Source of the DNA: Candidatus Omnitrophota bacterium
GTDB taxonomy: Bacteria > Omnitrophota > Gorgyraeia > Gygaellales > Profunditerraquicolaceae
Length of the DNA: 64,000 nt
Reading direction: 5' to 3'
NCBI GenBank assembly: GCA_017992455.1
Contig: JAGOOP010000004.1
Coordinates: forward strand, 24,567 to 88,566
This document shows positions 1-64,000 of the stretch, in pieces (positions within the stretch are counted from its first letter, which is position 1; each line of letters starts with the position of its first letter). Below the pieces are notes generated by a model. The model saw nothing but the letters and a program-made list of their open reading frames with translations, was not told the origin of the DNA and did not search any database. Both the position numbers and the translations under genes were made by a program.

Positions 1-798
1 CGCGTGAACGCGCTGTTTCGCATCGAGCCAGTCTACGGCATGGCCGCTTGCCGAGAATACCAGCGGCCCTGAAATCCCGAAATGGGTGAACACCAGTTCA
101 CCGATATCCGAAGTAAAAGAATCCCGTTCGCCGCTCAGCTCCAGACGGACGTTTTTAAGCGTTAATCCCTGCGGGAAAATAAAATCTTTTTTCAGAACGA
201 GCGGCACCAGGCCGGGGCGCAGCGCGCAGATCCGGTGGCCGAACTTCTGTGCGATCCTGATCCCGTCGCCGGTAGAGCCGGTGAACGCGTATGAGACGCC
301 GCCGGTGGCGAGGATGACGCTGCGGGCCGCACGCGTGCTCTTATCAGGAAGCATGACCGCCGCAACCGCATTATCCCTGACGACAATGCCTCTGACCTGC
401 GTATTATAGAGCGTTTCGATCTTTTGCTGGATCAGTTCCCGCACGAGCGCGTCGCGGATGACCGTTGACCGGTCGAGGAACGGGAAAACGCGGTTCTGGC
501 GCTCGACCTTGAGCCGGACGCCGCGCTCCTCAAAGAACCGCATGAGGTCCTGATTGAAAAATTTCTTGAATGCGTCCCTTAAGAACGGGCCGTTGGAAAA
601 ATGCGGAAGGAATTCTTCAAGCGGGCAGGCATTGGTAAGGTTGCATCTGCCCTTGCCGCTCAACAGGATCTTGTGGCCGGCTGCGGGATTCTTTTCGATG
701 AGCGTAACCTGCCGGTGAAGCTGGGTGGCGCGAATCGCGGCCATCATGCCGGCAGGGCCCGCGCCTATCACGATGATCTGTCCGGACCGTTGCTCCAC
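1..798 (-). CDS. FAD/NAD(P)-binding flavoprotein, HI0933/YhiN (BaiN-like) family; partial, C-terminus beyond left window edge
   Basis: Own reverse-strand translation (absent from ORF track, no in-window stop): GTG at 798, VEQRSGQIIVIGAGPAGMMAAIRA (GxGxxG), KILLSGKGRCNLTN, ATGGVSYAFTGSTGDGIRIAQKFGH; frame open to base 1. Confidence 0.75.
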   Translation of the reverse strand, partial: MEQRSGQIIVIGAGPAGMMAAIRATQLHRQVTLIEKNPAAGHKILLSGKGRCNLTNACPLEEFLPHFSNGPFLRDAFKKFFNQDLMRFFEERGVRLKVERQNRVFPFLDRSTVIRDALVRELIQQKIETLYNTQVRGIVVRDNAVAAVMLPDKSTRAARSVILATGGVSYAFTGSTGDGIRIAQKFGHRICALRPGLVPLVLKKDFIFPQGLTLKNVRLELSGERDSFTSDIGELVFTHFGISGPLVFSASGHAVDWLDAKQRVHA

Positions 799-800
799 CG

Positions 801-1361
801 CTATACCCCGAGGTCGGCGATAGTGAAGATCGGCGAGAGCGCGATACCGGCAGCGGCGCAATTCTCGCGAGCGCCTTCGCAGCGGTCAACGATCACGATG
901 GCGCGCTCCACGCGGACCTGCATGGCGTCGAGCACCGCCTTTGCCTCGATGAGGGATGTGCCGGACGTCGCCACGTCGTCGACAAGGATCACCCGCATGC
1001 CTGCCGCAAGCGCGGGGCCTTCGACCTGCCGCTGTGTGCCGTGGCCTTTGGCGGCCTTGCGCACGATGAACGTTTTGATCGGCACTTTGCGGATGTGCGC
1101 CAGCGCCGCGACCGCGCCGACGATCGGGTCTGCGCCGAGCGTGGGGCCGCCGAATGCGTCGATCTTTTCATCCTGTATCATATCAAGGATGATCGAGCCG
1201 GCCAGATACGCGCCTTCGGGCAGCATGGTGATGATCCTGCCGTCAAGGTAAAAACTGCTCTCCTTGCCCGAGGACAGGATAAATGTGCCTTTCTTGAGCG
1301 CCTCTTTTTTCAAGAGAGCGAGCAGTTCAGACTTTAATCGTGCCGTTTCAGGTCTATCCAT
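801..1361 (-). CDS. pyrE: orotate phosphoribosyltransferase
   Basis: ORF 801..1412; PRPP loop VILVDDVATSGTS; trimmed to ATG 1361 (MDRPETARLKSELLALL) because a consensus promoter lies at 1371-1399 inside the longer ORF. Confidence 0.85.
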   Translation of the reverse strand: MDRPETARLKSELLALLKKEALKKGTFILSSGKESSFYLDGRIITMLPEGAYLAGSIILDMIQDEKIDAFGGPTLGADPIVGAVAALAHIRKVPIKTFIVRKAAKGHGTQRQVEGPALAAGMRVILVDDVATSGTSLIEAKAVLDAMQVRVERAIVIVDRCEGARENCAAAGIALSPIFTIADLGV

Positions 1362-1370
1362 AGCATCATT

Positions 1371-1399
1371 ATTGTACCCTCGGACACCCCCCCTGTCAA
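1371..1399 (-). promoter_or_regulatory. sigma70-type promoter for pyrE (TTGACA-17-TACAAT)
   Basis: Reverse strand: TTGACA (1399-1394) gggggggtgtccgaggg TACAAT (1376-1371); only 9 nt from -10 to ATG 1361, so leaderless or very short leader. Confidence 0.5.
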
Positions 1400-1417
1400 G
1401 CGCCCAGCGCACCGGAA

Positions 1418-1529
1418 GTGCTAAAAACGGGGTCAGAATTATTTAAATAGAAAACATGGGGACGGTTCTCTTCGAGAACCGTCCCCATGTTTTCCTAAAA
1501 ATAAATAATTCTGACCCCGTTTTTAGCAC
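1418..1529. repeat. composite palindromic repeat: family-1 arms (28 bp perfect, 1418-1445 / 1502-1529) enclosing a family-2 hairpin (1451-1470 / 1474-1493)
   Basis: GTGCTAAAAACGGGGTCAGAATTATTTA ... TAAATAATTCTGACCCCGTTTTTAGCAC; inner AAAACATGGGGACGGTTCTC ttc GAGAACCGTCCCCATGTTTT; arm recurs at 4622, 48667, 58413, 63973. Confidence 0.9.
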
Positions 1530-1538
1530 GCATTTGTT

Positions 1539-1567
1539 TTGACAAGCTGCGTTTTCATTGATATTAT
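1539..1567 (+). promoter_or_regulatory. sigma70-type promoter for comF-lptFG (TTGACA-17-TATTAT)
   Basis: TTGACA 1539-1544, 17-nt spacer, TATTAT 1562-1567. Confidence 0.5.
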
Positions 1568-1617
1568 AGTAACAATCGATGAGCAAAATCCATCGTTCAA
1601 ACGTGTGGGAGGCGCGT

Positions 1618-2400
1618 ATGCAGGGCCTGACGGCGCGGCAGTCTTCTCGAACGCGGATCGCATCTGCAAAACCGGTTTTGCAGAACTTCATCCGCAGTTT
1701 TGTGGACCTCGTGTATCCGCCGGCATGCCCCGTGTGCAAACAGCCGCTCCCCCGCGTTGCCATGGATACCATGGTATGCCTGTCCTGCTGGTCGCAGATC
1801 GCGTTGAACGAGCCGCCGTTCTGCCATGGATGCGGCAGGCAGATGAGCCGCAGGGACACCGCAAAGAACGTGTGCTCGCGGTGCATGCGCGAGCCCCGCG
1901 CGTACGACCGCGCATACTCGGTATGCGTGTACGACGGCGCGGTCAAAACGCTCATCCACGAGTTTAAATACAACGACAAACAGTATCTGGGCAGGCCGCT
2001 TTCGCGGCTGTTGATCGATTTCATAAAGAAATACGACGTGCCCGTCGGATATATGGATTACCTGATCCCGGTGCCCCTGCACGGCGCCAAATTGCGCGAG
2101 CGCGAGTTCAACCAGGCGCAGATACTCTGCGCGGAGGTCGCGCGTGCCTTCGATAAGCCGGTGCTCGAGGGAAACCTCTTCCGGTACCGTGCAACCGATA
2201 CGCAGGCGACGCTCGAGCCGCACCAGCGGTTCCTGAACGTCAAAGGGTGCTTCGGGGTGACCGAAAAACAATCCGTCACAGGCCGGAATTTCCTCCTCAT
2301 CGACGACGTTCTCACCACGGGTGCGACCGCGTCAGAAGCGGCCGGTGCATTAAAGGATGCGGGCGCGAACATCGTGTTCGCCTTAACGCTCGCAAGTTGA
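1618..2400 (+). CDS. comF: ComF-family phosphoribosyltransferase-like protein
   Basis: ORF 1579..2400; four N-terminal CxxC pairs (CPVC, CLSC, CHGC, CSRC) and PRTase loop FLLIDDVLTTGATASEA; ATG 1618 preferred (GGGAGG 5 nt upstream). Confidence 0.8.
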   Translation: MQGLTARQSSRTRIASAKPVLQNFIRSFVDLVYPPACPVCKQPLPRVAMDTMVCLSCWSQIALNEPPFCHGCGRQMSRRDTAKNVCSRCMREPRAYDRAYSVCVYDGAVKTLIHEFKYNDKQYLGRPLSRLLIDFIKKYDVPVGYMDYLIPVPLHGAKLREREFNQAQILCAEVARAFDKPVLEGNLFRYRATDTQATLEPHQRFLNVKGCFGVTEKQSVTGRNFLLIDDVLTTGATASEAAGALKDAGANIVFALTLAS

Positions 2401-2428
2401 TCCACAGGCCTGCACGCAGTAAACAAAC

Positions 2429-3526
2429 ATGAAGATCCTCAGAAATTATGTCATAAAAGAATTCCTCGGTCCGCTCATCGGGTCGCTTCTGGTCCTGACC
2501 TTTGTCATGATCCTGGGCAACCTCGTCAAGATCGCGGACCTCGTCATCAATAAAGGCGTCGATATACTGAGCGTCGTAAAACTTTTCCTGTTCATGATGC
2601 CGGCGCTCCTGACCTATACGGTCCCCATTGCGACGCTCGTCGCGGTGTTATTATCACTCGGCCGGCTTTCGGGCGACAACGAGATCGTGACCATGCGCGC
2701 AAGCGGCATCAACCTCGCTCATATCGTGATGCCGCTTCTGGTGATCGGGGCCGTCATGAGCCTGGTCCTCTTGATCTTCAACGACCGCATCGTGCCGTAC
2801 GCCCACTTTGCCCAGCGCAAGACCCTGGTGGACGTCGGGACCAAAAACCCCGCTGCGGCCCTGGAACCGGGCATATTCATCAACACGTTCGACAAATATA
2901 TCCTTTTCATCTACGCGATCGACGGCAACAGGCTCCAGAACGTCCGGATCTACGAGCCGCAGGGCGAGGACAAACCGACGCGGCTCATCATAGCGCGCCG
3001 GGGCGAGTTCATATCGGTCCCGGAGAGCAACATCGTCAAGCTCAAGCTCATGGACGGCACCGCCGATGAACCCGATCCCGATAATCCGAGCAATTTCTAT
3101 AAATTGAACTTCAAGACCTATTTCATGTCGCTGAACATCGCGCGCGCGCAATCAAAAGAGAATATCCTCAAAAAACCGAAAGATATGACCATCCGGGAGC
3201 TTGAAGCCGAGATGCGCGCTCTCCGGGCCCAGAAAATAGACCCGAGCCCGCTCGCCACCGAGGTCCATAAGAAGATATCGCTGGCGTTCTCGTGCCTGGT
3301 CTTCATACTCCTGGGCATGCCCATGGCGGTCATCACGCACCGGAGGGAAAAATCGATCAATTTCGGCATCGCATTCCTGATCGTGGGCGTGTATTATCTG
3401 CTCCTCCTGGGCTCGGAGGCGTTGAGCAGGCAGGGGTATCTCGACCCGCAGTTCGCCCTCTGGATACCGAACACGCTGTTCGGCCTGGCCGGCGGGATCC
3501 TCACCTATAAATTATGCGCATATTAG
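2429..3526 (+). CDS. lptF: LPS export ABC permease, LptF/LptG (YjgP/YjgQ) family
   Basis: 365 aa; hydrophobic N- and C-terminal blocks flanking a soluble central domain; MKILRNYVIKEFLGPL start typical of family; tandem with paralogue. Confidence 0.75.
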   Translation: MKILRNYVIKEFLGPLIGSLLVLTFVMILGNLVKIADLVINKGVDILSVVKLFLFMMPALLTYTVPIATLVAVLLSLGRLSGDNEIVTMRASGINLAHIVMPLLVIGAVMSLVLLIFNDRIVPYAHFAQRKTLVDVGTKNPAAALEPGIFINTFDKYILFIYAIDGNRLQNVRIYEPQGEDKPTRLIIARRGEFISVPESNIVKLKLMDGTADEPDPDNPSNFYKLNFKTYFMSLNIARAQSKENILKKPKDMTIRELEAEMRALRAQKIDPSPLATEVHKKISLAFSCLVFILLGMPMAVITHRREKSINFGIAFLIVGVYYLLLLGSEALSRQGYLDPQFALWIPNTLFGLAGGILTYKLCAY

Positions 3527-4620
3527 AGCGGTATATCCTCGGGTCGGTCTTTGTCATATTCTTCAGCTGCGCATTCACGTTCTTCTTCCTCTATATCATC
3601 ATCGACCTGTTCTCGCATCTTGACATGATCCTGAAGCAGGCGGTTTCCTGGGACGTCCTGCAACGTTATTATGCATCCTACCTGCCGATCATCTTCACCC
3701 AGGTCGCGCCCATCTCCTGCCTGCTTGCGAGCCTCTATACCTTTGCGCGCATGAACAAGGAGAACGAGATCATCGCCATGCGGTCGTCAGGATTGAGCAT
3801 CCTGCGGATAACGCGCGTGGTCATTGTATTCGGCATGATCGTGACCGGGGCCGTCTTCTGGGTCAACGACAGGATGGTGCCCCATGCGATGCTCGTCAGC
3901 AAGAAGATGCAGGAACAGATGGAAAGCGACACCGGAAAATCGCACAGCGATAAAAAAGGCCCGGACGTCATCATGGACTTCACCGTCTACGGCCTTCATA
4001 ACCGGCTTTTTTACATCAACAAGTTCTATCCGGCGGACAAAAAAATGATCGGCGTAACGGTGCTCGAGCATAACGAGAACCAGGACCTGCTCAGAAAGAC
4101 CGTTGCCTCTGCGGGGGAATATAAGGACGGGGTCTGGCACTTTTACCAAACGATCACCGACACATATGACGCCGACGGCAGGTCGATCGACGAGCATGTG
4201 TACAAGGAATTGGAAAGAATGCCGATCACCGAGACCCCGGAGGATTTTCTGGACCAGCGCCAGCATCCGGATTTCATGAACATCGCGCAACTGAAAGAAT
4301 ACATCTGGCGGCTTTCCAAAAGCGGCGCCACGACGGTCATCCGCAGCCTTCACATCGACCTGTACCAGCGCTATACGGCTCCGTTCACGAGCCTCATGAT
4401 CATCCTGCTGTCCATACCGTTCTCGCTGAAGATGAAAAAAAGAGCGACGGGGTTTTCGTCGCTCGGCCTGGCGCTTGTCGTCGGTTTCCTGTATTATATC
4501 TTGAATGCGGTCTCTATCGCCCTGGGCAAAGCCGGTATCCTGTTCCCGCTGTTGAGCGCTTCCCTCACCCACCTGACCGCGCTGTTCTACAGCCTCTACC
4601 TGATCAAAAAACTCCCGTAA
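3514..4620 (+). CDS. lptG: LPS export ABC permease, LptF/LptG family (second paralogue)
   Basis: 368 aa; MRILERYILGSVF start, same architecture; overlaps upstream paralogue by 13 nt. Confidence 0.75.
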   Translation: MRILERYILGSVFVIFFSCAFTFFFLYIIIDLFSHLDMILKQAVSWDVLQRYYASYLPIIFTQVAPISCLLASLYTFARMNKENEIIAMRSSGLSILRITRVVIVFGMIVTGAVFWVNDRMVPHAMLVSKKMQEQMESDTGKSHSDKKGPDVIMDFTVYGLHNRLFYINKFYPADKKMIGVTVLEHNENQDLLRKTVASAGEYKDGVWHFYQTITDTYDADGRSIDEHVYKELERMPITETPEDFLDQRQHPDFMNIAQLKEYIWRLSKSGATTVIRSLHIDLYQRYTAPFTSLMIILLSIPFSLKMKKRATGFSSLGLALVVGFLYYILNAVSIALGKAGILFPLLSASLTHLTALFYSLYLIKKLP

Positions 4621-4621
4621 G

Positions 4622-4708
4622 AAAGGCTAAAAACGGGGTCAGAATTATTTATTTGTCCGCTGCGTGTATCGCCGCAAATAAATAATTCTGACCCCGTTTT
4701 TAGCCTTT
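4622..4708. repeat. family-1 palindromic repeat, complete copy (34-bp perfect arms, 19-nt loop); likely bidirectional terminator
   Basis: AAAGGCTAAAAACGGGGTCAGAATTATTTATTTG (4622-4655) / exact reverse complement 4675-4708; fills the whole convergent gap between lptG stop (4620) and alr stop (4711). Confidence 0.9.
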
Positions 4709-4710
4709 TA

Positions 4711-6120
4711 TTATTTGAGGAATTTGATGCCGCAGGCGTACATGCCGTTGTCCGCGGGACGCGTCCAGACCGCGGTACCCCTGACGCGCACGGGATCGCG
4801 GCCGCGTTTTTCCAGGCTCATCTGATAGGTCCGGTACGGCAGGACCGGGTCGGGCGTATAGAGCTTCATCCCGGCCGCGCTGATATCGCCGGTTACGCCC
4901 GCCGTATCTGCCAGCGACGGGGTATCGAGGAACCGCACCGGAATGGCCTCGGGACTGCGCTCAGAACGACGTTTTTCGGCAGGGGGCGCGGCTTTTTTGC
5001 GATACACGCGCGGCACCCTGCTGTTGATGCCGCAGACGATCTCATACGGTATCGTGCCCGACAATGAAGCGAGGGATTCGGCGCTGATGCGCCGTTTTTT
5101 TTGCGTACCGATCAGAACCGCTTCATCGCCCGGCCGGACCAAAGCATCCCCCACATCGACCATGACCTGGTCCATGCACACCCTGCCTGCGATCGTGAAT
5201 CGCCGCCCGTTGATCAATACCGGCCCGGTGTTGGACAAACTGCGGGGATATCCGTCCCCGTACCCGACCGGCAGCGTCGCGATCCGCGTCGCACGCCGCG
5301 TCACATAGGTATGCCCGTAACTGACGCCGGTGCCTGCGCGGACATCTTTGACGTATACGACGCGCGTTTTTAAAGACATCACCGGGCGGATGTCTGCCGG
5401 AAGGCCTTTGACAGGGCGCAGGCCGTACAGGATCAATCCGGGCCTGACCATGGTAAAATGGCTGTCCGGATACGAAATAATGCCCATACTGTTGGCCGCA
5501 TGGACGAGCGGAATGGAGATCGAGGCCTTTCGCAGGCGGCCGACGAGCCGGCCGAACAAACGGATCTGCCTGCGCGTGAGCACGTCGTCTGAGTCGGCGC
5601 AGGCCAGATGAGTGAATATCCCTTCGATGCGGATATTCGGCAGTGCAGAGATCCGCCTGACCGGACCGAACGCCTGGTCGTGCATGATGCCGATGCGCCC
5701 CATACCCGTGTCTACCTTGATATGGATATCAACGCCCTGGCCGCGAAGACATGCCTGGCGGGAGAGCGCTTTTGCGAAAGCGAACGAACACACGGTCGGC
5801 GTAATGCGATGATCGAGCAGCGCAGGTATATCCTCTTCGCGGACAAGGCCCAGGACAAGGATCCTTCTGTCGATACCTGCCCGGCGCAGACGGACCGCCT
5901 CGTCGACGGACGCGACCGCAAGGAAATCAGCGCCCGCATCGGCCAGCTCTTGGGAAACAGGGATGAGCCCGTGGCCGTAGGCCTCTGCCTTGACGCAGGC
6001 CATGACCTTGACCCCTTTTTTGATCCGCGCCCTGACCGCGCGGAGATTATGGGAAAGATTGTCGAGATCTATCTCTGCCCACGTCTGGCGGTACCCTCGA
6101 ATATCATGCTGATCCGTCAT
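4711..6120 (-). CDS. alr: alanine racemase fused to a C-terminal PilZ (c-di-GMP-binding type) domain
   Basis: ORF 4711..6165. PLP-lysine motif ACVKAEAYGHG and GVSYGHTY. C-terminal ~87 aa (about 4714-4974) carries RRSER (RxxxR) and DISAAG (DxSxxG). ATG 6120 forms an ATGA overlap with the tsaB stop. Confidence 0.85.
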   Translation of the reverse strand: MTDQHDIRGYRQTWAEIDLDNLSHNLRAVRARIKKGVKVMACVKAEAYGHGLIPVSQELADAGADFLAVASVDEAVRLRRAGIDRRILVLGLVREEDIPALLDHRITPTVCSFAFAKALSRQACLRGQGVDIHIKVDTGMGRIGIMHDQAFGPVRRISALPNIRIEGIFTHLACADSDDVLTRRQIRLFGRLVGRLRKASISIPLVHAANSMGIISYPDSHFTMVRPGLILYGLRPVKGLPADIRPVMSLKTRVVYVKDVRAGTGVSYGHTYVTRRATRIATLPVGYGDGYPRSLSNTGPVLINGRRFTIAGRVCMDQVMVDVGDALVRPGDEAVLIGTQKKRRISAESLASLSGTIPYEIVCGINSRVPRVYRKKAAPPAEKRRSERSPEAIPVRFLDTPSLADTAGVTGDISAAGMKLYTPDPVLPYRTYQMSLEKRGRDPVRVRGTAVWTRPADNGMYACGIKFLK

Positions 6121-6842
6121 TTCTTCCCTCGATCGCGTGTCGCGCGGCGGTTTCGCACCTGGCACTCCTGCGGATGAAGATATTCAGGCCCTATCCTGAA
6201 AGGATGCGCGGTTTTGTGAGCCTGTATCAGGCGCATCCCCAGGGCAATGAGCGGCTGCGGATGCGGATGCCAGAGCTCTTTATCGATGATGACAGCGCCG
6301 GGAAACGCCGCCCTGATGCGGGACGAACAGATCTCGGATCCGTCACCGCCTATAACGATCTTTTTTGACGCGCGGGACGCGCGCGTCCGGCCCAGGCGCC
6401 TGATAAACGCGTCGTAACCCAGAAGCTCGTCCGCCCCAACCCTGCGGACACAGCCCGCAGTTTTAGAAAACCACCCGCAATACAGCATGGCGCGGCGGGC
6501 GTCGATAACGGGAACAATGAGGCCGTCCGGGATCGCCGGATGGGACGCGATCGCCTCAAGGGTGGAAACCCCGGCGATCTTCCGCGCGTTGGCCCATGCC
6601 ATTGCCTTGACCGCGGCATGGCCGATGCGAAGCGCAGTGAACGATCCGGGGCCGAGCCCCAGAACATAATGCTCGATATCGCGCGGCTGCATCCCTGCCG
6701 CGCACAGCGCGCGCCCGATCGTCGGCACCAGTACGCGGGACAACGCGATCCCCGTATCCAGGACGTATTCGAACATGCGTTCGCCGTTGACGATGCCCAG
6801 ACAGAGGTATTTGCTCGAAGTGTCAAGCGCGAGTATCTTCAT
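6117..6842 (-). CDS. tsaB: tRNA t6A37 threonylcarbamoyltransferase complex dimerisation subunit TsaB
   Basis: MKILALDTSSKYLCLGIV N-terminus, ASKHA fold pattern; next to tsaE. Confidence 0.8.
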   Translation of the reverse strand: MKILALDTSSKYLCLGIVNGERMFEYVLDTGIALSRVLVPTIGRALCAAGMQPRDIEHYVLGLGPGSFTALRIGHAAVKAMAWANARKIAGVSTLEAIASHPAIPDGLIVPVIDARRAMLYCGWFSKTAGCVRRVGADELLGYDAFIRRLGRTRASRASKKIVIGGDGSEICSSRIRAAFPGAVIIDKELWHPHPQPLIALGMRLIQAHKTAHPFRIGPEYLHPQECQVRNRRATRDRGKK

Positions 6843-7290
6843 CGATCCTCTTCAAAACTTCCTTATATGCCGCGCCGACCGCGGTCACGCGGATCCTGCG
6901 CGTATTCCTGCCGGCCGGGCGCATCTCGACTTTCAAATACGCATCGGGAATAAGCGTTCCCATCTTCCCTGCCCATTCGATGACCGCAACGCCGTTATCG
7001 AACATATATTCTTCATACCCCAGGTCCTCGATCTGTCCCGCGTCCTGGATGCGGTAAAGATCGAAATGATACATGGGCATGCGGCCTTCATACCGGTGCA
7101 TCAGGACGAACGTCGGGCTGGTGACGCAGGCGCGGTCTATGCCCAGCCCGTGCGCGATCCCTTTTGCAAGAACGGTCTTTCCCGAACCGAGGTCCCCGAA
7201 CAGGCAGACGATATCGCCCGGCCGCGCATGGCGCGCGATGCGCCTGCCGAACCGCAGCGTATCCCTGACTGAACCGGAAACGATATGCAT
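6823..7290 (-). CDS. tsaE: tRNA t6A37 ATPase subunit TsaE
   Basis: 155 aa, P-loop GDLGSGKT, YHFDLYR motif. Confidence 0.85.
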   Translation of the reverse strand: MHIVSGSVRDTLRFGRRIARHARPGDIVCLFGDLGSGKTVLAKGIAHGLGIDRACVTSPTFVLMHRYEGRMPMYHFDLYRIQDAGQIEDLGYEEYMFDNGVAVIEWAGKMGTLIPDAYLKVEMRPAGRNTRRIRVTAVGAAYKEVLKRIDEDTRA

Positions 7291-7291
7291 G

Positions 7292-8185
7292 TTAAAAATG
7301 CCGGTATCCCGCGCGCGAAAGGCCGCGCACCCGTCCGCGTTTATCCACGATCGTATAGCCGCGTCTGCGCGCCACGATCTCGCCGATAGGCTTGAACGCG
7401 GCCGAGCCTTTCATAAGGCGCGACGCCTGCCTGCGGTCGAGCGTAAATATCAATTCGAAATCCTCTCCGTCCTCGAGCGCCCCCGCAAGGCCCCGGGCAT
7501 CTTTGCTGACGGGGATCATTTCCTCATACAGCACGGCTCCGGCGCGGCTCGCGTCGAGTATATGCCCCAGGTCCTGGCTCAATCCGTCCGAGCAATCGAT
7601 CATCGCCGAAGGCTTGAAGCTCTTTGTCAGGAACGCCGCTTCTTCGAGCCGGGGCTCGAAACGCAGATGCCTGCCTTTGATGGAACCGCCGAACTCGCCG
7701 GTCGCAAAAACGATATCGCCCGGCCGGGCGCCGCTGCGCAGAACGAGTTTTTTCTTTTCGACCTCTCCGATCACGCTGACGTCTATGACCAGCCGGGGGG
7801 AAGCGCTGATATCCCCTCCAACCACGGACACGGCATATTGCCCGGCTAACCGCGCGAGCCCGCGGTACAGCGCTTCGACCTGCGCGACGCGCGAGCGCTT
7901 CGGCAGACCGATCGTCACCAGGCACCAGCGCGGAACGCCGCCGCACGAGGCGATATCAGAAAGGGATACCGCAAGGGATTTTCTGCCGACAAGGGCCGGA
8001 TCGTCCGATGACTTGAAATCAACGCCTTCGACGAGCATATCGCAGGTGTATAACAGGTACGCGCCCCGCGTATACGGCAGGACCGCGCAATCGTCGCCGA
8101 TGCCCTGTATGACCGACCGGTCGGCAGGCGCGATCCTGCGGATGCGTTCGATCAGGCCGAATTCTCCGATGTTGCTTACAAGCAT
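7292..8185 (-). CDS. thiL: thiamine-monophosphate kinase
   Basis: GEFGLIERI...GIGDDCAVL N-terminus, AIR-synthase-related fold. Confidence 0.8.
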   Translation of the reverse strand: MLVSNIGEFGLIERIRRIAPADRSVIQGIGDDCAVLPYTRGAYLLYTCDMLVEGVDFKSSDDPALVGRKSLAVSLSDIASCGGVPRWCLVTIGLPKRSRVAQVEALYRGLARLAGQYAVSVVGGDISASPRLVIDVSVIGEVEKKKLVLRSGARPGDIVFATGEFGGSIKGRHLRFEPRLEEAAFLTKSFKPSAMIDCSDGLSQDLGHILDASRAGAVLYEEMIPVSKDARGLAGALEDGEDFELIFTLDRRQASRLMKGSAAFKPIGEIVARRRGYTIVDKRGRVRGLSRAGYRHF

Positions 8186-9282
8186 TTTTTAGACTGCGGC
8201 GCAGCACGCCGCGCTCCCCGCAATGGCAGAACGCTCGTCCCTTTGAGCATCGACGCGCGGATATTCTTGAGGTACGGCGGCCTGACAATGCCGCAGTCGG
8301 TGATGATCGCGGTGATCAGCCCGTGGTCCGTCACGTCGAAGGCCGGGTTGTACACGGCTACCCCGCCGGCTGCGATCGGTTTTTTGAAAAAAAGACGGGT
8401 GACTTCGTCCGCAGGCCGCTGTTCGATATCGATATCGCGCCCGCTTCGCGCGCGCAGGTCAAAGGTCGAGCTCGGCGCCGCGACGTAGAAAGGTATCCGG
8501 TGATGATGCGCGAGCACCGCAAGCGAGTATGTCCCTATTTTATTGGCGGTATCCCCGTTTGCCGCGATCCGGTCTGCGCCGGTTATCACCGCATCGACCG
8601 ATCCCTGACGCATGAGCGATGCCGCCATGCTGTCGCATATAAGCGTAACATCAATTCCCTTCTTTTTCAACTCCCATGACGTCAGCCGCGCTCCCTGCAA
8701 AAGGGGCCGCGTTTCGCACGCGAATACCCTGAAACGCCTGCCCTGCTCCCGGGCGCGATACAATACTCCCAGCGCAGTGCCGTAGTCGATAGTCGCCAGT
8801 ATCCCGGCATTGCATACCGTCAATACGGAGAAGCCGTTTTTGATCAGGGGCGCGCCGGATCTGCCGATCCTGCGGCAGGTCTGCCGGTCTTCCTCGATGA
8901 TCAGCATCGCTTCTTTGAACAAAAGCCGCTTGATCTGCGCGATACTCTGGCGGCGGTTTGCGACCGCGACCGACGCCATGCGCTCAAGGCCCCAGAAAAG
9001 GTTCCGTGCCGTAGGCCGCGATGTGCCGAGATACCGGATCACGCGGTCCATCTGCGAAGCGAATTCCCGGTACGTTTTTGCGCCTGAATCCTTGATGCCC
9101 AGGTACACGCCCAGACCTGCCGCAGCCCCGAGCGCAGGAGCGCCCCGGACCTGAAGGACCCTGATCGCATGCCAGAGGCAGCGCAGGTCCCTGATATACA
9201 CGCGGCGCAGTTCAGCCGGCAGGCGCGTCTGGTCGATGATCCTGATCGCATTGCCCGCCCATTCGATCGTGCGCAGATTCAA
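8176..9282 (-). CDS. mtnA: S-methyl-5-thioribose-1-phosphate isomerase (eIF-2B alpha/beta/delta family)
   Basis: IRIIDQTRLP, VRGAPALG, VITGADRIAANGDTANKIGTY motifs. Confidence 0.8.
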   Translation of the reverse strand: MNLRTIEWAGNAIRIIDQTRLPAELRRVYIRDLRCLWHAIRVLQVRGAPALGAAAGLGVYLGIKDSGAKTYREFASQMDRVIRYLGTSRPTARNLFWGLERMASVAVANRRQSIAQIKRLLFKEAMLIIEEDRQTCRRIGRSGAPLIKNGFSVLTVCNAGILATIDYGTALGVLYRAREQGRRFRVFACETRPLLQGARLTSWELKKKGIDVTLICDSMAASLMRQGSVDAVITGADRIAANGDTANKIGTYSLAVLAHHHRIPFYVAAPSSTFDLRARSGRDIDIEQRPADEVTRLFFKKPIAAGGVAVYNPAFDVTDHGLITAIITDCGIVRPPYLKNIRASMLKGTSVLPLRGARRAAPQSKKCL

Positions 9283-9881
9283 GTCCCTCTCCTTTCAAGT
9301 TCCGAGATGCGCCGGACGATCTGCTTCCTGATACCCCGGCACTGGCCCGGTTTCAGAAGCGCCAGGACGGTCCGGTATGAGGCAAGCGCGCCGTCGTTGT
9401 CCCCGAGATTCATCTGAGCGTCGGCGAGATTATCATACGTCACCGCCCGCCCGGGCTCAAGCTCCAGCGCCGTGTAAAAACAGCCGATCGCCTCGGTATG
9501 CCTGCCGATATTGTTCAGGAGCCATCCTTTATTATGATAGATCGTGGCGTAATCCGGCTCAGCCGCGATGCCGCGGTCGAAAAAAGGCATTGCCCCGTCT
9601 ATAAGGCCGATCTCCACCATGCACAAAGCCCGGTCGTTGAACGCCGCGCCGTCATGCGGGTTGAGCGCGATCGCGCGATCGAGATGCTCGATCGCGGTGA
9701 CAAAGTTGCCGCGTATGATCTGGACCTGCGCCCTGAAATATTCCGCCTCTGCCGCGGCGCGGGCATCCTGCGCGGCCCGCAATCCCCGTCGGGCAAGCGC
9801 CAGGGCCTGCTTTTGCGTGCCGTAGGTGATCGCGTCATCGAGCTCTTTGCGCAGTACGGGGAAAAAAGCGTGTTTAGACAT
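9279..9881 (-). CDS. tetratricopeptide-repeat protein
   Basis: ORF 9279..9971; repeated A-x-x-Y/F-x-x-A-L-x-L-x-P helices; trimmed to ATG 9881 (MSKHAFF) just past tatD stop. Confidence 0.6.
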   Translation of the reverse strand: MSKHAFFPVLRKELDDAITYGTQKQALALARRGLRAAQDARAAAEAEYFRAQVQIIRGNFVTAIEHLDRAIALNPHDGAAFNDRALCMVEIGLIDGAMPFFDRGIAAEPDYATIYHNKGWLLNNIGRHTEAIGCFYTALELEPGRAVTYDNLADAQMNLGDNDGALASYRTVLALLKPGQCRGIRKQIVRRISELERRGT

Positions 9882-10659
9882 CGAGCGAAAAGAACCTGAC
9901 CGCATTCTGCGTCGTTGCCCGGCAGATATCCTCGAACGGAACGTTGCGCAGTCCCGCGACCGTTTCCGCAAGCAGGCGGACCGAAGCGGGCTCGTTGCGC
10001 TTTCCGCGCGATCCTTCGGGAGACAGATACGGGGCGTCGGTCTCGAGGAACAGACGGTCGAGCGGAACGATCGCGGCCAGATCGCGCAGGCCCTGGGATC
10101 TTTTATACGTTATGTTGCACGTAAAAGAGATATAAAAACCCATGTCCAGGCAATCGCGCATGAAACGCTCATCGCCCGAGAAACAATGGACGACGGCGCG
10201 CTCCAGCTTTTCCTCCCTGACGATGCGCAGGGTATCTTCCGCCGCCTGCCGGGTATGGATCACAACAGGCAGGTCCAGGTCCTGCGCCATGCGGATGAAC
10301 GATACGAACAGCCGCTGCTGGCTGTCCTGCGGGGAGAGATTGCGGTAATAATCGAGGCCGATCTCTCCGATGGCAACGACCTTGTCCGCGGCGGCAAGCG
10401 ACCGGACCTGCGCGAGGTCGCTGTCGCTGAAATCCCTGGCGTCATGCGGATGGCAGCCGACCACGGCGTACACATTCGGGTATTTTTTTGCAAGATCGAC
10501 GGAATTGACCGAACCCTCAAGGCTGGAACCGATATTGATGATGCGCCGCACGCCCTGCGCTTCGGCCCTGCGGATGACCTCGCCGCGGTCGGCGTCGTAA
10601 TCGTGAAAGTCGATATGGGCATGCGTATCTATCAGTTCGACGTCGGTCTGCAGTGGCAT
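9874..10659 (-). CDS. tatD: TatD-family metal-dependent hydrolase/DNase
   Basis: LIDTHAHIDFH metal motif, 261 aa TIM-barrel size. Confidence 0.85.
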   Translation of the reverse strand: MPLQTDVELIDTHAHIDFHDYDADRGEVIRRAEAQGVRRIINIGSSLEGSVNSVDLAKKYPNVYAVVGCHPHDARDFSDSDLAQVRSLAAADKVVAIGEIGLDYYRNLSPQDSQQRLFVSFIRMAQDLDLPVVIHTRQAAEDTLRIVREEKLERAVVHCFSGDERFMRDCLDMGFYISFTCNITYKRSQGLRDLAAIVPLDRLFLETDAPYLSPEGSRGKRNEPASVRLLAETVAGLRNVPFEDICRATTQNAVRFFSLDV

Positions 10660-10666
10660 GATCGTG

Positions 10667-12205
10667 CTATTTCTTTTCCGTGCGTTTTTTGCCGTCCGTT
10701 TCTATCCGCGGGAACAGCGGCGCGCCTTTGGCGATCGTGTCCCGGCCGAGCTGTTCTTTGATTGACCGCGCGGTCCCGGGCATGAACGGCTCGATAAGCG
10801 ATCCGGCCGTTCGTATCACTTCCACCAAAAGCCGCATGAACGCCCGGAGCTGTTCGTCCTTGCTTTCTTTTGCCAGGTTCCACGGCTTGGTCTCTTCGAC
10901 ATATTTATTCGCCATATTGATAAGCCCCCAGAGCTGTTCGAGCGCGGCTGAAAAATTCGCGTCCTGCGCAGGCGATAACGACTGTTCCATCAGTCCGTCG
11001 ATCTCGCCGATCAGGCGGACGATCTCGGCACCGCGTTCGTCGAACCGGTACGCGCCGATATCGACCGCGGGGACATTGCCGTTATAATATTTTTCGACCA
11101 TGGTCAGCGTCCGGAACACGAGATTCCCCAGGTCATTGGCGAGATCTCCGTTGAACCGCTTGACGATGGCCTCCTCGGAAAAGTTTCCGTCAAGGCCGAA
11201 GGGCACCTCCCGGACGAGAAAATACCGGTAGACGTCGACCCCGTATTTCTTCGACATGTCAAGGGGCGCGACGACATTGCCGCGGGATTTGGACATCTTC
11301 GCGTCGTTGATGAGCCACCAGCCGTGGACGAGAAGGCTGTGCGGCGGCTCGATGCCGAGCGCGCGGAGCATGATGGGCCAATAGATGGCATGCTGGCGCA
11401 GGATATCCTTTGCCATGAGCTGAACGTCGGCCGGCCACCATTTCGACCGGTATACGCCGTCCGCATCGAACTCTCCGACCGCGCTGATATAATTGATCAG
11501 CGCGTCGAACCAGACATAGGTGACATGGCCGGGCGAGAACGGCAGCGGGATCCCCCATGACAGCCGCTCCTTCGGACGGGAAATACACAGATCGGTCAGC
11601 GTGTTCTGCCTCAGGAAGCTCAACACTTCGTTGCGCCTGATCACGGGACGCACGAAATCAGGATGTTCTTCGATGTACGAGATGAGCCAGTCCTGGTATT
11701 TCGAAAGCCTGAAGAAAAAATTCTGCTCCGCGATGTGCTCGACCGGCCGCCGGCAGTCGGGGCACAGCTTGTCGACCGCCTGCTCTTCGGTCCAGAAGCT
11801 CTCGCAGGGAGAACAATACCATCCTTCATACGTCGACTGATAGATATCGCCCTTTTGATACACGATCTCAAGCACGCGGCGGACGAATTGCTTGTGGCGT
11901 TCTTCCGTCGTGCGGATAAAATCGTCATATGAGATACCGAGATCCGCCCACAGGTCTTTGAATTTCCGGGCGATGCCGTCGGCAAAGGCCTGCGGTTCGA
12001 TGCCGGCTTGCGCCGCGGCCCGTTGTATCTTCTGCCCGTGCTCGTCGGTGCCGGTCAGAAACCAGACGCGGCCCGCCCCGAGGGACCGGCGCATCCGCCG
12101 CGCGAGGATATCGGCGGCGATCGTCGTATATGAATGGCCGATATGCGGCTCGGCGTTCACGTAATACAGCGGCGTCGTTATGTAGAATTTCTTATCCATC
12201 GTCAC
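10667..12205 (-). CDS. metG: methionine--tRNA ligase (short form)
   Basis: PHIGHSYTT (HIGH) and KMSKSRGN (KMSKS) motifs. Confidence 0.9.
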   Translation of the reverse strand: MTMDKKFYITTPLYYVNAEPHIGHSYTTIAADILARRMRRSLGAGRVWFLTGTDEHGQKIQRAAAQAGIEPQAFADGIARKFKDLWADLGISYDDFIRTTEERHKQFVRRVLEIVYQKGDIYQSTYEGWYCSPCESFWTEEQAVDKLCPDCRRPVEHIAEQNFFFRLSKYQDWLISYIEEHPDFVRPVIRRNEVLSFLRQNTLTDLCISRPKERLSWGIPLPFSPGHVTYVWFDALINYISAVGEFDADGVYRSKWWPADVQLMAKDILRQHAIYWPIMLRALGIEPPHSLLVHGWWLINDAKMSKSRGNVVAPLDMSKKYGVDVYRYFLVREVPFGLDGNFSEEAIVKRFNGDLANDLGNLVFRTLTMVEKYYNGNVPAVDIGAYRFDERGAEIVRLIGEIDGLMEQSLSPAQDANFSAALEQLWGLINMANKYVEETKPWNLAKESKDEQLRAFMRLLVEVIRTAGSLIEPFMPGTARSIKEQLGRDTIAKGAPLFPRIETDGKKRTEKK

Positions 12206-12984
12206 TTGTACTGGACCTCGGCCTGCGTTCCGTCCTCCTGCTCGACCATGACCGTGCGCTTGAACACGTTGACGCTGACGACCTTGCCCTTGACGTTGTT
12301 GACGGAGATACGCTCTCCCTCGCGCGGCAGCCCTTTGGCCAGGACCTTATAGGTCCCGTATTCATAGTTCAGGCAGCACATGAGCCTGCCGCAGATGCCC
12401 GAGATCTTGGGCGTGTTGAGCGGAAGCCCCTCTTCCTTTGCCATCTTGATGGTCACCGGCTCGAAATCCTTTAAGAACGTCGCGCAGCACAGCTCCCTGC
12501 CGCACGGCCCGAAACCGCCGAAGAACCGCGTTTCGTCCCGCACGCCGATCTGCCGCAGCTCGATGCGCGCCTTGAATATCTTGGCGAGGTCCTTGACAAG
12601 GTCGCGGAAATCGACCCGGCCGTTCGAGGTGAAATAGAACACGATCTTGCTGCGGTCGAAGGAATATTCAGCCTGCACCAGCTTCATCTCCAGCTTGTGC
12701 TCGTCGATCTTGCGGGAACAGGTGTTAAATGCCTCTTTCGACTTTGCGCGGTTCTCCTCGATCCGTTTCAGGTCATCTGCCTGCGCAATGCGCAATATCT
12801 TTTTGACCGGCGGTTTCTCTCCCGCAGCGGGAGGGATCTGCTTGAGCGAAACGACCTGGCCGTAATCGTGGCCGCGGTCGTGTTCGACGATGACGTAATC
12901 GCCTTCCTTGACCTGACAATCACCGGGATAATAGGGGAACGTCTGGCCCGTATCCCGCAATCGCACGCATATTGTATTTTCCAT
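12202..12984 (-). CDS. ricT: PSP1-domain protein (RicT/YaaT-like)
   Basis: 260 aa; cysteine cluster CGRELCCATFL ... CGRLMCCLNYE typical of PSP1/YaaT; follows holB as in Firmicutes. Confidence 0.75.
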   Translation of the reverse strand: MENTICVRLRDTGQTFPYYPGDCQVKEGDYVIVEHDRGHDYGQVVSLKQIPPAAGEKPPVKKILRIAQADDLKRIEENRAKSKEAFNTCSRKIDEHKLEMKLVQAEYSFDRSKIVFYFTSNGRVDFRDLVKDLAKIFKARIELRQIGVRDETRFFGGFGPCGRELCCATFLKDFEPVTIKMAKEEGLPLNTPKISGICGRLMCCLNYEYGTYKVLAKGLPREGERISVNNVKGKVVSVNVFKRTVMVEQEDGTQAEVQYK

Positions 12985-13002
12985 ATCACGCCTCTCTTAT
13001 GA

Positions 13003-14022
13003 TCACGCCGGAGGCGACTGCCTGCACCCGGCGATCATATTCGATACCAGTAATTTCTTGTTCACGTTGCGCCCCACGTTCAGGGCTGATTCGGATAAAA
13101 GATCGAAAATGCGGTCGAGGTCCGCGAATGAATACCTCCGCGCGCCCTCCGCAAGCTCTGCGGCACGGTCCGCATGGATGAGCTCCTGCCCTCCGGCGCC
13201 GGTCTTGAGCAGATATATGTCCCTGAACCACGACGCCAGGATGCTGAAACTGGCGCTCAAGTCCTGACGCGAGGCCGCCGGGACCGGGTCGTCGAGCCGC
13301 CTGCCGCTGTCGCAGAACAGGTCGATGATCTTGTTCTTTTCTTCGAAAATGCCGCGTTCCTTCAGCTTCAACGCCGCGCCCAGGCTCCCCTCGGAAAAGA
13401 ACGCGAGAAAATGCGCCTCTTTCGGGCTGCAGGCTGCGCCGCCTTCCCTCGGCCGGCGCAGCGTCTGCTCAAGCGCACTGCGGGATAAGGGATAGAACTT
13501 CACCATCCTGCACCGCGACAGGATCGTCGGCAGCAGCAGCGAGCGCCGGTCGGTGATCAGGATGATCACGCTGTCTGACGGAGGTTCTTCCAGTGTTTTC
13601 AAGAATGCATTGGCGGATTCAAGGTTCAGCTCATGCGCATTGTTGATGATGAACACTTTTTTACGGCCCTCATACGGCCGGTAATTGATATCCTCCTGCA
13701 GCTGGCGGATCTGCGCGATGCGTATCTGGCCGGGCTCTTCCGGATCCTTGTCCGCTGCGCCGCCCGGCGCGGCGGATGAATCGACGATATGCACGTCCGG
13801 ATGCGCATCTTTATCGATCTTCCGGCAGGACACGCACTCGTCACAGCCGGATGCGCCGGGCGTCAGGCAATTGAGCGCTTTGGCAAAGGCAGCCGCAGTC
13901 AGCGCTTTGCCCACGCCCGCAGGGCCGGTGAAAAGATACGCGCCGTCGGCGGCTGCGGTACCGATATATCCTTTCAGCCTGCCGACCGCTTTCTCCTGTC
14001 CGATAATATCGCCGAATGTCAT
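13003..14022 (-). CDS. holB: DNA polymerase III subunit delta-prime
   Basis: GPAGVGKALTA P-loop-like, zinc module CDECVSC, SRC motif (ILSRCRMV). Confidence 0.8.
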   Translation of the reverse strand: MTFGDIIGQEKAVGRLKGYIGTAAADGAYLFTGPAGVGKALTAAAFAKALNCLTPGASGCDECVSCRKIDKDAHPDVHIVDSSAAPGGAADKDPEEPGQIRIAQIRQLQEDINYRPYEGRKKVFIINNAHELNLESANAFLKTLEEPPSDSVIILITDRRSLLLPTILSRCRMVKFYPLSRSALEQTLRRPREGGAACSPKEAHFLAFFSEGSLGAALKLKERGIFEEKNKIIDLFCDSGRRLDDPVPAASRQDLSASFSILASWFRDIYLLKTGAGGQELIHADRAAELAEGARRYSFADLDRIFDLLSESALNVGRNVNKKLLVSNMIAGCRQSPPA

Positions 14023-14651
14023 ATGCGGTACTTACGCCTCTGTAACAAAGCCGTCACTTCCGCGCGGACGGCCGCCTGTGTCCGGTCTTTATCCGCAGCG
14101 ACCTTCACGATCCTGAAGCGGCGCGGCTCGGACCGCGCCAGTGCCATATATCCGCGCCTGACCCGCGCGTGGTAGGCGAAATCGCGCCTCTCGATACGGT
14201 CCTTGCGCGCTCCGATATTGCCGAGCGCTTTTTTTAACGGCAGATCGAGCAGGAGGGTCAGGTCGGGCTTGATGGCCGACGTTGCGAACGACCCGAGCGA
14301 CCGGATGAGCTTCACGTTCATGCCGAGGCCGCAGCCCTGATACACGACCGTTGAATCGAGGAACCGGTCGCATAAAACGATCGCCCCGCCTGCAAGCGCA
14401 GGCTTGATGACCTCTTCCACGGTCTGGCAGCGGCTGGCCATGTAAAGCAATAATTCGGTGCCTGCCGCCATTGCCGCGTTGGACGGGTCCAGGAGGATAT
14501 TCCTGATCATTTCGCTGATATGCGTGCCTCCCGGCTCGCGCAGATAAACCACCGTGCAGCCCTGCTTGATCAAATGGTCATACAGGAGCCTCGACTGCGT
14601 GCTTTTGCCGCAGCGCTCCGAACCTTCGAATGTGATGAACACACCTTTCAC
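14019..14651 (-). CDS. tmk: dTMP (thymidylate) kinase
   Basis: ORF 14019..14720; P-loop FEGSERCGKST; start moved to GTG 14651 (AGGAG + 6 nt upstream), longer ORF reads through the 26-bp stem element. Confidence 0.85.
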   Translation of the reverse strand: MKGVFITFEGSERCGKSTQSRLLYDHLIKQGCTVVYLREPGGTHISEMIRNILLDPSNAAMAAGTELLLYMASRCQTVEEVIKPALAGGAIVLCDRFLDSTVVYQGCGLGMNVKLIRSLGSFATSAIKPDLTLLLDLPLKKALGNIGARKDRIERRDFAYHARVRRGYMALARSEPRRFRIVKVAADKDRTQAAVRAEVTALLQRRKYRI

Positions 14652-14671
14652 ATGGAACTCCTGGTATTGGG

Positions 14672-14825
14672 CGGGCTGTGTGGGTGCCTTCTCAGGGCAT
14701 GTGAAGCCCCGAGCGGGCACGGATCACCCGCAATCTAAATGCTCAGTGAGAGCGAGGGGCGGAACTGAGTGAGCCGGCCTCGCAGGGGCCGGCGAACGTC
14801 CCTGAGAAGGCACCCACACAGCCCG
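14672..14825. other. 154-nt structured intergenic element: 26-bp perfect closing inverted repeat around three small hairpins
   Basis: CGGGCTGTGTGGGTGCCTTCTCAGGG (14672-14697) = exact reverse complement of 14800-14825. Inner stems at 14713-17/14727-31, 14742-47/14764-69 and 14773-79/14787-93. Lies 7 nt after the cysS stop and 20 nt before the tmk start. Confidence 0.8.
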
Positions 14826-14832
14826 GCCATTC

Positions 14833-16239
14833 CTATAATTTCCTGCGCCAGGTGGTGCCGTCCTTCGTGTCCTCAAGGATGACGCCCCTCGCTTCAAGCG
14901 ATGCCCGGATACCGTCGGATTCCTTGAACTTTTTCGCCGCCTTGTATCGCGCGCGCTCGGCGATCAATGCCCGCACTTCTTCATCAGGTACGCCGCCGGA
15001 TACGCGCGCCTGGAACGACAACCCGAAAATGGCCGCGATCTCTTTTATGAAACCGGCCGCGGACGCCAGTTTCTGCGCCTGTCCGCCGTTGTCCGCTCCG
15101 TCAAGGACCTTGTTGCAGGCGGTCACGACGTCGAAAAGAACGGACAGTCCCCGCGGGGTATTAAAATCGTCGTCCATGAACCGCAGGAACTGCTCTTTGA
15201 ACGGCGCGCAGAAATCATCCGCGCCCGGATCGGCGCCCGCGCGTTCATCGCCGAGCCTGCTCAAAAGGGTTGTGATACGCTCGTATGCCTGCGTCGCCTC
15301 CTCCATCTTCTTATCGGAAAAATCGATGGGGCTGGAATAGTGAGCCTGTAAGAAGAATATTTTGAGCACATCCGGGTGATATTTCTTAAGCGCTTCCTTG
15401 ATCGTGATAAAATTCCCAAGGGATTTCGACATTTTCTGGCCGTTGATGGTCAGAAGGCCGTGATGGATCCAGTGCGTGGCGAACGACTTCCCGGTCAAGG
15501 CCTCTGCCTGCGCGATCTCGTTCTCGTGATGCGGGAATATGAGATCGCGGCCGCCGGCGTGAATATCGATCGTATCGCTTTCGAGGTATTTCATCGACAT
15601 GACCGAACATTCGATGTGCCAGCCTGGTCTGCCCGGTCCCCAGGGGCTCTCCCATGAGGGTTCGCCCGGCTTCGACGCCTTCCAGAGCGCGAAATCGAGC
15701 GGATCGCGCTTGTTCTCGTCGGAATCCTTGCGCACGCCCGTGAGCATCGCTTCGATGCTCTGGCCCGAGAGTTTCCCGTAGGACGAGAACTTCCGCACGT
15801 TGAAATACACGCCTGTCCCGGTCACGTAGGCGTACTTTTTTTCGATAAGCTTTTCTATATGCGCGATCATCCCGGGGATGTTCTCCGTCGCGCGCGGCTC
15901 GATATCGGCCCGGGGGATCCCGAGCGCCTTCATGTCTTCGTAATACCGCTCGATATATCTGGCCACGAGCCCTTTCCAATCGGCCTGCAATTCATTCGCG
16001 CGGTTGATGATCTTATCGTCGATATCGGTGATGTTGCGCACGAACAGGACGTCATACCCGCGGTACGACAGATACCGGCGTATCACCTCGAATATATAGA
16101 GGCTCCGCGCGTGGCCGATATGGCAGTCGTCATACACGGTCACCCCGCACGAATACATGGTAAGCCGGGGCGCTGCCTGCACGGCGAGCGCTTCCTTCTT
16201 TTGCGTAAGTGAATTATAAATGGTCAGCGGCGCGGGCAT
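14833..16239 (-). CDS. cysS: cysteine--tRNA ligase
   Basis: CHIGHARS (HIGH) and KMSKSLGN motifs; ATG 16239 (MPAPLTIYNSL) preferred, alternative 16287. Confidence 0.9.
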   Translation of the reverse strand: MPAPLTIYNSLTQKKEALAVQAAPRLTMYSCGVTVYDDCHIGHARSLYIFEVIRRYLSYRGYDVLFVRNITDIDDKIINRANELQADWKGLVARYIERYYEDMKALGIPRADIEPRATENIPGMIAHIEKLIEKKYAYVTGTGVYFNVRKFSSYGKLSGQSIEAMLTGVRKDSDENKRDPLDFALWKASKPGEPSWESPWGPGRPGWHIECSVMSMKYLESDTIDIHAGGRDLIFPHHENEIAQAEALTGKSFATHWIHHGLLTINGQKMSKSLGNFITIKEALKKYHPDVLKIFFLQAHYSSPIDFSDKKMEEATQAYERITTLLSRLGDERAGADPGADDFCAPFKEQFLRFMDDDFNTPRGLSVLFDVVTACNKVLDGADNGGQAQKLASAAGFIKEIAAIFGLSFQARVSGGVPDEEVRALIAERARYKAAKKFKESDGIRASLEARGVILEDTKDGTTWRRKL

Positions 16240-16243
16240 AGGT

Positions 16244-16927
16244 TCATTTCTTCTTTTCAAGTTGTTCGATGCGTTTCTCAAGCTCATCGATCGTCTGCAT
16301 CAGGGGATCGAGGATATGGATATGGTCGAGCGAGATGTCGATCTTGCGGCCTTCCTGCCTGGTGATCCGGCCCGGGACGCCGACAACGGTCGAATTCTGG
16401 GGAACATCCTTGATGACAACGGCGTTGGCGCCGATATACGCGTTATCGCCGACAATGATATTGCCGAGCACCTTGGCGCCCGCGCCGATGACCACGTTAT
16501 TGCCGATGGTCGGATGGCGCTTGCCTTTTTCAAGCCCCGTGCCGCCGAGGGTAACGCCCTGGTACAGGAGAACATCGTCGCCGATGACCGCCGTTTCCCC
16601 GATCACGACCCCCATGCCGTGATCGATGAAAAAACGCTTGCCGATCCGGGCGCCCGGATGGATCTCGATCCCGGTCATGGAACGCGCACACTGGCTGACG
16701 GCCCGCGCGATAAAGAACAGGCCCCGCTCGTAAAAAAAGTGAGCGATGCGGTTATAGATGAGCGCATGGAGCCCCTGGTACAAAAGCACGACCTCCAGCA
16801 CGCTGCGGACCGCCGGGTCGCGCTTTTGGATCGTCCGGATCTCATCGGTGAAGACCGTCGATATGATAAAAAGCTTCAGGATGAACAGGACTGCAAGGAC
16901 CAGGATGACCGCCAGTATCGTGATCAC
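16244..16927 (-). CDS. cysE: serine O-acetyltransferase with hydrophobic N-terminal extension
   Basis: [13 protein letters not shown], hexapeptide repeats [11 protein letters not shown]...[13 protein letters not shown]...; only in-frame start is GTG 16927, giving [23 protein letters not shown]. Confidence 0.85.
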
Positions 16928-16928
16928 G

Positions 16929-17408
16929 TCATACCCCTTTCATTATCAGTGCCGTTGCCCAGCAGGCGATCCCCTGCGACCGGCCCAGCGGGCCGAGCCT
17001 TTCAGGGGTCGTTGCCTTCACGCCGACGCACGATACCGGTATCCCGAGCGCGGCTGCGATATTACGGGCCATGTCTTTCTTGTGACCTCCCAGGCGCGGC
17101 TCCTGGCAGATGATCACCGAATCGATATTGCCGATGCGGAATCCTTTTTTTCTTAACCGCGCGCGCACCGCGCGCAATAATTCCATGCTCGATATCCCTT
17201 TATACGCAGGGTCAGTATCGGGAAAATGTTCTCCGATGTCTCCCATGCCCGCGGCGCCGAGCAGCGCATCGCACACGGCATGGAGCAGGCAATCCGCGTC
17301 GGAATGCCCGTCCAATCCTCTGGAGAACGGCACGATCTTCCCTCCGAGGATAAGTTTGCGGCCCTTCTTAAACCGATGAATGTCATACCCTATGCCGACT
17401 TTGTTCAT
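16929..17408 (-). CDS. ispF: 2-C-methyl-D-erythritol 2,4-cyclodiphosphate synthase
   Basis: [26 protein letters not shown] motifs. Confidence 0.9.
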
Positions 17409-18109
17409 CGATTGCTCCTTGCATGCACGAACGCCCGCGCAACGCGCAGGTCTTCGGGAGTGGTGATCTTTATATTGCCGTACGCGCCCATGACGACCGC
17501 GACCGGCACCCCGAGTTTCTCCACCAGGCCGGCGTCATCCGTCACCGCCGCGCCCGCGCATGCCCGGTACGCTTTTAAGATGATATCTTTCCTGAACAAT
17601 TGAGGGGTCTGTATCTCCCAGAGCCGCGAACGGTCAAGGGTCTGCCGGACTATCCCGCCGCTGCCCGGCCGGTCCGATATGACCTCTTTGATCGTGGCCT
17701 TTACCGGAACGCCCGGTATCGCCGTCCCGGTCCTGCGCGCAGCGCGGATGAGCCGCGCCAGGCACGCCGCATCGACGAACGGCCGCGCGGCATCGTGCAC
17801 CATGACATATCCGCATTCCGGCGCAAGCGCTCCAAGGCCGTTTTTCACCGAATCCTGCCGCCTGGTGCCCCCGTTGACGACGCCGATGACTTTTTTCGAA
17901 CCCGACGCCCTGACGCATTGGACCACGGCGCGCCGGTTCGATCGGTTGGCGACGACTACGATGGACGCGATCTCGGGGCAGGCGGATAGGACCCTGAGCG
18001 AATATTCCAGGACCTGTTTCGAACCCAGACGCACCAGCGGCTTGGAAACTTTTGACTTGAGCCTTTCGCCCCTGCCTGCGGCAAGGACGACCGCGCAGAT
18101 ATTCATCAT
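17405..18109 (-). CDS. ispD: 2-C-methyl-D-erythritol 4-phosphate cytidylyltransferase
   Basis: [13 protein letters not shown]-terminal motif; 4-nt overlap with ispF. Confidence 0.9.
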
Positions 18110-19083
18110 TTATTCGTTAGCTTGGTAAAGATCATCCTTCCGGCAGGGGTCTGCAGGACGGACGTCACGGCAACCTTGACCTCCTGGCCGATGAGCCGGC
18201 GCGCCTCTTCGACGACCACCATGGTGCCGTCGTCAAGGTATCCGACCGCCTGGTTGTACTCCTTGCCTTCTTTGAGAAGCTTCAACGTCATCAATTCGCC
18301 CGGGAATACGACGGGCTTGAGCGCGTTCGCCAGCTCGTTGATGTTGAGCACCTTCACTCCCTGGAAGCTCGCCACGTGGTTCAGGTTGAAATCGACGGTC
18401 ATGATCTTGGCTTCGAGCAGCTGCGCAAGCTTGACGAGCTTGGCATCGACCTCTTTGATATCGGGGACGTCGTCGTCATGCAGCGACAGATTGACCCCGG
18501 TCTCTTTCTGTATGGAATTGAGGATCTCAAGCCCCCGCCTGCCGCGCTGGCGCTTGATCGGATCGGTGGAATCGGCGATCTGCTGCAGCTCTTTCAGGAC
18601 GAATTTCGGCACGATGATCTTGCCTTCGAGGAATTTTGTCTTAAGGATATCCGTGATCCTGCCGTCGATGATGACGCTGGTGTCGAGCAGGGTCAGTTCC
18701 TCGTTCTGATCCTGCCGGCGCAGGCGCACATAGGGGATGATGATATTGAACTCGTCCTTTCCCCGCAGGCCGATCACCATGCCCAGATAACAGAACACGA
18801 GCGTCAGGATCGTCCTGCTGATCGCCAGGCTCTCCGGGGGTATCGGCATCAGGTAGAACGCATCCCCCACGAGTTTCGCCATGATAAGGCCGAGGATAAG
18901 GCCGAAGACGCTCGATGACAGGCCGCGCACCGATACGGACCGCATCCCCAGTTCCAGCGCCACGATCACCACGCTGACGACCGCGCCCACTCCGGCGCCG
19001 ACCCAGGAATTGACGCCGGCTAATTGATATCCGACCATGGTGCTGGCAACGATAAAAAGAAAACGCAATGATATCAGGTTCAT
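18106..19083 (-). CDS. membrane-anchored PIN/TRAM-domain protein (YacL-like)
   Basis: Four N-terminal hydrophobic helices, PIN core [12 protein letters not shown]-terminal TRAM-like [21 protein letters not shown]; position between radA and ispD. Confidence 0.75.
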
Positions 19084-19085
19084 TT

Positions 19086-20483
19086 CTAAGCCCTCCCTCC
19101 AATGACAATATCCATCGCTTCCTTAAGCGTGGAAACAGGGACCAGCTTGATGGTGTTCCCTCCCATTTTCAATCCCTTGATGCTGTTCGCCGGCACGACG
19201 CACTGTTTGAATCCGAGCTTCTGCGCCTCGTTGAGCCGTATGGATATCTGCGATATGCTGCGGATCTCCCCGGTCAAGCCCACTTCACCGAGCACTGCCG
19301 TGTCCGCGGGCGCGGTCCGGTCAAGGAACGCGGACGCGACCGCAAGGGCCACGCCGAGATCGCACGCGGGATCTTCGACCTTGAAGCCTCCGGCGATATT
19401 CACGAAGATATCCTGCGCCTCGAGCGCCAGCCCCATGCGTTTTTCAAGGACCGCGACGAGAAGCGTCAAGCGGTTGAAATCGAACCCCTGCGCCCTGCGC
19501 GTGGCATACCCGAAATTCGACCGGGAAACGAGCGCCTGGACCTCAACCAGAAGCGCCCGGCCGCCCTCGACGGATGAAACGACGAGCGACCCCGGGACGT
19601 TGTGCGGCCGCTCGGACAGGAATATCTCCGAGGGGTTGCTGACTTCCTTCAATCCCTCCGACGCCATCTCGAAAACGCCGATCTCGTTGGTGGAGCCGAA
19701 CCGGTTCTTGACCGCGCGCAGGATCCGGTATGTCGAGAACCGGTCGCCCTCAAAATACAGGACCGTATCGACGATATGCTCGAGCACCCGCGGCCCCGCA
19801 AGCGTCCCTTCCTTGGTCACGTGGCCGATGATGAATACCGACGTGCCGGTCGATTTGGCAAGCTGGGTCAGGATACCCGCGCACTCGCGGACCTGGCTGA
19901 CGCTGCCCGGCGCCGATCCGACCGCCGTATCGAACATCACCTGTATTGAATCGATAAAAACGATATCCGGCTTCAACTGCCGGATGTACCCGGTGACGAG
20001 CGAAAGGTCCGTCTGGTTGACGATATATAATTTCCCCTGCTGCGCGTGCGCGCCGAGCCGCTGTGCGCGCAGTTTCGTCTGCGCCACCGATTCCTCTCCC
20101 GAAACATACAGGACGGTCCTGCCCCCGGCGGAAAGCTGGTTCGATATCTGAAGGGAGATCGTCGATTTGCCGATGCCCGGGTCGCCGCCGATCAAAACGA
20201 CGGATCCGGCCACGATGCCGCCGCCGAGGACCCGGTCGAGTTCGGCGATGCCGGCGGACGTGCGGCTGCCCTCTGCCGGCTCGACGTCTTTTAAAAGCAC
20301 GGGCGGCCGGTCATATCCGGCGCCGCGCCGGCCTCCTGCGGGGGATGCGGGGGGCGCAAAATCCTCCTCGACGAACGAGTTCCAGCTGCTGCAATCCGGG
20401 CATTTGCCCAGCCACTTCGGGGACTGGTACCCGCACCGCTGGCATGCAAAAACGCTTTTTTTTCTGGCGATAGTCCGGTTCAT
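19086..20483 (-). CDS. radA: DNA repair protein RadA/Sms
   Basis: Zinc finger [18 protein letters not shown], Walker [16 protein letters not shown] motif, Lon-like C-terminus. Confidence 0.9.
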
Positions 20484-20516
20484 CGTGATGACCGCGCGGG
20501 CGTGTTTATCGGGCGT

Positions 20517-21206
20517 TTATTTCCTCGGGGCGGGCTTTTCCTTACCCTTCCAGAACAATTTCCACGGATGACTCTTGAGGTCCACGACAAGCGCCTCGAG
20601 CTCGTTGTAGATCTCATCCTCGTATAAAAGCTTGCCGACGGTGCCTTCGCCGTTCTTGATGCGGGACACCCCGTCGTCGATGTTGAGCGTCAGGGTCTTT
20701 ATGGAATCCGCCACGCCGTTGATGCTCGTCAGCGTGGTGTCCAGTCTGGTCGCAAGGTTCTTTGCGAGCTCCCCGAACTCCTGCATGGCGAACGGGTCGT
20801 TGCCGACCATAGTGTCCCCGTCCTTGAGCACGTCGGAAAAGTCCTTTCCCGGCATGATCTCGATATATTTCTCCCCGAGGATCCCGAGGGTGTTCACCCA
20901 TACGGTCGAGTCGCGGGGGATATTGATGCTCTTGGTTATGATACTGACCATCCGGACCTTCGGCCGCTCGCCCTTGACCGGGAAGAAGAACTCGATCGCC
21001 TTGATCTCGCCGACGTCGACGCCGGCGAAACGGACGGGCGAGCCGACCTTGACGCCGTTTATGAAATTGAAGGTGAAGTTCACGCGGTAGGTCAACAGGG
21101 TATTCTTGAAATCGCCGATATAGAGGACGAATATCATCAGGACCACCATGCCGGCGAACACGAACCCGCCGACCCTCAATTCGAGCTTGCTCTTGCCGAA
21201 TATCAT
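20517..21206 (-). CDS. mlaD: MlaD/MCE-domain protein
   Basis: N-terminal TM anchor then MCE fold pattern (GSPVRFAGVDVGEI). Confidence 0.75.
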   Translation of the reverse strand: MIFGKSKLELRVGGFVFAGMVVLMIFVLYIGDFKNTLLTYRVNFTFNFINGVKVGSPVRFAGVDVGEIKAIEFFFPVKGERPKVRMVSIITKSINIPRDSTVWVNTLGILGEKYIEIMPGKDFSDVLKDGDTMVGNDPFAMQEFGELAKNLATRLDTTLTSINGVADSIKTLTLNIDDGVSRIKNGEGTVGKLLYEDEIYNELEALVVDLKSHPWKLFWKGKEKPAPRK

Positions 21207-21225
21207 GTCTGCCTCCGTAGTATGA

Positions 21226-21996
21226 TTAGATAAAGCTGTCGGTCGCCTCGGTTATCGGCCCCTTGGCGAGGCCGTTGATGAACTGATGGACGACCGGATG
21301 CGTCGTGTTCTGGATCTCTCCCGGGGTCCCTTCGGCGATGATCTTGCCGTTAAAAAGCATCGCGATGTGATCGGCGATCTTATAGGCGCTTTTCATGTCG
21401 TGCGTGACCACGATCGAGGTCACCTTGAGCTTGTCGTGGAGCGAACGGATCAGTTCGTTGATGGAATCCGCGGTGATCGGGTCCATGCCGGTCGTCGGCT
21501 CATCATAGAGGATGACCTCCGGCTTGATGCAGATCGCGCGGGCCAGCGCCACGCGCTTGCGCATGCCGCCGGACAGCTCCGAGGGCATGAGATTGCCGAT
21601 ACCCGACAAACCGACAAGCGAAAGCGCCTCTTCCACCCGCTCGTATAATTCGTCCCCGCAAACGCCGAAATGCTCGATCAGCTCGAAACCCACGTTCTCT
21701 CCCACGGTCAGGGAATCGAACAGCGCGCCGCCCTGAAAGACCATGTTCATGCGCATGCGCACTTCATCGAGCTGTTTGGGCCTGAGCTGCCAGATGTCCA
21801 GCCCGTCGACATACACGGCGCCGGTATCCGGCTGAAGTATCCCGACCATATGCTTCAACAGCACGCTCTTGCCGCAGCCCGACCTTCCGATGACGACGAG
21901 GGTCGAGCCCTTTTCCACGGAAAGGCTCACGTTGTTGAGCACGCGGTGCGTATTGAAGCTCTTGGTGACGTGTTTGATCTCGATCGTATGCATCAC
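21226..21996 (-). CDS. mlaF: ABC transporter ATP-binding protein (MlaF-like)
   Basis: Walker A GRSGCGKS, signature LSGGMRKRVALARA, Walker B ILYDEPT. Confidence 0.8.
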   Translation of the reverse strand: MMHTIEIKHVTKSFNTHRVLNNVSLSVEKGSTLVVIGRSGCGKSVLLKHMVGILQPDTGAVYVDGLDIWQLRPKQLDEVRMRMNMVFQGGALFDSLTVGENVGFELIEHFGVCGDELYERVEEALSLVGLSGIGNLMPSELSGGMRKRVALARAICIKPEVILYDEPTTGMDPITADSINELIRSLHDKLKVTSIVVTHDMKSAYKIADHIAMLFNGKIIAEGTPGEIQNTTHPVVHQFINGLAKGPITEATDSFI

Positions 21997-22774
21997 GGAA
22001 AAATGAAATAGAACAACGCGGTGAAGAAGCAGTCGCAGGCGATGATAAGGATGAACGAGATGACCACCGATTGGGTGGTCGCCTTGCCCACGCCTTCAGC
22101 CCCGCCTTCGACGTTAAACCCCTCGTAACAGCTCACGAACGCGATGATCATACCGAAAAAAACCGTCTTGATCAGACCCGTAAAAAGGTCCTTGAACTGC
22201 AGGGAATCGAACGCGATCGTCATGTACATCTTGGACGGTATGCCCAGCTTCGTGACGCAGATGATCCATCCGCCGACGATGCCGATCATGTCCGCGAACA
22301 GCGTCAGGATCGGCAGCATCATGGCGAGGGCGACGAACCGCGGCACGACAAGGTATTTGACCGGGTTGGTCGCCAGCGTCGTCAGCGCGTCGATCTGCTC
22401 GGTGACCTGCATGGACCCGAGCTCCGCGGTGATCGAAGCGCCCACGCGGCCCGCGACGATGAGCGCGGTGATGACCGGACCGAGCTCCCGCACGATGGAA
22501 AGCGCGACGATGCTTGCGATATACATCTCGGCGCCGAGCTGACGCATAAGATACGATATCTGGAACGAAAAGATGACGCCGATAAAGAACGAGATGAGCG
22601 CGACGATGAGGAAGCTGTCGAGCCCCGCCTTCTTTGACTGTTCGAGGATACGTCGGCGCTTGTACGGCGGCGTAACGGTCAGGATGACCGTCTGGAACGC
22701 AAGCGACGTGATGCCCCCGAGGAATCCCAGGAAGGTGCGCGTCCGCTCCTCAAGCGTATCTTCGATCCGGCGTA

Positions 22775-22781
<7 letters not shown>
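21993..22781 (-). CDS. mlaE: ABC transporter permease (MlaE-like)
   Basis: 262-aa polytopic permease, overlaps mlaF by 4 nt. Confidence 0.75.
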
Positions 22782-25192
<2,411 letters not shown>

Positions 25193-25219
25193 AGGTCCTC
25201 TCCTTAAGAAAGCTTTGAT

Positions 25220-26269
25220 TTATTTTGCCAGCTTGCTGCGGATCAGTTCCGCGCGTTTGATATCCCGTTCCTGGGACGTGAGTTTCTTATCCTCTATCTT
25301 CTGCAAATGCGCCGGCTGTATCAAAAGGAACAGCTCGTTGACATGCCGGCGGTTGATGTCCTTGATAAGGCCCAGATCGCAGCCGAGGCGCACGAGCGAC
25401 AACAACTCGGTGGTTTCCTGGCTCGTGATGATATGCGCGCTTTTCAATATGCCGTAACTGCGGCTGATCTTGTCCTCGAGCATGCCGCGGTTCGACGCGA
25501 GAAGCGTTTCCCTGCACTGGGATTCCTGCTCGATGATCTGGCGGATCAGGTTATTGATGCTCTGGATGATATCGTTCTCGGATTGGCCGAGCGACACCTG
25601 ATTCGATATCTGGAAAAAGTTCCCGGTCGCCTGCGTGCCTTCGCCGTAGAGGCCGCGCGTCGTAAAGGACAGCTTGGCGATCGCCGCCAGCACCTGATTG
25701 ATCTGGCGCGTCATGACCAGCGCCGGCAGATGCAGCATCACCGACCCGCGCATGCCCGTGCCCGCGTTCGTCGGGCAGGCGGTGAGATACCCCCATTCCT
25801 GAGAGAACGCGAACGGCAGTTCCTTCGCAAGCGAATCGTCGAGCCGGTTCATGGTATCCCACGCCTCGGGCAGGTTGAAGCCGGACTGCATCACCTGCGC
25901 GCGGATATGGTCCTCCTCGTTGATCATGACCGAAACGACCTCCTCCTCGTCCACGATCACCGCTTTCGAATTCGTCTTCTGCGCGTGCTCGTACGACATG
26001 AGATGCCGTTCGACGAGGAATTGCTTATCGACGGTATCGAGCTCCTCGAGGACGAACATGGTCATTTTTTTAAGCACGTCGCTTTTCGCGACCGCCTCTC
26101 TGCAGGTATCAAGCGCGGACTTGCCCTGTTTCTTGCTCGCCCAATGCGGGAACGGTAATTTATCGATATTGCGGGCAAGCCGCAGGCGGCTCGATATGAC
26201 GATATCGCTGTGGGGCCCGGTGCCTTTGAGCCATTCGCACGTATGGGTCAAAAGATCGTTCAATTGCAT
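25220..26269 (-). CDS. mcsB: protein arginine kinase McsB
   Basis: Guanido-kinase signature CPTNAGTGMRGSVMLHLPAL. Confidence 0.85.
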   Translation of the reverse strand: MQLNDLLTHTCEWLKGTGPHSDIVISSRLRLARNIDKLPFPHWASKKQGKSALDTCREAVAKSDVLKKMTMFVLEELDTVDKQFLVERHLMSYEHAQKTNSKAVIVDEEEVVSVMINEEDHIRAQVMQSGFNLPEAWDTMNRLDDSLAKELPFAFSQEWGYLTACPTNAGTGMRGSVMLHLPALVMTRQINQVLAAIAKLSFTTRGLYGEGTQATGNFFQISNQVSLGQSENDIIQSINNLIRQIIEQESQCRETLLASNRGMLEDKISRSYGILKSAHIITSQETTELLSLVRLGCDLGLIKDINRRHVNELFLLIQPAHLQKIEDKKLTSQERDIKRAELIRSKLAK

Positions 26270-26272
26270 GCG

Positions 26273-26824
26273 CTATTCCTTTTTGCTTTCCGGATGTCCC
26301 GACCGCTCGAGTTCCTTGATCTGGTCGCGCAGGCGAGCAGCCTCCTCATACGCCTCCGCCTCGATCGCCTTCTGCAGGCGGATGCGCAAAGCCGCGATAT
26401 CATCCTGCCTGACAACGGTGCGCGCCTCGCGCGGCTCGGCCTTCCTGCGGGGAAGCTTTGCGATGCGCGACGCGGGCGCCTTTCCGCAGTGGAGGTTCGA
26501 CCCGTGTATCCGCTTGAGCAGCGGCCCCAGGAAACTGCGGAACTCCGCATAGCACTCGCCGCAGCCGAGCCGGCCGATCTTCTTGAAATCCTTGAAGGTC
26601 ATGCCGCAGTTCGGGCACTTGAGGACCAGCCCTTCTTTCTCGTCTTTCTGCTTTTCGAAGCCCGCAAGCCCGGCGAGCAGGTCCGACAGGCCGAACTGCT
26701 GCTCCATCTGCGCGCTCTTCTTATGCGCGCATTCCTCGCACAAATGCAGTTCGTTCATCTGGTCGTCGATGATCTCGGTCAGATGCACCGTCGCAGGGTT
26801 CTTGCCGCAAATATCGCATATCAT
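26273..26824 (-). CDS. mcsA: McsA-like activator (zinc fingers + UVR motif)
   Basis: CDICG...CEEC, CPNCG...CGEC fingers; C-terminal UVR helix AIEAEAYEEAARLRDQIKELE. Confidence 0.8.
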   Translation of the reverse strand: MICDICGKNPATVHLTEIIDDQMNELHLCEECAHKKSAQMEQQFGLSDLLAGLAGFEKQKDEKEGLVLKCPNCGMTFKDFKKIGRLGCGECYAEFRSFLGPLLKRIHGSNLHCGKAPASRIAKLPRRKAEPREARTVVRQDDIAALRIRLQKAIEAEAYEEAARLRDQIKELERSGHPESKKE

Positions 26825-26842
26825 GTTCGCGATCCTTTCCGG

Positions 26843-27712
26843 TTAATACTTTACGCCGTCGGTTTTCGTCAATTCCTTGAATGCCTTGATCAGCCTGAGG
26901 GTCATCTTCCCCGGTTTGCCCGTGCCGATGGTCCTGCCGTCGATCTTTACCACCGGGACGATCTCCGCGGCGGTGCCGGTCAGGAAACATTCATCGGCGT
27001 TATATATCTCATGCCGGGTGATGACATGCTCATGGGTCTCGATCTTTTCATTGTCCGCGATCTCCAGCACAGCGTCGCGGGTGATACCGCGCAATGTGCC
27101 CATGCACTGGGGCGGCGTATACAGATGGTTGCCCTTGACGGTAAAAATATTATCGCCGGTACATTCAGCGACATACCCCATATTATCGAGCATGATCGCT
27201 TCGTCGTATCCGAGATTCGTCGCTTCGATCTTCGCCAGGATATTGTTAAGGTAATTGAGCGTTTTCAACTGGGGGTTCAACGCCTCGGGAAGATTGCGCA
27301 CCGTCGGGACCGTAATGATCGCCAATCCTTCTTTGTAGAATTTCTCGGGATACAGCGCTATGGTATCCGCGATGATGATGACCGAGGGGCCGCCCGTGCA
27401 TTTGCGCGGGTCGAGGCCGAGATCGCCCACGCCGCGCGTGACGATCGGCCGGATATAGGCATCGGTCAGGTTATTGGCCTTGAGGGTATCCACGATCGCC
27501 CTGCACATCTGCTCCTGCGTCAGCGGGATCTTCAGCATAAGGCTCTGCGCCGATTCGAACATCCGCACCACATGCTCTTTTAATTTGAACACGCGGCGGT
27601 TGTACGCGCGGATGCCTTCGAAGATACCGTCCCCGTACAAAAGCCCGTGATCGAACACGGACACTTTTGCGTCTTCCTTCTTGACGAATTTCCCGTTCAT
27701 ATAGATCTTCAT
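26843..27712 (-). CDS. ilvE: branched-chain amino acid aminotransferase (class IV)
   Basis: VSVFDHGLLYGDGIFEGIR; ATG 27712 has AAGGAGG 7 nt upstream (ORF track start 27739). Confidence 0.85.
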   Translation of the reverse strand: MKIYMNGKFVKKEDAKVSVFDHGLLYGDGIFEGIRAYNRRVFKLKEHVVRMFESAQSLMLKIPLTQEQMCRAIVDTLKANNLTDAYIRPIVTRGVGDLGLDPRKCTGGPSVIIIADTIALYPEKFYKEGLAIITVPTVRNLPEALNPQLKTLNYLNNILAKIEATNLGYDEAIMLDNMGYVAECTGDNIFTVKGNHLYTPPQCMGTLRGITRDAVLEIADNEKIETHEHVITRHEIYNADECFLTGTAAEIVPVVKIDGRTIGTGKPGKMTLRLIKAFKELTKTDGVKY

Positions 27713-27735
27713 ACCGCTGCCTCCTTGCATGATCG

Positions 27736-28422
27736 TCAATGCGCCAGCAACCCGTCTTTCAGATAATACGTTGTGCGGGCGCTCGCTGCCAGATCCCTGT
27801 TATGCGTGACGAGGATCACGGTCATATCCGTCTGCCGCTGGATCCCCAGCAGCAGGTCGATGATGGCCTGGCCCGTTGCGGAATCGAGATTTCCCGTCGG
27901 TTCGTCGCATAACAGCAGTTCCGGCTTGTTCATGAGCGCGCGCGCGAGCGCCACGCGCTGCTGTTCGCCGCCGGACAACTGCGCCGGAAAATGCCCCATC
28001 CGGTCGGCCAGCCCCGTGCTCTCGAGCAGTTCGACGGCGCGGCCGCGGATATGTCCCGGGCGCGATCTCCTTCCCGCCGATATCAATGCCGGCATGCACA
28101 CGTTCTCGAGCACCGTGAATTCCGGCAGCAAATGATAGAACTGGAAAACGAACCCGATCCTTCTGTTCCGCAGCACCGACAGCGCCGCGTCCGACAAAGC
28201 ATACAGGTCGTGGCCGAACAGCCGCACCGAACCCTGGGTCGGGATATCGAGGCCGCCCAATATATGCAGGAGCGTCGATTTTCCCGCGCCCGACGGCCCC
28301 ACCAGCGCGGTAAAAGTCCCCTTGTCAATGGCAAGGTCGACTCCTTTGAGGACTTCGAGCTCCTTGCCCGCCGACGTATAAACCTTATGGATGTTCTTTG
28401 CTTCGATCATGGCGCTATTCAT
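27736..28422 (-). CDS. lolD: lipoprotein-releasing ABC ATP-binding protein LolD
   Basis: Walker A GPSGAGKST, LSGGEQQRVALARAL; start ambiguous (28422 or 28410). Confidence 0.8.
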   Translation of the reverse strand: MNSAMIEAKNIHKVYTSAGKELEVLKGVDLAIDKGTFTALVGPSGAGKSTLLHILGGLDIPTQGSVRLFGHDLYALSDAALSVLRNRRIGFVFQFYHLLPEFTVLENVCMPALISAGRRSRPGHIRGRAVELLESTGLADRMGHFPAQLSGGEQQRVALARALMNKPELLLCDEPTGNLDSATGQAIIDLLLGIQRQTDMTVILVTHNRDLAASARTTYYLKDGLLAH

Positions 28423-29614
28423 ACCGGAGCGCCTCAACGGGCCTCATCGACGCCGCTTTGAACGCCGGATACACGCACGACACAAGCGTGATGCACATGG
28501 CCGCCGCCGCCACCAGCGCCAGGTCCGGCCACACCTGCAGGGCGACCGGCAGCCGGTCTATATAATACACGTCCTGCGGCAGCTTGATGAACTGGTATTT
28601 TTTGAGCAGATAGCACAGGATGACCCCGCCGGCGGTCCCGGAAAAGGTGCCGGCGAACCCGATGGCCAGCCCCTGCAGCATGAACACCTTCCTGATATCC
28701 GCCGACGACATGCCCAGCGCCTTGAGTATGCCGATATCCTTGGTCTTCTCGACCACCATGACGATCAGCGTCGAGATGATGTTGAAGGACGCCACGAGGA
28801 TGATCAGCGTCAAGATAATGAACATGGTCAGCTTTTCCAGCTTGAGCGCAGCGAAGAAATTCTGGTTCTGCTCCATCCAGGTCTTATACGTGTATTCGTA
28901 GCCGAGCGCGGCCTGAAGCTGGCGCTTGACCGTATCGGCGTAATACACATTGTCCAGTTTTATCGAAAGAGCGCTGATAATGCCTTCGGCCCCCAGTATC
29001 GATTGCGCGCGGCCGAGATCGAAAAAAACAAGGTTCATGTCGTAATCGTACATGCCGGAACTGAATATCCCCGCGACCCGCGCCGTAACGGTCTTCCCGA
29101 GCGCCGAATAGAACGTGAGGGGCGAGCCGAGCCCGGCGCCGAGGTACAGAGCCAGTTCCTTGCCGATGATGACGCTGTCGGCGCCCAGGTCCTGAAGGCT
29201 GCCCTTGACGATACTGCGCGATATGCGGCTCGTCGCCTGTTCCCGCTCCGGATCGATGCCCCTGAACGACAGGGCCATGAACCGTTTGCCCTCGGAGACA
29301 AGCACCTGCCCCTGGACGAACGGACTGACCGCAAGGACGTGCTCGTTCGGCCGGATCTTATCGACCGCGTCGTCGTATTCCGCCGCGTTCATGCCGTCGT
29401 ATTTTGCGACGGTGATATGCGAATAATTGCCGATGATCTTATCGCGCAGGTCGATGTCGAAACCGGTCATGACCGCGATCACGACGATAAGCGCCATGAC
29501 GCCGATGGCGACGCCGAGTATCGAGATAAGGCTTATCAAAGAGATGAATTTCTCTTTGCGTTTGGTGATCAGGTACCGCCAGGCGATGAAAAAACTTACC
29601 GACATGGAGTTCAC
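28415..29614 (-). CDS. lolC: lipoprotein-releasing ABC permease LolC/LolE (FtsX-like)
   Basis: 399 aa, MacB/FtsX architecture, FIAWRYL N-terminus. Confidence 0.8.
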   Translation of the reverse strand: MNSMSVSFFIAWRYLITKRKEKFISLISLISILGVAIGVMALIVVIAVMTGFDIDLRDKIIGNYSHITVAKYDGMNAAEYDDAVDKIRPNEHVLAVSPFVQGQVLVSEGKRFMALSFRGIDPEREQATSRISRSIVKGSLQDLGADSVIIGKELALYLGAGLGSPLTFYSALGKTVTARVAGIFSSGMYDYDMNLVFFDLGRAQSILGAEGIISALSIKLDNVYYADTVKRQLQAALGYEYTYKTWMEQNQNFFAALKLEKLTMFIILTLIILVASFNIISTLIVMVVEKTKDIGILKALGMSSADIRKVFMLQGLAIGFAGTFSGTAGGVILCYLLKKYQFIKLPQDVYYIDRLPVALQVWPDLALVAAAAMCITLVSCVYPAFKAASMRPVEALRYE

Positions 29615-31068
29615 GCAGCCTCTTGGTTGCCGCCGGGGCGCAATAACGGGAACAAAATGACCTCGCGGATGGACGGCTGTCCGGTCAGAAGCATCACGAG
29701 CCGGTCGATGCCGATGCCCAGACCCCCTGCATTGGGCATGCCGTGCTCGAGGGCGAGGACATATTCCTCGTCAACGGTCTTCTGGCCCGATTCGCCGGGA
29801 TCCCTGACCTCTTCCTCGAACCTGCGGCGCTGTTCCTGCGGGTCGTTGAGCTCGGAATAGGCATTGCCGACCTCCATGCCTGCGATAAAAAGTTCGAAAC
29901 GTTCCGACAACAGCGGATTATCGGGCTTCGTCTTCGCGAGCGGGCACAGGCTCGTATAATAATCCGTGACGAACGTCGGATTGACCGACATGCCGGCCTC
30001 AAGGGTATCCTCGATGATCTTGTTGATCTGCGTGCGGCTCAAGACATCCACGTCGCGCGCCGCGCCCCGCTCCTTGAGTTTGGCGAGCATCGCCTCGGGC
30101 GTATCCTGCGGCTCGATGCCGAATTTCTCTTTCACCAGGTCCGCGAACGAAACGCGCTTCCACGGCGGGGTCAGGTCGATCTCTTTACCCTGGAAGCTGA
30201 AATCGAGCTTTCCGAACACCGCCTGCGCGGCGTTAACGATCAGGCTCTCGCACAAATGCATCATGCCCTCGAAATCTGAATACGCGCAATATGCCTCGAG
30301 CATGGTGAATTCCGGATTATGTTTGACGGAGACTCCTTCGTTGCGGAACGACCGGTTGATCTCATACACTTTGTCGAGCCCGCCGACCAGGAGCCGTTTG
30401 AGATACAGCTCAGGCGCTATCCTCAGAAAAAGATCCATGTCATATTCGTTATGGTGCGTTGTGAACGGCCTTCCCGCTGCGCCGCCGGCGATCGGGTGCA
30501 TCATGGGCGTTTCCACCTCGAGAAAACCGCGTTCGTCAAGGGTTTTACGCAGGGACTGGATGATCCGGCTGCGGGCAAGGAACACCCCACGCACGTCTTC
30601 GTTCGATACGAGGTCGAGGTACCGCTGGCGGTACCGTGCCTCGACGTCGCGCAGGCCGTGCCATTTTTCAGGCAGAGGCCGCAATGCCTTTGCCAGGACC
30701 GAGAATTTCTCGACCTTCACGGTCTGCTCATTCGTGTGCGTCAGGAACAATTCGCCCGCCGCGCACAGGAAATCCGCGACCTCGATATTCTCCAGAGCGG
30801 CGAACAGGTCGGCGCCCACGCCGTCCGCCTTGATATAAAGCTGGATCCTGCCCGTGGCGTCCCGCAAATCAGCGAACACGACCTTGCCATGGCCGCGTTT
30901 GGCCGTCAGCCTGCCGCAGATCACGACCTTTTTTCCAGCCTCGAACTCTTCCCTGACCCGTCCTATATCGACATGGCCTGCAAACGGCTTTCCGTAACCC
31001 TGGATCCCGCTCTCTTGCAGGTTTTTGAGCTTCAATATCCTCTGCTGTATCAATTCATGCAATTCCAT
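29611..31068 (-). CDS. lysS: lysine--tRNA ligase (class II)
   Basis: OB-fold N-terminus, FRNEGVSVKHNPEFTMLEAY, GLGIGIDRLVMLL motif 3. Confidence 0.9.
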   Translation of the reverse strand: MELHELIQQRILKLKNLQESGIQGYGKPFAGHVDIGRVREEFEAGKKVVICGRLTAKRGHGKVVFADLRDATGRIQLYIKADGVGADLFAALENIEVADFLCAAGELFLTHTNEQTVKVEKFSVLAKALRPLPEKWHGLRDVEARYRQRYLDLVSNEDVRGVFLARSRIIQSLRKTLDERGFLEVETPMMHPIAGGAAGRPFTTHHNEYDMDLFLRIAPELYLKRLLVGGLDKVYEINRSFRNEGVSVKHNPEFTMLEAYCAYSDFEGMMHLCESLIVNAAQAVFGKLDFSFQGKEIDLTPPWKRVSFADLVKEKFGIEPQDTPEAMLAKLKERGAARDVDVLSRTQINKIIEDTLEAGMSVNPTFVTDYYTSLCPLAKTKPDNPLLSERFELFIAGMEVGNAYSELNDPQEQRRRFEEEVRDPGESGQKTVDEEYVLALEHGMPNAGGLGIGIDRLVMLLTGQPSIREVILFPLLRPGGNQEAA

Positions 31069-31126
31069 AATGCGCCCTCTGTTCCCGAAGCGTATCTATA
31101 TCGCGTAGCAACAACTTAGCTCTTTT

Positions 31127-31155
31127 ATTATATAGTAATCCATCCCCTGTGTCAA
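31127..31155 (-). promoter_or_regulatory. consensus sigma70 promoter for lysS array (TTGACA-17-TATAAT)
   Basis: Reverse strand TTGACA (31155-31150) caggggatggattacta TATAAT (31132-31127); -35 overlaps truB stop. Confidence 0.55.
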
Positions 31156-31856
31156 TCATTAGCGGCAGAGCGGATACTCTCATAGAACGGCTGTATCCTG
31201 GACGGATCAACGTCATCAAGTTCGATTGCCTGTCCGATCTTGAACGGCCCGACAGCGCAGCGTTCCAGCCGTATGATATGGCCGGCAGAGCCCATGTCGC
31301 GGGCCACATCCTCCGCAAGCTGGCGCACATACGTGCCTTTGGAACAACGCATGTAAAAAGAAATATCGGGCAGTGAGAAGCCAATGATCCTGAGATCGTC
31401 TATGCGGACCGGCCTGGGTTGGCGTTCGACCTCCTGCCCCTGTAAGGCAAGGCGGTACAATCGCTTTCCTTTGTGCTTGACGGCGGAGAACATGGGCGGG
31501 GTCTGCATGATGTCCCCGCGGTAACGCGCGAACGCCGCCTGCGCCGTTTCTTCGCTGATATGGTTGAACGGCTTTTCCTCGACGACGGATCCCGAAGAAT
31601 CGCCGGAGTCGGTGCGGCTTCCGAGCCGCAGGACAGCAGAATATTCCTTGTCGAATTTCAGGAACCGGTCGAACAGCCGCGTTGCCCTGCCCACGAGGAT
31701 GACAAGCACGCCCGTGGCGATCGGGTCCAAAGTCCCCGCATGGCCGACTTTTTTCATTCCGATCTTGCGGCGCACCACTGCCACAACATCGTGCGAGGTA
31801 AACCCGCGCGGTTTGTTCACAACGATGATGCCGTCCGGGTTCCGTTGCTGTATCAT
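31152..31856 (-). CDS. truB: tRNA pseudouridine(55) synthase
   Basis: Catalytic motif VGHAGTLDPIATGVL. Confidence 0.85.
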   Translation of the reverse strand: MIQQRNPDGIIVVNKPRGFTSHDVVAVVRRKIGMKKVGHAGTLDPIATGVLVILVGRATRLFDRFLKFDKEYSAVLRLGSRTDSGDSSGSVVEEKPFNHISEETAQAAFARYRGDIMQTPPMFSAVKHKGKRLYRLALQGQEVERQPRPVRIDDLRIIGFSLPDISFYMRCSKGTYVRQLAEDVARDMGSAGHIIRLERCAVGPFKIGQAIELDDVDPSRIQPFYESIRSAAND

Positions 31857-31862
31857 AGCGGA

Positions 31863-32219
31863 TTAGAATCTCTGGCTGGTCTTGATGCCCTGGCTGCGCA
31901 GCTGGGCAAGCTTTTCCCTGGAGCACCGGGGGCACAGAAAAACCGCAGGCGCGTCGGTCCGGTCGTAATCCCTGGCCTTCACCAGCCTGCGCAAAGGCGC
32001 CTCTTTCCCGCACCGGTCGCAATGCCCCATGTCCTTGACATGCCAGACCTCGAATACGGCAGAGGTAAAGATGAATTTATCGACCCAGAAGAATATGGCT
32101 CCTCCGATAAGGTTGGCGATGACCGTCGACCAGATACCGGCGCCGAGACGGCGCACGACGAGCCACAATATCGGCGTGCTCAACTGCCACCTGATCAGAT
32201 AAAAAATAAATCGTTTCAT
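31863..32219 (-). CDS. hypothetical small membrane protein with C-terminal CxxC...CxxC zinc-ribbon
   Basis: 118 aa, two hydrophobic helices, CDRCG...CPRC. Confidence 0.45.
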   Translation of the reverse strand: MKRFIFYLIRWQLSTPILWLVVRRLGAGIWSTVIANLIGGAIFFWVDKFIFTSAVFEVWHVKDMGHCDRCGKEAPLRRLVKARDYDRTDAPAVFLCPRCSREKLAQLRSQGIKTSQRF

Positions 32220-32225
32220 GAAAGC

Positions 32226-33194
32226 TCAGAAATATTCGTGTGCGGCCAGGTACCCGGAATAATCCTTCACGGCCTCGTCGAGCGGCGTAATGGCGTGGCG
32301 GCAGCCGGCCTTGCGCAGTTTCGAAAGATCCGCCTCGGTGAAATACTGGTACTTGTCCCTGATCCCGGCAGGCATTTCGATATACCGAATGTCAGGCTTC
32401 ATATCGAGCGCGGAGAACAATACCCGCGCCAGGTCGTTCCAGGACCGCGCGGAGCCGCTGCCGATGTTAAAGATGCCTTTTTTTGCCGGATGCGTAATGA
32501 AATAATACACCATGGCGACGGCATCCTTGACGTAGATGAAATCGCGTTTCTGTTGGCCGTCCGCATACGCCGGGTTGTACGATTTGAACAGCCGCATCGG
32601 CTCGCCCCGCTTCACCCCGTCGAACACCTTGCAGACGAGCGACATCATATCGCCTTTATGGTATTCGTTCGGGCCGAAGACGTTGAAGAATTTGAAGCCG
32701 GTGACCCTGGCTGACAGCTTGCTGCGGATAAGCCACAGGTCGAAAAGCTGCTTCGAATACCCGTACATGTTAAGCGGCCGCAGGGTCAATGATACCTCGT
32801 CGCTGTCAGAATAGCCGAATGATCCGTCCCCGTAGGTGGCAGCTGACGACGCATAAAAAAACGGTATTTTTTTCGCGAGCGCCCATTCGCACAGCCGCCG
32901 CGTATAGCGGTAATTGTTCCGGATAAGATACGACGCGTCGGTCTCGGTCGTGGACGTCGCGGCGCCCATATGGATGACCCGGTCGAACGCAGTCCCGATG
33001 CGGCCGCCTTCGAGCAATTCGAGAAATTCATCTTTCTCGATATAATCATCGAATGCCTTTCCGGCAAGGTTCTTCCACTTCTCCGCGGAGCCGAGCTCAT
33101 CGACCACCAGGATGTCGTCGATGCCTTCGGCGTTCAGTTTCGATATCAGGCAGCTGCCGATAAAGCCCGCGCCGCCGGTAACAATGACCTTCAT
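32226..33194 (-). CDS. hldD: ADP-L-glycero-D-manno-heptose 6-epimerase
   Basis: VTGGAGFIGS Rossmann start, extended SDR, YxxxK (YGYSK). Confidence 0.8.
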   Translation of the reverse strand: MKVIVTGGAGFIGSCLISKLNAEGIDDILVVDELGSAEKWKNLAGKAFDDYIEKDEFLELLEGGRIGTAFDRVIHMGAATSTTETDASYLIRNNYRYTRRLCEWALAKKIPFFYASSAATYGDGSFGYSDSDEVSLTLRPLNMYGYSKQLFDLWLIRSKLSARVTGFKFFNVFGPNEYHKGDMMSLVCKVFDGVKRGEPMRLFKSYNPAYADGQQKRDFIYVKDAVAMVYYFITHPAKKGIFNIGSGSARSWNDLARVLFSALDMKPDIRYIEMPAGIRDKYQYFTEADLSKLRKAGCRHAITPLDEAVKDYSGYLAAHEYF

Positions 33195-33217
33195 AGGGCG
33201 CCTCCTTAATACCCTCT

Positions 33218-33246
33218 ATCATACGAAAAAAGGCGATTTGAGTCAA
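33218..33246 (-). promoter_or_regulatory. sigma70 promoter for hldD operon (TTGACT-17-TATGAT)
   Basis: Reverse strand TTGACT (33246-33241), 17-nt spacer, TATGAT (33223-33218); AAGGAGG RBS before ATG 33194. Confidence 0.55.
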
Positions 33247-33283
33247 TACAATTAGCAATCGACCCCGTAGGCCTGCTAAGAAA

Positions 33284-33326
33284 TCCCAGGGGCCCTGTTT
33301 GAAGCATTCAAACAGGGCCCCTGGGA
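33284..33326 (-). terminator. intrinsic-terminator-like hairpin after the cheW-MCP-Cache operon
   Basis: 20-bp perfect stem (CCCAGGGGCCCTGTTTGAA gca TTCAAACAGGGCCCCTGGG), followed on minus strand by aTTTCTT. Confidence 0.6.
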
Positions 33327-33353
33327 CAAAAACACTTCTCTACCGCGGCGGTC

Positions 33354-33845
33354 TTATTTCTTATACCCTACATACCAGATACCGATGATCGCGCCCGAAG
33401 AATCCTTGATGGGCTCATACCCGGTCTCATATTTCTCTCCCAGGATATCCGCCTCGCCATAGAACGCCTCGCCTGCCTTGATCTTCTTGATGGCGGCGCC
33501 GTTGGGGTCCAAAAGCGTTCCGACAGCCCTGTTGCCGTCCTTGATGACATTGGTGGAGATACGCTTGAAATCATTGCCGACTTTGGCAAAGATCGTGGCG
33601 GTGCCGCCGTAATTATCGGCGATCTCATCGACGATGTCGTAATTGCCGTTCATCTCGTCCTCGCCGAACATCAACGTGCCGCTGTCGAGTGCGGGAGCGC
33701 CGAGCGCCAAGGTCTTGTCCTCAAGCGCCTTGATGGCGGTCTTCACTTTTTCCTCAACGCTCTGGGCGTAAAGGAACCCGGCGCCGGCGAAACACGCAAC
33801 GACCAGAACCACCAGTATTGCAACTGCTTTCATGTACCCTTTCAT
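33354..33845 (-). CDS. secreted/anchored stand-alone Cache (Cache_3-Cache_2-like) sensor-domain protein
   Basis: Signal/anchor MKAVAILVVLVVACFAGAG; GGTATIFAKVGNDFKRISTNV...GNRAVGTLLD...YGEADILGEKYETGYEPIKD...GIWYVGY; no transmitter domain. Confidence 0.75.
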   Translation of the reverse strand: MKGYMKAVAILVVLVVACFAGAGFLYAQSVEEKVKTAIKALEDKTLALGAPALDSGTLMFGEDEMNGNYDIVDEIADNYGGTATIFAKVGNDFKRISTNVIKDGNRAVGTLLDPNGAAIKKIKAGEAFYGEADILGEKYETGYEPIKDSSGAIIGIWYVGYKK

Positions 33846-33898
33846 TTCCCGCTCCTTTCGTATAAGTTCAACCGTCGTTCCTTATCCTGACGATCACG

Positions 33899-36049
33899 CT
33901 ATGCTTTTTCTGATCTCTCACCTCCCCGTTGATTTGATGCTGCGGCGGCTTCAGTGGAATCAAGCTTGAATTTGCTGACGATCGACATAAGATCAGCGGA
34001 CAGCCGCGCAAGCTCCTGCGCGGACGCGGACATTTCCTGCATGGAAGCGGTCTGCTCTTCGGTGCTTGAGGTCACTTCCTGCGCGGTCGATGCGGACTCC
34101 CGGGCGATCTTGACGACCTCATTCAGGCTCTTGACCACCTGTTCGACCTCGATGATGATCTGATGGCCGAATGCGACGATCTCAGAAGTTACGCCTGATG
34201 CGCTCTTGGCAGCCTCGGTGATGCCGTTCAGGACCGCAGAGATATTGGTAACCTGCGTTTTTCCTTCCTGCACCTCTTTGGAGCTCACATCGATGGCGTT
34301 GACCGCGTGCGTGGTCTCGGTCTGGATCGAACGGATCAGGCCGCCGATCTTGCGCACTGCCTCGGCAGACCCTTCGGCAAGTTTCCTGACCTCTTCTGCG
34401 ACGACGGCAAACCCGCGTCCTGCCTCGCCTGCGCGCGCCGCTTCGATTGCCGCGTTCAAAGCAAGGAGATTGGTCTGGTCGGCGATAGACGTGATCGTCT
34501 CGGTGATCTCGCCGATCTGCTGGGACATCTGGCCGAGCTTCTGGATGACCTGCGCGGTATCGGTAACGGCGCTTGTCAGCTGCTCGATCTTGGCCACCGC
34601 GACATCAGCGGCTTTTTTGCCCTGCATTGCGGTGTCGCTCGCATCGGTAACGGTCTTATTCGCGGTTTGCGCATTATCGACCATCTGTTTGATGCTCGCC
34701 GATGCCTTTTCCATGGTCTCGAACGTTTCGTCGATGCGCTGGGCCTGGGTCTCCGCGCCCTTGCTCACTTTCGTGATCGCGGTCGAGACTTCCTGGGTGG
34801 TCGCGTTCATCTCCTCGGAAGAAGAGGACATCTCCTGAGCGGAACTCGCCACCTTATTCGCCGACATGCGCACCTGCGTGATTATATTGTTCATGGTCTT
34901 GACGATGTCGTTGAAGGCATTGGCCATCATGCCCAGCTCATCCTTGCTTTTGATCGTAACGCGCTGGGTCAGGTCGCCGTTGGATATCGGCACGCTCGTG
35001 TCGATGAGCGCCTTGACGGGCTTGTTGATCGACGTAACGAGCACGAAGGAAATGAGGAGGCCGAGGAACACGGATATGACAAATCCGATGATCATGACGA
35101 CCGAGGTGCCTGACAGGGAATTGACCGACCTCTTCGAAGCGGCGGAAATATCCTTGATGCTGACCTCGGAGTTCTCCTTGACAAGCGCGAGGATCTGATT
35201 GGACAGATCGTCCAGTTTCTTTGCCTCTGCGTCCTTTTGCTGCCACTTCTGCGCGAATGACGCGTATGCGGCCTTTGTGTTGTCTGAGGCCTTCTGGATA
35301 TCGTCAAGCATCTTGCGCAGCGCCTTATGCCGCACATTGGTTATCTTTTTCAACTCTCCGACGATCTTGTTCACCTGGACGAACAGGACATTCGCATCGG
35401 TTATAACCCTCGGATTGCGGGTCACCTGCGCGCGCATGCCCACTTTATCGAGCTTGAACGCCAGATCGTTGAGATCCTTGACATATTGTATCTTGTTCAG
35501 CCGGTCCTGGAGTTTCTCCGCCTTGACCCCGACGGCGATCTCGCCCGACATTTCTCCGAGCTGGACCTTAAGGAATGCGGCAGCAGCGTCGAGGTAGACC
35601 CTGCCGGCGTCGGTCGCTTTTCCGCGCTCGGTATTAAGGCCGTTGGTGAGCTCCACGATCTGGTTCAACCCGCGCTCGTAATTTTTGAGCATCGCGTTCA
35701 TCTTACCGACAGAATCTTCCAACTGTTTAAGCCCGGAGGATTTCTTCGCCACCGCTTCCGCTTCCCCGAGAAGCTTTTTTGTCTCTTCAAGGTCCTTGCG
35801 GATCGCGGCAAGCGTCTTTTTGTCCCCGCTGACAAGATATGCCTGCGTCAGGATATAGGTATTGGAGACCATGCGCTCTATCTGATTGGAAAGATTGACG
35901 CTCGGCAGGTTCTCGTTCGAGAGGACGCCGGTTATCGTCTTGACGCGGGACAGATTGACGATCGTCAGGGTCCCGACCAGGAGCAATAACCCGAGTATGA
36001 TAACGTATCCGCCGCCTATCTTCCACCCCAGTTTGATGTCTTTTAACAT
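33899..36049 (-). CDS. methyl-accepting chemotaxis protein with long helical periplasmic domain
   Basis: 716 aa; 2 TM, HAMP, signalling hairpin [32 protein letters not shown]. Confidence 0.9.
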
Positions 36050-36088
36050 GCTTCCCCCTTTTGTATTATGCCGTTCTCTCTCATAAAT

Positions 36089-36577
36089 CTACGAAACCGC
36101 TGCCGGCTTCACATGCCGCTCTACCTGCGCGAACTCATCAGGAGTGATGATCATGTTCAGGTCAAGAAAGACCAGGAGCCGGTCCTTGAGCTTGACAATA
36201 CCCCGTATATAATGTTCGGGGACCTCGGTGTTGACGAGCGACGGCACTTCTTCCATACAGCTTGATGAAAGGCGAAGGACCTCGGATACGGAATCCACGA
36301 TCATGCCCACGGTTTTCTTGCCCACTTCGACCACGATGATACGCGTGGTCTGGCCCCGTTCTTTTGATCTGAGGCCGATGCGTTTTGCCAGGTCGATGAC
36401 CGCAAGCACCTGGCCGCGCAGATTGACCGCTCCTTCGATGAAATCCGGAGCCTTGGGAAGATGGGTTATCTGCACAAGGCGGATGATCTCCCTGACCTGG
36501 TTGATATCCATGCCGAATTCCTGATCCCCGACCGTGAAAGCGACAAGCTGGTATTCTTTCGGTTTATCCTCAGCCAC
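36089..36577 (-). CDS. cheW: chemotaxis coupling protein CheW
   Basis: YQLVAFTVGDQEFGMDINQVREI; track start 36604 is TTG; GTG 36577 preferred (AGGAGG 4 nt upstream), ATG 36592 alternative. Confidence 0.85.
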   Translation of the reverse strand: MAEDKPKEYQLVAFTVGDQEFGMDINQVREIIRLVQITHLPKAPDFIEGAVNLRGQVLAVIDLAKRIGLRSKERGQTTRIIVVEVGKKTVGMIVDSVSEVLRLSSSCMEEVPSLVNTEVPEHYIRGIVKLKDRLLVFLDLNMIITPDEFAQVERHVKPAAVS

Positions 36578-36602
36578 GGCTCCTCCTGTCATGACCGTAA
36601 AC

Positions 36603-36644
36603 AAAAAAACGCCTCAAAGCAATGCACCCCATTGCCTTCAGGCG
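36603..36644 (-). terminator. intrinsic terminator/attenuator in the cheW leader
   Basis: 15-bp stem 36610-36624/36630-36644 (one mismatch, one G-U), 5-nt loop, then 7 U (plus-strand A run 36603-36609); sits between promoter 36709-36736 and cheW start. Confidence 0.5.
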
Positions 36645-36708
36645 ATTACAAAAAAACCCCATCATTTGAGCCAATTACCCACGGATAATCAGCATATTGT
36701 ATGGTCAT

Positions 36709-36736
36709 ATAATATCATATCGTTACTTTCTGTCAA
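36709..36736 (-). promoter_or_regulatory. sigma70 promoter upstream of cheW leader (TTGACA-16-TATTAT)
   Basis: Reverse strand TTGACA (36736-36731) gaaagtaacgatatga TATTAT (36714-36709). Confidence 0.5.
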
Positions 36737-36803
36737 TATATTTTTTTCTATACCCCTTGTTCCGCAATGTGTTGTGACGCCCTTTGATGTGATATGAAAT
36801 TTG

Positions 36804-36831
36804 TTGCCTGCGCATGGATTTTTGTTATAAT
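36804..36831 (+). promoter_or_regulatory. sigma70 promoter for PilZ gene (TTGCCT-16-TGtTATAAT, extended -10)
   Basis: TTGCCT 36804-36809; TATAAT 36826-36831 preceded by TGT. Confidence 0.5.
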
Positions 36832-36859
36832 ATCCCTGAGCACAAACACGGAGGCGTTT

Positions 36860-37147
36860 ATGCAGGAAAGACGCAAAACCGGCAGGTTACCGCGCCAGGA
36901 ACGGACGTTCATCGAGCACGGTGCAGGAAAAAAAGAAACCATCCTTCTTGACATCAGTATCGGCGGCATGCGCGTCCAGCTTGATGAAGCCATGAAAGTC
37001 GGCACTCCGCTGACGCTCAAAGCCAGCATCCTGCCCCACGCAGGCGCCTTCTTTATGGCAGGGACCGTGACCTGGGTCAAAGAAAGCTCTCCCGGCGTTT
37101 ACGAAACCGGCGTCAAATTCAACAAAGTAAGCACCATACCGCTCTAA
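36860..37147 (+). CDS. stand-alone PilZ-domain protein
   Basis: ORF 36794..37147; ATG 36860 after GGAGG; RRKTGR (RRxxxR) and DISIGG (DxSxxG). Confidence 0.8.
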   Translation: MQERRKTGRLPRQERTFIEHGAGKKETILLDISIGGMRVQLDEAMKVGTPLTLKASILPHAGAFFMAGTVTWVKESSPGVYETGVKFNKVSTIPL

Positions 37148-37149
37148 AA

Positions 37150-37190
37150 CAAGGGGACGGTTCTCAAAGAACGAGAACCGTCCCCTATGT
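37150..37190. repeat. family-2 hairpin repeat, solo copy
   Basis: AGGGGACGGTTCTC aaagaac GAGAACCGTCCCCT + ATGTTT; same core as 1451-1493 and 48706-48752; starts 3 nt after PilZ stop. Confidence 0.75.
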
Positions 37191-37226
37191 TTCCGCTGTA
37201 ACTGGCAAAAGAACATTATACGGAAT

Positions 37227-37279
37227 AAAAAGAGACGGTGTAATTTTGTGATCCTCTCAAAATTACACCGTCTCTTTTT
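37227..37279. terminator. bidirectional terminator hairpin between convergent PilZ and MCP genes
   Basis: 21-bp perfect stem AAAAAGAGACGGTGTAATTTT / AAAATTACACCGTCTCTTTTT, 11-nt loop; A/T runs on both sides. Confidence 0.7.
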
Positions 37280-37286
37280 ATTCTAT

Positions 37287-39041
37287 CTACGCTTTTTTGC
37301 CTGACGCAGCTGATTTCTCGTCCAGCTTGAATTTGCCGACCATTTCTTTCAGGTCCATGGCCAGGCGCGCGAGCTCCTGCGCAGATGCGGACATCTCTTC
37401 CATCGACGCAGTCTGTTCCTGCGTGCTCGACGACACTTCCTGGACGGTCGAGGCCGATTCCTTCGCGATCGCAGCGACCTCGTTGATCGCCTTGACCACA
37501 CGCTCGACCTCGACGACTAATTGCTGTCCCGATTCCGAGATCGAACTGGTCACGCTCGATGCATCCCGCGCGGTTTTATTGATCTCGGTCAGGACGTCTG
37601 CGATCTTGGCAACCTGCGTCTTGCCTTCCATGACCTCTTTCGAGCTCATTTCGATGGCGCTGACCGCATGGCCCGTCTCGGACTGGATCGAGCGGATCAG
37701 GCCGCCGATCTTGCGCACTGCCTCGGCAGACCCTTCGGCAAGCTTCCTCACCTCTTCTGCAACGACCGCAAACCCGCGTCCTGCCTCGCCTGCGCGCGCC
37801 GCTTCGATTGCCGCGTTCAAGGCAAGGAGGTTGGTCTGGTCGGCAATAGACGTGATCGTTTCGGTGATCTCTCCGATCTGCTGGGACATCTGGCCGAGGT
37901 TCTGGATGACCTTTGCCGTATCCATAACGGTCCCTGCAAGCTTCTCGATCTTGTCAACGGTCAACTGCGCGGTATTGCGGCCTGTTTCGGATACGGAACT
38001 CGTCTGCTCGACTGCCTTGTTGGCGCTTTGAGCGCTTGCGACCATGGTCTTCAGGCTCGCGGCGGTCTTTTCCATGGTCATGAACGTTTCTTCGACGCGC
38101 TCTGCCTGGGTATTCGCGCCTTTTGAAACCTTCTGAACGGCTGTCGAGACTTCCTGCGTGGTCGCGTTCATCTCTTCGGAAGAGGAGGACATTTCCTGCG
38201 CGGAGCTGGCGACCTTATCGGCGCTCGTGCGCACCTGATACACGACATTATGCATTGCGGCGATGATGCTGTTGAACGCCTGGCCGATCCTGCCCAATTC
38301 GTCCTGGGTCTTGATATTGATCTTGGCGGTCAGGTCGCCGGAGGTGACCGGGGCCGTGCCTTTGATAAGGATTCCGACGGGATTGGTGAGCATCCTGCGC
38401 ATCAGGAATGTGACCAGGACGATCATCAGGATCAAGCCGATGACGGAAAATACTATGTTGTTGAACTGTGTCTTGCGCATCGCAGACTCGATAGGAGCCC
38501 AGTCGAGGCAGATCCGCAGGACTCCGAGCCATTCCATCTTGGCGCCGTGGCAGTTATGACAGCTTTTTTCGTTCGGGATGGGCTTGAGGACCGTAAAGAC
38601 CCTGCCTTTGGCGTTGCGGCGCGGCTCAAGGCCTTCGAAATGCGCGCCGTCAAGCGCCGCGTTCAGGTTCTTTTCGATGACGGACTGATCGGCCTTGACG
38701 TCGAGCTTTTTGCCGTTCAACGCTGTATCCGTCGCGCGCTTGACCTCGCCTGAATGCTCGGTCAGCTGCATCTCGACAATGCCCTTGACGTTCTTGAATT
38801 GATCGAACTGCATCTGGATGACGTCCTGATCCCCGGTCATCATGGGATACCTGATGGCGGTCATGACCGTGTCGGCCAGTTCAAGCGCAGCGTTCTTCTC
38901 GCGGTCGAACAATGTATCGTTCTGCGACGCCACGTTCATGAACGTGATGATCGCCAGGCTCAACACCAATCCCGCGCTCAGCCATACGGCAAGCTTGTTC
39001 CCTATGGATTTTTTTACATTGAAGATCTCGATCATATCCAC
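37287..39041 (-). CDS. methyl-accepting chemotaxis protein with periplasmic c-type haem-binding motif (CxxCH)
   Basis: 584 aa; TM1 - ~150-aa periplasmic domain containing [13 protein letters not shown] - TM2 - HAMP - MCP signalling domain. Confidence 0.85.
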
Positions 39042-39062
39042 CCCGCTTTTATCAAGTCCCTG

Positions 39063-39494
39063 TTAGAAATCGGCAGTTCTGTGCGTTTTCATGCAGATAT
39101 GGCACTGAATGCACACGTCCTTGTCCCGGACATACGATTTCATCGCCTGCATAGCGACCCTGTCCCCGGGATTCGAGGCATGTAAGCCTCCTGCCCCGTG
39201 GCACGCTTCACACTGCTTATAACGCAGATGAGGCGTCTCGTCTTCCGAAACATAACCGCCGGGCTCCCCGTATCCGGTCACATGGCATTTCAGGCATTCG
39301 GGATCCTTTGTCTTGCCCCGCATCTTGAGCACCGCCCATGCCTTGGTGAATTTGCGCGCTTCGAAATCCTTATACTGCTGGGGATGGCAGCCTTTGCATT
39401 TTTCCGCGCCGATGAACTGGTTCTCCTGAGCGGACGCCGCAGCGGCAACGGAAATGAAACAAACCGCCAGCACATACATGATCGCCTTTTTCAT
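39063..39494 (-). CDS. periplasmic tetrahaem cytochrome c
   Basis: ORF 39063..39587 trimmed to ATG 39494 (AAGGAGG 6 nt upstream); Sec signal MKKAIMYVLAVCFISVAAAASA; CKGCH, CLKCH, CEACH, CIQCH. Confidence 0.85.
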   Translation of the reverse strand: MKKAIMYVLAVCFISVAAAASAQENQFIGAEKCKGCHPQQYKDFEARKFTKAWAVLKMRGKTKDPECLKCHVTGYGEPGGYVSEDETPHLRYKQCEACHGAGGLHASNPGDRVAMQAMKSYVRDKDVCIQCHICMKTHRTADF

Positions 39495-39555
39495 TGCATA
39501 CCTCCTTGATTGCGCTTTGGGATAATCATCCTTACTGCTTACAATCACTGGACTT

Positions 39556-39583
39556 ATCATAGCGTAATTCCTGCCTCTGTCAA
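39556..39583 (-). promoter_or_regulatory. sigma70 promoter for cytochrome c / haem-MCP operon (TTGACA-16-TATGAT)
   Basis: Reverse strand TTGACA (39583-39578) gaggcaggaattacgc TATGAT (39561-39556). Confidence 0.5.
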
Positions 39584-39599
39584 GCATAAAATGGAACGG

Positions 39600-39767
39600 T
39601 TATTCTTTTTTCCCGCTTTTGCGGTCCTCATCGCTGCCTGACACGTTCTTCTTGAATTCTTTGATGCCCTCGCCCAATGATCGCGCGATCTGGGGTATCT
39701 TTCCCGCCCCGAAGATCAGCAGCACGATCAGCAAAATGATCAATAACTCACCCATTCCGAATCTCAT
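39600..39767 (-). CDS. tatA: twin-arginine translocase subunit TatA (55 aa, below ORF-track cut-off)
   Basis: Own translation: MRFGMGELLIILLIVLLIFGAGKIPQIARSLGEGIKEFKKNVSGSDEDRKSGKKE; AGGAGG 7 nt upstream of ATG 39767. Confidence 0.8.
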   Translation of the reverse strand: MRFGMGELLIILLIVLLIFGAGKIPQIARSLGEGIKEFKKNVSGSDEDRKSGKKE

Positions 39768-40500
39768 GAACCTTCCTCCTCTCGATGAAACGCGCGACCA
39801 TGATCCCTGTTTCGAACAATACCAGAAGCGGCAACGCCATCAGGATCTGCGAAAAAACATCGGGCCCGGGCGTGAGCGCCGCCGCGGCGATGAATATAAA
39901 AACGATGATGAACCTTCTCTGCCTGCGCAGCGTCTCAGACCTGAGGATCCCTGCCTTTGCCAGAAATCCGATGGCAAGCGGCAGTTCGAAGATGCATCCG
40001 AACGCGAACACCATGGCGAACACGAACGACAGATACCGCGAAATGCTGATCATCGGCACCAGCACATCGGAGCCGTATGCAAGGAGAAACCCGACCCCGA
40101 CGGGCAATATCAAAAAATAGCAGAACGACGCGCCTGTTGCAAAGAGCAGGACGGAGATGACGGTGATACGGCCCGCCATGTGTTTTTCTCCGGGCATAAG
40201 CCCGCGCTCGATAAAACTCCAGAACTGAAAAAGAACGAACGGCATACTGACGAACAACCCGAGAAAAAAAGCGAGTTTGAACCGTGTCCAGAACGCCTCG
40301 ACCGGCCCGGTGAAAATGAACGTTCCGACGGGCCTGGCAAGGTCCCGGATAACGATGTCAACCGCCGGATATACCGCAAACCCGCAGGCAGCCACCGCGA
40401 GCAAGGAATAGATAAGCCGTTTTTTCAGCTCCTCGAGATGCACAAGAAGCGGGATCGGCTCATCAAACCGGCCGGTCTTTTGTTTCGTCTTTATATCCAA
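39748..40500 (-). CDS. tatC: twin-arginine translocase subunit TatC
   Basis: 250 aa, six hydrophobic segments, LVHLEELKKRLIYSLL N-terminal motif. Confidence 0.85.
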   Translation of the reverse strand: MDIKTKQKTGRFDEPIPLLVHLEELKKRLIYSLLAVAACGFAVYPAVDIVIRDLARPVGTFIFTGPVEAFWTRFKLAFFLGLFVSMPFVLFQFWSFIERGLMPGEKHMAGRITVISVLLFATGASFCYFLILPVGVGFLLAYGSDVLVPMISISRYLSFVFAMVFAFGCIFELPLAIGFLAKAGILRSETLRRQRRFIIVFIFIAAAALTPGPDVFSQILMALPLLVLFETGIMVARFIERRKVHEIRNG

Positions 40501-40696
40501 GCTTTCTTTCGACTTCTTCCTTTATATCTACCGGCGGCTCCTGCTCGAGCGCCTCTTTCAGGTCCATGGTCGCGCGCTTGAACGACGCCATTGCTTTGCC
40601 CAGCTGACGGCCGAGGTCAGGCAGGCGTTTGGGCCCGACGACCAGCAGGGCGACGACAAACACCAGAAGGAGCTCGGGCATGCCGACGTTGAACAC
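40463..40696 (-). CDS. tatB: twin-arginine translocase TatB-like (TatA/B family) subunit
   Basis: MFNVGMPELLLVFVVALLVVGPKRLPDLGRQLGK; GTG start 1 nt after hypA-like stop. Confidence 0.75.
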   Translation of the reverse strand: MFNVGMPELLLVFVVALLVVGPKRLPDLGRQLGKAMASFKRATMDLKEALEQEPPVDIKEEVERKLGYKDETKDRPV

Positions 40697-40697
40697 G

Positions 40698-40934
40698 TCA
40701 GTTCTCCACTTCCAGTTCTATGACGCGCGACTCAAGATCATCCCCCTGGACGACGTCGAGCCGCGAATCCTCGGCGAGCGTGCCTTTGGCGACCATCTCG
40801 AACGCATGGGTCAATGATTCGGGCGTCGTATGGCCGTCATTGCCCAGCTCTACCTTGATCGACCGGACCCGCTTGCCGCCGGCCTTTTGAAGGCACAGGC
40901 TCAACACTTCTTTGGCCACTCCGACCTCATGCAT
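40698..40934 (-). CDS. hypA: HypA-like nickel metallochaperone lacking the zinc-finger domain (78 aa)
   Basis: ORF 40698..41030 trimmed to ATG 40934 (GGAGGAAA RBS); MHE nickel-site N-terminus; no CxxC...CxxC block. Confidence 0.6.
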   Translation of the reverse strand: MHEVGVAKEVLSLCLQKAGGKRVRSIKVELGNDGHTTPESLTHAFEMVAKGTLAEDSRLDVVQGDDLESRVIELEVEN

Positions 40935-41373
40935 GCTGTATTTCCTCCAGTACGAGCTGTCCGAGCCTCGGCAGGGCTGCCCGGACCTCGTCGGTAAGTT
41001 CCATGCCCCAATCGACGGTCTTCGGTTCAACGCCGAAAACAGTGACCTGCGGCATGGCGCCGGTAAGCTTGACGATATTAAAAATATCCTTCAGGCACAC
41101 ATCGTGCAGCGATGTCTGAGGGAATGCCTCGACCTCGAAATCCTCGGGGGCGAATTTATAGATATCCCCGGGAACGCCGTCCGCCTGCACCGCGTCGACG
41201 ATAACAACCCGGTCGGAACCCTCGATAAAACTCAGCAGGTCAAACCCGCCCGTTGCTCCGTCGACCAGCTCCACGTCTGCGGGAAGTTTTTCCTTTTGCA
41301 AATAGCGTATCAGATGGACCCCGATACCCTCATCCCGGAACAACAGGTTGCCGCAGCCGATGATCCGCTTCAC
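40927..41373 (-). CDS. [NiFe] hydrogenase maturation endopeptidase (HyaD/HybD family)
   Basis: IIGCGNLLFRDEGIGV, VIVDAV, SLHD motifs; GTG 41373 two nt after large-subunit stop. Confidence 0.8.
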   Translation of the reverse strand: MKRIIGCGNLLFRDEGIGVHLIRYLQKEKLPADVELVDGATGGFDLLSFIEGSDRVVIVDAVQADGVPGDIYKFAPEDFEVEAFPQTSLHDVCLKDIFNIVKLTGAMPQVTVFGVEPKTVDWGMELTDEVRAALPRLGQLVLEEIQHA

Positions 41374-41375
41374 CG

Positions 41376-42791
41376 TTATACGACGCGGAATTTCTTCATC
41401 TCGCCGCTCGGCTTGATCAGATGCACCGCGCAGGCGATACAAGGGTCGAACGACCTGACGATCCTGACCACCTCAAGCGGATTATCCGTATCGACGATGG
41501 ACGTGCCGACAAGCGCCTCTTCGACCGGACCGCGCGCGCCTTTGTCATCGCGGGGAGCGCAGTTCCATGTCGTGGGCACCACTGCCTGATAATTATCGAT
41601 CTTCTTATTGGCGATCTTGATCCAGTGGCCTAAAGCGCCGCGTGCGCCTTCGGTCAATCCCATGCCTTCGCCTGAATCCGGGACCTTCGTTTCCGCGCAG
41701 GCAGGCTGCCCGGGTTTCAATTGCAACACCCATTCCTCCAGGGCATCGGCGAGTTTCTTCGCCTCGAGCGCGCGCGCAGCATGGCGGTCGATGACGGATA
41801 TGCCCTGGCGGTAATCGCCGTTGACCCACATGCGGGCAAGAGGACCGACTTCATACGGCTGGTTATCATACCGGGGAGCCTTGAGCCACGAATAACCGCC
41901 GGATTTCTCCGCTTCGGGATCAGTCACGCCGTCCGAGGGCTTCTTGCCTGAACTCGAGTTCTTGTAATAAGAGTATTTGACGTCTTCGGTTATCTTGTTG
42001 GCGTCAAAATCAAGCACCCGGTCCTTGGAAAAACGGCCTGCCTTGAACAACTTGCTCTTTCCGGCCGTATCGAGCGGGAACGCGCCGTAGGAAAGCAGAT
42101 TGCCGTATCCGCGGCCGATCTGCTTGTAATCGGAATAGATATCCGCGACGCCGAGCACATCGGGGATGTACACGTCGTTGACGAACGCCTTGATCTCGCG
42201 CAAGCGCCACAGGAACGACGCGATCTTGTCAACCGAAGGCGTGCATGTCACTCCGCCGACGACCATTGCCGTCTGCGGAGGCATTTTTCCGCCCCATATC
42301 GCCAGCATCTCGTGACACTTCTTGCGCATCTCAAGCGCCTGGAGATAATGCGCAACATAGGTGTCGTTGACCTTTGGCGGAAGCCGGAAATCGCCCGAAT
42401 ACCGCGGCACGAACGGCGGGATCGCCGGCCCGTTGACATAATCGAGCGCTGCAAGATGGTAGAAATGCAGGATATGCGACTGCAGATGGTTGGCGCCGAG
42501 CATCAAGTTCCTGATGATCCTTCCGTTGTCGGGAACCGTGACCTTGAACGCGTCGTCAAGGCACATGATGGACGCGGTGCCGTGCGCCATGGGGCAGACC
42601 CCGCAGATGCGCTGCGTGATCTGACCTGCGTCGCGGGGATCGCGCCCCTTCAAGATGACCTCGATGCCGCGCCAGAGCGTTCCCGAACTGTATGCGTCGG
42701 TGACCTTGCCGTCATTGACCTCGACGGTGACCTTTAAATGCCCTTCGATCCTTGTTACCGGATCTATCGATATTTTCTGCGTAGCCATCAA
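41376..42791 (-). CDS. [NiFe] hydrogenase large subunit
   Basis: RIEGH, RICGVCPMAHG, C-terminal DPCIACAVH followed by a 14-aa tail; 471 aa. Confidence 0.9.
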   Translation of the reverse strand: MMATQKISIDPVTRIEGHLKVTVEVNDGKVTDAYSSGTLWRGIEVILKGRDPRDAGQITQRICGVCPMAHGTASIMCLDDAFKVTVPDNGRIIRNLMLGANHLQSHILHFYHLAALDYVNGPAIPPFVPRYSGDFRLPPKVNDTYVAHYLQALEMRKKCHEMLAIWGGKMPPQTAMVVGGVTCTPSVDKIASFLWRLREIKAFVNDVYIPDVLGVADIYSDYKQIGRGYGNLLSYGAFPLDTAGKSKLFKAGRFSKDRVLDFDANKITEDVKYSYYKNSSSGKKPSDGVTDPEAEKSGGYSWLKAPRYDNQPYEVGPLARMWVNGDYRQGISVIDRHAARALEAKKLADALEEWVLQLKPGQPACAETKVPDSGEGMGLTEGARGALGHWIKIANKKIDNYQAVVPTTWNCAPRDDKGARGPVEEALVGTSIVDTDNPLEVVRIVRSFDPCIACAVHLIKPSGEMKKFRVV

Positions 42792-42818
42792 AACCTCCTT
42801 ATATTATATATGGGCCCC

Positions 42819-43766
42819 TTATACGATCTCGCTGTCTGCCTTAGGCCACTGGTCCTTTGGCAATGCCGCATAGAACGGCGCTTTTCCGTCCGGGAAATCC
42901 TCGCTGCAGCAGCCGATACAGATGGAGCCGGCTCCGATACACCAGTTCACGCCGTTATTCCATTTGCGCAGCGGGCAATCTGAACTTGCCATCGGGCCTT
43001 TGCAGCCGAGATTGATCAAGCAGCCGGGATCGCCGAATTTCTTGGCGAATTTGCCTTCGCTGAAATACGAGAAGTTGGGGCAGTTTTGATGGACGGTCTC
43101 TCCGAAGAACAGTTTCGGACGGCCGAGCTTATCCAGTTCAGGGAGCCCGAACAACAACACGTGCACGACCGTTCCCAGGATCCAGTCAGGGTGCGGAGGG
43201 CATCCCATGATATTGATGATCGGCACGCCTGAGACGACCTGTGAGACCGGCTTGCATTCAGTCGGGTTCGGTTTGCCGGCTGGGATGCCGCCGAAAGACG
43301 CGCAATCTCCGACTGCAAGGATCGCTTTGGCCTTCGGGCCGATATCCTTGACCAGGTCCAGCATGGTCACTTCTTTGCCGTCTTTCTCGCCGAGCGTGCA
43401 ATACACGCCGTGATCTTTTGTCGGGACAGCGCCTTCCACAACAAGGAAGAATTCGCCTTTGGCTTTTTCCGCGATCGTATCGAGGTATGAGAATGCGAGT
43501 TCTCCCGACGCTGCCATGACGTTCGAATGATATTCAAGGCTGATGATCTTGGTGAGGACATCGGCGATCTTCGGATGCGCGGTGTTCAACAGCGATACGC
43601 TGCAGCCGGAGCAGCTTGCGCCCTGCAGCCAGATGACCGGCGGCCTCTTTGCCGCAGCTTCTTCCAATGCAGAAACGAGTTTCGGCACAGCCATCTGGGA
43701 AAGACCCATTCCCATTGCAGACGCGCTGCACAACTGCAAGAATTCACGCCTCGTAAGTTCCATCAT
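42819..43766 (-). CDS. [NiFe] hydrogenase small subunit, Tat-exported
   Basis: Twin-arginine signal LTRREFLQL; GASCSGCSVS proximal cluster motif; second ATG (43763) may be the start. Confidence 0.9.
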   Translation of the reverse strand: MMELTRREFLQLCSASAMGMGLSQMAVPKLVSALEEAAAKRPPVIWLQGASCSGCSVSLLNTAHPKIADVLTKIISLEYHSNVMAASGELAFSYLDTIAEKAKGEFFLVVEGAVPTKDHGVYCTLGEKDGKEVTMLDLVKDIGPKAKAILAVGDCASFGGIPAGKPNPTECKPVSQVVSGVPIINIMGCPPHPDWILGTVVHVLLFGLPELDKLGRPKLFFGETVHQNCPNFSYFSEGKFAKKFGDPGCLINLGCKGPMASSDCPLRKWNNGVNWCIGAGSICIGCCSEDFPDGKAPFYAALPKDQWPKADSEIV

Positions 43767-43812
43767 CCCTCCTCTTTTTTTATTAAACCCTTTTTCAAAA
43801 CTATTTATAAAT

Positions 43813-43843
43813 AAAAAAAGCCGAAAAAGATTCCTTTTTCAGC
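43813..43843 (-). terminator. weak terminator-like hairpin in the hydrogenase leader
   Basis: Minus strand GCUGAAAAAG gaau CUUUUUCGGC + UUUUUUU (plus A run 43813-43819); about 50-75 nt upstream of small-subunit start. Confidence 0.3.
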
Positions 43844-44050
43844 TTGCGAACACTTCAATGCGTGTCTTGACCCGTGGCAGCATTATCCTCCTGATTTGAC
43901 TATGGTTGTATCATAAAATAAAAAACATGTCAAGCAATTACGAAAGAAATCCGGGCACAGCGCATTGCGAGGAATGCGCGCAAATATACTTCTCATTTGC
44001 ATGTTTTGTGTTAGAATAGTGCCGAAGCTTTAGAAAAAGGATCCCTTCAC

Positions 44051-46342
44051 ATGCGATCGGCGTTCAAGATAGATATAGAGGGAGTTGTCCAGGGCGTCGG
44101 ATTCAGGCCGTTCGTGCACCGGCTTGCCAAGCGCCTGGGCATCGACGGATATGTGCTCAACACCTCGCAGGGCGTTTCCATCCACGCCGAAACTGACCGG
44201 CCGAAGATGAACGCATTCCTCAAAGCGCTTCAGGCGGAAGTGCCGCCGCTGGCGCGCATAACCGGAACGCGCGCCCGGGCCGCGGCCGCCGAGGGCATCA
44301 GCGGATTTTCCATCAGGGACAGCAGAAAAACCGCGGGGCATGCGGCGCTTGTTTCTGCCGATATCGGCACCTGCGTTGACTGCCTTGCCGAAATGAACAG
44401 CGATACCGACCGCAGATACCGGTATCCATTCATCAACTGCACGAACTGCGGCCCCCGTTTTTCCATCATACAGAACATGCCCTACGACCGTCCGGCCACC
44501 ACCATGAAGGCGTTCAACATGTGCATGGACTGCGCCACCGAATACAGCGATATGGATTCCCGGCGCTACCATGCCCAGCCCAACGCCTGCCCTATTTGCG
44601 GGCCGCAGGTATCGCTCGTGTGCGCAGGGCGCACGATCGCGGCCGGAGAAGATGCGATAACGGAGACCATTCGCCGGATCCGCGCAGGCTCGATCGTGGC
44701 GATAAAAGGCGTGGGCGGCTTCCACATCGCCTGCGATGCCCGCAACGGCATGGCGGTACAGCGGCTGCGCAGCCTCAAAAAAAGGCCGTCAAAGCCGTTC
44801 GCGGTCATGGTAGCGGATACAAAAAAAGCGCAGGCATTCGCCGAGGTGCCGCAAACGGAACAGGAACTGCTCAACAGCCCCGAGCGGCCGGTCGTGCTCC
44901 TGAAGAAAAAGGACAAAAACGGACTGTGCCCCGAATTAAGCCCGGACAATAATTATCTCGGGATCATGATCTGCTATACTCCGCTGCATTACCTGTTATT
45001 CGACCGCAACCTCTCCGACGGCAAGCCGCTCGACTGTATCGTCATGACAAGCGGCAATGTCGCGGACGAGCCGCTTGAGATCGACAACGATCAGGCGATG
45101 AGGAACCTGTCGGGGATCTGCGATCATTTCCTGGTCCACAACCGCGCGATCCATAACCGTGTCGACGATTCGATCGTCCAGGTGATGGACGGGAAGCCCG
45201 TCATGCTGCGGCGCAGCCGCGGATATGCGCCGTTCCCGTTCTTTGCGCAAAGGACCATGAAGCCGACACTTGCCTGCGGCGCCGAACTGAAAAACACGTT
45301 CTGCCTTGCTGATGGTCCGCGTTTTGTGCTCAGCCAGTATATCGGCGACCTTAAAACATACGCGACCTATCAGTTCTACCGAGAGGCGGTCGCGCGGCTC
45401 GAAAAACTTTTTAGCGTCAAACCCGCGATCGTGGCCCATGACCTTCATCCCGACTATCTTTCCACGCATTATGCCGCGGCATTGCGGGCCAAAAAGAAAA
45501 AACTCGCCCTCATCCCCGTACAGCATCACCGGGCGCACTGCGCCAGCGTCATCGCCGAACATGCGATCAAAGGAAAGATCATCGGCGTCTGTTTTGACGG
45601 GACCGGCTGCGGCGAAGACAACAGGATCTGGGGCGGAGAGTTCTTTCACGGAACGTTGTCGAACCTCAAGCGCGCCGGCCGCTTCGAATACGTGGCCATG
45701 CCCGGCGGGGATAAAGCGACGCAGGAGCCCTTCCGCATGGCCATCAGCTACCTTTATCAGGCGTTCGGCGAGGACATATACCGGCTCAACATAGGATTCA
45801 TAAACAAATACCAGAATTCACTCGCGGATTTCATCACGCTCGCAAAGCTCAAACCGGTCCTGACCTCAAGCGCAGGCAGATTGTTCGACGCGGTGAGCGC
45901 GATCCTGGGCATCTGCGACCGCATCACGTATGAAGCGCAGGCAGCGATCAGGCTGCAGATGTTCGCCGAACGTTCGCGGACGACAAAGGCCTACCGCTTC
46001 GGCATTTTTGAAGAAGAGAATATGCTGATCGTTGACAGCGGCCCGATGCTCGAACAGCTCGTCAAAGACCTCCGGGCGTATGTATCCCGGGAGGATATCG
46101 CGCGCAAATTCCATAACGGACTGGCAGGCCTTATCGCGCGCATGTGCGGGGCCATTCGCGCCAGGACAAAAACGGATACTGTCTGCCTGTGCGGAGGAGT
46201 GTTCCAGAACAAGCTTCTTCTCGAAACAACCGCGGGGCATTTACGCAAAAACAGATTCATTGTGTATTACAACGAAGTGCTGCCCTCGAATGACGGAGCG
46301 GTCTCGCTCGGCCAGGCGGCGCTTGCCAATGCAAAAAATTAA
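44051..46342 (+). CDS. hypF: carbamoyltransferase HypF
   Basis: Acylphosphatase start VQGVGFRPFV, two CxxC-x18-CxxC zinc fingers (CVDC...CTNC; CMDC...CPIC), YrdC and Kae1-like domains. Confidence 0.9.
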   Translation: MRSAFKIDIEGVVQGVGFRPFVHRLAKRLGIDGYVLNTSQGVSIHAETDRPKMNAFLKALQAEVPPLARITGTRARAAAAEGISGFSIRDSRKTAGHAALVSADIGTCVDCLAEMNSDTDRRYRYPFINCTNCGPRFSIIQNMPYDRPATTMKAFNMCMDCATEYSDMDSRRYHAQPNACPICGPQVSLVCAGRTIAAGEDAITETIRRIRAGSIVAIKGVGGFHIACDARNGMAVQRLRSLKKRPSKPFAVMVADTKKAQAFAEVPQTEQELLNSPERPVVLLKKKDKNGLCPELSPDNNYLGIMICYTPLHYLLFDRNLSDGKPLDCIVMTSGNVADEPLEIDNDQAMRNLSGICDHFLVHNRAIHNRVDDSIVQVMDGKPVMLRRSRGYAPFPFFAQRTMKPTLACGAELKNTFCLADGPRFVLSQYIGDLKTYATYQFYREAVARLEKLFSVKPAIVAHDLHPDYLSTHYAAALRAKKKKLALIPVQHHRAHCASVIAEHAIKGKIIGVCFDGTGCGEDNRIWGGEFFHGTLSNLKRAGRFEYVAMPGGDKATQEPFRMAISYLYQAFGEDIYRLNIGFINKYQNSLADFITLAKLKPVLTSSAGRLFDAVSAILGICDRITYEAQAAIRLQMFAERSRTTKAYRFGIFEEENMLIVDSGPMLEQLVKDLRAYVSREDIARKFHNGLAGLIARMCGAIRARTKTDTVCLCGGVFQNKLLLETTAGHLRKNRFIVYYNEVLPSNDGAVSLGQAALANAKN

Positions 46343-46347
46343 ACACT

Positions 46348-46566
46348 ATGTGCCTTGCCATACCGGTTAGAATCATCAAGCTCGACGGCACGCATGCCGA
46401 AGTGGATGCCAACGGCGTCAGGCGCGACGCGGACGTGCGGTTCGTGGACGATGTGAAAGCCGGCGACTATATCCTGCTCCACGCGGGGTTCGCCATCGAG
46501 AAGATAGACGAACAACAGGCGCGTGAAACGCTCGAATTGCTCAAAAACATCTATTACGACCAATGA
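46348..46566 (+). CDS. hypC: hydrogenase assembly chaperone HypC
   Basis: MCLAIP N-terminus, 72 aa. Confidence 0.9.
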   Translation: MCLAIPVRIIKLDGTHAEVDANGVRRDADVRFVDDVKAGDYILLHAGFAIEKIDEQQARETLELLKNIYYDQ

Positions 46567-47648
46567 AATATATCGACGAGTTCCGCGACAAAGAGATCGT
46601 CAAAGGGCTGATCTCGGCCATCAATGCGTCCGCCCGCGCAAAGATCAACCTCATGGAAGTCTGCGGCACGCACACCATGGCGATCTTCCGGTCGGGGATC
46701 AAGCAGATCCTGCCCTCCTCGATCGATCTCATCTCAGGCCCGGGCTGCCCGGTGTGCGTGACGTCGCAATCGGATATCGACCGGATGCTGTCGCTGGCGC
46801 GCAATAAGGATATCGTCATCACGACGTTCGGCGACATGCTCAAGGTCCCGGGGACAAAAGGGTCGCTTGAAAAAGAGAACGCAGGCGGCGCGGACATCAG
46901 GATCGTGTACAGCCCGCTCGATGCCCTTGCGATCGCAGGGCGCGAACCCCGGAAGGAAGTCGTGTTCCTTGCGGTCGGGTTCGAGACCACGGCGCCGGTC
47001 ATCGCTTCGGTCGTCAGCGATGCGGCGCAAAAAAAGATCGGGAATTTCTCGATCTACTCCTGCCACAAGACCATACCGCCGGCGATGAAAGCCCTGCTCG
47101 AAGCGCAGGAGCTTCAGATCGACGGGTTCCTGTGCCCGGGCCATGTGACATCGATCATCGGATCGCGCGCATATGACTTTATCGCAGCCGATTACGGCAT
47201 CCCCTGCGTGGTAAGCGGGTTCGAACCGACGGATATACTCGAGACCGTGCTGATGCTCATCCGGCAGAAAGAAAAGAACCGGGCCTGTGTCGAGGTCCAG
47301 TACGCGCGCGCGGTCCGGCGGCAAGGCAATGTAAAAGCGCAGGAAATGATGGACAGGGTTTTCGAGCCGGCTGACGCTGACTGGCGCGGACTGGGCAGCA
47401 TACTGCAGAGCGGCCTGCGGCTGCGCACAGCATATCGTTCGTTCGACGCGGCTGTCAAATTCCGGATACCCGCTTTCAAAACAACCGAACCCCGGGGATG
47501 TATGTGCGGGGAGGTCCTGCGGGGCGCCAAAACGCCGCAGCAGTGCAGGTTATTCGCAAAGGCCTGCACGCCGGAAAACCCGTTCGGTCCGTGCATGGTA
47601 TCGTCCGAAGGGACCTGCGCGGCGTGGTTCAAATATAACAGGGGTTAA
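46563..47648 (+). CDS. hypD: hydrogenase formation protein HypD
   Basis: MEVCGTHT, GPGCPVCV, FEPT motifs. Confidence 0.9.
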   Translation: MKYIDEFRDKEIVKGLISAINASARAKINLMEVCGTHTMAIFRSGIKQILPSSIDLISGPGCPVCVTSQSDIDRMLSLARNKDIVITTFGDMLKVPGTKGSLEKENAGGADIRIVYSPLDALAIAGREPRKEVVFLAVGFETTAPVIASVVSDAAQKKIGNFSIYSCHKTIPPAMKALLEAQELQIDGFLCPGHVTSIIGSRAYDFIAADYGIPCVVSGFEPTDILETVLMLIRQKEKNRACVEVQYARAVRRQGNVKAQEMMDRVFEPADADWRGLGSILQSGLRLRTAYRSFDAAVKFRIPAFKTTEPRGCMCGEVLRGAKTPQQCRLFAKACTPENPFGPCMVSSEGTCAAWFKYNRG

Positions 47649-47651
47649 AAC

Positions 47652-48668
47652 ATGGACGAAAAAATATTATTAGCGCACGGTTCAGGCGGAAAGCTGACGC
47701 ACCGGCTCTTAAGCGAGATCGTGTTCCCCGCGTTCTCCAATCCGATATTGAAAAAATGCGAGGACGCAGCTGTGGTGCCGATGGAGGGCAGATGCGCGTT
47801 CACGACCGATTCATTCGTCATCCAGCCGGTATTCTTTCCCGGCGGCGACATCGGGAAGCTTGCGGTCTGCGGCACGGTCAATGACCTTGCGGTCATGGGC
47901 GCCCGCCCCCGATACCTCACCGCCGCCTGTATCATAGAAGAAGGGCTGGAGATCTCCGTCCTGCGAACGGTCGTCGCGTCCATGGCTCAGGCGGCAAAAA
48001 AAGCGGGCGTTCAGATCGTCGGCGGGGACCTGAAGGTCGTTGAAAAAGGCGCCTGCGATAAGATATTCATCAATACGACAGGCATCGGGCTCATCTTGAA
48101 AACCTGCCGCATCTCCGCAAATAATGCCCGGCCCGGAGACTGCGTCATCATCAACGGCACGATCGGCGATCACGGCGCCGCGGTCATGTCAGCGCGCAAA
48201 GATTATAAGCTGCGCAGTTCCATCCGCAGCGACTGCGCCTGCCTCAACGGCCTTATTGAACGCGTACTCCGTGCCGCGCCGGGTGTTCATGTCATGCGCG
48301 ATCCGACGCGCGGCGGCGTGGCGACCACGCTCAAGGAGATCGCGCTCCAGTCGAATGTGGAGATACTGATCGAAGAAGACGCCCTGCCGGTAAACGGCCC
48401 GGTGCGCGGCTTATGCGAAATACTCGGCATCGATCCGCTCTATATGGCCAACGAAGGCAAGGTGCTCGTATTCGCCCCGGCCAAAGACGCTCAAAAGATC
48501 ATAGCCGCCATGCGAAAACATCCGCTCGGAAAACGCGCAGCCGTCATCGGCCGCGTAACAAGCCAGCCTGCCCGTTCGGACACCCCGCATGTGCTCCTCC
48601 ACACCTCCATCGGCTCCACCCGCATCATCGACATGCTCTCCGGCGGCCAGCTCCCCCGCATCTGCTAA
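47652..48668 (+). CDS. hypE: carbamoyl dehydratase HypE
   Basis: AIR-synthase-like fold, C-terminal PRIC. Confidence 0.9.
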   Translation: MDEKILLAHGSGGKLTHRLLSEIVFPAFSNPILKKCEDAAVVPMEGRCAFTTDSFVIQPVFFPGGDIGKLAVCGTVNDLAVMGARPRYLTAACIIEEGLEISVLRTVVASMAQAAKKAGVQIVGGDLKVVEKGACDKIFINTTGIGLILKTCRISANNARPGDCVIINGTIGDHGAAVMSARKDYKLRSSIRSDCACLNGLIERVLRAAPGVHVMRDPTRGGVATTLKEIALQSNVEILIEEDALPVNGPVRGLCEILGIDPLYMANEGKVLVFAPAKDAQKIIAAMRKHPLGKRAAVIGRVTSQPARSDTPHVLLHTSIGSTRIIDMLSGGQLPRIC

Positions 48669-48752
48669 AGGCTAAAAACGGGGTCAGAATTATTTATTTT
48701 CCCGAAAAACATAGGGACGGTTCTCGAAAAACGAGAACCGTCCCTATGTTTT
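48667..48752. repeat. family-1 left arm (48667-48700) joined to family-2 hairpin (48706-48726 / 48732-48752); no right arm
   Basis: AAAGGCTAAAAACGGGGTCAGAATTATTTATTTT cccg AAAACATAGGGACGGTTCTCG aaaaa CGAGAACCGTCCCTATGTTTT; begins on hypE stop codon. Confidence 0.9.
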
Positions 48753-48882
48753 AAACGGCAAAGGGGACAATCGACTGTTGCTTTTTGCCGACATTACTGT
48801 TCAGGCACCCTTTGCCGTCTTTCTACCTTAAGCATACTCTATATCCGGGGAATGTAAATGGCCTGTTTCCCCTTTTTATTGA

Positions 48883-49764
48883 CTAATCTCCTGTTTTCTG
48901 TCCAGTTGCAGGCTGTAACGCATCCCCGCCTGCTCCGGCAGATCTGATCCCCAGATACAGATAAACAACATACGCCAGAATATACACCAACGGAAAGAAC
49001 GGTATGCGCAGGCCGATAATATCGCAGAACGCAGCGATGCACGTCGCAGGCACTAATGCATACGCTCCTGTATTCCATATCTCTTTATACGTCATCTTCA
49101 CCTTGACGACCGCGACAATGATCAGCGAAACAAGGCTGAATATGAACACATGGAGCGGCTTGGTGCAGCTGTACACGACGAACCAGAACAACACAAGAAC
49201 GGGGAATATCCACATGCCGATGATATCGATCCACCGGTTGACGAATTTCGGCACCAGATCGAACTGCCGCTGTTCAAAAGACAGCGCGAACCCCTGCGGC
49301 CCGGGAGTGATCGTGAACGACGCGTTCTCCAGATTGTACGTCTTTATCTCCGCGGATGCGTTCCGGCCCGATGTCTGCTTGGTAAGCAGCTGCCGCGCGG
49401 TCAAAATCGCCGCATTCTGATAGCTCGACATGATCTCAGAAACCTTGCCGGGTTCCGGCTCTATAATAACGGCGAACTGCTGGCCTTCTGCCTTATATTC
49501 CTTGACGAACGCCTGCTTCGGTTCTATGAGATCCCCCTTGGCCATCTTGATAACAGGGAATTCAGCCGATATCCTGGGCATATTCTCATTGACCCATTTT
49601 TTCGCAACGGACAGTCCGGACAGGGCGACGGCGGTATATTTGACCGATACGGCCGCGCTGATGATAAGGACGAACACGAGCAGAAAACCGATGCTCCTGC
49701 CGACCGACTGCCGCGATATCCGGGGGTAAAATCCGGGATCGAATGCGCCGAACATGCCGAACAT
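48883..49764 (-). CDS. polytopic membrane protein, DUF1189-like
   Basis: 293 aa; N-terminal FYPRISRQSVGRSIGFLLVFVLII pattern, soluble insert, C-terminal TM bundle; family call from memory only. Confidence 0.5.
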   Translation of the reverse strand: MFGMFGAFDPGFYPRISRQSVGRSIGFLLVFVLIISAAVSVKYTAVALSGLSVAKKWVNENMPRISAEFPVIKMAKGDLIEPKQAFVKEYKAEGQQFAVIIEPEPGKVSEIMSSYQNAAILTARQLLTKQTSGRNASAEIKTYNLENASFTITPGPQGFALSFEQRQFDLVPKFVNRWIDIIGMWIFPVLVLFWFVVYSCTKPLHVFIFSLVSLIIVAVVKVKMTYKEIWNTGAYALVPATCIAAFCDIIGLRIPFFPLVYILAYVVYLYLGIRSAGAGGDALQPATGQKTGD

Positions 49765-49847
49765 ACGCTCCTCCTGTGTTGGCGTACAGACTGCATCACC
49801 GAGTATTTTCTCTTTTCAATCCGCCGTTTCTTTGATAGTATTATACC

Positions 49848-51533
49848 ATGATCTCAATGCTGACAATCAAAAATTTCGGGCTCATCGATTCCCTGTCGAT
49901 CGATCTCTCCAGAGGACTCACGGTCCTGACCGGCGAAACAGGCGCGGGCAAATCAATACTGATCGACGGCCTGCGCTTCTGCCTTGGCGAAAAGATCAGC
50001 GCCTCGGCGGTCAGGGACCCGAACGCGCCGTGCAGAGCCGAGCTCGTCATCGAAATTTCCTCCGGCCTCATACGCGAGTATCCGCCCCTCGAAGAGCTGA
50101 CTGCCGGAGAAGACCAGCTCATCATCAACCGCACCCTTTTGCCCGACGGCAAAACGAAGGCCAGGATCAACGGCCTCGCCGTAACGCTTGCCCAGCTGAA
50201 AGCTCTCGGGGACCATCTGATGGATTTCCACGGGCCCCATGACCACCAGATGATCCTTTCCCCAGAAGCTCATCGGGGGATCCTCGACCGGCTGTGCGCC
50301 ATGGATACGAACATGGCTGCCTATACGCAGATATACGAACAGTATATGCAACTCAAGCATGAACGGCAGCAGCTTGGGGAACTCGCTGCAACGCGCCGGC
50401 GGGATATCGAAATGCTCGAGCACCAGATCAAGGAGCTTTCAGCCGTGCCCCTTGACGAGGAACAGTACGATCTCCTTATTGAACAGCAGACAAAACTCAA
50501 CAACGCGGAGAAGCTCTATGAAGCCGCGCAGCAGATGCTTGCGGCGATCGAGCGCGACGATACGGGGGTGAGCGAAGGGCTGGCGTCCGCGTTCCCTCAT
50601 GCCAAGACATTGAACAGGATCGATCCGGCAACGGAACGGTTCACCAGGTCCCTGGCTGACATCCAGGATTCTGTCAGCGTGCTCGCGCAGGAATTGCGCG
50701 GATATCTGGACAGTCTCTCTTTTGAGCCTGAAGAAGCGGCGCAGATCAACCGGCGATGCGATCTTTATTACGATATCAAGCGCAAATACGGGCCGGAGAT
50801 CGCGCACGCGGCCGCATACCTGGAACAGACCAGGGAAAAATACGAGCGTATTGTTCACGCCGAGGAGAACACCCGCGCGCTCGACGAAAAAGCCGCCGCT
50901 GCCGAAATTGCGCTGCGACGATCGGCGGCAGTGCTGACAAAGCACCGGCTCAAGGCAGGCCAGGCCCTCAAGAGAACGATCGAGCAGGAACTGAAGGAAC
51001 TGGGCATACAACACGTAAAATTCGACTGCCGCATCGAAAAAAGCGGGTTCACTGCGGCCGGAGCGGACGCGGTCACGTTCTATATCAGCCCCAATAAAGG
51101 CGAGGACCTCAAGCCCCTGGCCGATATCGTCTCCTCGGGCGAGGCGGCGCGGCTCATGCTCGCTTTAAAAAAAGCGCTTATCGAAGCGGATCCCATCCCC
51201 GTGCTCATCTTCGACGAGATCGACGCGCAGATCGGCGGCAGGCTCGGCACGGTCATCGGCAAAAAGCTCAAGGAACTCTCCCGCAACAGGCAGGTCATCG
51301 CCATCACGCATCTGCCGCAGATCGCCTCGTTCGCCGATACCCACTTGAAGATCGTCAAAAAGGTCGCCGGGGAACGCACGGTCACGCACGTCGAGCGCCT
51401 GGATGCCGACGGAACTCTCAAAGAACTGGCGCAGATGATGTCGGGTGAGCGTGAAACGGGGATCGCGCTCGATCACGCGCGGGAACTGGTCAACATGGCG
51501 AAGCGGCAGCGTCACTCGGCGGGAGCGGTATAG
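49848..51533 (+). CDS. recN: DNA repair protein RecN
   Basis: LTIKNFGLI, Walker A GETGAGKS, SMC-like coiled coil, SGGE-type signature SSGEAARLMLAL; alternative start 49857. Confidence 0.9.
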   Translation: MISMLTIKNFGLIDSLSIDLSRGLTVLTGETGAGKSILIDGLRFCLGEKISASAVRDPNAPCRAELVIEISSGLIREYPPLEELTAGEDQLIINRTLLPDGKTKARINGLAVTLAQLKALGDHLMDFHGPHDHQMILSPEAHRGILDRLCAMDTNMAAYTQIYEQYMQLKHERQQLGELAATRRRDIEMLEHQIKELSAVPLDEEQYDLLIEQQTKLNNAEKLYEAAQQMLAAIERDDTGVSEGLASAFPHAKTLNRIDPATERFTRSLADIQDSVSVLAQELRGYLDSLSFEPEEAAQINRRCDLYYDIKRKYGPEIAHAAAYLEQTREKYERIVHAEENTRALDEKAAAAEIALRRSAAVLTKHRLKAGQALKRTIEQELKELGIQHVKFDCRIEKSGFTAAGADAVTFYISPNKGEDLKPLADIVSSGEAARLMLALKKALIEADPIPVLIFDEIDAQIGGRLGTVIGKKLKELSRNRQVIAITHLPQIASFADTHLKIVKKVAGERTVTHVERLDADGTLKELAQMMSGERETGIALDHARELVNMAKRQRHSAGAV

Positions 51534-52921
51534 ACGATGTTTATCCTGAGGTCCTGCGTGTTCGCGATCGCCTCTTTGCATGCGAGCGCGTTGTCGAGCG
51601 ACAGCCGCGCCTGGTCCTTATCCCCGCGGTAACTGTCGCTGACGCACACTTCGTTGAAATATTCGATCTTGTTCTCGATCACGGCCGGATCGGGCACGAT
51701 CCACCCCGCTTCGAACACCGCAGATCCCCCCTCGGCTTTTACCAGACCCAGAACGCATCCCATGCATTCGATATCATGCAGGAACAAGGGGTCGCGTGCC
51801 GTCATCGTTATCGAATCGTTTTCATGGCCGATAATGACGTACTCCGGCTTGACCTCTTTGACCGTGAACCTGATCACGGCACGGTCCTCTTCGCGGCCCT
51901 GCCGGGACATCTCCATGACGACCTCCTGATTCACCCGCGCCGTAAAGTTTACCGGCCCTGCCCCGATACAGCTCATGTCCGGGCTTGCGCGCACATCGGC
52001 GCGGACTGCATATGCGGCCGCGTCGATATCCAGATCGAAAACATACGGGCCCTTCGGATGCAGCGGCGTGGTGCCGATCGTGATCCTCGAATAGTCATAC
52101 AGCGCCGGCCCCGTATTCTTCAAAAGGCAGGCGTTGATATAGAGGTAATGCGCGGAATTGCCCTGCGACAGGAATAGATCTGTCTTGCGGCCGCAGAACC
52201 CGAGGGTAAAATCGCCGGATCTGAACGCGTAGAATTCTATCTTAAGCTTCAACCAGTCGATAAGGCCGTCGTTGTCCGCATCGATCTCCTGGATGCCGGT
52301 CACGCCGCGGCACACGGGCATGATCGGTTTATTCCGGTCGGAAAGTCCGGCATCCTGTTCAAGCCTTTGGCCGAACGAATACAGATACTGCCAGAGGATC
52401 TCCCGGGCCCTGGTGTTGCGGCTGTTATACAGGCGGATCGTTTTTTTCCGGTCATCCACACGGATCGATATCCTGAATTCCGCGGATGCCGGATCGTCGG
52501 GCTCCTGATCAGGCAGCGCATCAAGGCCGTGCTCGAACAGGAACTGCCCCATCCAGTATAATTCTTCGGGCAGGACCGATATTTTTTCCAGCGTATCACG
52601 CATCTGGATCGTTGCCGCGCCGTCGCCGGACAGGGTATACGCCATCAGGTCCTCGACGGCATGCTTGCCCAGAGGGGTATTCAGGAATGAAATTTTCAGG
52701 TTTTTGTCGCGGGGGTTCCTGTTCAGGCGGGTTTTCAGTTCAAGGGCGAGCGTTCGCCAGAAAACAGTCTCTTTTTCGGGTTCTGCCGCTTCCTGGTCCT
52801 GCGGCCAGTACAGGATCTGCTCCTGCGCGGCGCAAAGCCCTGCACAAAGAAAAAAAACGGATACGCCTGCAGAAAAACGTCTCACGAACAGCGCGTGCCT
52901 CGCAGGCCCATCCGTTACCAT
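51512..52921 (-). CDS. hypothetical secreted protein
   Basis: 469 aa, signal-like VSVFFLCAGLCAAQE; no recognised motif; 3' end overlaps recN 3' end by 22 nt. Confidence 0.5.
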   Translation of the reverse strand: MVTDGPARHALFVRRFSAGVSVFFLCAGLCAAQEQILYWPQDQEAAEPEKETVFWRTLALELKTRLNRNPRDKNLKISFLNTPLGKHAVEDLMAYTLSGDGAATIQMRDTLEKISVLPEELYWMGQFLFEHGLDALPDQEPDDPASAEFRISIRVDDRKKTIRLYNSRNTRAREILWQYLYSFGQRLEQDAGLSDRNKPIMPVCRGVTGIQEIDADNDGLIDWLKLKIEFYAFRSGDFTLGFCGRKTDLFLSQGNSAHYLYINACLLKNTGPALYDYSRITIGTTPLHPKGPYVFDLDIDAAAYAVRADVRASPDMSCIGAGPVNFTARVNQEVVMEMSRQGREEDRAVIRFTVKEVKPEYVIIGHENDSITMTARDPLFLHDIECMGCVLGLVKAEGGSAVFEAGWIVPDPAVIENKIEYFNEVCVSDSYRGDKDQARLSLDNALACKEAIANTQDLRINIVYTAPAE

Positions 52922-53358
52922 AAGACAATACTCCCGGTAAAATCTACCGGCTGTAATTTTGCTACCGCCTCTTCGATCCTGCGCTGATCTGTCATCAACG
53001 CAACGGGCAGGTCTTTGCCTGCCATGCTCATCTTCATGAAATGATACGGAATATCGGCCGCTTCCATCGCCTTTGCAGCAGCCTCGCGGTCCTCATCCGT
53101 ATCGATGACCATGATCTCGACGAACGTCTCGGGCAGTTCCTCCGCACCCGGAACCTGCGCAGCCGGATTGCCGTCGTCTTCGCGTTCCATCTCCGGGGCC
53201 GCGTTGAGCGCTATGCCGCGGCGCCGCGCTTCCTCCTCCAACAAGGCGTAGGCTCCCTCAACGAAAGCGTCAGGCCCGTCCCCGAGCAATTCGAGGACCT
53301 GCGCGTCGGCGTACTCTTCATAAAGTTTTTGCAACTTGGCCCGTTCATTCTGATCCAT
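52915..53358 (-). CDS. hypothetical acidic cytoplasmic protein
   Basis: 147 aa; coding-like composition, overlaps neighbours by 7 and 14 nt. Confidence 0.5.
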   Translation of the reverse strand: MDQNERAKLQKLYEEYADAQVLELLGDGPDAFVEGAYALLEEEARRRGIALNAAPEMEREDDGNPAAQVPGAEELPETFVEIMVIDTDEDREAAAKAMEAADIPYHFMKMSMAGKDLPVALMTDQRRIEEAVAKLQPVDFTGSIVLW

Positions 53359-54040
53359 GGTCAGCCTCCGCGCTTTTCAACGGGTCCAGCCGCTCGATAG
53401 ACGCGCTCAAGGCTTCGATGCGCTGCAGCATCTGCCGCTGGAGCTCTTTCAAAGCGGCGATCTCCTCTTCGAGAGCCAGAAGCCTCCGCGCAATGAACTC
53501 ATCCGGCGGCTCAAGCACAAGCTGCGATCCCCGCTGCGTGACCCTGGTCCCCCGGGCAACGTATACGGAATGCTCCCCGACCTTGATGAGCTCCATGCCG
53601 GAAGGGACCTGTGTTTCGTTCGCGTCTTGGGCATACGCGCCCGCGCCGCCCAGACACAGGACGAACAGAACAAAGCCGGCGATCAATCTCCGGATCTGCG
53701 CCAGAAGATGCTCAAGATCGAACGGCTTGGGTATATACGCATCCGCTCCCAATACTCTGCCGACGACATGATCGGCATCGGAATCCTTTGCCGTCAGCAT
53801 GATCACGGGCGTGTTCTCGGTGTCCGGCTGTTTTTTGAGATCCCTGCATATCTGTTCGCCGGGAACATCCGGCAACACAAGGTCCAGAAGGATGATATCT
53901 GGCCTGCATGCGGCCGCTTTCAAAGATCCTCCTTTGCCGTCATGCGCGATAACGACGTCGAATCCTTCTTTCTGGAGCGCCTCTTCCAGGACCTGGCACA
54001 AAAGAAGGCTGTCCTCGATGATCAGTATCTTATTTCCCAT
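53345..54040 (-). CDS. receiver (REC) domain protein with C-terminal TM anchor and extracytoplasmic coiled-coil tail
   Basis: ORF 53345..54262 trimmed to ATG 54040. REC motifs: ILIIEDS, ILLDLVLPDV, IMLTAKD, YIPKPF. Then LIAGFVLFVLCLGGAGAYA and a ~90-aa tail; no DNA-binding or enzymatic output domain. Confidence 0.75.
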   Translation of the reverse strand: MGNKILIIEDSLLLCQVLEEALQKEGFDVVIAHDGKGGSLKAAACRPDIILLDLVLPDVPGEQICRDLKKQPDTENTPVIMLTAKDSDADHVVGRVLGADAYIPKPFDLEHLLAQIRRLIAGFVLFVLCLGGAGAYAQDANETQVPSGMELIKVGEHSVYVARGTRVTQRGSQLVLEPPDEFIARRLLALEEEIAALKELQRQMLQRIEALSASIERLDPLKSAEADHGSE

Positions 54041-54044
54041 ACCG

Positions 54045-54839
54045 TTATTGTATATGTTCCAGAGGGAGATGTAAACTTTTTTCTCTGTTGCCGGGGATAT
54101 GGCAATGCGCGTCTTTGCGCAGGCTGTGCGGGACTTCCAGGCCGTGGGATTCAAGCAGCCGTTTATCGGAAAGAACCTCGGCCACGCCGCCCTGGGCGAC
54201 GATCGTGCCGCGGTCGAGCACGGCGACGGAATCGCACAGCTCGATGACGAATTCCAGGTCATGGGTAGCGATGACCTTGGTGACCGGCAGTTCCTTCAGA
54301 AGCTCGATCAGGCCCCGGCGGTGCTTGGGATCGAGATTGCTCGTGGGCTCGTCGAGCACGAGGATCTCTGGATTCATGGAAAGGACCGTTGCGAGGGAAA
54401 TTCGCTTTTTCTCGCCGAAGCTCAAATGATGGGACGAGCGTTTCATGGCAGGGAGCATATCGACAAGCTCCAGCGCCCTGATCACCGCATCCCGCGCCGC
54501 GTGGCCGGGCAGCCGCATGTTGAGCGGCCCGAACGCGACGTCGTCGAAGACCGTGGGCATGAACAGCTGCGCGTCGGGGTCCTGGAACACCAGTCCCACT
54601 TTGCCGCGGATAAGCGCCAGGTCCCTGTCGCTGACCCGGGTGCCGCATATCCTCACCGACCCTTCCTGTTTGAGGATACCGTTGAGATGGAGCAGCAGCG
54701 TTGACTTGCCCGCGCCGTTGGGGCCGATAAGCCCGAGCGTCTGTCCGCGGGCAACGGAAAGGTCCACCCCTGCCAGGGCCGGAGTCCCGTCCGGATACGT
54801 GAAGCGGACATCCTGTAACTCAACAATGGGCTGTTCCAT
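54045..54839 (-). CDS. ECF-type Ni/Co transporter ATPase (CbiO/NikO)
   Basis: Walker A GPNGAGKST, signature LSFGEKKRISLA, Walker B LVLDEPT. Confidence 0.85.
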   Translation of the reverse strand: MEQPIVELQDVRFTYPDGTPALAGVDLSVARGQTLGLIGPNGAGKSTLLLHLNGILKQEGSVRICGTRVSDRDLALIRGKVGLVFQDPDAQLFMPTVFDDVAFGPLNMRLPGHAARDAVIRALELVDMLPAMKRSSHHLSFGEKKRISLATVLSMNPEILVLDEPTSNLDPKHRRGLIELLKELPVTKVIATHDLEFVIELCDSVAVLDRGTIVAQGGVAEVLSDKRLLESHGLEVPHSLRKDAHCHIPGNREKSLHLPLEHIQ

Positions 54840-54846
54840 ATTCCTC

Positions 54847-55617
54847 TTATACTCCGCTGAACCTGATCAGGATCAGGATAATGAACACGAATGCGCAGAA
54901 ATACACGTCGTTGCGGGTCATGCGCCAGTCGTGCATGGCCCGGACCGGCCCTGTGTAGCCGCGGCAGCACATAGCCAGATACACGGTCTCGGCTTTTTCA
55001 TACGACCGGATGAACAGCACTCCGACGATATTGGCCAGGGTCCTGATCTGCCCCCATCCGCCTTCCCGCGCACAACGCGACGCCCGCGCGACTTGCATCT
55101 TCTCCAGCTCATCCTCGATGACGAACAGGTACCGGTACATGAACGAAACGATCATGACCAGAAGGCGCGGCATGCGCAGCCGCTCGAATCCCTTGAGCAG
55201 ATCGACGAAATCAGTGGTATTGACAAGAAGGATGCTGCATACGATCGACAGATACGCCTTCACCAGCACGTTCCACATGAGCAAAAGCCCGGTGTGCGTG
55301 ACCGCAAGGCGCGCGGGCCCGATGTTCAAAGAGAATACTGCGACCCCGGACCGGTAGAACGGGATGAAAAGCGCGATACAGAACACGATCGGCATCATCT
55401 CAAAGGATCTCTTCATGACGAACAAAGGCGGGACGCGCGATATCGCAACCAGGCAGGACAGCACGAAGAAATACAGCACGAACGACCGCATATGCTCCGG
55501 AGGGGTCAGCACGACGAATACGATGCATGCGAACAAAGCGATGATCTTGGCGACCGGGTCCCTGCGGTGCAGGATGCTGTCCAGACGGCTGTACTCGTCG
55601 AGGAATGCGTGTTTCAC
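54847..55617 (-). CDS. ECF-type Ni/Co transporter transmembrane component (CbiQ/NikQ)
   Basis: 256-aa polytopic protein between PDGLE protein and ATPase. Confidence 0.75.
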   Translation of the reverse strand: MKHAFLDEYSRLDSILHRRDPVAKIIALFACIVFVVLTPPEHMRSFVLYFFVLSCLVAISRVPPLFVMKRSFEMMPIVFCIALFIPFYRSGVAVFSLNIGPARLAVTHTGLLLMWNVLVKAYLSIVCSILLVNTTDFVDLLKGFERLRMPRLLVMIVSFMYRYLFVIEDELEKMQVARASRCAREGGWGQIRTLANIVGVLFIRSYEKAETVYLAMCCRGYTGPVRAMHDWRMTRNDVYFCAFVFIILILIRFSGV

Positions 55618-55907
55618 GCGGTCCCTTTCTTCTTTAACAAAGCCCCGAACCCGCAGGCTGCGCCGAACACGAGCAGCGTGCCCGCGACGCCTGCCGCGGA
55701 CGTGGCGAGCTTTTCGCTTTTGACACCGGGCCAGGAATAATCGGGCACGGGAGAAGCGACAACAGGTTCGGCCTCGCCTTTTTCCAGAAAGCCTTTATCC
55801 TCGGCAACGCGCTCAAGGCCGTCGGGAAACGACGACGCGAACGGGGAAAGCGCCATGGCCAGGAAAAGCGCCGCGAGCAGACCGAACAGGATCTCCTTTT
55901 TATTCAC
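55614..55907 (-). CDS. PDGLE-domain small membrane protein (CbiN/NikN-position component)
   Basis: 97 aa; literal FPDGLE motif, TM helices at both ends. Confidence 0.7.
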   Translation of the reverse strand: MNKKEILFGLLAALFLAMALSPFASSFPDGLERVAEDKGFLEKGEAEPVVASPVPDYSWPGVKSEKLATSAAGVAGTLLVFGAACGFGALLKKKGTA

Positions 55908-56538
55908 GGGAACCCTCCTTATATATAAGGTCAGGCCGCACCTTGAGCACGAACGAGTACACCAGGCACGTAATGACCGCCTCTCCTATTCCGATCAGCG
56001 CATGGACGCCGAGCATCGCAGGTAACACGGCCTTGAGCGGAGAGGTCCCTGAAACGGCAAGCTGCAGCGAGCATACGCTTGAGGCCAGGATCACGGACAG
56101 CCATGACGCAACGGCCACAGCCGCGATACGTCCCGGCTTGCCGAACATGGCTTTGCAGAGCCGGTAGATATAATATCCGCCCATTGCCCCCACAAAGGAC
56201 ATATTGAAGATGTTCGCGCCGAGCGCGGTCAGCCCTCCGTCCTGAAAGATCAGACATTGTACCATAAGCACGACCGCTATGACAATAGCTCCCGCGCACG
56301 GCCCCAGGAAGACCGCTGCAAGGACCCCGCCGAGGAAATGGCCCGAGGTCCCGCCGGCAACGGGAAAGTTGAGCATCTGCGCCGCAAAAACGAACGCGGA
56401 CATGACGCCCATCAGAGGCACGACCTTCTCTTTCATCTGCCGCGATGCCTGGCGGATACATGCGCCCAGGCCTCCTGCCGATACTGCCCAGGCCGTTGCC
56501 CAGGTGCCGGCGCTTAAGAACCCGTCCGGAATATGCAT
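55900..56538 (-). CDS. Ni/Co transporter substrate-capture subunit (CbiM/NikM)
   Basis: MHIPDGFL N-terminus diagnostic of CbiM/NikM. Confidence 0.85.
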   Translation of the reverse strand: MHIPDGFLSAGTWATAWAVSAGGLGACIRQASRQMKEKVVPLMGVMSAFVFAAQMLNFPVAGGTSGHFLGGVLAAVFLGPCAGAIVIAVVLMVQCLIFQDGGLTALGANIFNMSFVGAMGGYYIYRLCKAMFGKPGRIAAVAVASWLSVILASSVCSLQLAVSGTSPLKAVLPAMLGVHALIGIGEAVITCLVYSFVLKVRPDLIYKEGSRE

Positions 56539-56553
56539 GAAGCCTCCTTTTAT

Positions 56554-57864
56554 TTAATACTCCACCTGTCCACGCAGGCCGCACACCACAATAGTGCCGT
56601 CGCCGTTGGCCGCATCCTTGCCGTACGGCCGCCAGATCATCTGCAGGTCAGGGCTGATCCGGAGATGATCGTTGACCTTGCAGTTGTAATACCATTCCAG
56701 GTGCGATTCGGTCCGTGCAAGCAGGCCGTTGGCGTTGCGGTATTTATCGGACGGCGTGATCTGGCCGAAACCGATACCCGTCACATCATCCGGCCTTCCC
56801 CACAAAGCTCCTTTGGCCTGCGGCCCGAAGCTCCAGGACCGTTCGAGGGAAAAATCGCTGCCGTTAAGATACACATCGGGGTTCTGCCAGCCGTAGCGGG
56901 CAAAAACGCCGAAAATATCCGTCAGCTCCTGGTCGAGGCTGATGCCCCAGCCATAGCTGTTCTCCTTATCCCTGGCCGCATCCGTCCATTTCGTATGGTT
57001 ATCGCCGCTGCGCCAGGCGACAAAGCGGTAATTCCCGCCTCTCGCGAACAACTGCGGCTTGAAATTGATCTGGCTTGCGAGGAACAGGGAATCGAACACA
57101 TCGTTCCACCCTGCCTTGCTGTCAGAGGCAAATAACTCGATATCGAGAAGATCCGACGGAGCCAGAGAGAAACGCGCCCCTGCCCCGTTACTCGAGGGAA
57201 ATTCTATGACGGGAGAATTGCCGAATATCAGGGACATGAACTGCGAGGTATCCATGTTCGCGTATTCATTGGTATCGATATAATTGGTCGCATCGAGTTT
57301 GCCGAATGTCACGGTCAGAGGCAGGCTTTTAAAATACTGCTCATACCATGCCTCGGGCATATAGACGCTGGAGTTATCACACGCGTTGTTATTGACATTG
57401 CCGTAAAGCTGCAGGGCCCGGTCCGCGCCTGCGCCGGGCGCGGATTTGAACTGGACATATGCGAAGCCATAATCCTCGAATTCCTTTTCAAAAGATATCT
57501 TTGCGGTCATGGACGCATCGGTCGCGTCCTCGCGCGCCGACAACTGGTTTGCGCCGTTGGCGTTGCGCACTGCCTGGACGATCGTGGTCGATTCGAAACC
57601 GATCATGATCCCCTCGAGCGCTTGTTCGCCTGCCGCAGGGACCTGTGCCGCCGACAATGCCGGCGCCTGTTCCGGTGCCGAGAGCCGGCGCTCCAAAGAT
57701 TCGATCCGCTGCTGCTGCGCCTGGACCGTCCTCCTCAATCCCCGGATCTCCGCGAGCAATTCCTCATTGGTCACCGGATCAGCCCAGACCAGGGCCGGAG
57801 ATAAAAAATATATTCCGGCAATGAAGCCGCACGACCATTTTCCTGCTGCTATGCGCCGTAACAC
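56554..57864 (-). CDS. putative outer-membrane porin with N-terminal coiled coil (OprB-like)
   Basis: Signal peptide, coiled coil EELLAEIRGLRRTVQAQQQRIESLERRL, alternating beta-strand pattern, C-terminal aromatic (VEY). Confidence 0.5.
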   Translation of the reverse strand: MLRRIAAGKWSCGFIAGIYFLSPALVWADPVTNEELLAEIRGLRRTVQAQQQRIESLERRLSAPEQAPALSAAQVPAAGEQALEGIMIGFESTTIVQAVRNANGANQLSAREDATDASMTAKISFEKEFEDYGFAYVQFKSAPGAGADRALQLYGNVNNNACDNSSVYMPEAWYEQYFKSLPLTVTFGKLDATNYIDTNEYANMDTSQFMSLIFGNSPVIEFPSSNGAGARFSLAPSDLLDIELFASDSKAGWNDVFDSLFLASQINFKPQLFARGGNYRFVAWRSGDNHTKWTDAARDKENSYGWGISLDQELTDIFGVFARYGWQNPDVYLNGSDFSLERSWSFGPQAKGALWGRPDDVTGIGFGQITPSDKYRNANGLLARTESHLEWYYNCKVNDHLRISPDLQMIWRPYGKDAANGDGTIVVCGLRGQVEY

Positions 57865-57931
57865 AACGCCCTCCCGCTGTTCACACGACTAAAAAAATCG
57901 TGTTACTGCTCGACAAAAAAATATCACCGTT

Positions 57932-58348
57932 CTACGCCAGATCCTTCCCCGTGGTCGCCATGCTCAATGTGCCGAACTTGACGCCCTTGGTTCCGCGCAT
58001 TTTATCGGAAAGCTCCTGTATCTTGTCAGGCTTGCCCTTGACCGCGATGATCTCAAGGCAGTTATGATGGTCGATATGGATATGCTGGCTTGCGAATATG
58101 ACCCCGCCGAAATCATGCTGGAGGTCTGTGAGGGTGGTGACGAGCTCGCGCTTGTGGTGGTCGTACACGAGGGTGATCGCGCCGACAACTTCCTCTTTCG
58201 AGGACCATTCGTCCTTGACGAGCTCGGCGCGGATGAGGTCGCGCAGCGCCTCGGACCTGTTGCCGTAGCCTTTGGCTCCGAGCAAACGGTCCCACTGCTG
58301 TAAAAGGCTTTTCTCAAGCGATACCCCGAACCGCACGAGCGACGACAT
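57932..58348 (-). CDS. nikR: nickel-responsive regulator NikR
   Basis: Ribbon-helix-helix VRFGVSLEKSLL; C-terminal His/Cys site VYDHHKRE...HIHIDHHNCLE. Confidence 0.85.
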   Translation of the reverse strand: MSSLVRFGVSLEKSLLQQWDRLLGAKGYGNRSEALRDLIRAELVKDEWSSKEEVVGAITLVYDHHKRELVTTLTDLQHDFGGVIFASQHIHIDHHNCLEIIAVKGKPDKIQELSDKMRGTKGVKFGTLSMATTGKDLA

Positions 58349-58375
58349 ATTCCCCTCAGTGTTATGAATATAATT

Positions 58376-58403
58376 ATTGTAGCACTAAACAAATCCTTGT
58401 CAA
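58376..58403 (-). promoter_or_regulatory. sigma70 promoter for nikR operon (TTGACA-16-TACAAT)
   Basis: Reverse strand TTGACA (58403-58398) aggatttgtttagtgc TACAAT (58381-58376). Confidence 0.55.
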
Positions 58404-58412
58404 GCTGATAAA

Positions 58413-58497
58413 GGGCTCAAAAACGGGGTCAGAATTATTTATTTGCCGAGAGCCGGGTAGGCAGCAAATAAATAATTCTGACCCCGTTTTTGAGCCC
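58413..58497. repeat. family-1 palindromic repeat, complete copy (34-bp perfect arms, 17-nt loop)
   Basis: GGGCTCAAAAACGGGGTCAGAATTATTTATTTGC (58413-58446) / exact reverse complement 58464-58497; between ccsA stop and nikR promoter. Confidence 0.9.
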
Positions 58498-58513
58498 CGT
58501 TTTCAGCACTTTG

Positions 58514-59305
58514 CTACGAATAGCTGTGGAGACCGGGGAGGATGAAGTTGACGCCGATGAAGGTGAAGAGCGTTGCGAGGAAGCCGAGGATGCACAGCCA
58601 GGAGGCTTTGGCATCCCGCCAGCCGCGCAGGATGCGCATATGCAGATATACGACGTACACGAGCCAGGTGATCAGCGAACAGGTTTCTTTCGGGTCCCAG
58701 CCCCAGTACGTTCCCCAGGCCGCATCCGCCCAGGCAGACCCGGTCGTCATGCCGATGGTCAAGAACGGGAACCCGAATATGATGAGCCGGTACATGAGCG
58801 TATCGAGAAGCCGCAGCGGATCCGCCCCTGCGCTGCGCCGCATGTTCGATACGATATACAGGATGCCGAGCACGAACGCAAGGCTTATTGCGCCGTAGCC
58901 GATAAAATAGGTGATGACATGCACCGCCATCCATTTGCTCTGTAATGCGGGCACGAGCGGCTTCAGAGCGCTTGAGCCGAAGAACGCTCCGAAGAGCAGG
59001 CATAACGCAAGCATCAACGAAGGGATGAACAGGACTGCGGCGCGATACATGCGGTCGAATATGAAATACACCGCGATGATCGCCCACGAGAACAGGATAA
59101 GCGATTCGTACATGCTGGCGAACGGCGGCCGGCCTGCCGCATGCCAGCGCGCGAGGATCAGTCCGGAATGGAACAAAAACCCGATACGCATGCACCACAG
59201 CGCGAGCTTCTGTCCCGCCCCCTGCTTCCGCGCCGGCGCAATGCCGGTAAAGACAGCGGCTGCGATATACGAGATAAAACAGGCTTTTAAGAGATGATCA
59301 GTCAT
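58514..59305 (-). CDS. ccsA: cytochrome c biogenesis (system II) haem-handling protein CcsA/ResC
   Basis: Trp-rich WGTYWGWDPKE motif; ORF 58514..59329, ATG 59305 preferred. Confidence 0.85.
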   Translation of the reverse strand: MTDHLLKACFISYIAAAVFTGIAPARKQGAGQKLALWCMRIGFLFHSGLILARWHAAGRPPFASMYESLILFSWAIIAVYFIFDRMYRAAVLFIPSLMLALCLLFGAFFGSSALKPLVPALQSKWMAVHVITYFIGYGAISLAFVLGILYIVSNMRRSAGADPLRLLDTLMYRLIIFGFPFLTIGMTTGSAWADAAWGTYWGWDPKETCSLITWLVYVVYLHMRILRGWRDAKASWLCILGFLATLFTFIGVNFILPGLHSYS

Positions 59306-60320
59306 TGCGTTGGGCACGTACCGGGGCAAGCGACGCTTTGAATTTAGGATAAAAGATCGCGATGATGCCGATATTCATGAGGATAAAACCCAGGAACACG
59401 ATCCTGACGCCCGGGTCATACACGACGTCAAGGCCGGTCCAGGAAAGCTCTACGGAATCATAGCGGGATTGATACAGCGTATACCCGCGGTATGAAAGCG
59501 GAGCATTGACCTTGATGTCCGCAGTAAAAGATGCATGCCGCTGCGGATCGGTGACGCGCACCCTGCTGCGGTATGCCTTGATGTGCGGCTCGAGATCGAA
59601 CCGGAAACGCACATTGGGGTCGCCCCCCATTTCTATGTCGGGATGCAGGGAGAACACCCACCGCTCTCCGGCGCCGGTCGGCCCGGTCACGCGGACCAGC
59701 ACAGCAGGGTTCAGGGGCTGCGGGGAACGGCTCACGGGCGTATGGTCCTGGTCAAAGACAAAATGAGGGATGTATTGCAGGACCGAGAACGAATACCCCG
59801 TATCCCCGAGCTGATATTCCTGCCCCGGCTGCGCCAGATATTTTCCGACGAAATCGGCATTTTCGACGCGCGCGCGCATGGGATACCCCTCATGCGCCGT
59901 TTCATACCATTCGAGGGAAAAATCCTCGAGCGTCACGATGAACGGAAGCTCCCGCGCGCCGCCGGCGGCCATGAACTCATCGGAGCTCTGGCCTTCAGAC
60001 AGTTCCATCGAACCGCGGAACCCGAACACCGCGCTCATGAGACAGCCGAGCAGGATGACCAGGACCGATGCATGGGTAACGGCGGATGCGATCTTTGCCC
60101 GATGGAAGAAAAGACGGTCGATGCTGCATGCGAGCAGGTTGAGGGCGAACGCAGCCAGCAGGCAGAAAAACCATACGCTTGAATAAACAAGCGGCTGCTT
60201 TTCCGCAGGCAAAAGCGCGCCGGCGAACGATACGGCGATGATGGCCCACAACAAAACGAGCGTGAGCCTGACAGAGCCCAGCGCCTTCCAGACCGGATTT
60301 CCCGTGAGAGATCTTTTCAT
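59298..60320 (-). CDS. resB: cytochrome c biogenesis protein ResB/Ccs1 (short form)
   Basis: N-terminal LGSVRLTLVLLWAI pattern, large periplasmic domain, C-terminal TM; adjacent ccsA. Confidence 0.75.
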   Translation of the reverse strand: MKRSLTGNPVWKALGSVRLTLVLLWAIIAVSFAGALLPAEKQPLVYSSVWFFCLLAAFALNLLACSIDRLFFHRAKIASAVTHASVLVILLGCLMSAVFGFRGSMELSEGQSSDEFMAAGGARELPFIVTLEDFSLEWYETAHEGYPMRARVENADFVGKYLAQPGQEYQLGDTGYSFSVLQYIPHFVFDQDHTPVSRSPQPLNPAVLVRVTGPTGAGERWVFSLHPDIEMGGDPNVRFRFDLEPHIKAYRSRVRVTDPQRHASFTADIKVNAPLSYRGYTLYQSRYDSVELSWTGLDVVYDPGVRIVFLGFILMNIGIIAIFYPKFKASLAPVRAQRND

Positions 60321-60326
60321 AAAATA

Positions 60327-61619
60327 TTACACGCGCCTCGCCGCGGATGCAGCAGCCATGATGGTCTTTTTAAGGTCCTGCTCCGTATGCGCGAACGAAA
60401 AAAAGTTCGCCTCGAACTGGGACGGCGCGGTATAGATGCCGCTCTCAAGCATTGCCCCGAAGAAACGGGCGTACGCTTTCGTATCCGATGATCTCGCCGA
60501 CGCGTAATCACGGACACGCGCGCCGGTGAAAAAAACCGTGAACATGGATCCGGCGCGGTTGATCACAGCACGGACCCCGCTTCGTTTGAGAATATCCTCG
60601 ATCACCCGGCACAGTTCGGTCGTATCCGCATTGAGCCGGGTGTAATCCTTGTCCTGAAGCGCTTTCAGCACGGCGATGCCTGCGGCGACCGCAACGGGAT
60701 TGCCCGACAGGGTCCCTGCCTGATATACCTTTCCCGCCGGAGAAAGGTGATCCATGATCTCTTTCCTGCCCCCGTAGGCGGCCAGCGGCATGCCTCCTCC
60801 GATGATCTTGCCCAGGCACGTCAGGTCGGGCTCGATGCCGAACAGGCTCTGCACGCCGCCGTAGGTAAAACGGAACCCGCTGATGACCTCGTCGAAGATC
60901 AGCACGATCCCGTATTTGCGCGTCACTTCCCGCAGGGCTGCAAGGAACCCCGGATCAGGCAATATAACGCCCATGTTCGCCGCAACGGGCTCCACGATGA
61001 CCGCGGCGATCTCTTTATGCTTCGAACGCACGATGCGGCTGACCGCGTCGATATCATTATACGCGCACACGATCGTGTCCCTGCTCGTGCCGGCCGTCAC
61101 GCCGAGCGAATCCGGGACGCCGAAGGTGGCTCCGCCGGAACCCGCCTTGACCAGAAGGCTGTCGCTGTGGCCGTGATAACATCCTTCGAATTTCAGGATC
61201 TTGTCCCTGCCCGTGGCTCCGCGCGCGAGCCTGATCGCCGACATCGCGGCTTCCGTGCCGGAATTGACCAGCCGTATTTTCTCCATCGAGGGAACGGCGC
61301 GGCAGAGGATCTGCGCGAACAGCGTCTCGTTCCCGGTCGGAGCGCCGAATGACATGCCGCGTCCCGCCGCTTTCCTTACCGCCTCGACGATAGAAGGATA
61401 TGCGTGGCCGAGAACGAGCGCGCCCCACGACATGCAATAATCGACATACCGATCATTATCGGCATCGACGAGATGGCTGCCGGAACCCTGTTTCATGAAC
61501 ACCGGCCCGCCGCCGACCGCCCCGAACGCGCGCACCGGGCTGTTCACTCCGCCGACGAGCACCTCACAGGCCCGTTCGTACAATCCCTTTGACTGTTTAC
61601 CGCGCGCTCTTTTTTTCAT
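60327..61619 (-). CDS. hemL: glutamate-1-semialdehyde 2,1-aminomutase
   Basis: GGVNSPVRAF, class-III aminotransferase; ORF start 61652 or ATG 61619, both overlap PilZ 3' end. Confidence 0.9.
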   Translation of the reverse strand: MKKRARGKQSKGLYERACEVLVGGVNSPVRAFGAVGGGPVFMKQGSGSHLVDADNDRYVDYCMSWGALVLGHAYPSIVEAVRKAAGRGMSFGAPTGNETLFAQILCRAVPSMEKIRLVNSGTEAAMSAIRLARGATGRDKILKFEGCYHGHSDSLLVKAGSGGATFGVPDSLGVTAGTSRDTIVCAYNDIDAVSRIVRSKHKEIAAVIVEPVAANMGVILPDPGFLAALREVTRKYGIVLIFDEVISGFRFTYGGVQSLFGIEPDLTCLGKIIGGGMPLAAYGGRKEIMDHLSPAGKVYQAGTLSGNPVAVAAGIAVLKALQDKDYTRLNADTTELCRVIEDILKRSGVRAVINRAGSMFTVFFTGARVRDYASARSSDTKAYARFFGAMLESGIYTAPSQFEANFFSFAHTEQDLKKTIMAAASAARRV

Positions 61620-61977
61620 TCGGATCCGTTTTCTTCGCTTTCCCGTGGACATAATAGATCAGCCGCAGGCGGTTCTTAAGCTCCAGATTCTCGAAGCGCA
61701 TGCCGGTTTCATATATGAGCTTTCCGTCTTTGTCCCTGCCCGGATGCGTCTTCTGCCAGGCGACCCGCCCCCTGCACGTGAACGGCTTTTCATTATCCGG
61801 CAAATACACGAGCAGATCGATCACCGTATCATCGCTCAGCCTGCGGTCGAAACCCACGCAAAAACCGCCTGCAGAAACGTCGACGGAATACGCGCTGCCC
61901 TCGATCATCTCTTCCTTTATTTTATAGATGATCCGCAGCCTGCCGAAGACCCTTTTATATTTTCTTCGTTCTTCCAT
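61597..61977 (-). CDS. stand-alone PilZ-domain protein inside the haem operon
   Basis: ORF 61597..62106 trimmed to ATG 61977 (TGATG overlap with ahbAB stop); RRKYKR (RRxxxR), DVSAGG (DxSxxG). Confidence 0.8.
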   Translation of the reverse strand: MEERRKYKRVFGRLRIIYKIKEEMIEGSAYSVDVSAGGFCVGFDRRLSDDTVIDLLVYLPDNEKPFTCRGRVAWQKTHPGRDKDGKLIYETGMRFENLELKNRLRLIYYVHGKAKKTDPNEKKSAR

Positions 61978-62972
61978 CAGGAGGTGCGGGCCGGTTGACC
62001 CGCGTGAAAGCGCGTTTTTTTCAATTCCCTGACCGTGTACAGAACCTTCATGCCTTTTATTGTATGCCCGAGCGAACGCAAAATCAACTGCAATATTTTC
62101 CGGCACGCCTTTCGGTCAGCCGCGTGTATCATGGTATACATCGTGTACGGCCAGCCCGGCCGGGTCTTTCTTTGGTAACAATGGGATATCGGGCTGATCT
62201 GCGACAGCACCCGCGCCGCCCGGGAAATATCTTTTCGGTCTATCTGCCACGCGACGAGCGCGTTCGTCGTGAGGCCGATCTTATGATGGTCAAGCACGGC
62301 GCCGAACCTGCGGATGAGCTTTTTTCCCAGGGCTGTCCGGATACGCTCAAGCACCGCGTTTTCACTGCAGCCGATGCTGCGCGCCAGGGCCGCAAACGGC
62401 CGGCCGCTGAGATCCAGTTCCGTGCCCAGCTGCGCCAGCGCCCTGCGGCCGGGCGCGGCATATTTTTTTGACACCCTTCGCCCTGCGCATCCGCCCTGCG
62501 GCCTGTTTCTGCGCGGCTGATCCGCCAGCGGGAAGCGCGCATCGATCTTGAACATCCTGACCGTCGGCAGGTCCAGCCATTTCGAGATCCCCGCGTCCTG
62601 GCATATCCGTCCGACCAATGCCCTGCGCCGGCGGTCCGTCCGGCAGGTGATCGTGAACCACATATTATATTCGTCATCCCGCAGATAATTATGCGTTATT
62701 TCCGGATGGCTGTTTATGACAACGCTTACGCGCCGTATCCTGTCTGCAGGCACTGCGAGCGCGACCAGGCTGGAACGGAAACCCGCCTTTTTCGTATCGA
62801 GCACTGCGCCGATATACCGGATGACCCCGTCGGCGCGGAAGCGGCGCACCATGCGAAAGACCGATACAGGCCGCATATGAAGACGTTGGGCGATGACCGC
62901 ATAGGGCTGCGGGTCAAGAGGGAAATCATCCTGCAGGTATGACAGAACAAGCCTGTCTTTTTTATTCAGCAT
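61977..62972 (-). CDS. ahbAB: fused siroheme decarboxylase AhbA/AhbB (NirD/L/G/H, AsnC-like tandem)
   Basis: ORF 61977..63266 trimmed to ATG 62972 (MLNKKDRLVLSYLQDDFPL). Two HTH plus effector repeats ending HPEITHNYLR and ISPISHCYQR. Confidence 0.75.
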   Translation of the reverse strand: MLNKKDRLVLSYLQDDFPLDPQPYAVIAQRLHMRPVSVFRMVRRFRADGVIRYIGAVLDTKKAGFRSSLVALAVPADRIRRVSVVINSHPEITHNYLRDDEYNMWFTITCRTDRRRRALVGRICQDAGISKWLDLPTVRMFKIDARFPLADQPRRNRPQGGCAGRRVSKKYAAPGRRALAQLGTELDLSGRPFAALARSIGCSENAVLERIRTALGKKLIRRFGAVLDHHKIGLTTNALVAWQIDRKDISRAARVLSQISPISHCYQRKTRPGWPYTMYTMIHAADRKACRKILQLILRSLGHTIKGMKVLYTVRELKKTRFHAGQPARTS

Positions 62973-63963
62973 GTTTGACTGCCGGCGCGAACAGAGCGCA
63001 ATCGGGATCCTCGGCCATATAATCGCCGAAGTTATAGTATGCGCGGGCCCTGCATCCGCCGCAGGTCTGCTTATTGCCGCAGGTCCCGCATGCGCCGCCG
63101 TAGGCGAGCGTGCGCAATTTCGTAAAAACAGGATTGGCCTTCCACATCGCGCTGAAGGGCTCCTGACGGACATTGCCGACCAACAGCGGCAGGTACGGGC
63201 ACGGATGAACGTCGCCGTTAGGCAGGATACAGCAATAGGAAGTTCCGGCAAGGCAGCCGCGCGCAAACCGCATGTCAGTGCCCATGTGCTTTGCCAGGGG
63301 CACGAACTGCGGCGCGCACACCGGTTTCAGCTCGATCGGACAGTCCTTTTGCCTGCGCAGGATCTGTTCAAGCACGCGCCTGATATCCTGCGCGCTGATA
63401 AATACACTGTTGATATCCTTGCCCCGGCCCGTCGGCACTAAAAAGAAGATATGGTGCGCCTTTGCGCCGAGGGTGATAGCGAAATCCGTTATATCCATGA
63501 TCTCGTTGAAATTCCGCCTGGTCACGGTCGTATGCACCTGGAAATCAAGGCCGTGTTCTTTGCACATACGCATGGCAGCGACCGTCGCGTCCCATGCGCC
63601 TTTGTGCTTACGGAATGCGTCATGGATAGCGGCGTCTGTGCTGTCAAGGCTGATGCCCGCGCGCGCGATCCCGGCGGTTTTCAGCCGCCGGACGATCTCA
63701 GGCGTAAAGAGCGTGCCGTTCGAACCGAGCACCGGCCGCAGCCCTGCGGACCGTGCGTGCGCGATCAGATCGAATATATCCGTGCGCATGAGCGGCTCTC
63801 CGCCGCTCAATATGATGATCTGAAAGCCGGCTTTGGCGATCTCATCGAGCAGCGCCCTGCCTTCGTCCGTCGTTAATTCCTGCGGGGCCCTGTCGCCGGC
63901 GTCGCGGTAACAATGCTCGCACCTCAGATTGCACACCTTTGTCGTGTTCCAGGAAATGATCAT
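62962..63963 (-). CDS. radical SAM/SPASM haem biosynthesis enzyme, AhbC/AhbD (NirJ) family
   Basis: CNLRCEHCY radical-SAM cluster, C-terminal CGTCGNKQTCGGCRARAY; track start 63972 is TTG, ATG 63963 preferred. Confidence 0.8.
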   Translation of the reverse strand: MIISWNTTKVCNLRCEHCYRDAGDRAPQELTTDEGRALLDEIAKAGFQIIILSGGEPLMRTDIFDLIAHARSAGLRPVLGSNGTLFTPEIVRRLKTAGIARAGISLDSTDAAIHDAFRKHKGAWDATVAAMRMCKEHGLDFQVHTTVTRRNFNEIMDITDFAITLGAKAHHIFFLVPTGRGKDINSVFISAQDIRRVLEQILRRQKDCPIELKPVCAPQFVPLAKHMGTDMRFARGCLAGTSYCCILPNGDVHPCPYLPLLVGNVRQEPFSAMWKANPVFTKLRTLAYGGACGTCGNKQTCGGCRARAYYNFGDYMAEDPDCALFAPAVKHAE

Positions 63964-63972
63964 AAAGTTCAA

Positions 63973-64000
63973 GGGCTAAAAACGGGGTCAGAATTATTTA
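63973..64000. repeat. family-1 repeat arm, truncated by window end
   Basis: GGGCTAAAAACGGGGTCAGAATTATTTA; abuts the 5' end of the ahbC/D ORF. Confidence 0.85.

Follow-up and report, generated by a model that had tools for sequence, protein, structure and literature searches.

Dispersed palindromes in an uncultured Omnitrophota bacterium as a probable TIRtron-derived family of inverted-repeat dimers

RAYT-like genes that are bracketed by long inverted repeats instead of REPs have been named TIRtrons, and their enzymes TIRYTs (Di Nocera et al., 2013, PMC3733652). The repeats of TIRYT genes share the motif GGGGWSAS, stand at constant distances, can overlap gene ends, and form moderately abundant dispersed families that occur as singles, dimers or groups (PMC3733652). 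Most TIRYTs belong to TnpA-Y1 subclass 2.1, which is Bertels' Group 1; the subclass has a median length of 238 aa and the signature NH[VYF]H, W[EQ] and YIELNP or Y[IV]HLNP, was found in about 15% of the strains of a 2018 survey, and was recorded without REP-like sequences (Quentin et al., 2018, PMC6006769). RAYT Group 1 shows only modest repeat frequencies (Bertels et al., 2017, PMC5581495).

In the REPIN-RAYT systems of Pseudomonas and Enterobacteria (Bertels and Rainey, 2011; structure 4ER8), a single-copy, vertically inherited, repeat-flanked Y1 enzyme accompanies a mobile unit that is an inverted doublet with a long hairpin, and each REP unit is an imperfect palindrome of 20–40 nt with a 5′ GT[AG]G tag. 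The IS200/IS605 elements IS608 and ISDra2 are multi-copy and autonomous, have distinct sub-terminal hairpins at each end, and insert beside a defined tetra- or pentanucleotide. The Correia/NEMIS elements of Neisseria and other MITEs are short, bounded by inverted repeats and gene-adjacent, and give long transcript hairpins; they can terminate transcription or be targeted by RNase III, they show TA target duplications, and a DDE origin is presumed for them.

We analyzed a stretch of 64,000 nucleotides (hereafter, the window) from an uncultured host, in which LptF and LptG identify Candidatus Omnitrophota, with four NCBI assemblies; the contig recurs in many anaerobic-digester and sludge metagenomes. 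A first-pass annotation, made from the letters alone, had described a dispersed family of perfect palindromes with 34-nt arms (hereafter, family A), and had suggested either a REP- or MITE-like element or a dedicated protein- or RNase-recognition hairpin. We put at roughly 80% the probability that these palindromes are non-autonomous miniature derivatives of a TIRtron, mobilized by a single-copy Y1/HUH tyrosine transposase of subclass 2.1 (RAYT Group 1).

Anatomy of family A in the window

An inverted-repeat scan and motif matches confirmed every coordinate given in the first-pass annotation for the five dispersed loci (Table 1). A 31-mer of the arm matches the window six times at no more than three mismatches, against 0.00 matches expected from 100 shuffles, and the arm has about 35% G+C in a window of about 58%. 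Its core is GGGGTCAG, and the foot of the hairpin is AAAAAC-GGGGTCAG. The 64-kb window holds eight A arms, or about one per 8 kb, all of them intergenic (8/8) and without a clear intragenic copy. Copy number beyond the window is an extrapolation from six loci in about 91 kb. A scan of the whole window at the Rfam gathering thresholds returned no families.

The two arms of a dimer change together. The only indel that had been noticed between copies (GGCTCAAAAAC / GTTTTTGAGCC) is real and is mirrored in the partner arm, and the dimer at 58413 carries its extra C in both feet. Such mirrored changes are common among the dimers, with A5/T5 versus A6/T6 and CTAATAAC/GTTATTAG as examples; the A5/T5 versus A6/T6 runs are seen again in relatives, and so is a mirrored substitution of A by T. 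By inspection, a single A arm lacks GTAG and shows no evident internal palindrome, and a hairpin arises only when two arms pair. These hairpins are predicted to be extremely stable as RNA or as DNA, with z between −11 and −16: for the 4622..4708 element the predicted energy is −61.5 kcal/mol (z −12.2) for RNA and −40.4 (z −15.3) for DNA, and for the 1418..1529 composite it is −84.8 kcal/mol (z −15.1) for RNA.

The two 28-nt arms at the 1418 locus are perfect, as first described; the apparent loop of 56 nt between them contains a perfect palindrome of a second family (GGGGACGGTTCTC; hereafter, family B). Such a nested arrangement (A[B]A) also accounts for the arm that the window end cuts short, which continues as a full composite in a near-identical strain (L120). 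The solo A arm at 48667 and the B dimer that directly follows it may be a decayed composite of the same type. Just outside 12 of 175 distinct arms, including that of the window's 58413 copy, stands an extra partial foot, and these feet may be footprints of earlier copies.

Table 1. Positions of the repeats, of neighbouring landmarks and of the Y1 gene (window coordinates unless another locus is named)
Feature	Position	Strand	Structure	Remarks
Promoter-like site	1399-1371	-		
A[B]A composite	1418..1529		A arms 1418-1445 / 1502-1529 (28 nt, 100%), 56 nt between	B dimer 1450-1494 inside
B dimer	1450-1494		GAAAACATGGGGACGGTTCTC ttc GAGAACCGTCCCCATGTTTTC	perfect palindrome inside the 1418 A copy
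Promoter-like site	1539-1567	+		
lptG stop	4618-4620			
Complete A dimer (probable miniature TIRtron)	4622-4655 / 4675-4708		34-nt arms, 100% complementary, 19-nt centre; arm AAAGGCTAAAAACGGGGTCAGAATTATTTATTTG	inverted-repeat scan
alr stop	4711-4713			
B dimer	37146..37192			no A element nearby
Solo A arm	48667..48700	+	partner arm missing	overlaps last two bases of hypE stop codon
hypE ORF end	48668			
B dimer	48706..48752		AAAACATAGGGACGGTTCTCG aaaaa CGAGAACCGTCCCTATGTTTT	directly after solo A arm 48667-48700
nikR gene start	58348	-		
Complete A dimer	58413-58446 / 58464-58497		34-nt arms, 100% complementary, 17-nt centre	inverted-repeat scan
Possible remnant foot of older A copy (tentative)	58495..58509		CCCCGTTTTCAGCAC	directly outside right arm of 58413 dimer
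Cytochrom_C_asm (ccsA-like) stop	~58514	-		
Radical-SAM/SPASM gene start	63963			
A arm cut by window end	63971..64000	+	left part of A[B]A composite	
Full A[B]A composite, strain L120	5888-5990			continuation of the 63971 arm
Left arm of TIRtron, L109	9911-9939		AAGGCTAAAAACGGGGTCAGAATTATTTA	
Y1 gene, L109	10001-10693		230-aa protein	
Right arm of TIRtron, L109	10682-10713		reverse complement of left arm	inverted

A Y1 transposase gene bracketed by inverted A arms

A search for a cognate RAYT-type gene, proposed with the first-pass annotation, found one in the same genome assemblies, and its idea of a REP- or MITE-like element is thereby supported. We screened for genes bracketed by arms on both sides, and a 230-aa ORF was picked out in two loci. 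Among the five arm-bracketed genes, no transposases other than the Y1 genes were found, the remaining three encoding a Fic-domain protein, a TPR protein and sigma-54. A protein of the same 90%-identity cluster has four accessions (HNQ50681.1, HQO37456.1, HQQ05667.1 and MBP6919401.1); their prefixes match those of the window's LptG, and we take these to be the same four assemblies. The protein was also found in the same JGI sample.

In the locus that we describe (L109), the left arm lies about 60 nt upstream of the Y1 start codon and the stop codon falls inside the right arm, with a NUDIX gene on one side and a DEAD/DSHCT helicase gene on the other. Gene order is identical in all three places shown (3/3), for which 12 contigs were read and the rest collapsed as similar places, and the Y1 gene appears to be single-copy. 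A relative at 78% nucleotide identity has the orthologous Y1 locus with identical arms in the same arrangement. Moreover, inverted arms flank the Y1 gene in seven further loci (L035, L090, L108 and L112–L115); the orthologues in L035, L112, L113 and L114 show this geometry in genomes of 40–57% GC, and in Omnitrophota of 40%, 48% and 50% G+C the orthologues keep both geometry and core. The locus from a Tectimicrobiota genome (L115, 66% G+C) encodes a 52%-identical homologue; GGGGTCAGA is kept there, and the distal part of the arm differs (ATTATTTATTT versus GAACATTTTT in Tectimicrobiota).

The protein matches Pfam Y1_Tnp (E about 1e-13 to 2e-13), and its sole NCBIfam match is the REP-associated tyrosine transposase model (NF047646), at 71.4–76.5 bits, below the cut-off of 80. 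Residues H60, H62, W99, Y120, I121, E122, N124 and P125 are invariant, within the consensus motifs LMxNHFHLL, LWEGRF and RYIEMNP, the hydrophobic residue of the HUH motif being I or F, and in an alignment with E. coli RayT the HUH and YIxxNP motifs coincide. An AlphaFold model (pLDDT 90.9) has as its best PDB match E. coli TnpA-REP (4ER8_A; E 5.7e-10, TM 0.74 normalized to the target), followed by the transposases of IS608 and then ISDra2. A PDB search with a single Y1 sequence gave nothing at E ≤0.01, and the match needed a profile and the structure model. A 397-aa Y1_Tnp ORF near an A dimer (L030) was considered as a third partner and set aside, having inverted repeats of neither family.

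These features place the enzyme and its repeats beside the TIRtrons. The protein, a Y1/HUH enzyme of about 230 aa, is extended at its C terminus and has the motifs NH(I/F)H, WE and YIEMNP; its inverted repeats are long, not self-complementary, at fixed distance, and the 3′ one reaches into the coding sequence; the A core GGGGTCAG fits GGGGWSAS at 8/8 positions and the B core GGGGACGG at 7/8; and the repeats are dispersed as singles, dimers and groups (five loci in the window, 94 stretches in metagenomes). Each feature of TIRYTs and of subclass 2.1 that we compared was found here, and we file the palindromes, by their sequence, as a probable TIRtron-derived inverted-repeat dimer family that would work like a REPIN-RAYT system. 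The first-pass annotation had not recognized a described family. This holds for the sequence itself, for which a literature search gave only chance matches in unrelated papers, and nothing was found in the literature linking Omnitrophota with such repeats; it does not hold for the kind of repeat, which has been described (PMC3733652, PMC6006769). What is new is thus the Omnitrophota case, and what was already known is a kind of repeat that has been little studied.

The present case differs from described TIRtrons in its phylum (Omnitrophota, with a related case in Tectimicrobiota), in its uniform dimers of 87–93 bp, whose 34-nt arms are perfect and whose 19-nt centre is fixed, in the apparent origin of that centre from the end of the transposase gene, and in having sites documented both filled and empty and a centre that is flipped between strains (see below). 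With REPIN-RAYT systems it shares the apparently single-copy, vertically inherited, repeat-flanked Y1 enzyme and, as mobile unit, the inverted doublet with its long hairpin; the arms vary less than the spacer does, a change in one arm is matched in the other, solo arms look like products of decay, and location is mainly extragenic. In contrast to REP units, the A arm is not an imperfect palindrome and lacks the 5′ GTAG tag, and the enzyme is of another subclass, just below the NCBIfam RAYT cut-off. Because a single arm has neither hairpin nor GTAG, the mode of recognition may differ from that of E. coli TnpA-REP. The enzyme has the catalytic fold of the IS200/IS605 transposases, and the chemistry that we infer is likewise hairpin-guided and on single-stranded DNA, yet the distinct hairpins, autonomy, multiple copies and defined insertion sites of IS608 and ISDra2 set those elements apart. 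Two other repeat types were considered and rejected: integron attC sites, which have RYYYAAC / GTTRRRY ends, extrahelical bases and cassette arrays, whereas the present elements have TAAAAAC / GTTTTTA ends and perfect stems and are dispersed among housekeeping genes; and CRISPR, as the arms are inverted and there are no arrays.

Whole-unit copying, insertion polymorphism and a second enzyme-repeat pair

A metagenome scan found the core in 94 stretches, which yielded 98 distinct dimers and 30 solo arms. A dimers measure 87–93 bp, and 52 of the 98 have an identical core-to-core span of exactly 61 nt. The first-pass annotation had held that the loops share nothing. This is so within the window, whose two centres belong to two different sub-families (that of the 58413 dimer to the 'CCTCGAACGGGGTGAGCAG' sub-family), and not across the family, in which the 19-nt centres fall into sub-families: among centres from non-homologous sites, 86 pairs differ at no more than 5 of 19 nt, where shuffling leads one to expect 0.005. 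With their fixed size and related centres, the dimers have been copied as whole units.

Miniature transposon derivatives usually arise by internal deletion. Here the stretch between the arms of the dimers is similar to the 21 nt that the TIRtron has just inside its right repeat (mean 10.1 of 21 matches against 7.26, sd 0.27, for shuffled centres; best 14/21) and not to the sequence beside its left arm. The simplest reading of these alignments is an internal deletion that would have removed the transposase gene and left both ends.

Syntenic relatives reached through LptG homologues reveal sites at which the element is missing. The order lptF-lptG / alr is kept in three of them (L117, L118 and L119; LptG 90%, 79% and 58% identical to the window's), in which the stop-to-stop gap between lptG and alr measures 4, 18 and 2 nt, respectively, as against the 87-bp element in the window. 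The closest of the three (L117) also lacks the 1418 A[B]A composite in its divergent promoter gap, and no copy of the A core occurs in the roughly 59 kb examined in these relatives. Among the loci fetched by motif, empty sites amount to three partial cases only. Additionally, two strains whose flanks are 94% identical have an A dimer in one and an A foot followed by a B dimer in the other, and in two strains with flanks 98% identical the 19-nt centre is inverted. The elements are thus polymorphic for insertion, as the empty sites of syntenic relatives attest. Neither a target-site duplication nor a consistent insertion target can be identified from the two filled/empty pairs.

These data bear on the possibility that the elements are classical MITEs, derived from a DDE-type insertion sequence and moved by double-strand cut-and-paste. 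Terminal inverted repeats, a small fixed size, the lack of coding sequence and dispersal would all suit such an origin, and the likeness extends to Correia/NEMIS elements. We regard it as very improbable, as the only transposases among the five arm-bracketed genes are of the Y1/HUH type, no target-site duplication is visible where filled and empty sites are compared (unlike the TA duplications of Correia/NEMIS), and the GGGGWSAS repeat motif is specific to TIRYT genes (PMC3733652).

Family B provides a second case of the same pairing. A paralogous Y1 gene (about 35% identical) has B-type arms (AAAAATAGGGGACGGTTCTA...) on its flanks in two independent genomes, so that the B-type enzyme goes with B arms and the A-type with A arms, and enzyme and repeat co-vary. 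In about 1.05 Mb of fetched loci we counted 19 distinct B dimers, of which eight are nested in the centre of an A dimer and six are next to a solo A arm, a placement far above the share of space that these targets occupy. Ten clusters were inspected as candidates for a B-type transposase gene of the window species, and none of them has the accession series of the window's assemblies.

Strains of the host species keep the elements unchanged. An exact 23-mer searched against the GTDB representative set matched only other Omnitrophota MAGs and one contig labelled 'Babeliales', and the core-bearing Omnitrophota MAGs in the genome collection have about 40–44% G+C. The 17-mer core has no match among viral contigs, so that nothing points to a phage origin. 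In high-G+C relatives the consensus is AAAGGGCTAAAAACGGGGTCAGAATTATTTATTTG-N19-CAAATAAATAATTCTGACCCCGTTTTTAGCCCTTT; low-G+C Omnitrophota have the same core with AAAAT...ATTTT flanks and shorter loops. Some homologous sites are occupied by an element in close as well as in distant species, of 40–57% GC and with diverged centres, and part of the conservation of the arms could therefore reflect selection rather than recent copying.

That a core with an A/T-rich flank is common to many Omnitrophota of very different G+C, and that inverted pairs lie at gene ends, would also fit DNA uptake sequences such as the DUS of Neisseria and the USS of Haemophilus, whose inverted pairs double as terminators. 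We consider this reading highly improbable: all eight window arms are intergenic (the few intragenic calls in the wider set, 4 of 66 site groups, were attributed to crude ORF calling), density is about one arm per 8 kb and not about one per kb, dimer size is fixed and centres are related, and a cognate transposase exists. The 'Babeliales' match is what might suggest an assembly or binning artefact, or chance matches in other phyla. This is effectively refuted by identical elements in independent NCBI, JGI, ENA and Logan assemblies, and the contig itself, which is G+C-rich and has both repeat families, is probably misbinned.

Gene ends, a possible RNA role and the proposed mechanism

The gene contexts reported in the first-pass annotation (the lptG/alr gap filled from stop to stop, the hypE stop codon, the ccsA/nikR interval and the 5′ end of ahbC/D) agree with the gene coordinates (Table 1). 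The 4622..4708 dimer fills a convergent gap; the 58413..58497 dimer lies about 16 nt past the Cytochrom_C_asm stop and 65 nt ahead of the nikR start; the composite at the window end lies between the hemB (ALAD) stop and the radical-SAM/SPASM gene start; and the 1418..1529 composite stands between the −35 boxes of two divergent promoter-like sites. In 66 site groups, with genes called crudely as longest ORFs, 38 are tandem, 13 convergent and 3 divergent, and gene ends that face an element outnumber gene starts by 73 to 49. The stop is within 40 nt of the core in about 52 of the 73, and many stops lie inside the element itself, for instance at the TAA of GGCTAAAAAC or of TAAGGCT.

This placement could mean that the elements are RNA structures selected by the host, as bidirectional terminators or as 3′-end stabilizing or RNase III hairpins, with an incidental or historical link to the transposase. 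The bias towards gene 3′ ends (51 of the site groups are tandem or convergent and 3 are divergent) and the stops inside or a few nucleotides from the element argue for it, as do the very stable predicted RNA hairpins, the terminator-like series of an A5–6 tract, a CGGGGUC...GACCCCG stem and then U5–6, with the A tract mirrored, and the elements held at homologous sites by species of 40–57% GC despite diverged centres. A simple terminator scan, which allows only loops of 3–8 nt, does not flag the element sites. As the primary explanation we nonetheless think such an RNA role somewhat unlikely. Ordinary terminators do not need identical 34-nt stems; close relatives do without the element at the same gene ends, in gaps of only 2–18 nt; the arms bracket a Y1 transposase gene; and the two A[B]A composites that the window and its vicinity contain lie in divergent promoter gaps, which argues that a terminator role is not the reason why the elements exist. 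An RNA role fits better as a secondary, exapted function, in which the elements would plausibly serve, judging from their sequence, as bidirectional terminators or 3′-end stabilizers. Likewise, the dedicated protein- or RNase-recognition hairpin of the first-pass annotation would at most be a secondary role, which is not needed, the family being explained without it.

In the mechanism that we favour, with the palindromes as miniature derivatives, the TIRtron would be a Y1/HUH gene bracketed by two terminal inverted repeats of about 32 nt, and in each 87–93 bp element the left and the right repeat would be joined by about 19 nt that stem from the transposase gene, at its 3′ end. Such a REPIN-like dimer would snap into a perfect hairpin when the DNA is single-stranded. 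By analogy with E. coli TnpA-REP and with the TnpA of IS608 and ISDra2, the enzyme would recognize the foot of this hairpin, and would cut and rejoin single-stranded DNA at the replication fork, whereby dimers would be copied or moved in trans; repair or templating within the hairpin would keep the arms identical and so produce the mirrored changes. The paralogous enzyme would serve family B, whose elements land preferentially in or beside A elements, which suggests targeting of the A loop. The copies that survive are mostly just past stop codons, with the plausible effects on transcript ends noted above.

A bolder version, which we think unlikely, would see the elements as persistent, vertically inherited replicators of the REPIN kind outside RAYT Groups 2 and 3, combining a single-copy subclass-2.1 enzyme that keeps up a population of perfect hairpins, use of these hairpins by the host as bidirectional terminators next to stop codons, and B elements that insert preferentially into the single-stranded A loop.

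TIRYT enzymes are numerous yet almost unstudied, and the 2018 classification gives them no REP-like partner. The family described here offers a clean TIRYT case in an uncultivated phylum, with abundant uniform dimers and a plausible origin by internal deletion. In addition, sites are seen both occupied and empty, the centre has flipped between strains, and a second pair of enzyme and repeat is nested in the first. It is a good system in which to ask whether TIRYTs mobilize hairpin dimers as RAYTs are thought to mobilize REPINs. The elements also explain palindromes that abut stop codons and that might mislead gene callers, terminator predictions and the binning of Omnitrophota MAGs. If B elements do insert into A loops, these genomes would preserve natural traces of hairpins being extruded, and of their loops being targeted by Y1 enzymes, in vivo.

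The second palindrome family and its transposase

Beside family A, whose dimers are perfect palindromes with arms of about 34 nt around a 19-nt centre, we recognize a second palindrome family, B, with the layout GGGGACGGTTCTC-N3-5-GAGAACCGTCCCC. A Y1_Tnp (Y1/HUH tyrosine transposase) paralogue belonging to family B carries B-type arms on its flanks in two independent genomes. Of the 19 distinct B dimers in approximately 1.05 Mb of loci, eight lie inside an A centre and a further six adjoin a solo A arm. The nesting of B in A suggests that B inserts into the single-stranded loop of the extruded A hairpin.

A tandem pair of B half-sites (CCGGAGAACCGTCCCTAAG), the partner arm absent, occurs 6.5 kb upstream of the window start (L007 5990–6045), where a 7-nt indel separates strain L007 from strain L010. 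Additionally, a G+C-rich contig in a MAG labelled Babeliales (L006 5860–5975) has both a B dimer and an A arm, together with the 3′ end of a tRNA, and is probably a misbinned Omnitrophota contig. Among the window repeats that belong to neither family, the direct repeats resemble paralogous genes.

Feature coordinates in the window and in loci or contigs fetched from other assemblies and metagenomes (L-numbers, each with its own coordinates)
Feature	Window	Other loci
B dimers	1450–1494; 37146–37192; 48706–48752	
B nested in A	1418–1529	L120 5888–5990; L007 279–368; L062; L069; L088; L091; L102
Y1_Tnp paralogue with B-type arms		L113 8249–9007
Y1_Tnp paralogue with B-type arms		L122 5588–6406
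Leader hairpin of transposase genes		L109 9957–9998 (A-type gene of the window species); L112; L113; L114; L113 8279–8315 (B-type gene)
397-aa Y1_Tnp ORF		L030 7053–8246; L025 7138–8331
Extra partial feet	58495–58509	L017; L029; L042; L063; L064; L091; L103
Long imperfect palindrome, terminator-like, neither family	37208–37298	
Perfect 20-nt palindrome, neither family	33284–33326	
44-nt inverted repeat, 102 nt apart, neither family	14654–14843	
Two 300-nt direct repeats (89% and 72% identity), neither family	34219–34949 / 37580–38310	

Transposase genes and their leaders

Every transposase gene flanked by A- or B-type arms has a conserved hairpin in its 5′ leader; in this hairpin, an upstream CCCTCTTTCT-like stretch pairs with the Shine-Dalgarno region (AGAAAGGGGG / GAAGGAGG) around the loop CGTCTATTA. 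Changes in the stem between species are compensatory. Translation repression by such a leader hairpin is known for IS200, and the hairpin described here probably represses translation of the transposase gene.

A third Y1_Tnp ORF, of 397 aa, sits some 400 nt away from an A dimer, and no inverted repeats of family A or B surround it in either locus that encodes it. Farther afield, a Candidatus Tectimicrobiota genome (66% G+C) encodes an enzyme with 52% identity (L115 9870–10760), flanked by two copies of AAAAATGGGGTCAGAGAACATTTTTGG upstream and one inverted copy downstream; relative to A, the head of this repeat is conserved and its distal part is different.

Strain differences and possible traces of insertion

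Two strains with 98% identical flanks carry the 19-nt centre CTAAAGACTAAGTAGCCAG in one case and its reverse complement in the other (L049 1548–1608 vs L086 2953–3013), a flip between the inverted arms. At an orthologous site with 94% identical flanks (L085 536–596 vs L028 5725–5790), the A dimer is complete in one strain; in the other, all that is left of it is AAGGCTAAAAACGG, and a B dimer follows.

Directly outside 12 of 175 distinct arms are extra partial feet, that is, partial copies of the outer arm end (GCTnAAAAC, at times with GGGG). These could be footprints left by earlier copies, or by insertions that hit the foot repeatedly.

The alanine racemase encoded at window 4711–6165 (minus strand) has PilZ as its C-terminal domain (Pfam). 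Compared with the closest relative, the gene has different final codons exactly at the abutting element, and insertion of the element may therefore have reshaped the end of this gene.

Follow-up and report, generated by a model that had tools for sequence, protein, structure and literature searches.

The alr-pilZ gene and its locus

Within the window, by which we mean the whole 64-kb stretch of DNA that was analysed, a single reading frame on the minus strand encodes an alanine racemase (Alr) with a C-terminal PilZ domain. This gene, alr-pilZ, lies among the following features.

3514..4620, plus strand: lptG-like permease gene, convergent with the fusion and bounding its 3' end (Pfam LptF_LptG in matching loci)
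4622..4708, no strand assigned: inverted repeat separating the convergent alr-pilZ and lptG genes, its 34-nt arms a perfect match and its loop 19 nt long (RNA folding energy -57.1 kcal/mol, z = -11.8)
4711..6120, minus strand: alr-pilZ coding sequence, 469 amino acids plus a TAA stop, with its exact product on 20 contigs
6117..6842, minus strand: tsaB, whose TGA overlaps the alr-pilZ ATG (Pfam TsaD family in matching loci)
6117..16287, minus strand: co-directional housekeeping array ending in alr-pilZ (cysS, tmk, holB, PSP1, metG, tatD, TPR, mtnA, thiL, tsaE, tsaB)

The frame runs from an ATG at 6120 to the TAA stop codon at 4711-4713. A longer alternative start, the GTG at 6165, falls inside tsaB and is used by none of the homologues; homologue P0001 begins with MTDQHD, as does the window protein. 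The stop codon of tsaB and the ATG of alr-pilZ share an ATGA at 6117-6120, just as the original prediction had described in proposing translational coupling, and GAGGGAAG is located 3 nt upstream of that ATG. All members of the fusion family are annotated in public databases as 'alanine racemase' only, and the PilZ tail is invisible there.

The gene order recurs at other loci. The locus of a 56% identical orthologue (L086) shows the same array, minus metG, and the arrangement tsaE-tsaB-alr facing lptG-lptF was present at every locus examined. The fused genes occupy the same slot (thiL-tsaE-tsaB-alr, convergent with lptG-lptF) as unfused Omnitrophota alr genes. The best explanation is that alr-pilZ is the syntenic housekeeping alanine racemase of the organism, and this shared position lends support to the earlier suggestion that it is probably the main alr. 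Neither a second alr nor a D-amino-acid transaminase gene was found within the 64-kb window. A class IV aminotransferase gene at 26843-27739 was considered as an alternative route to D-alanine and rejected, being IlvE. The inverted repeat at 4622..4708 is a probable bidirectional terminator.

An intact racemase joined to a PilZ tail

The features of the fusion protein, all encoded on the minus strand, are as follows.

5413..6072, minus strand: N-terminal PLP-binding barrel of Alr, residues 17-236 (Pfam PF01168 Ala_racemase_N, E 2.9e-73; Foldseek)
5989..5991, minus strand: codon of the lysine that binds PLP, K44, within ACVKAEAYGHG (invariant in 21/21 aligned sequences)
5317..5319, minus strand: codon of Y268 within GVSYGHTY, the tyrosine serving as second catalytic base (invariant in 21/21 aligned sequences)
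5002..5382, minus strand: C-terminal beta domain of Alr, residues 247-373 (Pfam PF00842 Ala_racemase_C, E 1.8e-51)
4972..5001, minus strand: inter-domain linker RKKAAPPAEK, residues 374-383 (AF2 pLDDT <50 for residues 377-384)
4714..4971, minus strand: PilZ domain, residues 384-469 (Pfam PF07238; AF2 tail model; Foldseek)
4957..4971, minus strand: RxxxR, the first c-di-GMP-binding motif, R384-R-S-E-R388 (invariant in 17/17 fusions)
4870..4887, minus strand: DxSxxG motif, D412-I-S-A-A-G417 (invariant in 17/17 fusions)

The enzyme portion is a full-length equivalog match to NCBIfam TIGR00492 alr (397.4 bits against a cutoff of 168), and the fusion protein falls below cutoff for each of the VanT, DadX and MurF-Alr models. 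K44, R142, H171, R226, Y268, M316, D317 and Y359 are all present and invariant among the 21 aligned sequences; their roles we take to be those established in the literature for Geobacillus Alr. As judged from this alignment, the fusion racemase retains every catalytic residue. The AF2 model of the fusion has a mean pLDDT of 81.5, and its predicted two-domain Alr fold superposes on 4Y2W, 1SFT, 1XFC and others with TMt 0.79-0.89 over some 372-383 columns (Foldseek).

The tail is recognised by the Pfam PilZ profile over residues 382-468, scoring 39.3 bits in the context of the whole fusion and 42.4 bits when searched by itself (gathering cutoff 22.5), and a precomputed PF07238 match is present in all 16 of the 16 fused homologues. 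The original prediction, of one frame containing Alr and a PilZ tail, is thus borne out at curated HMM thresholds for both domains, and the motifs on which it was based (ACVKAEAYGHG, GVSYGHTY, RRSER, DISAAG), as well as the linker, were each located in the translation. It was also right that the two PilZ motifs are canonically spaced; the distance, estimated then at about 29 residues, is 28 from start to start, an offset that is constant in the 17 full-length fusions. Across these proteins the D, S and G of the second motif are invariant and its second residue is I, M or V. This accords with the published definition of the second PilZ motif, [D/N]hSxxG with a hydrophobic second residue, lying 20-30 residues downstream of RxxxR (10.1101/814665). 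Tail identity among the 17 fusions ranges from 23 to 95%, both motifs being invariant nonetheless, and the two motifs are found in three additional fusion fragments.

Structural comparison leads to the same family. The AF2 tail model is a six-stranded beta-barrel (pLDDT 87.9) for which the top 43 matches in a Foldseek search of the PDB were all PilZ structures, and it aligns with the c-di-GMP complexes of BcsA, Alg44, MapZ, YcgR, MotI and PA0012 at TMq 0.67-0.75. The canonical PilZ definition of Galperin and Chou includes a long alpha-helix following the barrel. This C-terminal helix is absent here: the window protein stops 2 residues past strand 6, its Pfam match takes in the first 86 of the 102 profile positions, and more distant members of the fusion family have 10-35 extra residues at this end. 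The 85-residue PA0012 (8U0I), which was crystallised with c-di-GMP, matches the tail model at TMt 0.80. Between the window gene and homologue P0002, dN/dS is 0.159 for the PilZ domain and 0.150 for the Alr core; judged by these ratios, purifying selection acts on the tail as strongly as on the enzyme. Taken together, the sequence and the model predict a c-di-GMP-competent PilZ domain, and we infer that it binds the ligand.

Distribution of the fusion

The identical 469-aa protein is encoded on 20 independently assembled contigs (NCBI MAGs, JGI, ENA), and at least 19 further distinct sequences, the most divergent of them 50% identical, share the architecture; all are from Candidatus Omnitrophota. 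Chance is excluded as the origin of this architecture by the HMM scores and the conservation among homologues. An artefactual junction of alr with a neighbouring pilZ, whether through a frameshift or an assembly join, both of which the original prediction had named as grounds for abandoning it, or through loss of a stop codon, can be dismissed, since nothing was found in its favour beyond evidence from one unfused protein (P0013, below) that read-through occurs in the family, and since against it stand the 20 contigs of independent assemblies, orthologues at 50-97% identity from four data sources (NCBI, ENA, JGI, Logan) that keep the fusion with linkers of variable length, and the purifying selection on the tail.

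P0013 is the only unfused sequence inside the fused clade. We considered and rejected it as a decayed fusion: its 64-aa tail, in which DxSxxG is missing, runs 168 nt into the convergent gene and is most likely a read-through extension.

Relatives of the tail were taken from an exhaustive HMM search; a word-indexed profile search gave 11 weak stand-alone PilZ proteins and missed known fusions. Among the best 150 of 7761 PilZ profile matches, no Alr-PilZ protein was found outside the Omnitrophota family. Scanning metagenome contigs with eight closer tails returned four loci, one of them a family member identical to P0008. A scan of genome contigs used generic Alr peptides (KA[ED]AYGHG, CMDQ[IVM]MVD), and the matches listed were all unfused Alr from unrelated phyla, which is uninformative on the spread of the fusion and on the presence of a second alr. 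No donor gene for the tail was identified among its PilZ relatives. P0133 was rejected as a donor of the module: it has two PilZ domains, which together account for its 133 bits, and is only 26% identical to the tail.

Possible roles of the tail and comparison with known systems

Two further PilZ genes are found in the window.

36794..37147, plus strand: stand-alone PilZ protein gene between CheW and MCP genes (Pfam PilZ 47.3 bits; RKTGR...DISIGG)
61597..62106, minus strand: second stand-alone PilZ protein gene, adjoining hemL and ahb genes (Pfam PilZ 42.4 bits; RKYKR...DVSAGG)

Both are predicted to encode further c-di-GMP receptors in the same organism. No GGDEF, EAL or HD-GYP gene was found in the 64-kb window by a motif scan, by Pfam searches of 48 further ORFs or in the precomputed annotation of the first 21 kb. 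In Omnitrophota, GGDEF domains have been reported and pilZ genes are common (10.1101/2023.11.21.568195).

The permanent attachment of PilZ to a housekeeping Alr suggests that c-di-GMP directly controls the supply of D-alanine to the cell wall. We give an even chance to the proposal that the messenger acts in cis as a switch on D-alanine synthesis by this PilZ-bearing housekeeping enzyme; a more tentative proposal, at somewhat short of an even chance, is that c-di-GMP directly adjusts catalysis by this enzyme as the sole alanine racemase of the cell. In the best explanation, one Omnitrophota lineage has acquired a C-terminal PilZ domain on its housekeeping Alr, and this domain would bind c-di-GMP. 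RxxxR sits within the flexible tether, just 10 residues past the last Alr strand, and therefore ligand binding should order and shorten the tether, docking the barrel onto the racemase. Docking could in turn alter racemase activity, possibly through access to the active-site entryway or through stability of the obligate dimer. D-alanine output, and hence the supply of peptidoglycan precursors, would then track the c-di-GMP level post-translationally. Such control would have a rationale: alr-pilZ appears to be translationally coupled and to close a constitutive operon of 11 genes, a setting in which transcriptional control of one gene by itself looks unlikely. The sign of the effect, activation or inhibition, is not readable from sequence.

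A switch in cis is supported by the conserved catalytic residues and PilZ motifs, by the two other motif-intact PilZ genes of the window, by the GGDEF domains reported in the phylum and by precedents for PilZ control of an enzyme, with BcsA in cis (4P00) and YcgR-SpeA in trans (PMC12239582). Against it count the absence of the C-terminal helix, the lack of a turnover gene in the 64-kb window and the lack of a docking patch: no clade-specific patch was found on the Alr core, where only seven conservative clade-specific substitutions were seen. The monomer model yielded no information on contacts between the two domains.

The same data bear on a rather unlikely alternative, in which PilZ binds c-di-GMP and leaves catalysis unchanged, serving as a localisation or interaction adaptor that recruits the racemase to Ddl, MurF, the divisome, or a polar or attachment site. 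PilZ proteins often act through ligand-dependent protein contacts, as do MapZ with CheR1 (5XLY), YcgR or MotI with the flagellar motor and YcgR with SpeA; moreover, a long, variable, low-confidence linker (10 residues here, and 7-24 residues between the Alr domain and RxxxR across homologues) would suit a tethered adaptor, and no surface change specific to the clade points to intramolecular docking. However, the product of Alr is a freely diffusing small molecule, so that the gain from localisation is less obvious, and the genes around alr-pilZ include none for a candidate partner. Furthermore, the helix that the window protein lacks is the prime candidate for PilZ protein interaction according to Galperin and Chou, who cite MapZ-CheR.

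It is improbable that the tail is a PilZ fold devoid of signalling, acting as a structural appendage (for stability, solubility or oligomerisation) or binding a different ligand. According to Galperin and Chou, certain domains with a PilZ fold fail to bind c-di-GMP, and the missing canonical helix and the absence of a turnover gene from the 64-kb window would fit such a role. Conversely, non-binding domains in the survey of Galperin and Chou characteristically lose RxxxR, DxSxxG or both, and here both motifs are invariant, at fixed spacing, in 17 sequences whose tails are as little as 23% identical. The same authors state that PilZ domains of fusion proteins 'invariably retain' binding, and PA0012, at 85 residues and with TMt 0.80 to the model, was crystallised with its ligand.

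The messenger c-di-GMP controls motility, exopolysaccharide secretion, adhesion and the cell cycle. Our literature search found no description of a PilZ-racemase fusion, in agreement with the original prediction, nor of a direct link between c-di-GMP and cytoplasmic synthesis of peptidoglycan precursors; a racemase carrying its own c-di-GMP sensor would provide one. Were c-di-GMP confirmed to adjust directly the output of the cell's sole racemase, alr-pilZ would encode the first second-messenger-gated amino-acid racemase, a direct post-translational checkpoint tying c-di-GMP lifestyle decisions to the rate of peptidoglycan precursor synthesis. Such decisions would comprise attachment and motility, and perhaps the host-associated or predatory ways of life that have been proposed for Omnitrophota. 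The fusion is a single soluble protein that can feasibly be expressed and assayed although the organism is uncultivated; it offers one concrete physiological clue on Omnitrophota signalling and a natural scaffold for ligand-switchable racemases.

Among known systems, the proteins closest in sequence to the tail, the fusion family aside, have PilZ as their sole domain or in several copies (for example the PilZ-PilZ protein P0133) and come from Omnitrophota and other bacteria; they are only about 25% identical to the tail, and none has an Alr domain. The membrane-bound serine racemase VanT and the bifunctional MurF-Alr resemble the fusion in joining an Alr module to another domain, and models NF033132 and NF008897 both align to residues 12-374 of the query. 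In these proteins, however, the extra domain is N-terminal and is a membrane domain or a second enzyme, with no second-messenger sensor. Membership of either family was rejected, the scores being 230 against a cutoff of 900 and 335 against a cutoff of 804.

SpeA and Alr share PLP fold type III, with its architecture of barrel plus beta domain. In Dickeya oryzae, YcgR enhances SpeA and c-di-GMP cancels this effect (PMC12239582). As proposed for the fusion, a PilZ protein there directly modulates a PLP-dependent amino-acid enzyme; it does so in trans, as a separate protein acting on a decarboxylase for polyamine synthesis, whereas the PilZ domain of the window protein is covalently fused to a racemase.

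In BcsA, binding of c-di-GMP relieves autoinhibition of the catalytic site. BcsA differs from the fusion in being a membrane glycosyltransferase that makes exopolysaccharide, and its PilZ domain keeps the C-terminal helix that the window fusion lacks; the fusion enzyme is a soluble and presumably dimeric PLP-dependent racemase of central cell-wall metabolism. In structure the tail is nevertheless matched best by BcsA (E 2.5e-5, TMq 0.71), which is also its only PDB match in sequence (4I86). Like the fusion, BcsA (PDB 4P00, 4HG6, 5EJ1) unites an enzyme and a C-terminal PilZ domain in one polypeptide, with RxxxR and DxSxxG intact. Alanine racemase is a new output domain in a known type of sensor fusion, and, if the proposed switch holds, a PLP enzyme of central metabolism would join the outputs of PilZ.

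A PilZ-extended alanine racemase

The features of the alr-pilZ gene and its product are as follows:

4711-6120, reverse strand: alr-pilZ, uninterrupted ORF of 469 aa, from ATG at 6120 to TAA at 4711-4713
6117-6842, reverse strand: tsaB, whose TGA overlaps the alr ATG as ATGA
residues 17-236 of the product: Ala_racemase_N (Pfam, E 3e-73)
residues 247-373: Ala_racemase_C (Pfam, E 2e-51)
residues 382-468: PilZ (Pfam, 39.3 bits within the full protein, rising to 42.4 bits when the tail is scored by itself)

A gap of 3 nt separates the sequence GAGGGAAG from the ATG that follows it. A GTG start at 6165, taken from a mechanical ORF list, was rejected because it falls inside the upstream gene and homologues start at the same MTDQHD. 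The original prediction, of a complete alanine racemase (Alr) fused to a PilZ domain in one ORF and coupled to tsaB through ATGA, is borne out: PilZ scores exceed the Pfam gathering score of 22.5 bits, the NCBIfam alr equivalog TIGR00492 gives 397 bits against a cutoff of 168, and every motif quoted is found in the product. The NCBIfam VanT, DadX and MurF-Alr models all remained under their cutoffs.

An artificial fusion created by an assembly join is excluded. The exact 469-aa product was called on 20 contigs from independent assemblies (including NCBI MAGs GCA_035343315.1 and GCA_029573915.1, JGI 3300010353 and ENA ERZ27257502), with identical gene neighbours at the four loci shown, and 16 more full-length Alr-PilZ proteins, at 97% to 50% identity, were found among the 5.8 billion protein clusters searched. 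Furthermore, members differ in the distance from the end of the Alr domain to the RxxxR motif (7 to 24 residues), as expected of a genuine, evolving inter-domain tether and not of a join artefact. Thus, the Alr-PilZ fusion is real.

All named fused homologues belong to Candidatus Omnitrophota/Omnitrophica; other top matches are unfused Alr proteins of ~373 aa, mostly from the same phylum. An exhaustive search of 1.84 billion representatives with a tail-profile HMM gave five matches below 1e-30, namely a full-length fusion (P0002), three Alr-PilZ fragments cut by contig ends (P0132, P0134 and P0135) and one PilZ-PilZ protein. As far as seen among the matches listed, the fusion is restricted to one Omnitrophota lineage, and database entries name these proteins simply 'alanine racemase'. 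Other unusual PilZ fusions among the closest tail relatives in the representative library are P0147 (510 aa) and P0264 (939 aa). Their architectures are two PilZ domains with an N-acyl amino acid synthase of the FeeM type, and three with an Hsp70 domain.

The racemase enzyme is intact by alignment and model. K44 (the PLP lysine) and Y268 (the second catalytic base) are invariant across fused and unfused sequences, as are R142, H171, R226, M316, D317 and Y359. The AF2 model (mean pLDDT 81.5) can be superposed on known alanine racemase structures (TMt 0.79-0.89), one of which is T. tengcongensis 4Y2W, 41% identical. For each of the 47 solved Alr-family sequences, the alignment to the query stops between residues 357 and 376, and none of the 47 possesses a PilZ-like tail.

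The ligand-binding signature of the tail is, from sequence comparison, likewise intact and under selection. RxxxR (R384-R388) and D-h-S-x-x-G (D412-G417) are invariant in 17/17 full-length fusions, together with W452 and G464, and the three fragments also carry both motifs. The offset between the motifs, 28 residues start to start in the window protein, is fixed in the 17 fusions despite tail identity falling to 23%. Nei-Gojobori dN/dS between the window gene and a 74%-identical orthologue is 0.159 for PilZ and 0.150 for the Alr core, values that are indicative only as dS (~1.1-1.3) is near saturation. In AF2, the tail alone forms a six-stranded barrel (pLDDT 87.9). Compared with the PDB by Foldseek, it retrieved a PilZ domain in each of the best 43 matches, the majority solved with bound c-di-GMP (among them BcsA 4P00, 4XRN, Alg44 4RT0, MapZ 5XLY, YcgR 5Y6G, MotI 5VX6 and PA0012 8U0I; TMq 0.67-0.75 for the best 23). 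The long C-terminal helix, one of the features by which Galperin and Chou define a 'canonical' PilZ, is absent, since only two residues follow strand 6 in the window protein; more distant family members have 10-35 extra residues at the tail. Such a short barrel can bind ligand, since PA0012, of 85 residues, was crystallised with c-di-GMP. Galperin and Chou also state that PilZ domains, when part of a fusion protein, 'invariably retain' binding of c-di-GMP. The tail probably binds c-di-GMP.

Locus and origin of the fusion

The order thiL-tsaE-tsaB-alr, convergent with lptG-lptF-comF, was found at every locus examined, whether alr is fused (the window and the loci of P0001, P0002, P0008, P0012, P0022 and P0036, the last on a short contig visible from tsaB onward) or unfused (P0118). 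By position, then, the fused gene is orthologous to the normal housekeeping alr, which gained ~290 bp of PilZ-coding sequence at its 3' end, in the space separating it from lptG. In a neighbour-joining tree of 121 Alr cores, 17 fusions and the unfused P0013 form one clade of 18, its inner 12 supported by 92% bootstrap and the full clade by only 22%; this is consistent with, although not proof of, a single origin. P0013 (L085, 504-1823) bears a 64-aa non-PilZ C-terminal extension, which has no DxSxxG and shares 168 nt with the convergent gene. For these reasons it most likely reflects read-through, after loss of a stop codon, or a gene-calling artefact.

No donor pilZ gene was identified, the closest free PilZ domains among the matches listed being ~25% identical. 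An 82-kb metagenome contig carries a PilZ-like ORF standing alone (L094, 2228-2704), which ends in VVWTRPASNGMFVTGFRFLL, closely resembling the window tail ending AVWTRPADNGMYACGIKFLK, and likewise has no C-terminal helix; with NISSAG present and a clear RxxxR absent, it may be a distant relative of the fused module. On the contig of a 56%-identical orthologue, ~9 kb from alr-pilZ, is the start of a very large gene (L086, 20121-21452; product of at least 1764 aa, running off the locus) with ROK and HEAT_2 matches, which recalls the giant genes reported in Omnitrophota.

An AT-rich palindromic element is dispersed between genes of the window:

4622-4708: copy following alr-pilZ
1429-1518: further copy
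48680-48700: further copy
58425-58485: further copy

In the copy after alr-pilZ, perfect arms of 34 nt enclose a loop of 19 nt (-57 kcal/mol, z = -11.8). The arm, GGGGTCAGAATTATTTATTTG, recurs 7 times when up to 3 mismatches are allowed (expected 0). The element occurs in same-species contigs and a 97%-identical strain (L092) and in none of the other fetched loci, including those of more distant orthologues; its appearance suggests a family of REP-like or bidirectional-terminator repeats.

Signalling and other genes in the window

Two stand-alone PilZ proteins are encoded:

36794-37147, forward strand: PilZ protein, Pfam 47 bits (above threshold), RKTGR...DISIGG intact
61597-62106, reverse strand: PilZ protein, Pfam 42 bits (above threshold), RKYKR...DVSAGG intact, likely start at the internal MEERRKYKR

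The former is flanked by cheW (36089-36604) and an MCP gene (37287-39041), another MCP being encoded at 33899-36049, and by analogy with MapZ or Tlp1-type receptors may provide c-di-GMP input to chemotaxis. The latter lies between hemL (60327-61652) and siroheme-decarboxylase-like and NirJ2/AhbD-like (ahb) genes (61977-63972). No GGDEF, EAL or HD-GYP gene occurs within the 64-kb window; across the phylum, GGDEF domains and abundant small pilZ genes are reported (10.1101/2023.11.21.568195). The window holds no second alr, and its only class IV aminotransferase, considered as a D-amino-acid transaminase, is IlvE instead.

Directly downstream of the 716-aa MCP gene, a 163-aa ORF (33354-33845, reverse strand) matches only the middle of Cache_3-Cache_2 (profile positions 63-183 of 299) and could be a sensor gene that has been split or truncated. 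In a response regulator of 305 aa (53345-54262), REC occupies residues 79-190, and the ~78 and 115 residues on either side are without match. At 22775-26824 (reverse strand), consecutive genes encode a ClpC-type AAA+ protein, an McsB-like protein arginine kinase (ATP:guanido phosphotransferase) and an McsA-like protein with a UVR motif, a Gram-positive-style McsAB-ClpC module in an Omnitrophota genome also possessing Lpt and Mla outer-membrane genes. ORFs at 51512-52921 (reverse), 54445-55740 (forward) and 58503-59198 (reverse), of 469, 431 and 231 aa, matched no significant Pfam or NCBIfam family.

Proposed function and known systems

The RxxxR loop of PilZ proteins wraps round the ligand. 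Here, this loop would be the inter-domain tether itself, starting 10 residues after the last Alr strand (linker residues 377-384 have AF2 pLDDT below 50), such that c-di-GMP binding to the tail should render the tether rigid and shorter and reposition the barrel against the racemase. Y359, the equivalent of Geobacillus Y354, lines the substrate entryway in established Alr structures and lies only 14 residues before the Alr domain end, and alanine racemase is active only as a dimer; entryway gating and a shift of the dimer equilibrium are therefore two plausible routes. Since alr-pilZ closes an 11-gene housekeeping array (cysS to tsaB), to which it is translationally coupled, the simplest means of controlling it separately may be a post-translational switch, whether activating or inhibiting. 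This proposed function is plausible, if unproven, and we give even odds to c-di-GMP directly modulating racemase activity. The main rival, c-di-GMP-dependent recruitment to a partner or site with catalysis unchanged, is a less likely reading. An inert or otherwise-liganded tail is improbable, being disfavoured by the conservation of the motifs.

The closest cis analogue is BcsA, a glycosyltransferase gated by its C-terminal PilZ domain; within the PDB, it resembles the window tail most closely in structure and is alone in matching it by sequence. SpeA and Alr have a common fold-type III architecture, and the closest functional analogue, but in trans, is YcgR-SpeA of Dickeya oryzae. There, the PLP enzyme SpeA is stimulated by bound YcgR, an effect that c-di-GMP abolishes (PMC12239582). 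In the known Alr fusions, VanT and MurF-Alr, the added modules are N-terminal and are membrane or enzyme modules, not sensors. Consistent with the original view that no Alr-PilZ fusion has been characterised, no description of a PilZ-racemase fusion was found in the full-text literature within reach (which leaves out most subscription journals) or in the Galperin and Chou survey of PilZ architectures. Judged against these sources, the racemase is a new output domain within the well-known sensor-fusion class.

Follow-up and report, generated by a model that had tools for sequence, protein, structure and literature searches.

Gene content of the locus

The window analysed here, a stretch of 64,000 nucleotides from a Candidatus Omnitrophota MAG, carries a block of 10.4 kb in which genes for a hydrogenase are followed by those for a tetrahaem cytochrome c (cyt4) and a haem-bearing chemoreceptor (haem MCP). 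All genes named in the first-pass annotation were found at their coordinates with Pfam and NCBIfam models, and, as it had described, the PilZ gene alone lies on the plus strand, the remaining genes of the block being on the minus strand. The features are as follows:

44051..48668, plus strand, divergent hypF-hypC-hypD-hypE maturation genes (Pfam, gene calls)
42819..43766, minus strand, [NiFe] hydrogenase small subunit (SSU; PF01058 Oxidored_q6 and PF14720 NiFe_hyd_SSU_C)
41376..42788, minus strand, [NiFe] hydrogenase large subunit (LSU), 470 aa (PF00374 NiFeSe_Hases, 474 bits)
40927..41373, minus strand, HycI/HybD-type maturation endopeptidase, 148 aa (PF01750; TIGR00072, 139.8 bits)
40698..40934, minus strand, truncated HypA-like protein, 78 aa (PF01155, HypA positions 1-65 of 112)
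40463..40696, minus strand, TatA/B-family protein, 77 aa (PF02416)
39748..40500, minus strand, TatC (PF00902, 208.8 bits)
39600..39767, minus strand, TatA, 55 aa (PF02416)
39556..39583, minus strand, promoter-like element between tatA and the cyt4 gene, TTGACA-16-TATGAT, 11/12 positions (consensus match only)
39063..39494, minus strand, cyt4, Sec-exported c554-family tetrahaem cytochrome c, 143 aa (PF13435)
37287..39035, minus strand, haem-c chemoreceptor, 582 aa, comprising TM, sCache_haem sensor, TM, HAMP and MCP signalling domain (MCPsignal and HAMP)
38838..38849, minus strand, YPMM motif of the chemoreceptor (translation)
38547..38561, minus strand, CHNCH haem-attachment motif in the periplasmic domain of the chemoreceptor (translation)
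37152..37278, minus strand, two hairpins resembling terminators, in the gap that separates the convergent genes for the haem MCP and PilZ
36860..37147, plus strand, convergent single-domain PilZ protein, 95 aa (PF07238, 47 bits)
36736..36709, promoter-like TTGACA-16-TATTAT (consensus match only)
36089..36604, minus strand, CheW (PF01584)
33899..36049, minus strand, second MCP (MCP2) with a helical periplasmic domain of ~300 aa (MCPsignal and HAMP, weak 4HB_MCP_1)
33354..33845, minus strand, secreted or anchored protein with a single sCache_3_3 domain (PF17202, PF17201)

System II cytochrome c biogenesis genes are also encoded in the window. In a tblastn search of the window cytochrome b, CheA, CheB, CheC and CheD were not found, in agreement with the earlier statement on cytochrome b and CheA; with CheY the search gave a single match, to a response regulator of 305 aa (53345-54262). 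Of a Che operon, taken as CheA and CheY beside the receptor and CheW, the window holds CheW only. The cyt4 and cheW transcripts had each been assigned their own promoter; promoter-like elements are indeed present at both sites, as consensus matches.

The hydrogenase and its maturation genes

The small subunit, which scores 288.7 with TIGR00391 (cutoff 179.5), bears a twin-arginine signal read from its sequence (RREFLQ, within MMELTRREFLQ) and has no C-terminal membrane anchor. The large subunit passes the NF033181 equivalog (699.6, cutoff 600) and finds its best PDB matches in the [NiFeSe] enzymes of D. vulgaris and Dm. baculatum (E ~1e-150), both subunits being below the strict models (HysA, 618 vs cutoff 780; small subunit, 398 vs 470). 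Its Ni-binding motifs are RICGVC and DPCIACAVH, the latter followed by a 14-aa C-terminal extension, and the HycI gene adjoins. Selenocysteine is absent from the Ni site, where there is a Cys codon (DPCIAC) and no in-frame TGA, which makes this the Cys variant of the [NiFeSe] type. The enzyme is predicted to be Tat-exported, periplasmic and group 1a-like, within the [NiFeSe]-type clade. It resembles Desulfovibrio HysAB with its cytochrome c3 in being soluble and periplasmic, in belonging to the same clade, in having no cytochrome b and in its presumed soluble tetrahaem acceptor; it differs from HysAB in carrying Cys, not Sec, and in that its c554-family cytochrome is tied to a sensor gene and not to respiratory complexes.

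Of the accessory genes, the HypA-like one, kept in the type A relatives described below, encodes the N-terminal MHE nickel domain without the zinc domain, and its product is under the NCBIfam cutoffs. The tat genes, which share an operon with the hydrogenase small subunit, had been annotated as tatB-tatC-tatA; that they are tat genes stands, and the TatB call is ambiguous, the TatA/E and TatB models both being just under their cutoffs, so that tatA/B-tatC-tatA is used here.

A regulatory, H2-sensing hydrogenase of group 2b was considered and rejected because the Tat signal, the C-terminal extension and the HycI protease are present. In that group HoxBC/HupUV together with the histidine kinase HoxJ/HupT forms a [NiFe] hydrogenase front end that reports H2 (PMC6978683). 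HoxBC/HupUV is a cytoplasmic enzyme that carries no Tat signal, is not processed at its C-terminus, makes direct contact with the kinase and regulates transcription, whereas the window hydrogenase is Tat-exported and protease-processed, with a proposed cytochrome link to a chemoreceptor in place of the adjacent PAS histidine kinase of that group. The system may nevertheless work like a regulatory hydrogenase, without being a member of group 2b.

The tetrahaem cytochrome

The product of the cyt4 gene matches PF13435 Cytochrome_C554 with 62.1 bits (cutoff 20.8), and its four CxxCH motifs are invariant in 31 homologues. Its best PDB match is the c554 of Nitrosomonas europaea (1BVB, E 6.7e-8), to which it can be aligned over the first three haem motifs, CxxCHxTG[YF]G among them; the Nitrosomonas protein has 211 aa and serves hydroxylamine oxidoreductase, whereas mature cyt4 has ~120 aa and is found in signalling clusters. 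Membership of the class III cytochromes c3 was rejected, as there is no PF02085 match and Cytochrom_c3_2 gives 22.4, under its cutoff of 25. The first-pass annotation had likened the protein to the "classic" soluble tetrahaem acceptor of periplasmic hydrogenases in sulfate reducers; it belongs to the c554 family.

Conservation of the hydrogenase, cytochrome and chemoreceptor trio

LSU, cyt4 and haem MCP are linked in 12 distinct lineages of Omnitrophota/PVC, lineages being counted as distinct when LSU identity is <95%; across them LSU identity is 60-91% and that of the sensor only 29-87%. The first-pass annotation had made its reading depend on the adjacency being conserved in relatives, and it recurs down to 60% LSU identity. 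Three architectures, differing in flanks and gene order, contain the trio:

Type A: hyp genes divergent from SSU-LSU-HycI-HypA'-TatBCA-cyt4-MCP, then convergent PilZ
Type B: era-SSU-LSU-HycI-cyt4-outer-membrane barrel-MCP-CheW-CheY-CheC-CheD-CheB-CheA
Type C: SSU-LSU-HycI-MCP-cyt4, with gaps of 12-25 nt, amid unrelated housekeeping genes

The order is reversed to MCP-cyt4 in loci L014 and L100, in type B a complete che operon directly follows the trio in one clade, and the linkage persists whether outer-membrane barrels or tat genes are inserted or absent. Chance does not account for the adjacency, since it recurs in 12 lineages with differing flanking genes and order; as the linkage lies mostly in one phylum, common ancestry makes the independent cases look more numerous than they are. 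Outside these lineages, cyt4 and the MCP are absent in ~70 Firmicutes, Chloroflexi and other hydrogenase relatives, one of which, L015, was checked and carries a cytochrome b in their stead.

The 10.4 kb block does not hold as one unit, and the conserved core is smaller, comprising the hydrogenase with its protease, cyt4 and the haem MCP. PilZ is restricted to a close clade: a convergent homologue (40-61% identity) stands after the haem MCP in the type A loci L087, L090, L092, L095, L171 and L178, and PilZ is absent from type B and C loci. With RxxxR (RKTGR) and DxSxxG (DISIGG), read from its sequence, it is a candidate c-di-GMP receptor. The cheW-MCP2-Cache genes, with a terminator-like hairpin 3' of the Cache gene, are missing in three relatives with contigs that reach past PilZ (L087/L171, L092, L178), and the sCache_3_3 protein has no homologue at the other compared loci. 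CheW shares 60% identity with its counterpart in L008, which is encoded after the haem MCP there, and MCP2 shares with the haem MCP 64% identity over the HAMP and signalling domains and a 300-nt stretch with 89% DNA identity. These three genes are a lineage-specific insertion, found only in the window species.

The barrels of type B raise the possibility of a porin-cytochrome-like conduit, formed by cyt4 and the outer-membrane beta-barrel, through which the receptor would report extracellular redox conditions (minerals, partner cells), the hydrogenase being an incidental or alternative input. An Alginate_exp-like barrel of 435-453 aa does lie between cyt4 and MCP in L008, L088, L105, L172 and L173, and L088 has an additional DcaP-like barrel. 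Types A and C, the window included, are without a barrel gene, however, AlgE-like barrels are generic porins, and with 120 aa a tetrahaem protein is on the short side for crossing the outer membrane, which makes such a conduit very improbable.

The cytochrome and the haem sensor as the deeper pair

Genes for cyt4 homologues (34-41% identity) precede those for sCache_haem histidine kinases by 4-100 nt in one Proteobacteria MAG and in metagenome contigs, and there is no hydrogenase within 10 kb of these cassettes. In one Omnitrophota lineage (L105/L106) era-cyt4-barrel-MCP-che is kept and the hydrogenase genes are deleted, so the cyt4-MCP pair would work without an adjacent hydrogenase. By gene linkage, cyt4 and the haem sensor form the deeper unit, a general cassette. 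Because the pair is found without hydrogenase, beside histidine kinases and in L105/L106, the receptor probably reads cyt4, and the hydrogenase would be one lineage-specific input.

These arrangements also bear on a plainer reading, that cyt4 is a respiratory acceptor like Desulfovibrio c3 which feeds membrane complexes, the MCP being a neighbour for an unrelated ligand, co-inherited by vertical descent. The soluble hydrogenase has no other partner gene; in its Firmicutes relative L015 a cytochrome b takes the corresponding place; and most of the linked loci come from Omnitrophota/PVC. A merely respiratory cyt4 is nonetheless decidedly unlikely, as on separation it stays with the sensor (L105/L106, histidine-kinase loci), the trio is intact despite repeated changes in order, flanks and inserted genes, and the sensor bears a redox cofactor and not a ligand pocket.

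The haem sensor domain

The periplasmic domain of the haem MCP is slightly under the family cutoffs (PF21563, 25.9 bits vs 27; PF11845, 21 vs 24.1), and its histidine-kinase-fused homologues exceed that of PF21563 (29-33.7 bits). A profile built from eight orthologous sensors matches 3B42 (GSU0935, E 4.5e-5) and 3B47 (1.6e-3) over the whole domain, and CxxCH stands at the aligned position in all eight orthologues. In the L089 orthologue, with a sensor 87% identical, CxxCH lies between hydrophobic segments at approximately residues 11-35 and 189-215, and CHNCH of the window protein is likewise flanked by two hydrophobic stretches. YPMM, in the N-terminal helix, pairs in the alignment with the MM of the GSU0935 segment GYMMKGD, which we presume to include Met60, the distal haem ligand (named as ligand in PMC8396549), and the Met aligning with this distal ligand region is conserved in the orthologues (YPM motif). 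An AF2 model (pLDDT 76) has a Cache fold, its top fold matches being WalK sCache domains (TM 0.68-0.75), in which a helix at 122-128 carries C124, C127 and H128 between strands 110-119 and 134-143; this agrees with the published description of sCache_haem as having the CxxCH helix between two strands (PMC12889525). Profile and model together argue for a haem-c sensor of the GSU0935 type (sCache_heme).

Receptors of this type are not new, having been described as GSU0582/GSU0935 of Geobacter sulfurreducens (3B47/3B42), which are likewise two-TM MCPs with one CxxCH in a periplasmic Cache/PAS-like domain of ~150 aa. The identity of the window sensor to them is only ~21%, no paired cytochrome or hydrogenase is reported for them in the literature found (PMC8396549, PMC12889525), and their physiological signal is still given there as unknown. 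In Desulfovibrio vulgaris the methylation of DcrA, a periplasmic haem-c MCP, follows the redox state of the haem (PMC2886117). DcrA is similar by description in being a haem-c-bearing periplasmic MCP of an anaerobe; it differs in being interpreted as an oxygen/redox sensor, with no dedicated cytochrome or hydrogenase linkage described.

The main rival reading is that the haem MCP is a gas sensor, which would detect NO, possibly CO, with H2 not the signal and with cyt4 and hydrogenase keeping the haem ferrous and so able to bind its ligand, or being unrelated neighbours. Both NO and CO bind GSU0582 and GSU0935, displacing Met60 (PMC8396549); a 2026 preprint reports tight NO binding by a signalling-linked sCache_haem protein and interprets domains of this kind as NO sensors, the sCache_haem-HAMP protein of P. 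azotoformans dissociating NO slowly, like NosP and H-NOX (PMC12889525); and the fold and CxxCH helix of the window sensor match this family. We consider gas sensing unlikely, since it leaves unexplained the dedicated tetrahaem cytochrome beside the sensor gene, with three output classes, and the rearrangement-proof linkage to hydrogenase in Omnitrophota. There are no obvious sources of NO in methanogenic or anoxic habitats, and the sensor retains the distal Met that is also present in those Geobacter receptors for which a redox response has been proposed.

A proposed redox relay for H2 taxis

The reading that we prefer, with a probability of about one half, is a redox relay from hydrogenase through cyt4 to the sensor haem that would give H2 or redox taxis; we infer its electron-transfer steps, spin switch and behavioural output from genes and their neighbourhoods. 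The soluble Tat-exported [NiFeSe]-type hydrogenase, having neither cytochrome b nor membrane anchor, would oxidise H2 and pass the electrons to the c554-family cyt4, thereby reducing it, and cyt4 would exchange electrons with the one c-type haem in the sCache_haem domain of the chemoreceptor. If this haem behaves as in Geobacter GSU0935, its reduction would take it from a high-spin His/water state to a low-spin His/Met one, and the conformational change would be relayed via HAMP to CheW/CheA, so that swimming or another Che-controlled output would track the H2-dependent reduction state of the periplasm. The hydrogenase would be an input that Omnitrophota have wired to the cyt4-sensor cassette, the small PilZ protein possibly an added c-di-GMP input in the clade of the window, and cheW-MCP2-Cache a later insertion of the same signalling class.

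In energy taxis of the Aer/Tsr type the receptor responds to how reduced an electron-transfer chain is and not to a ligand, Aer doing so with a cytoplasmic FAD-PAS domain at a membrane chain. The concept is the same here, the difference being that the reading would be done by a c-haem in the periplasm, on a soluble cytochrome. The midpoints of GSU0582 and GSU0935 are -156 and -251 mV, respectively, with a redox-linked spin/ligand switch (PMC8396549). A Nernst estimate for 1-10 Pa H2 at pH 7 gives about -266 to -296 mV, so a GSU0935-like haem would titrate at environmental H2 levels. The relay is also favoured by the system II biogenesis genes of the window and by the hydrogenase having no other redox partner gene beside it in any of the three architectures. 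Counter to the relay, the tat genes of the window intervene between the hydrogenase and cyt4-MCP, and the latter pair has a promoter-like element to itself. The loss of the hydrogenase genes in L105/L106, the histidine-kinase cassettes lacking a hydrogenase, the preprint on NO binding and the sub-cutoff PF21563 score of the window protein likewise count against it. The earlier reading of the block as a redox- or H2-taxis module is strengthened by the linkage of the trio and weakened by the most constant partner of the cytochrome being the sensor and not the hydrogenase. The trio, recurrent in at least a dozen related lineages, is a testable candidate for a system that might guide bacteria to hydrogen.

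Gene Content of the Block

Along the − strand, from 43766 down to 33354, the genes are arranged as listed below; open reading frame listing together with Pfam and NCBIfam scans bore out the gene list of the first-pass annotation.

upstream, divergent from the hydrogenase genes: hypF-C-D-E
− strand: [NiFe] hydrogenase small subunit, with a Tat signal and without a C-terminal anchor
− strand: hydrogenase large subunit, 470 aa, with DPCIACAVH followed by a 14-residue extension
− strand, after the large subunit: HycI-type endopeptidase
40698–40934, − strand: HypA-like fragment, 78 aa, N-terminal nickel-binding domain only
− strand: tatA/B-tatC-tatA, reading frames overlapping or abutting
− strand, 105 nt after the tat genes: cyt4, Sec-exported tetrahaem cytochrome c, 143 aa
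− strand, about 27 nt after cyt4: haem MCP, 582-aa chemoreceptor with CHNCH at 38547–38561 between two transmembrane segments
convergent: PilZ gene, 95 aa, with RxxxR and DxSxxG motifs
− strand, end of the block: cheW, a second MCP (MCP2) and a secreted sCache_3_3 protein (Cache)

The large subunit scores 699.6 bits on the NCBIfam equivalog "NiFeSe_hydrog" (cutoff 600), and its best solved relatives are the [NiFeSe] enzymes of Desulfovibrio and Desulfomicrobium; in DPCIACAVH it has Cys in place of Sec. A regulatory (group 2b) hydrogenase is ruled out, as the Tat signal, the C-terminal extension and the protease are all present. The hydrogenase had been described as lacking a cytochrome b partner and the window as lacking cheA, and both statements hold: tblastn of the 64 kb revealed no cytochrome b, no cheA, cheB, cheC, cheD or further che genes, and no counterpart of the outer-membrane barrel found in some relatives (type B, see below).

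Neither hypB nor a full-length hypA is located within the cluster; the HypA-like half-gene is kept in the relatives that share the architecture of the window (type A). A 118-aa ORF 8.5 kb off (31863–32219, − strand), which combines TM helices predicted at its N-terminus with a CxxC...CxxC zinc ribbon, weakly matches the C-terminal half of HypA (E 7e-4) and is possibly unrelated. The hypF and hydrogenase genes diverge, and in the untranslated region between them, just 5′ of the small-subunit start, there is a 12-bp stem-loop with a T run (43818–43845, − strand) that may act as an attenuator or have arisen by chance.

The cytochrome cyt4 matches PF13435 (Cytochrome_C554) at 62 bits and its top PDB match is Nitrosomonas c554, which rules out the class III cytochrome c3 identity implied when it was first called a "classic" hydrogenase acceptor. 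Its AF2 model is of low confidence (pLDDT 62, pTM 0.36), as expected for a multihaem protein modelled without haem. Elsewhere in the window (58514–63266, − strand) CcsA and ResB/CcsB, for System II cytochrome c biogenesis, are clustered with haem-synthesis genes, among them those for a HemL-like class III aminotransferase and a sirohaem decarboxylase resembling AhbA/B, a gene content consistent with active c-type haem synthesis via an alternative (Ahb-type) haem pathway. In L101:1988–2960 and L102 the haem MCP comes after a tandem pair of cyt4 paralogues, and two cyt4 genes are also present on several other Omnitrophota contigs (e.g., P0211/P0220, P0186/P0228). In a species representative (L012:12062–12727), the longest ORF of the cyt4 orthologue contains just two of the four CxxCH motifs; the others may have been lost through real decay, or a frameshift or misassembly may hide them.

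The Haem Chemoreceptor

A profile of eight orthologous sensor domains matches 3B42 (GSU0935, E 4.5e-5) and 3B47 (GSU0582, E 1.6e-3) over the whole domain, which probably places the haem MCP, by homology, in the already described Geobacter-type family. In GSU0935 the counterpart of the invariant YPM(M) of the sensor is, by alignment, the MM of the segment GYMMKGD, which we take to hold Met60, the chain numbering being assumed. Met60 is the distal haem ligand of GSU0935 (PMC8396549). The AlphaFold model of the sensor (pLDDT 76) has a single-Cache fold with CxxCH on a short helix between two strands; this fits exactly the domain described as "sCache_heme" in a 2026 preprint (PMC12889525). The best fold matches of the model are WalK extracellular domains (TM about 0.7); 3B42 and 3B47 show the highest identity yet low TM, because these crystal forms are swapped dimers.

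Stand-alone haem-sensor paralogues of about 250 aa are also encoded in Omnitrophota (L169:920–1687, L170:3153–3920; proteins P0123–P0129). They consist of a short cytoplasmic N-terminus, a TM segment, sCache_haem with YPMM and CxxCH, and a second TM segment, without an output domain. One of them, P0128, from the same MAG as L007, is flanked by fbaA-like and ilvD genes, and no cytochrome is encoded in its vicinity.

Conservation of the Hydrogenase–cyt4–Haem MCP Trio

A scan with the large-subunit alignment, one genome per species, yielded 80 loci, which were annotated by tblastn with the window proteins; a cyt4-alignment scan of metagenomes added 80 more, and gene calls and Pfam annotation were added for the locus contexts. 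MAGs of Candidatus Omnitrophota include contigs identical to the window. The large subunit, cyt4 and the haem MCP occur together in 12 lineages (duplicates removed, <95% large-subunit identity), with 60–91% identity to the window in the large subunit and just 29–87% in the sensor; the CxxCH motif of the sensors keeps its alignment position throughout.

Three architectures can be distinguished. In type A, the window clade (large-subunit identity at least 79%), hypEDCF diverges from SSU-LSU-HycI-HypA'-TatB-TatC-TatA-cyt4-MCP (SSU and LSU, small and large subunits), with the convergent PilZ gene next. In type B (62–66%) the order is era-SSU-LSU-HycI-cyt4-outer-membrane barrel-MCP-CheW-CheY-CheC-CheD-CheB-CheA. 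In type C (L014 at 60%, and L100) it is SSU-LSU-HycI-MCP-cyt4, with gaps of 12–25 nt and unrelated flanking genes. Neither cyt4 nor the haem MCP was found in any of roughly 70 Firmicutes, Chloroflexi and other hydrogenase relatives; in one that was checked, L015, the large subunit is followed by a cytochrome b. With the trio linked in 12 lineages and three architectures, the adjacency is thus conserved in relatives, the point on which the first-pass annotation had made its proposal depend. The linkage outlasts changes of flanks, gene order and inserted genes.

In type B, one or two outer-membrane β-barrel genes (Alginate_exp-like, DcaP-like) lie between cyt4 and the haem MCP (L008:12685–14001, L088:12890–15883, L172, L173 and L105), and a porin-cytochrome-like role is conceivable for them. 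That the system might sense extracellular redox conditions through such a barrel is very unlikely; this would explain the pairing of cyt4 with the sensor and the persistent hydrogenase linkage less well than the relay proposed below.

The Distal Genes and Regulatory Signals

The proposal that the whole 10.4 kb forms one conserved module is ruled out. The cheW-MCP2-Cache genes are missing in the three type A relatives whose contigs run beyond PilZ (L087/L171, L092 and L178), and conservation of PilZ is limited to type A. In these three relatives an epimerase gene directly follows PilZ, and the same epimerase comes after the Cache gene in the window; cheW-MCP2-Cache therefore reads as an insertion, to date only in the window species. 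Over 402 aa of cytoplasmic sequence MCP2 is 64% identical to the haem MCP, of which it is a paralogue in this part, and a 300-nt stretch of the two genes (34219–34518 and 37580–37879) is 89% identical at the DNA level, which suggests a recent duplication or gene conversion of the MCP signalling tip.

For the separate promoters assigned to cyt4 and cheW, promoter-like hexamers are present 5′ of both genes, and strong hairpins lie 3′ of the haem MCP and Cache genes, all as consensus-type matches only. An Rfam scan of the whole window returned no riboswitch or leader RNA, and specifically no c-di-GMP riboswitch 5′ of cheW. PilZ domains also occur in unusual places in the window clade: an alanine racemase-PilZ fusion in the window itself (4711–6165, − strand) and, in relatives with 79% large-subunit identity, a PilZ protein of about 250 aa inserted between hypF and hypC (L087:5673–6422 and L171:1321–2079).

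The Cytochrome and Its Sensor as the Deeper Unit

Two loci, L105:6945–17159 and L106, have the order era-cyt4-barrel-MCP-cheW-Y-C-D-B-A; the SSU-LSU-HycI genes that type B otherwise has between era and cyt4 are precisely what is missing. Since their sensor nests inside the hydrogenase-bearing type B (63% to L173), the hydrogenase loss is secondary and an ancestral hydrogenase-less state is ruled out; they represent a natural hydrogenase deletion and a useful comparison genome.

Distant cyt4 homologues (34–41% identity) are located 4–100 nt 5′ of histidine kinases that carry this haem sensor as well, scoring above the PF21563 cutoff. The clusters are of the sigma-54 or phosphorelay kind, one of them lies in a Proteobacteria MAG, and there is no hydrogenase within 10 kb of these pairs. 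In a third class (39–46% identity; L148:9902–13650, also L118, L122, L129, L132, L138, L140, L154–L162 and others), a two-TM protein of 283–305 aa without a Pfam match follows about 96 nt on. In L148, the only such locus traced further, the genes after that for the 283-aa protein encode a histidine kinase of sCache_3_2-HAMP type and a response regulator. Judged by gene neighbourhood, cyt4-type cytochromes are recurrently placed ahead of periplasmic sensors, and the deeper unit is cyt4 with its sensor, not the hydrogenase trio. Since the pair persists at loci that lack the hydrogenase, it is most likely cyt4 that the receptor reads, the hydrogenase being an input wired in by Omnitrophota. The alternative that cyt4 is a purely respiratory acceptor and the MCP a co-inherited neighbour appears improbable; it accounts less well than a relay both for this pairing and for the lasting linkage to the hydrogenase.

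A Proposed Redox Relay

A redox relay from hydrogenase through cyt4 to the sensor haem is the best-supported reading, to which we give a probability of about one half. The soluble hydrogenase would oxidise H2 and pass electrons to cyt4, which would equilibrate with the sensor haem; reduction of the latter would switch its ligation and spin, by analogy with GSU0582 and GSU0935, and CheW/CheA would receive the resulting signal. The data show the gene identities, the conserved motifs and the linkage, whereas the electron-transfer and signalling steps are all inferred. The two Geobacter sensors have Em values of −156 and −251 mV, respectively, and are high-spin when oxidised and low-spin His/Met when reduced (PMC8396549). 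We calculate from the Nernst equation a potential of about −266 to −296 mV for 1–10 Pa H2 (pH 7), so a GSU0935-like haem would respond at environmental H2.

The physiological signal of Geobacter-type haem-c receptors has been discussed as redox state versus NO (PMC8396549; preprint PMC12889525). Sensing of NO or another gas by the haem MCP, as argued for signalling-fused sCache_heme domains (PMC12889525), is on the unlikely side; it leaves the cyt4-sensor pairing and the hydrogenase linkage less well explained than does the redox relay. More tentatively, the relay may be generalised: in Omnitrophota a catalytic periplasmic hydrogenase would serve as a chemoreceptor front end, the reduction level of cyt4 setting the spin and ligation of the sCache_haem MCP, and small c554-like cytochromes might, across phyla, deliver the redox input as obligate partners of sCache_haem sensors and of some sCache_3 sensors.

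Significance

Each part is of a known kind: the hydrogenase is [NiFeSe]-type, the cytochrome belongs to the c554 family, the chemoreceptor is a haem-c MCP, and energy taxis is a familiar concept. Their conserved combination is new. The initial impression that the arrangement had not been described as a unit agrees with our literature search, in which no paper was found linking a hydrogenase to a chemoreceptor or naming a cytochrome partner for sCache_heme sensors; a survey paper on Omnitrophota is silent on chemotaxis. Methanococcus maripaludis has been shown to move toward H2, the receptor not being identified (PMC3817446), and no other demonstration was found in the searchable literature. 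If true, the relay would be the first molecular mechanism of bacterial H2 taxis; its generalised form would establish a kind of cassette, the "cytochrome-coupled sensor", whose output is either an MCP or a histidine kinase, and would supply the long-missing physiological signal of Geobacter-type haem MCPs. That c554-like cytochromes are repeatedly paired with periplasmic sensors suggests that bacterial sensors needing a protein electron donor form a general class, of which our literature search found no description. Hydrogenase, dedicated cytochrome and haem-c chemoreceptor, in some lineages with an attached che operon, offer a candidate chain for reconstitution in vitro. For the uncultured Omnitrophota the trio offers a plausible means of finding H2 sources, relevant to methanogenic and subsurface habitats.
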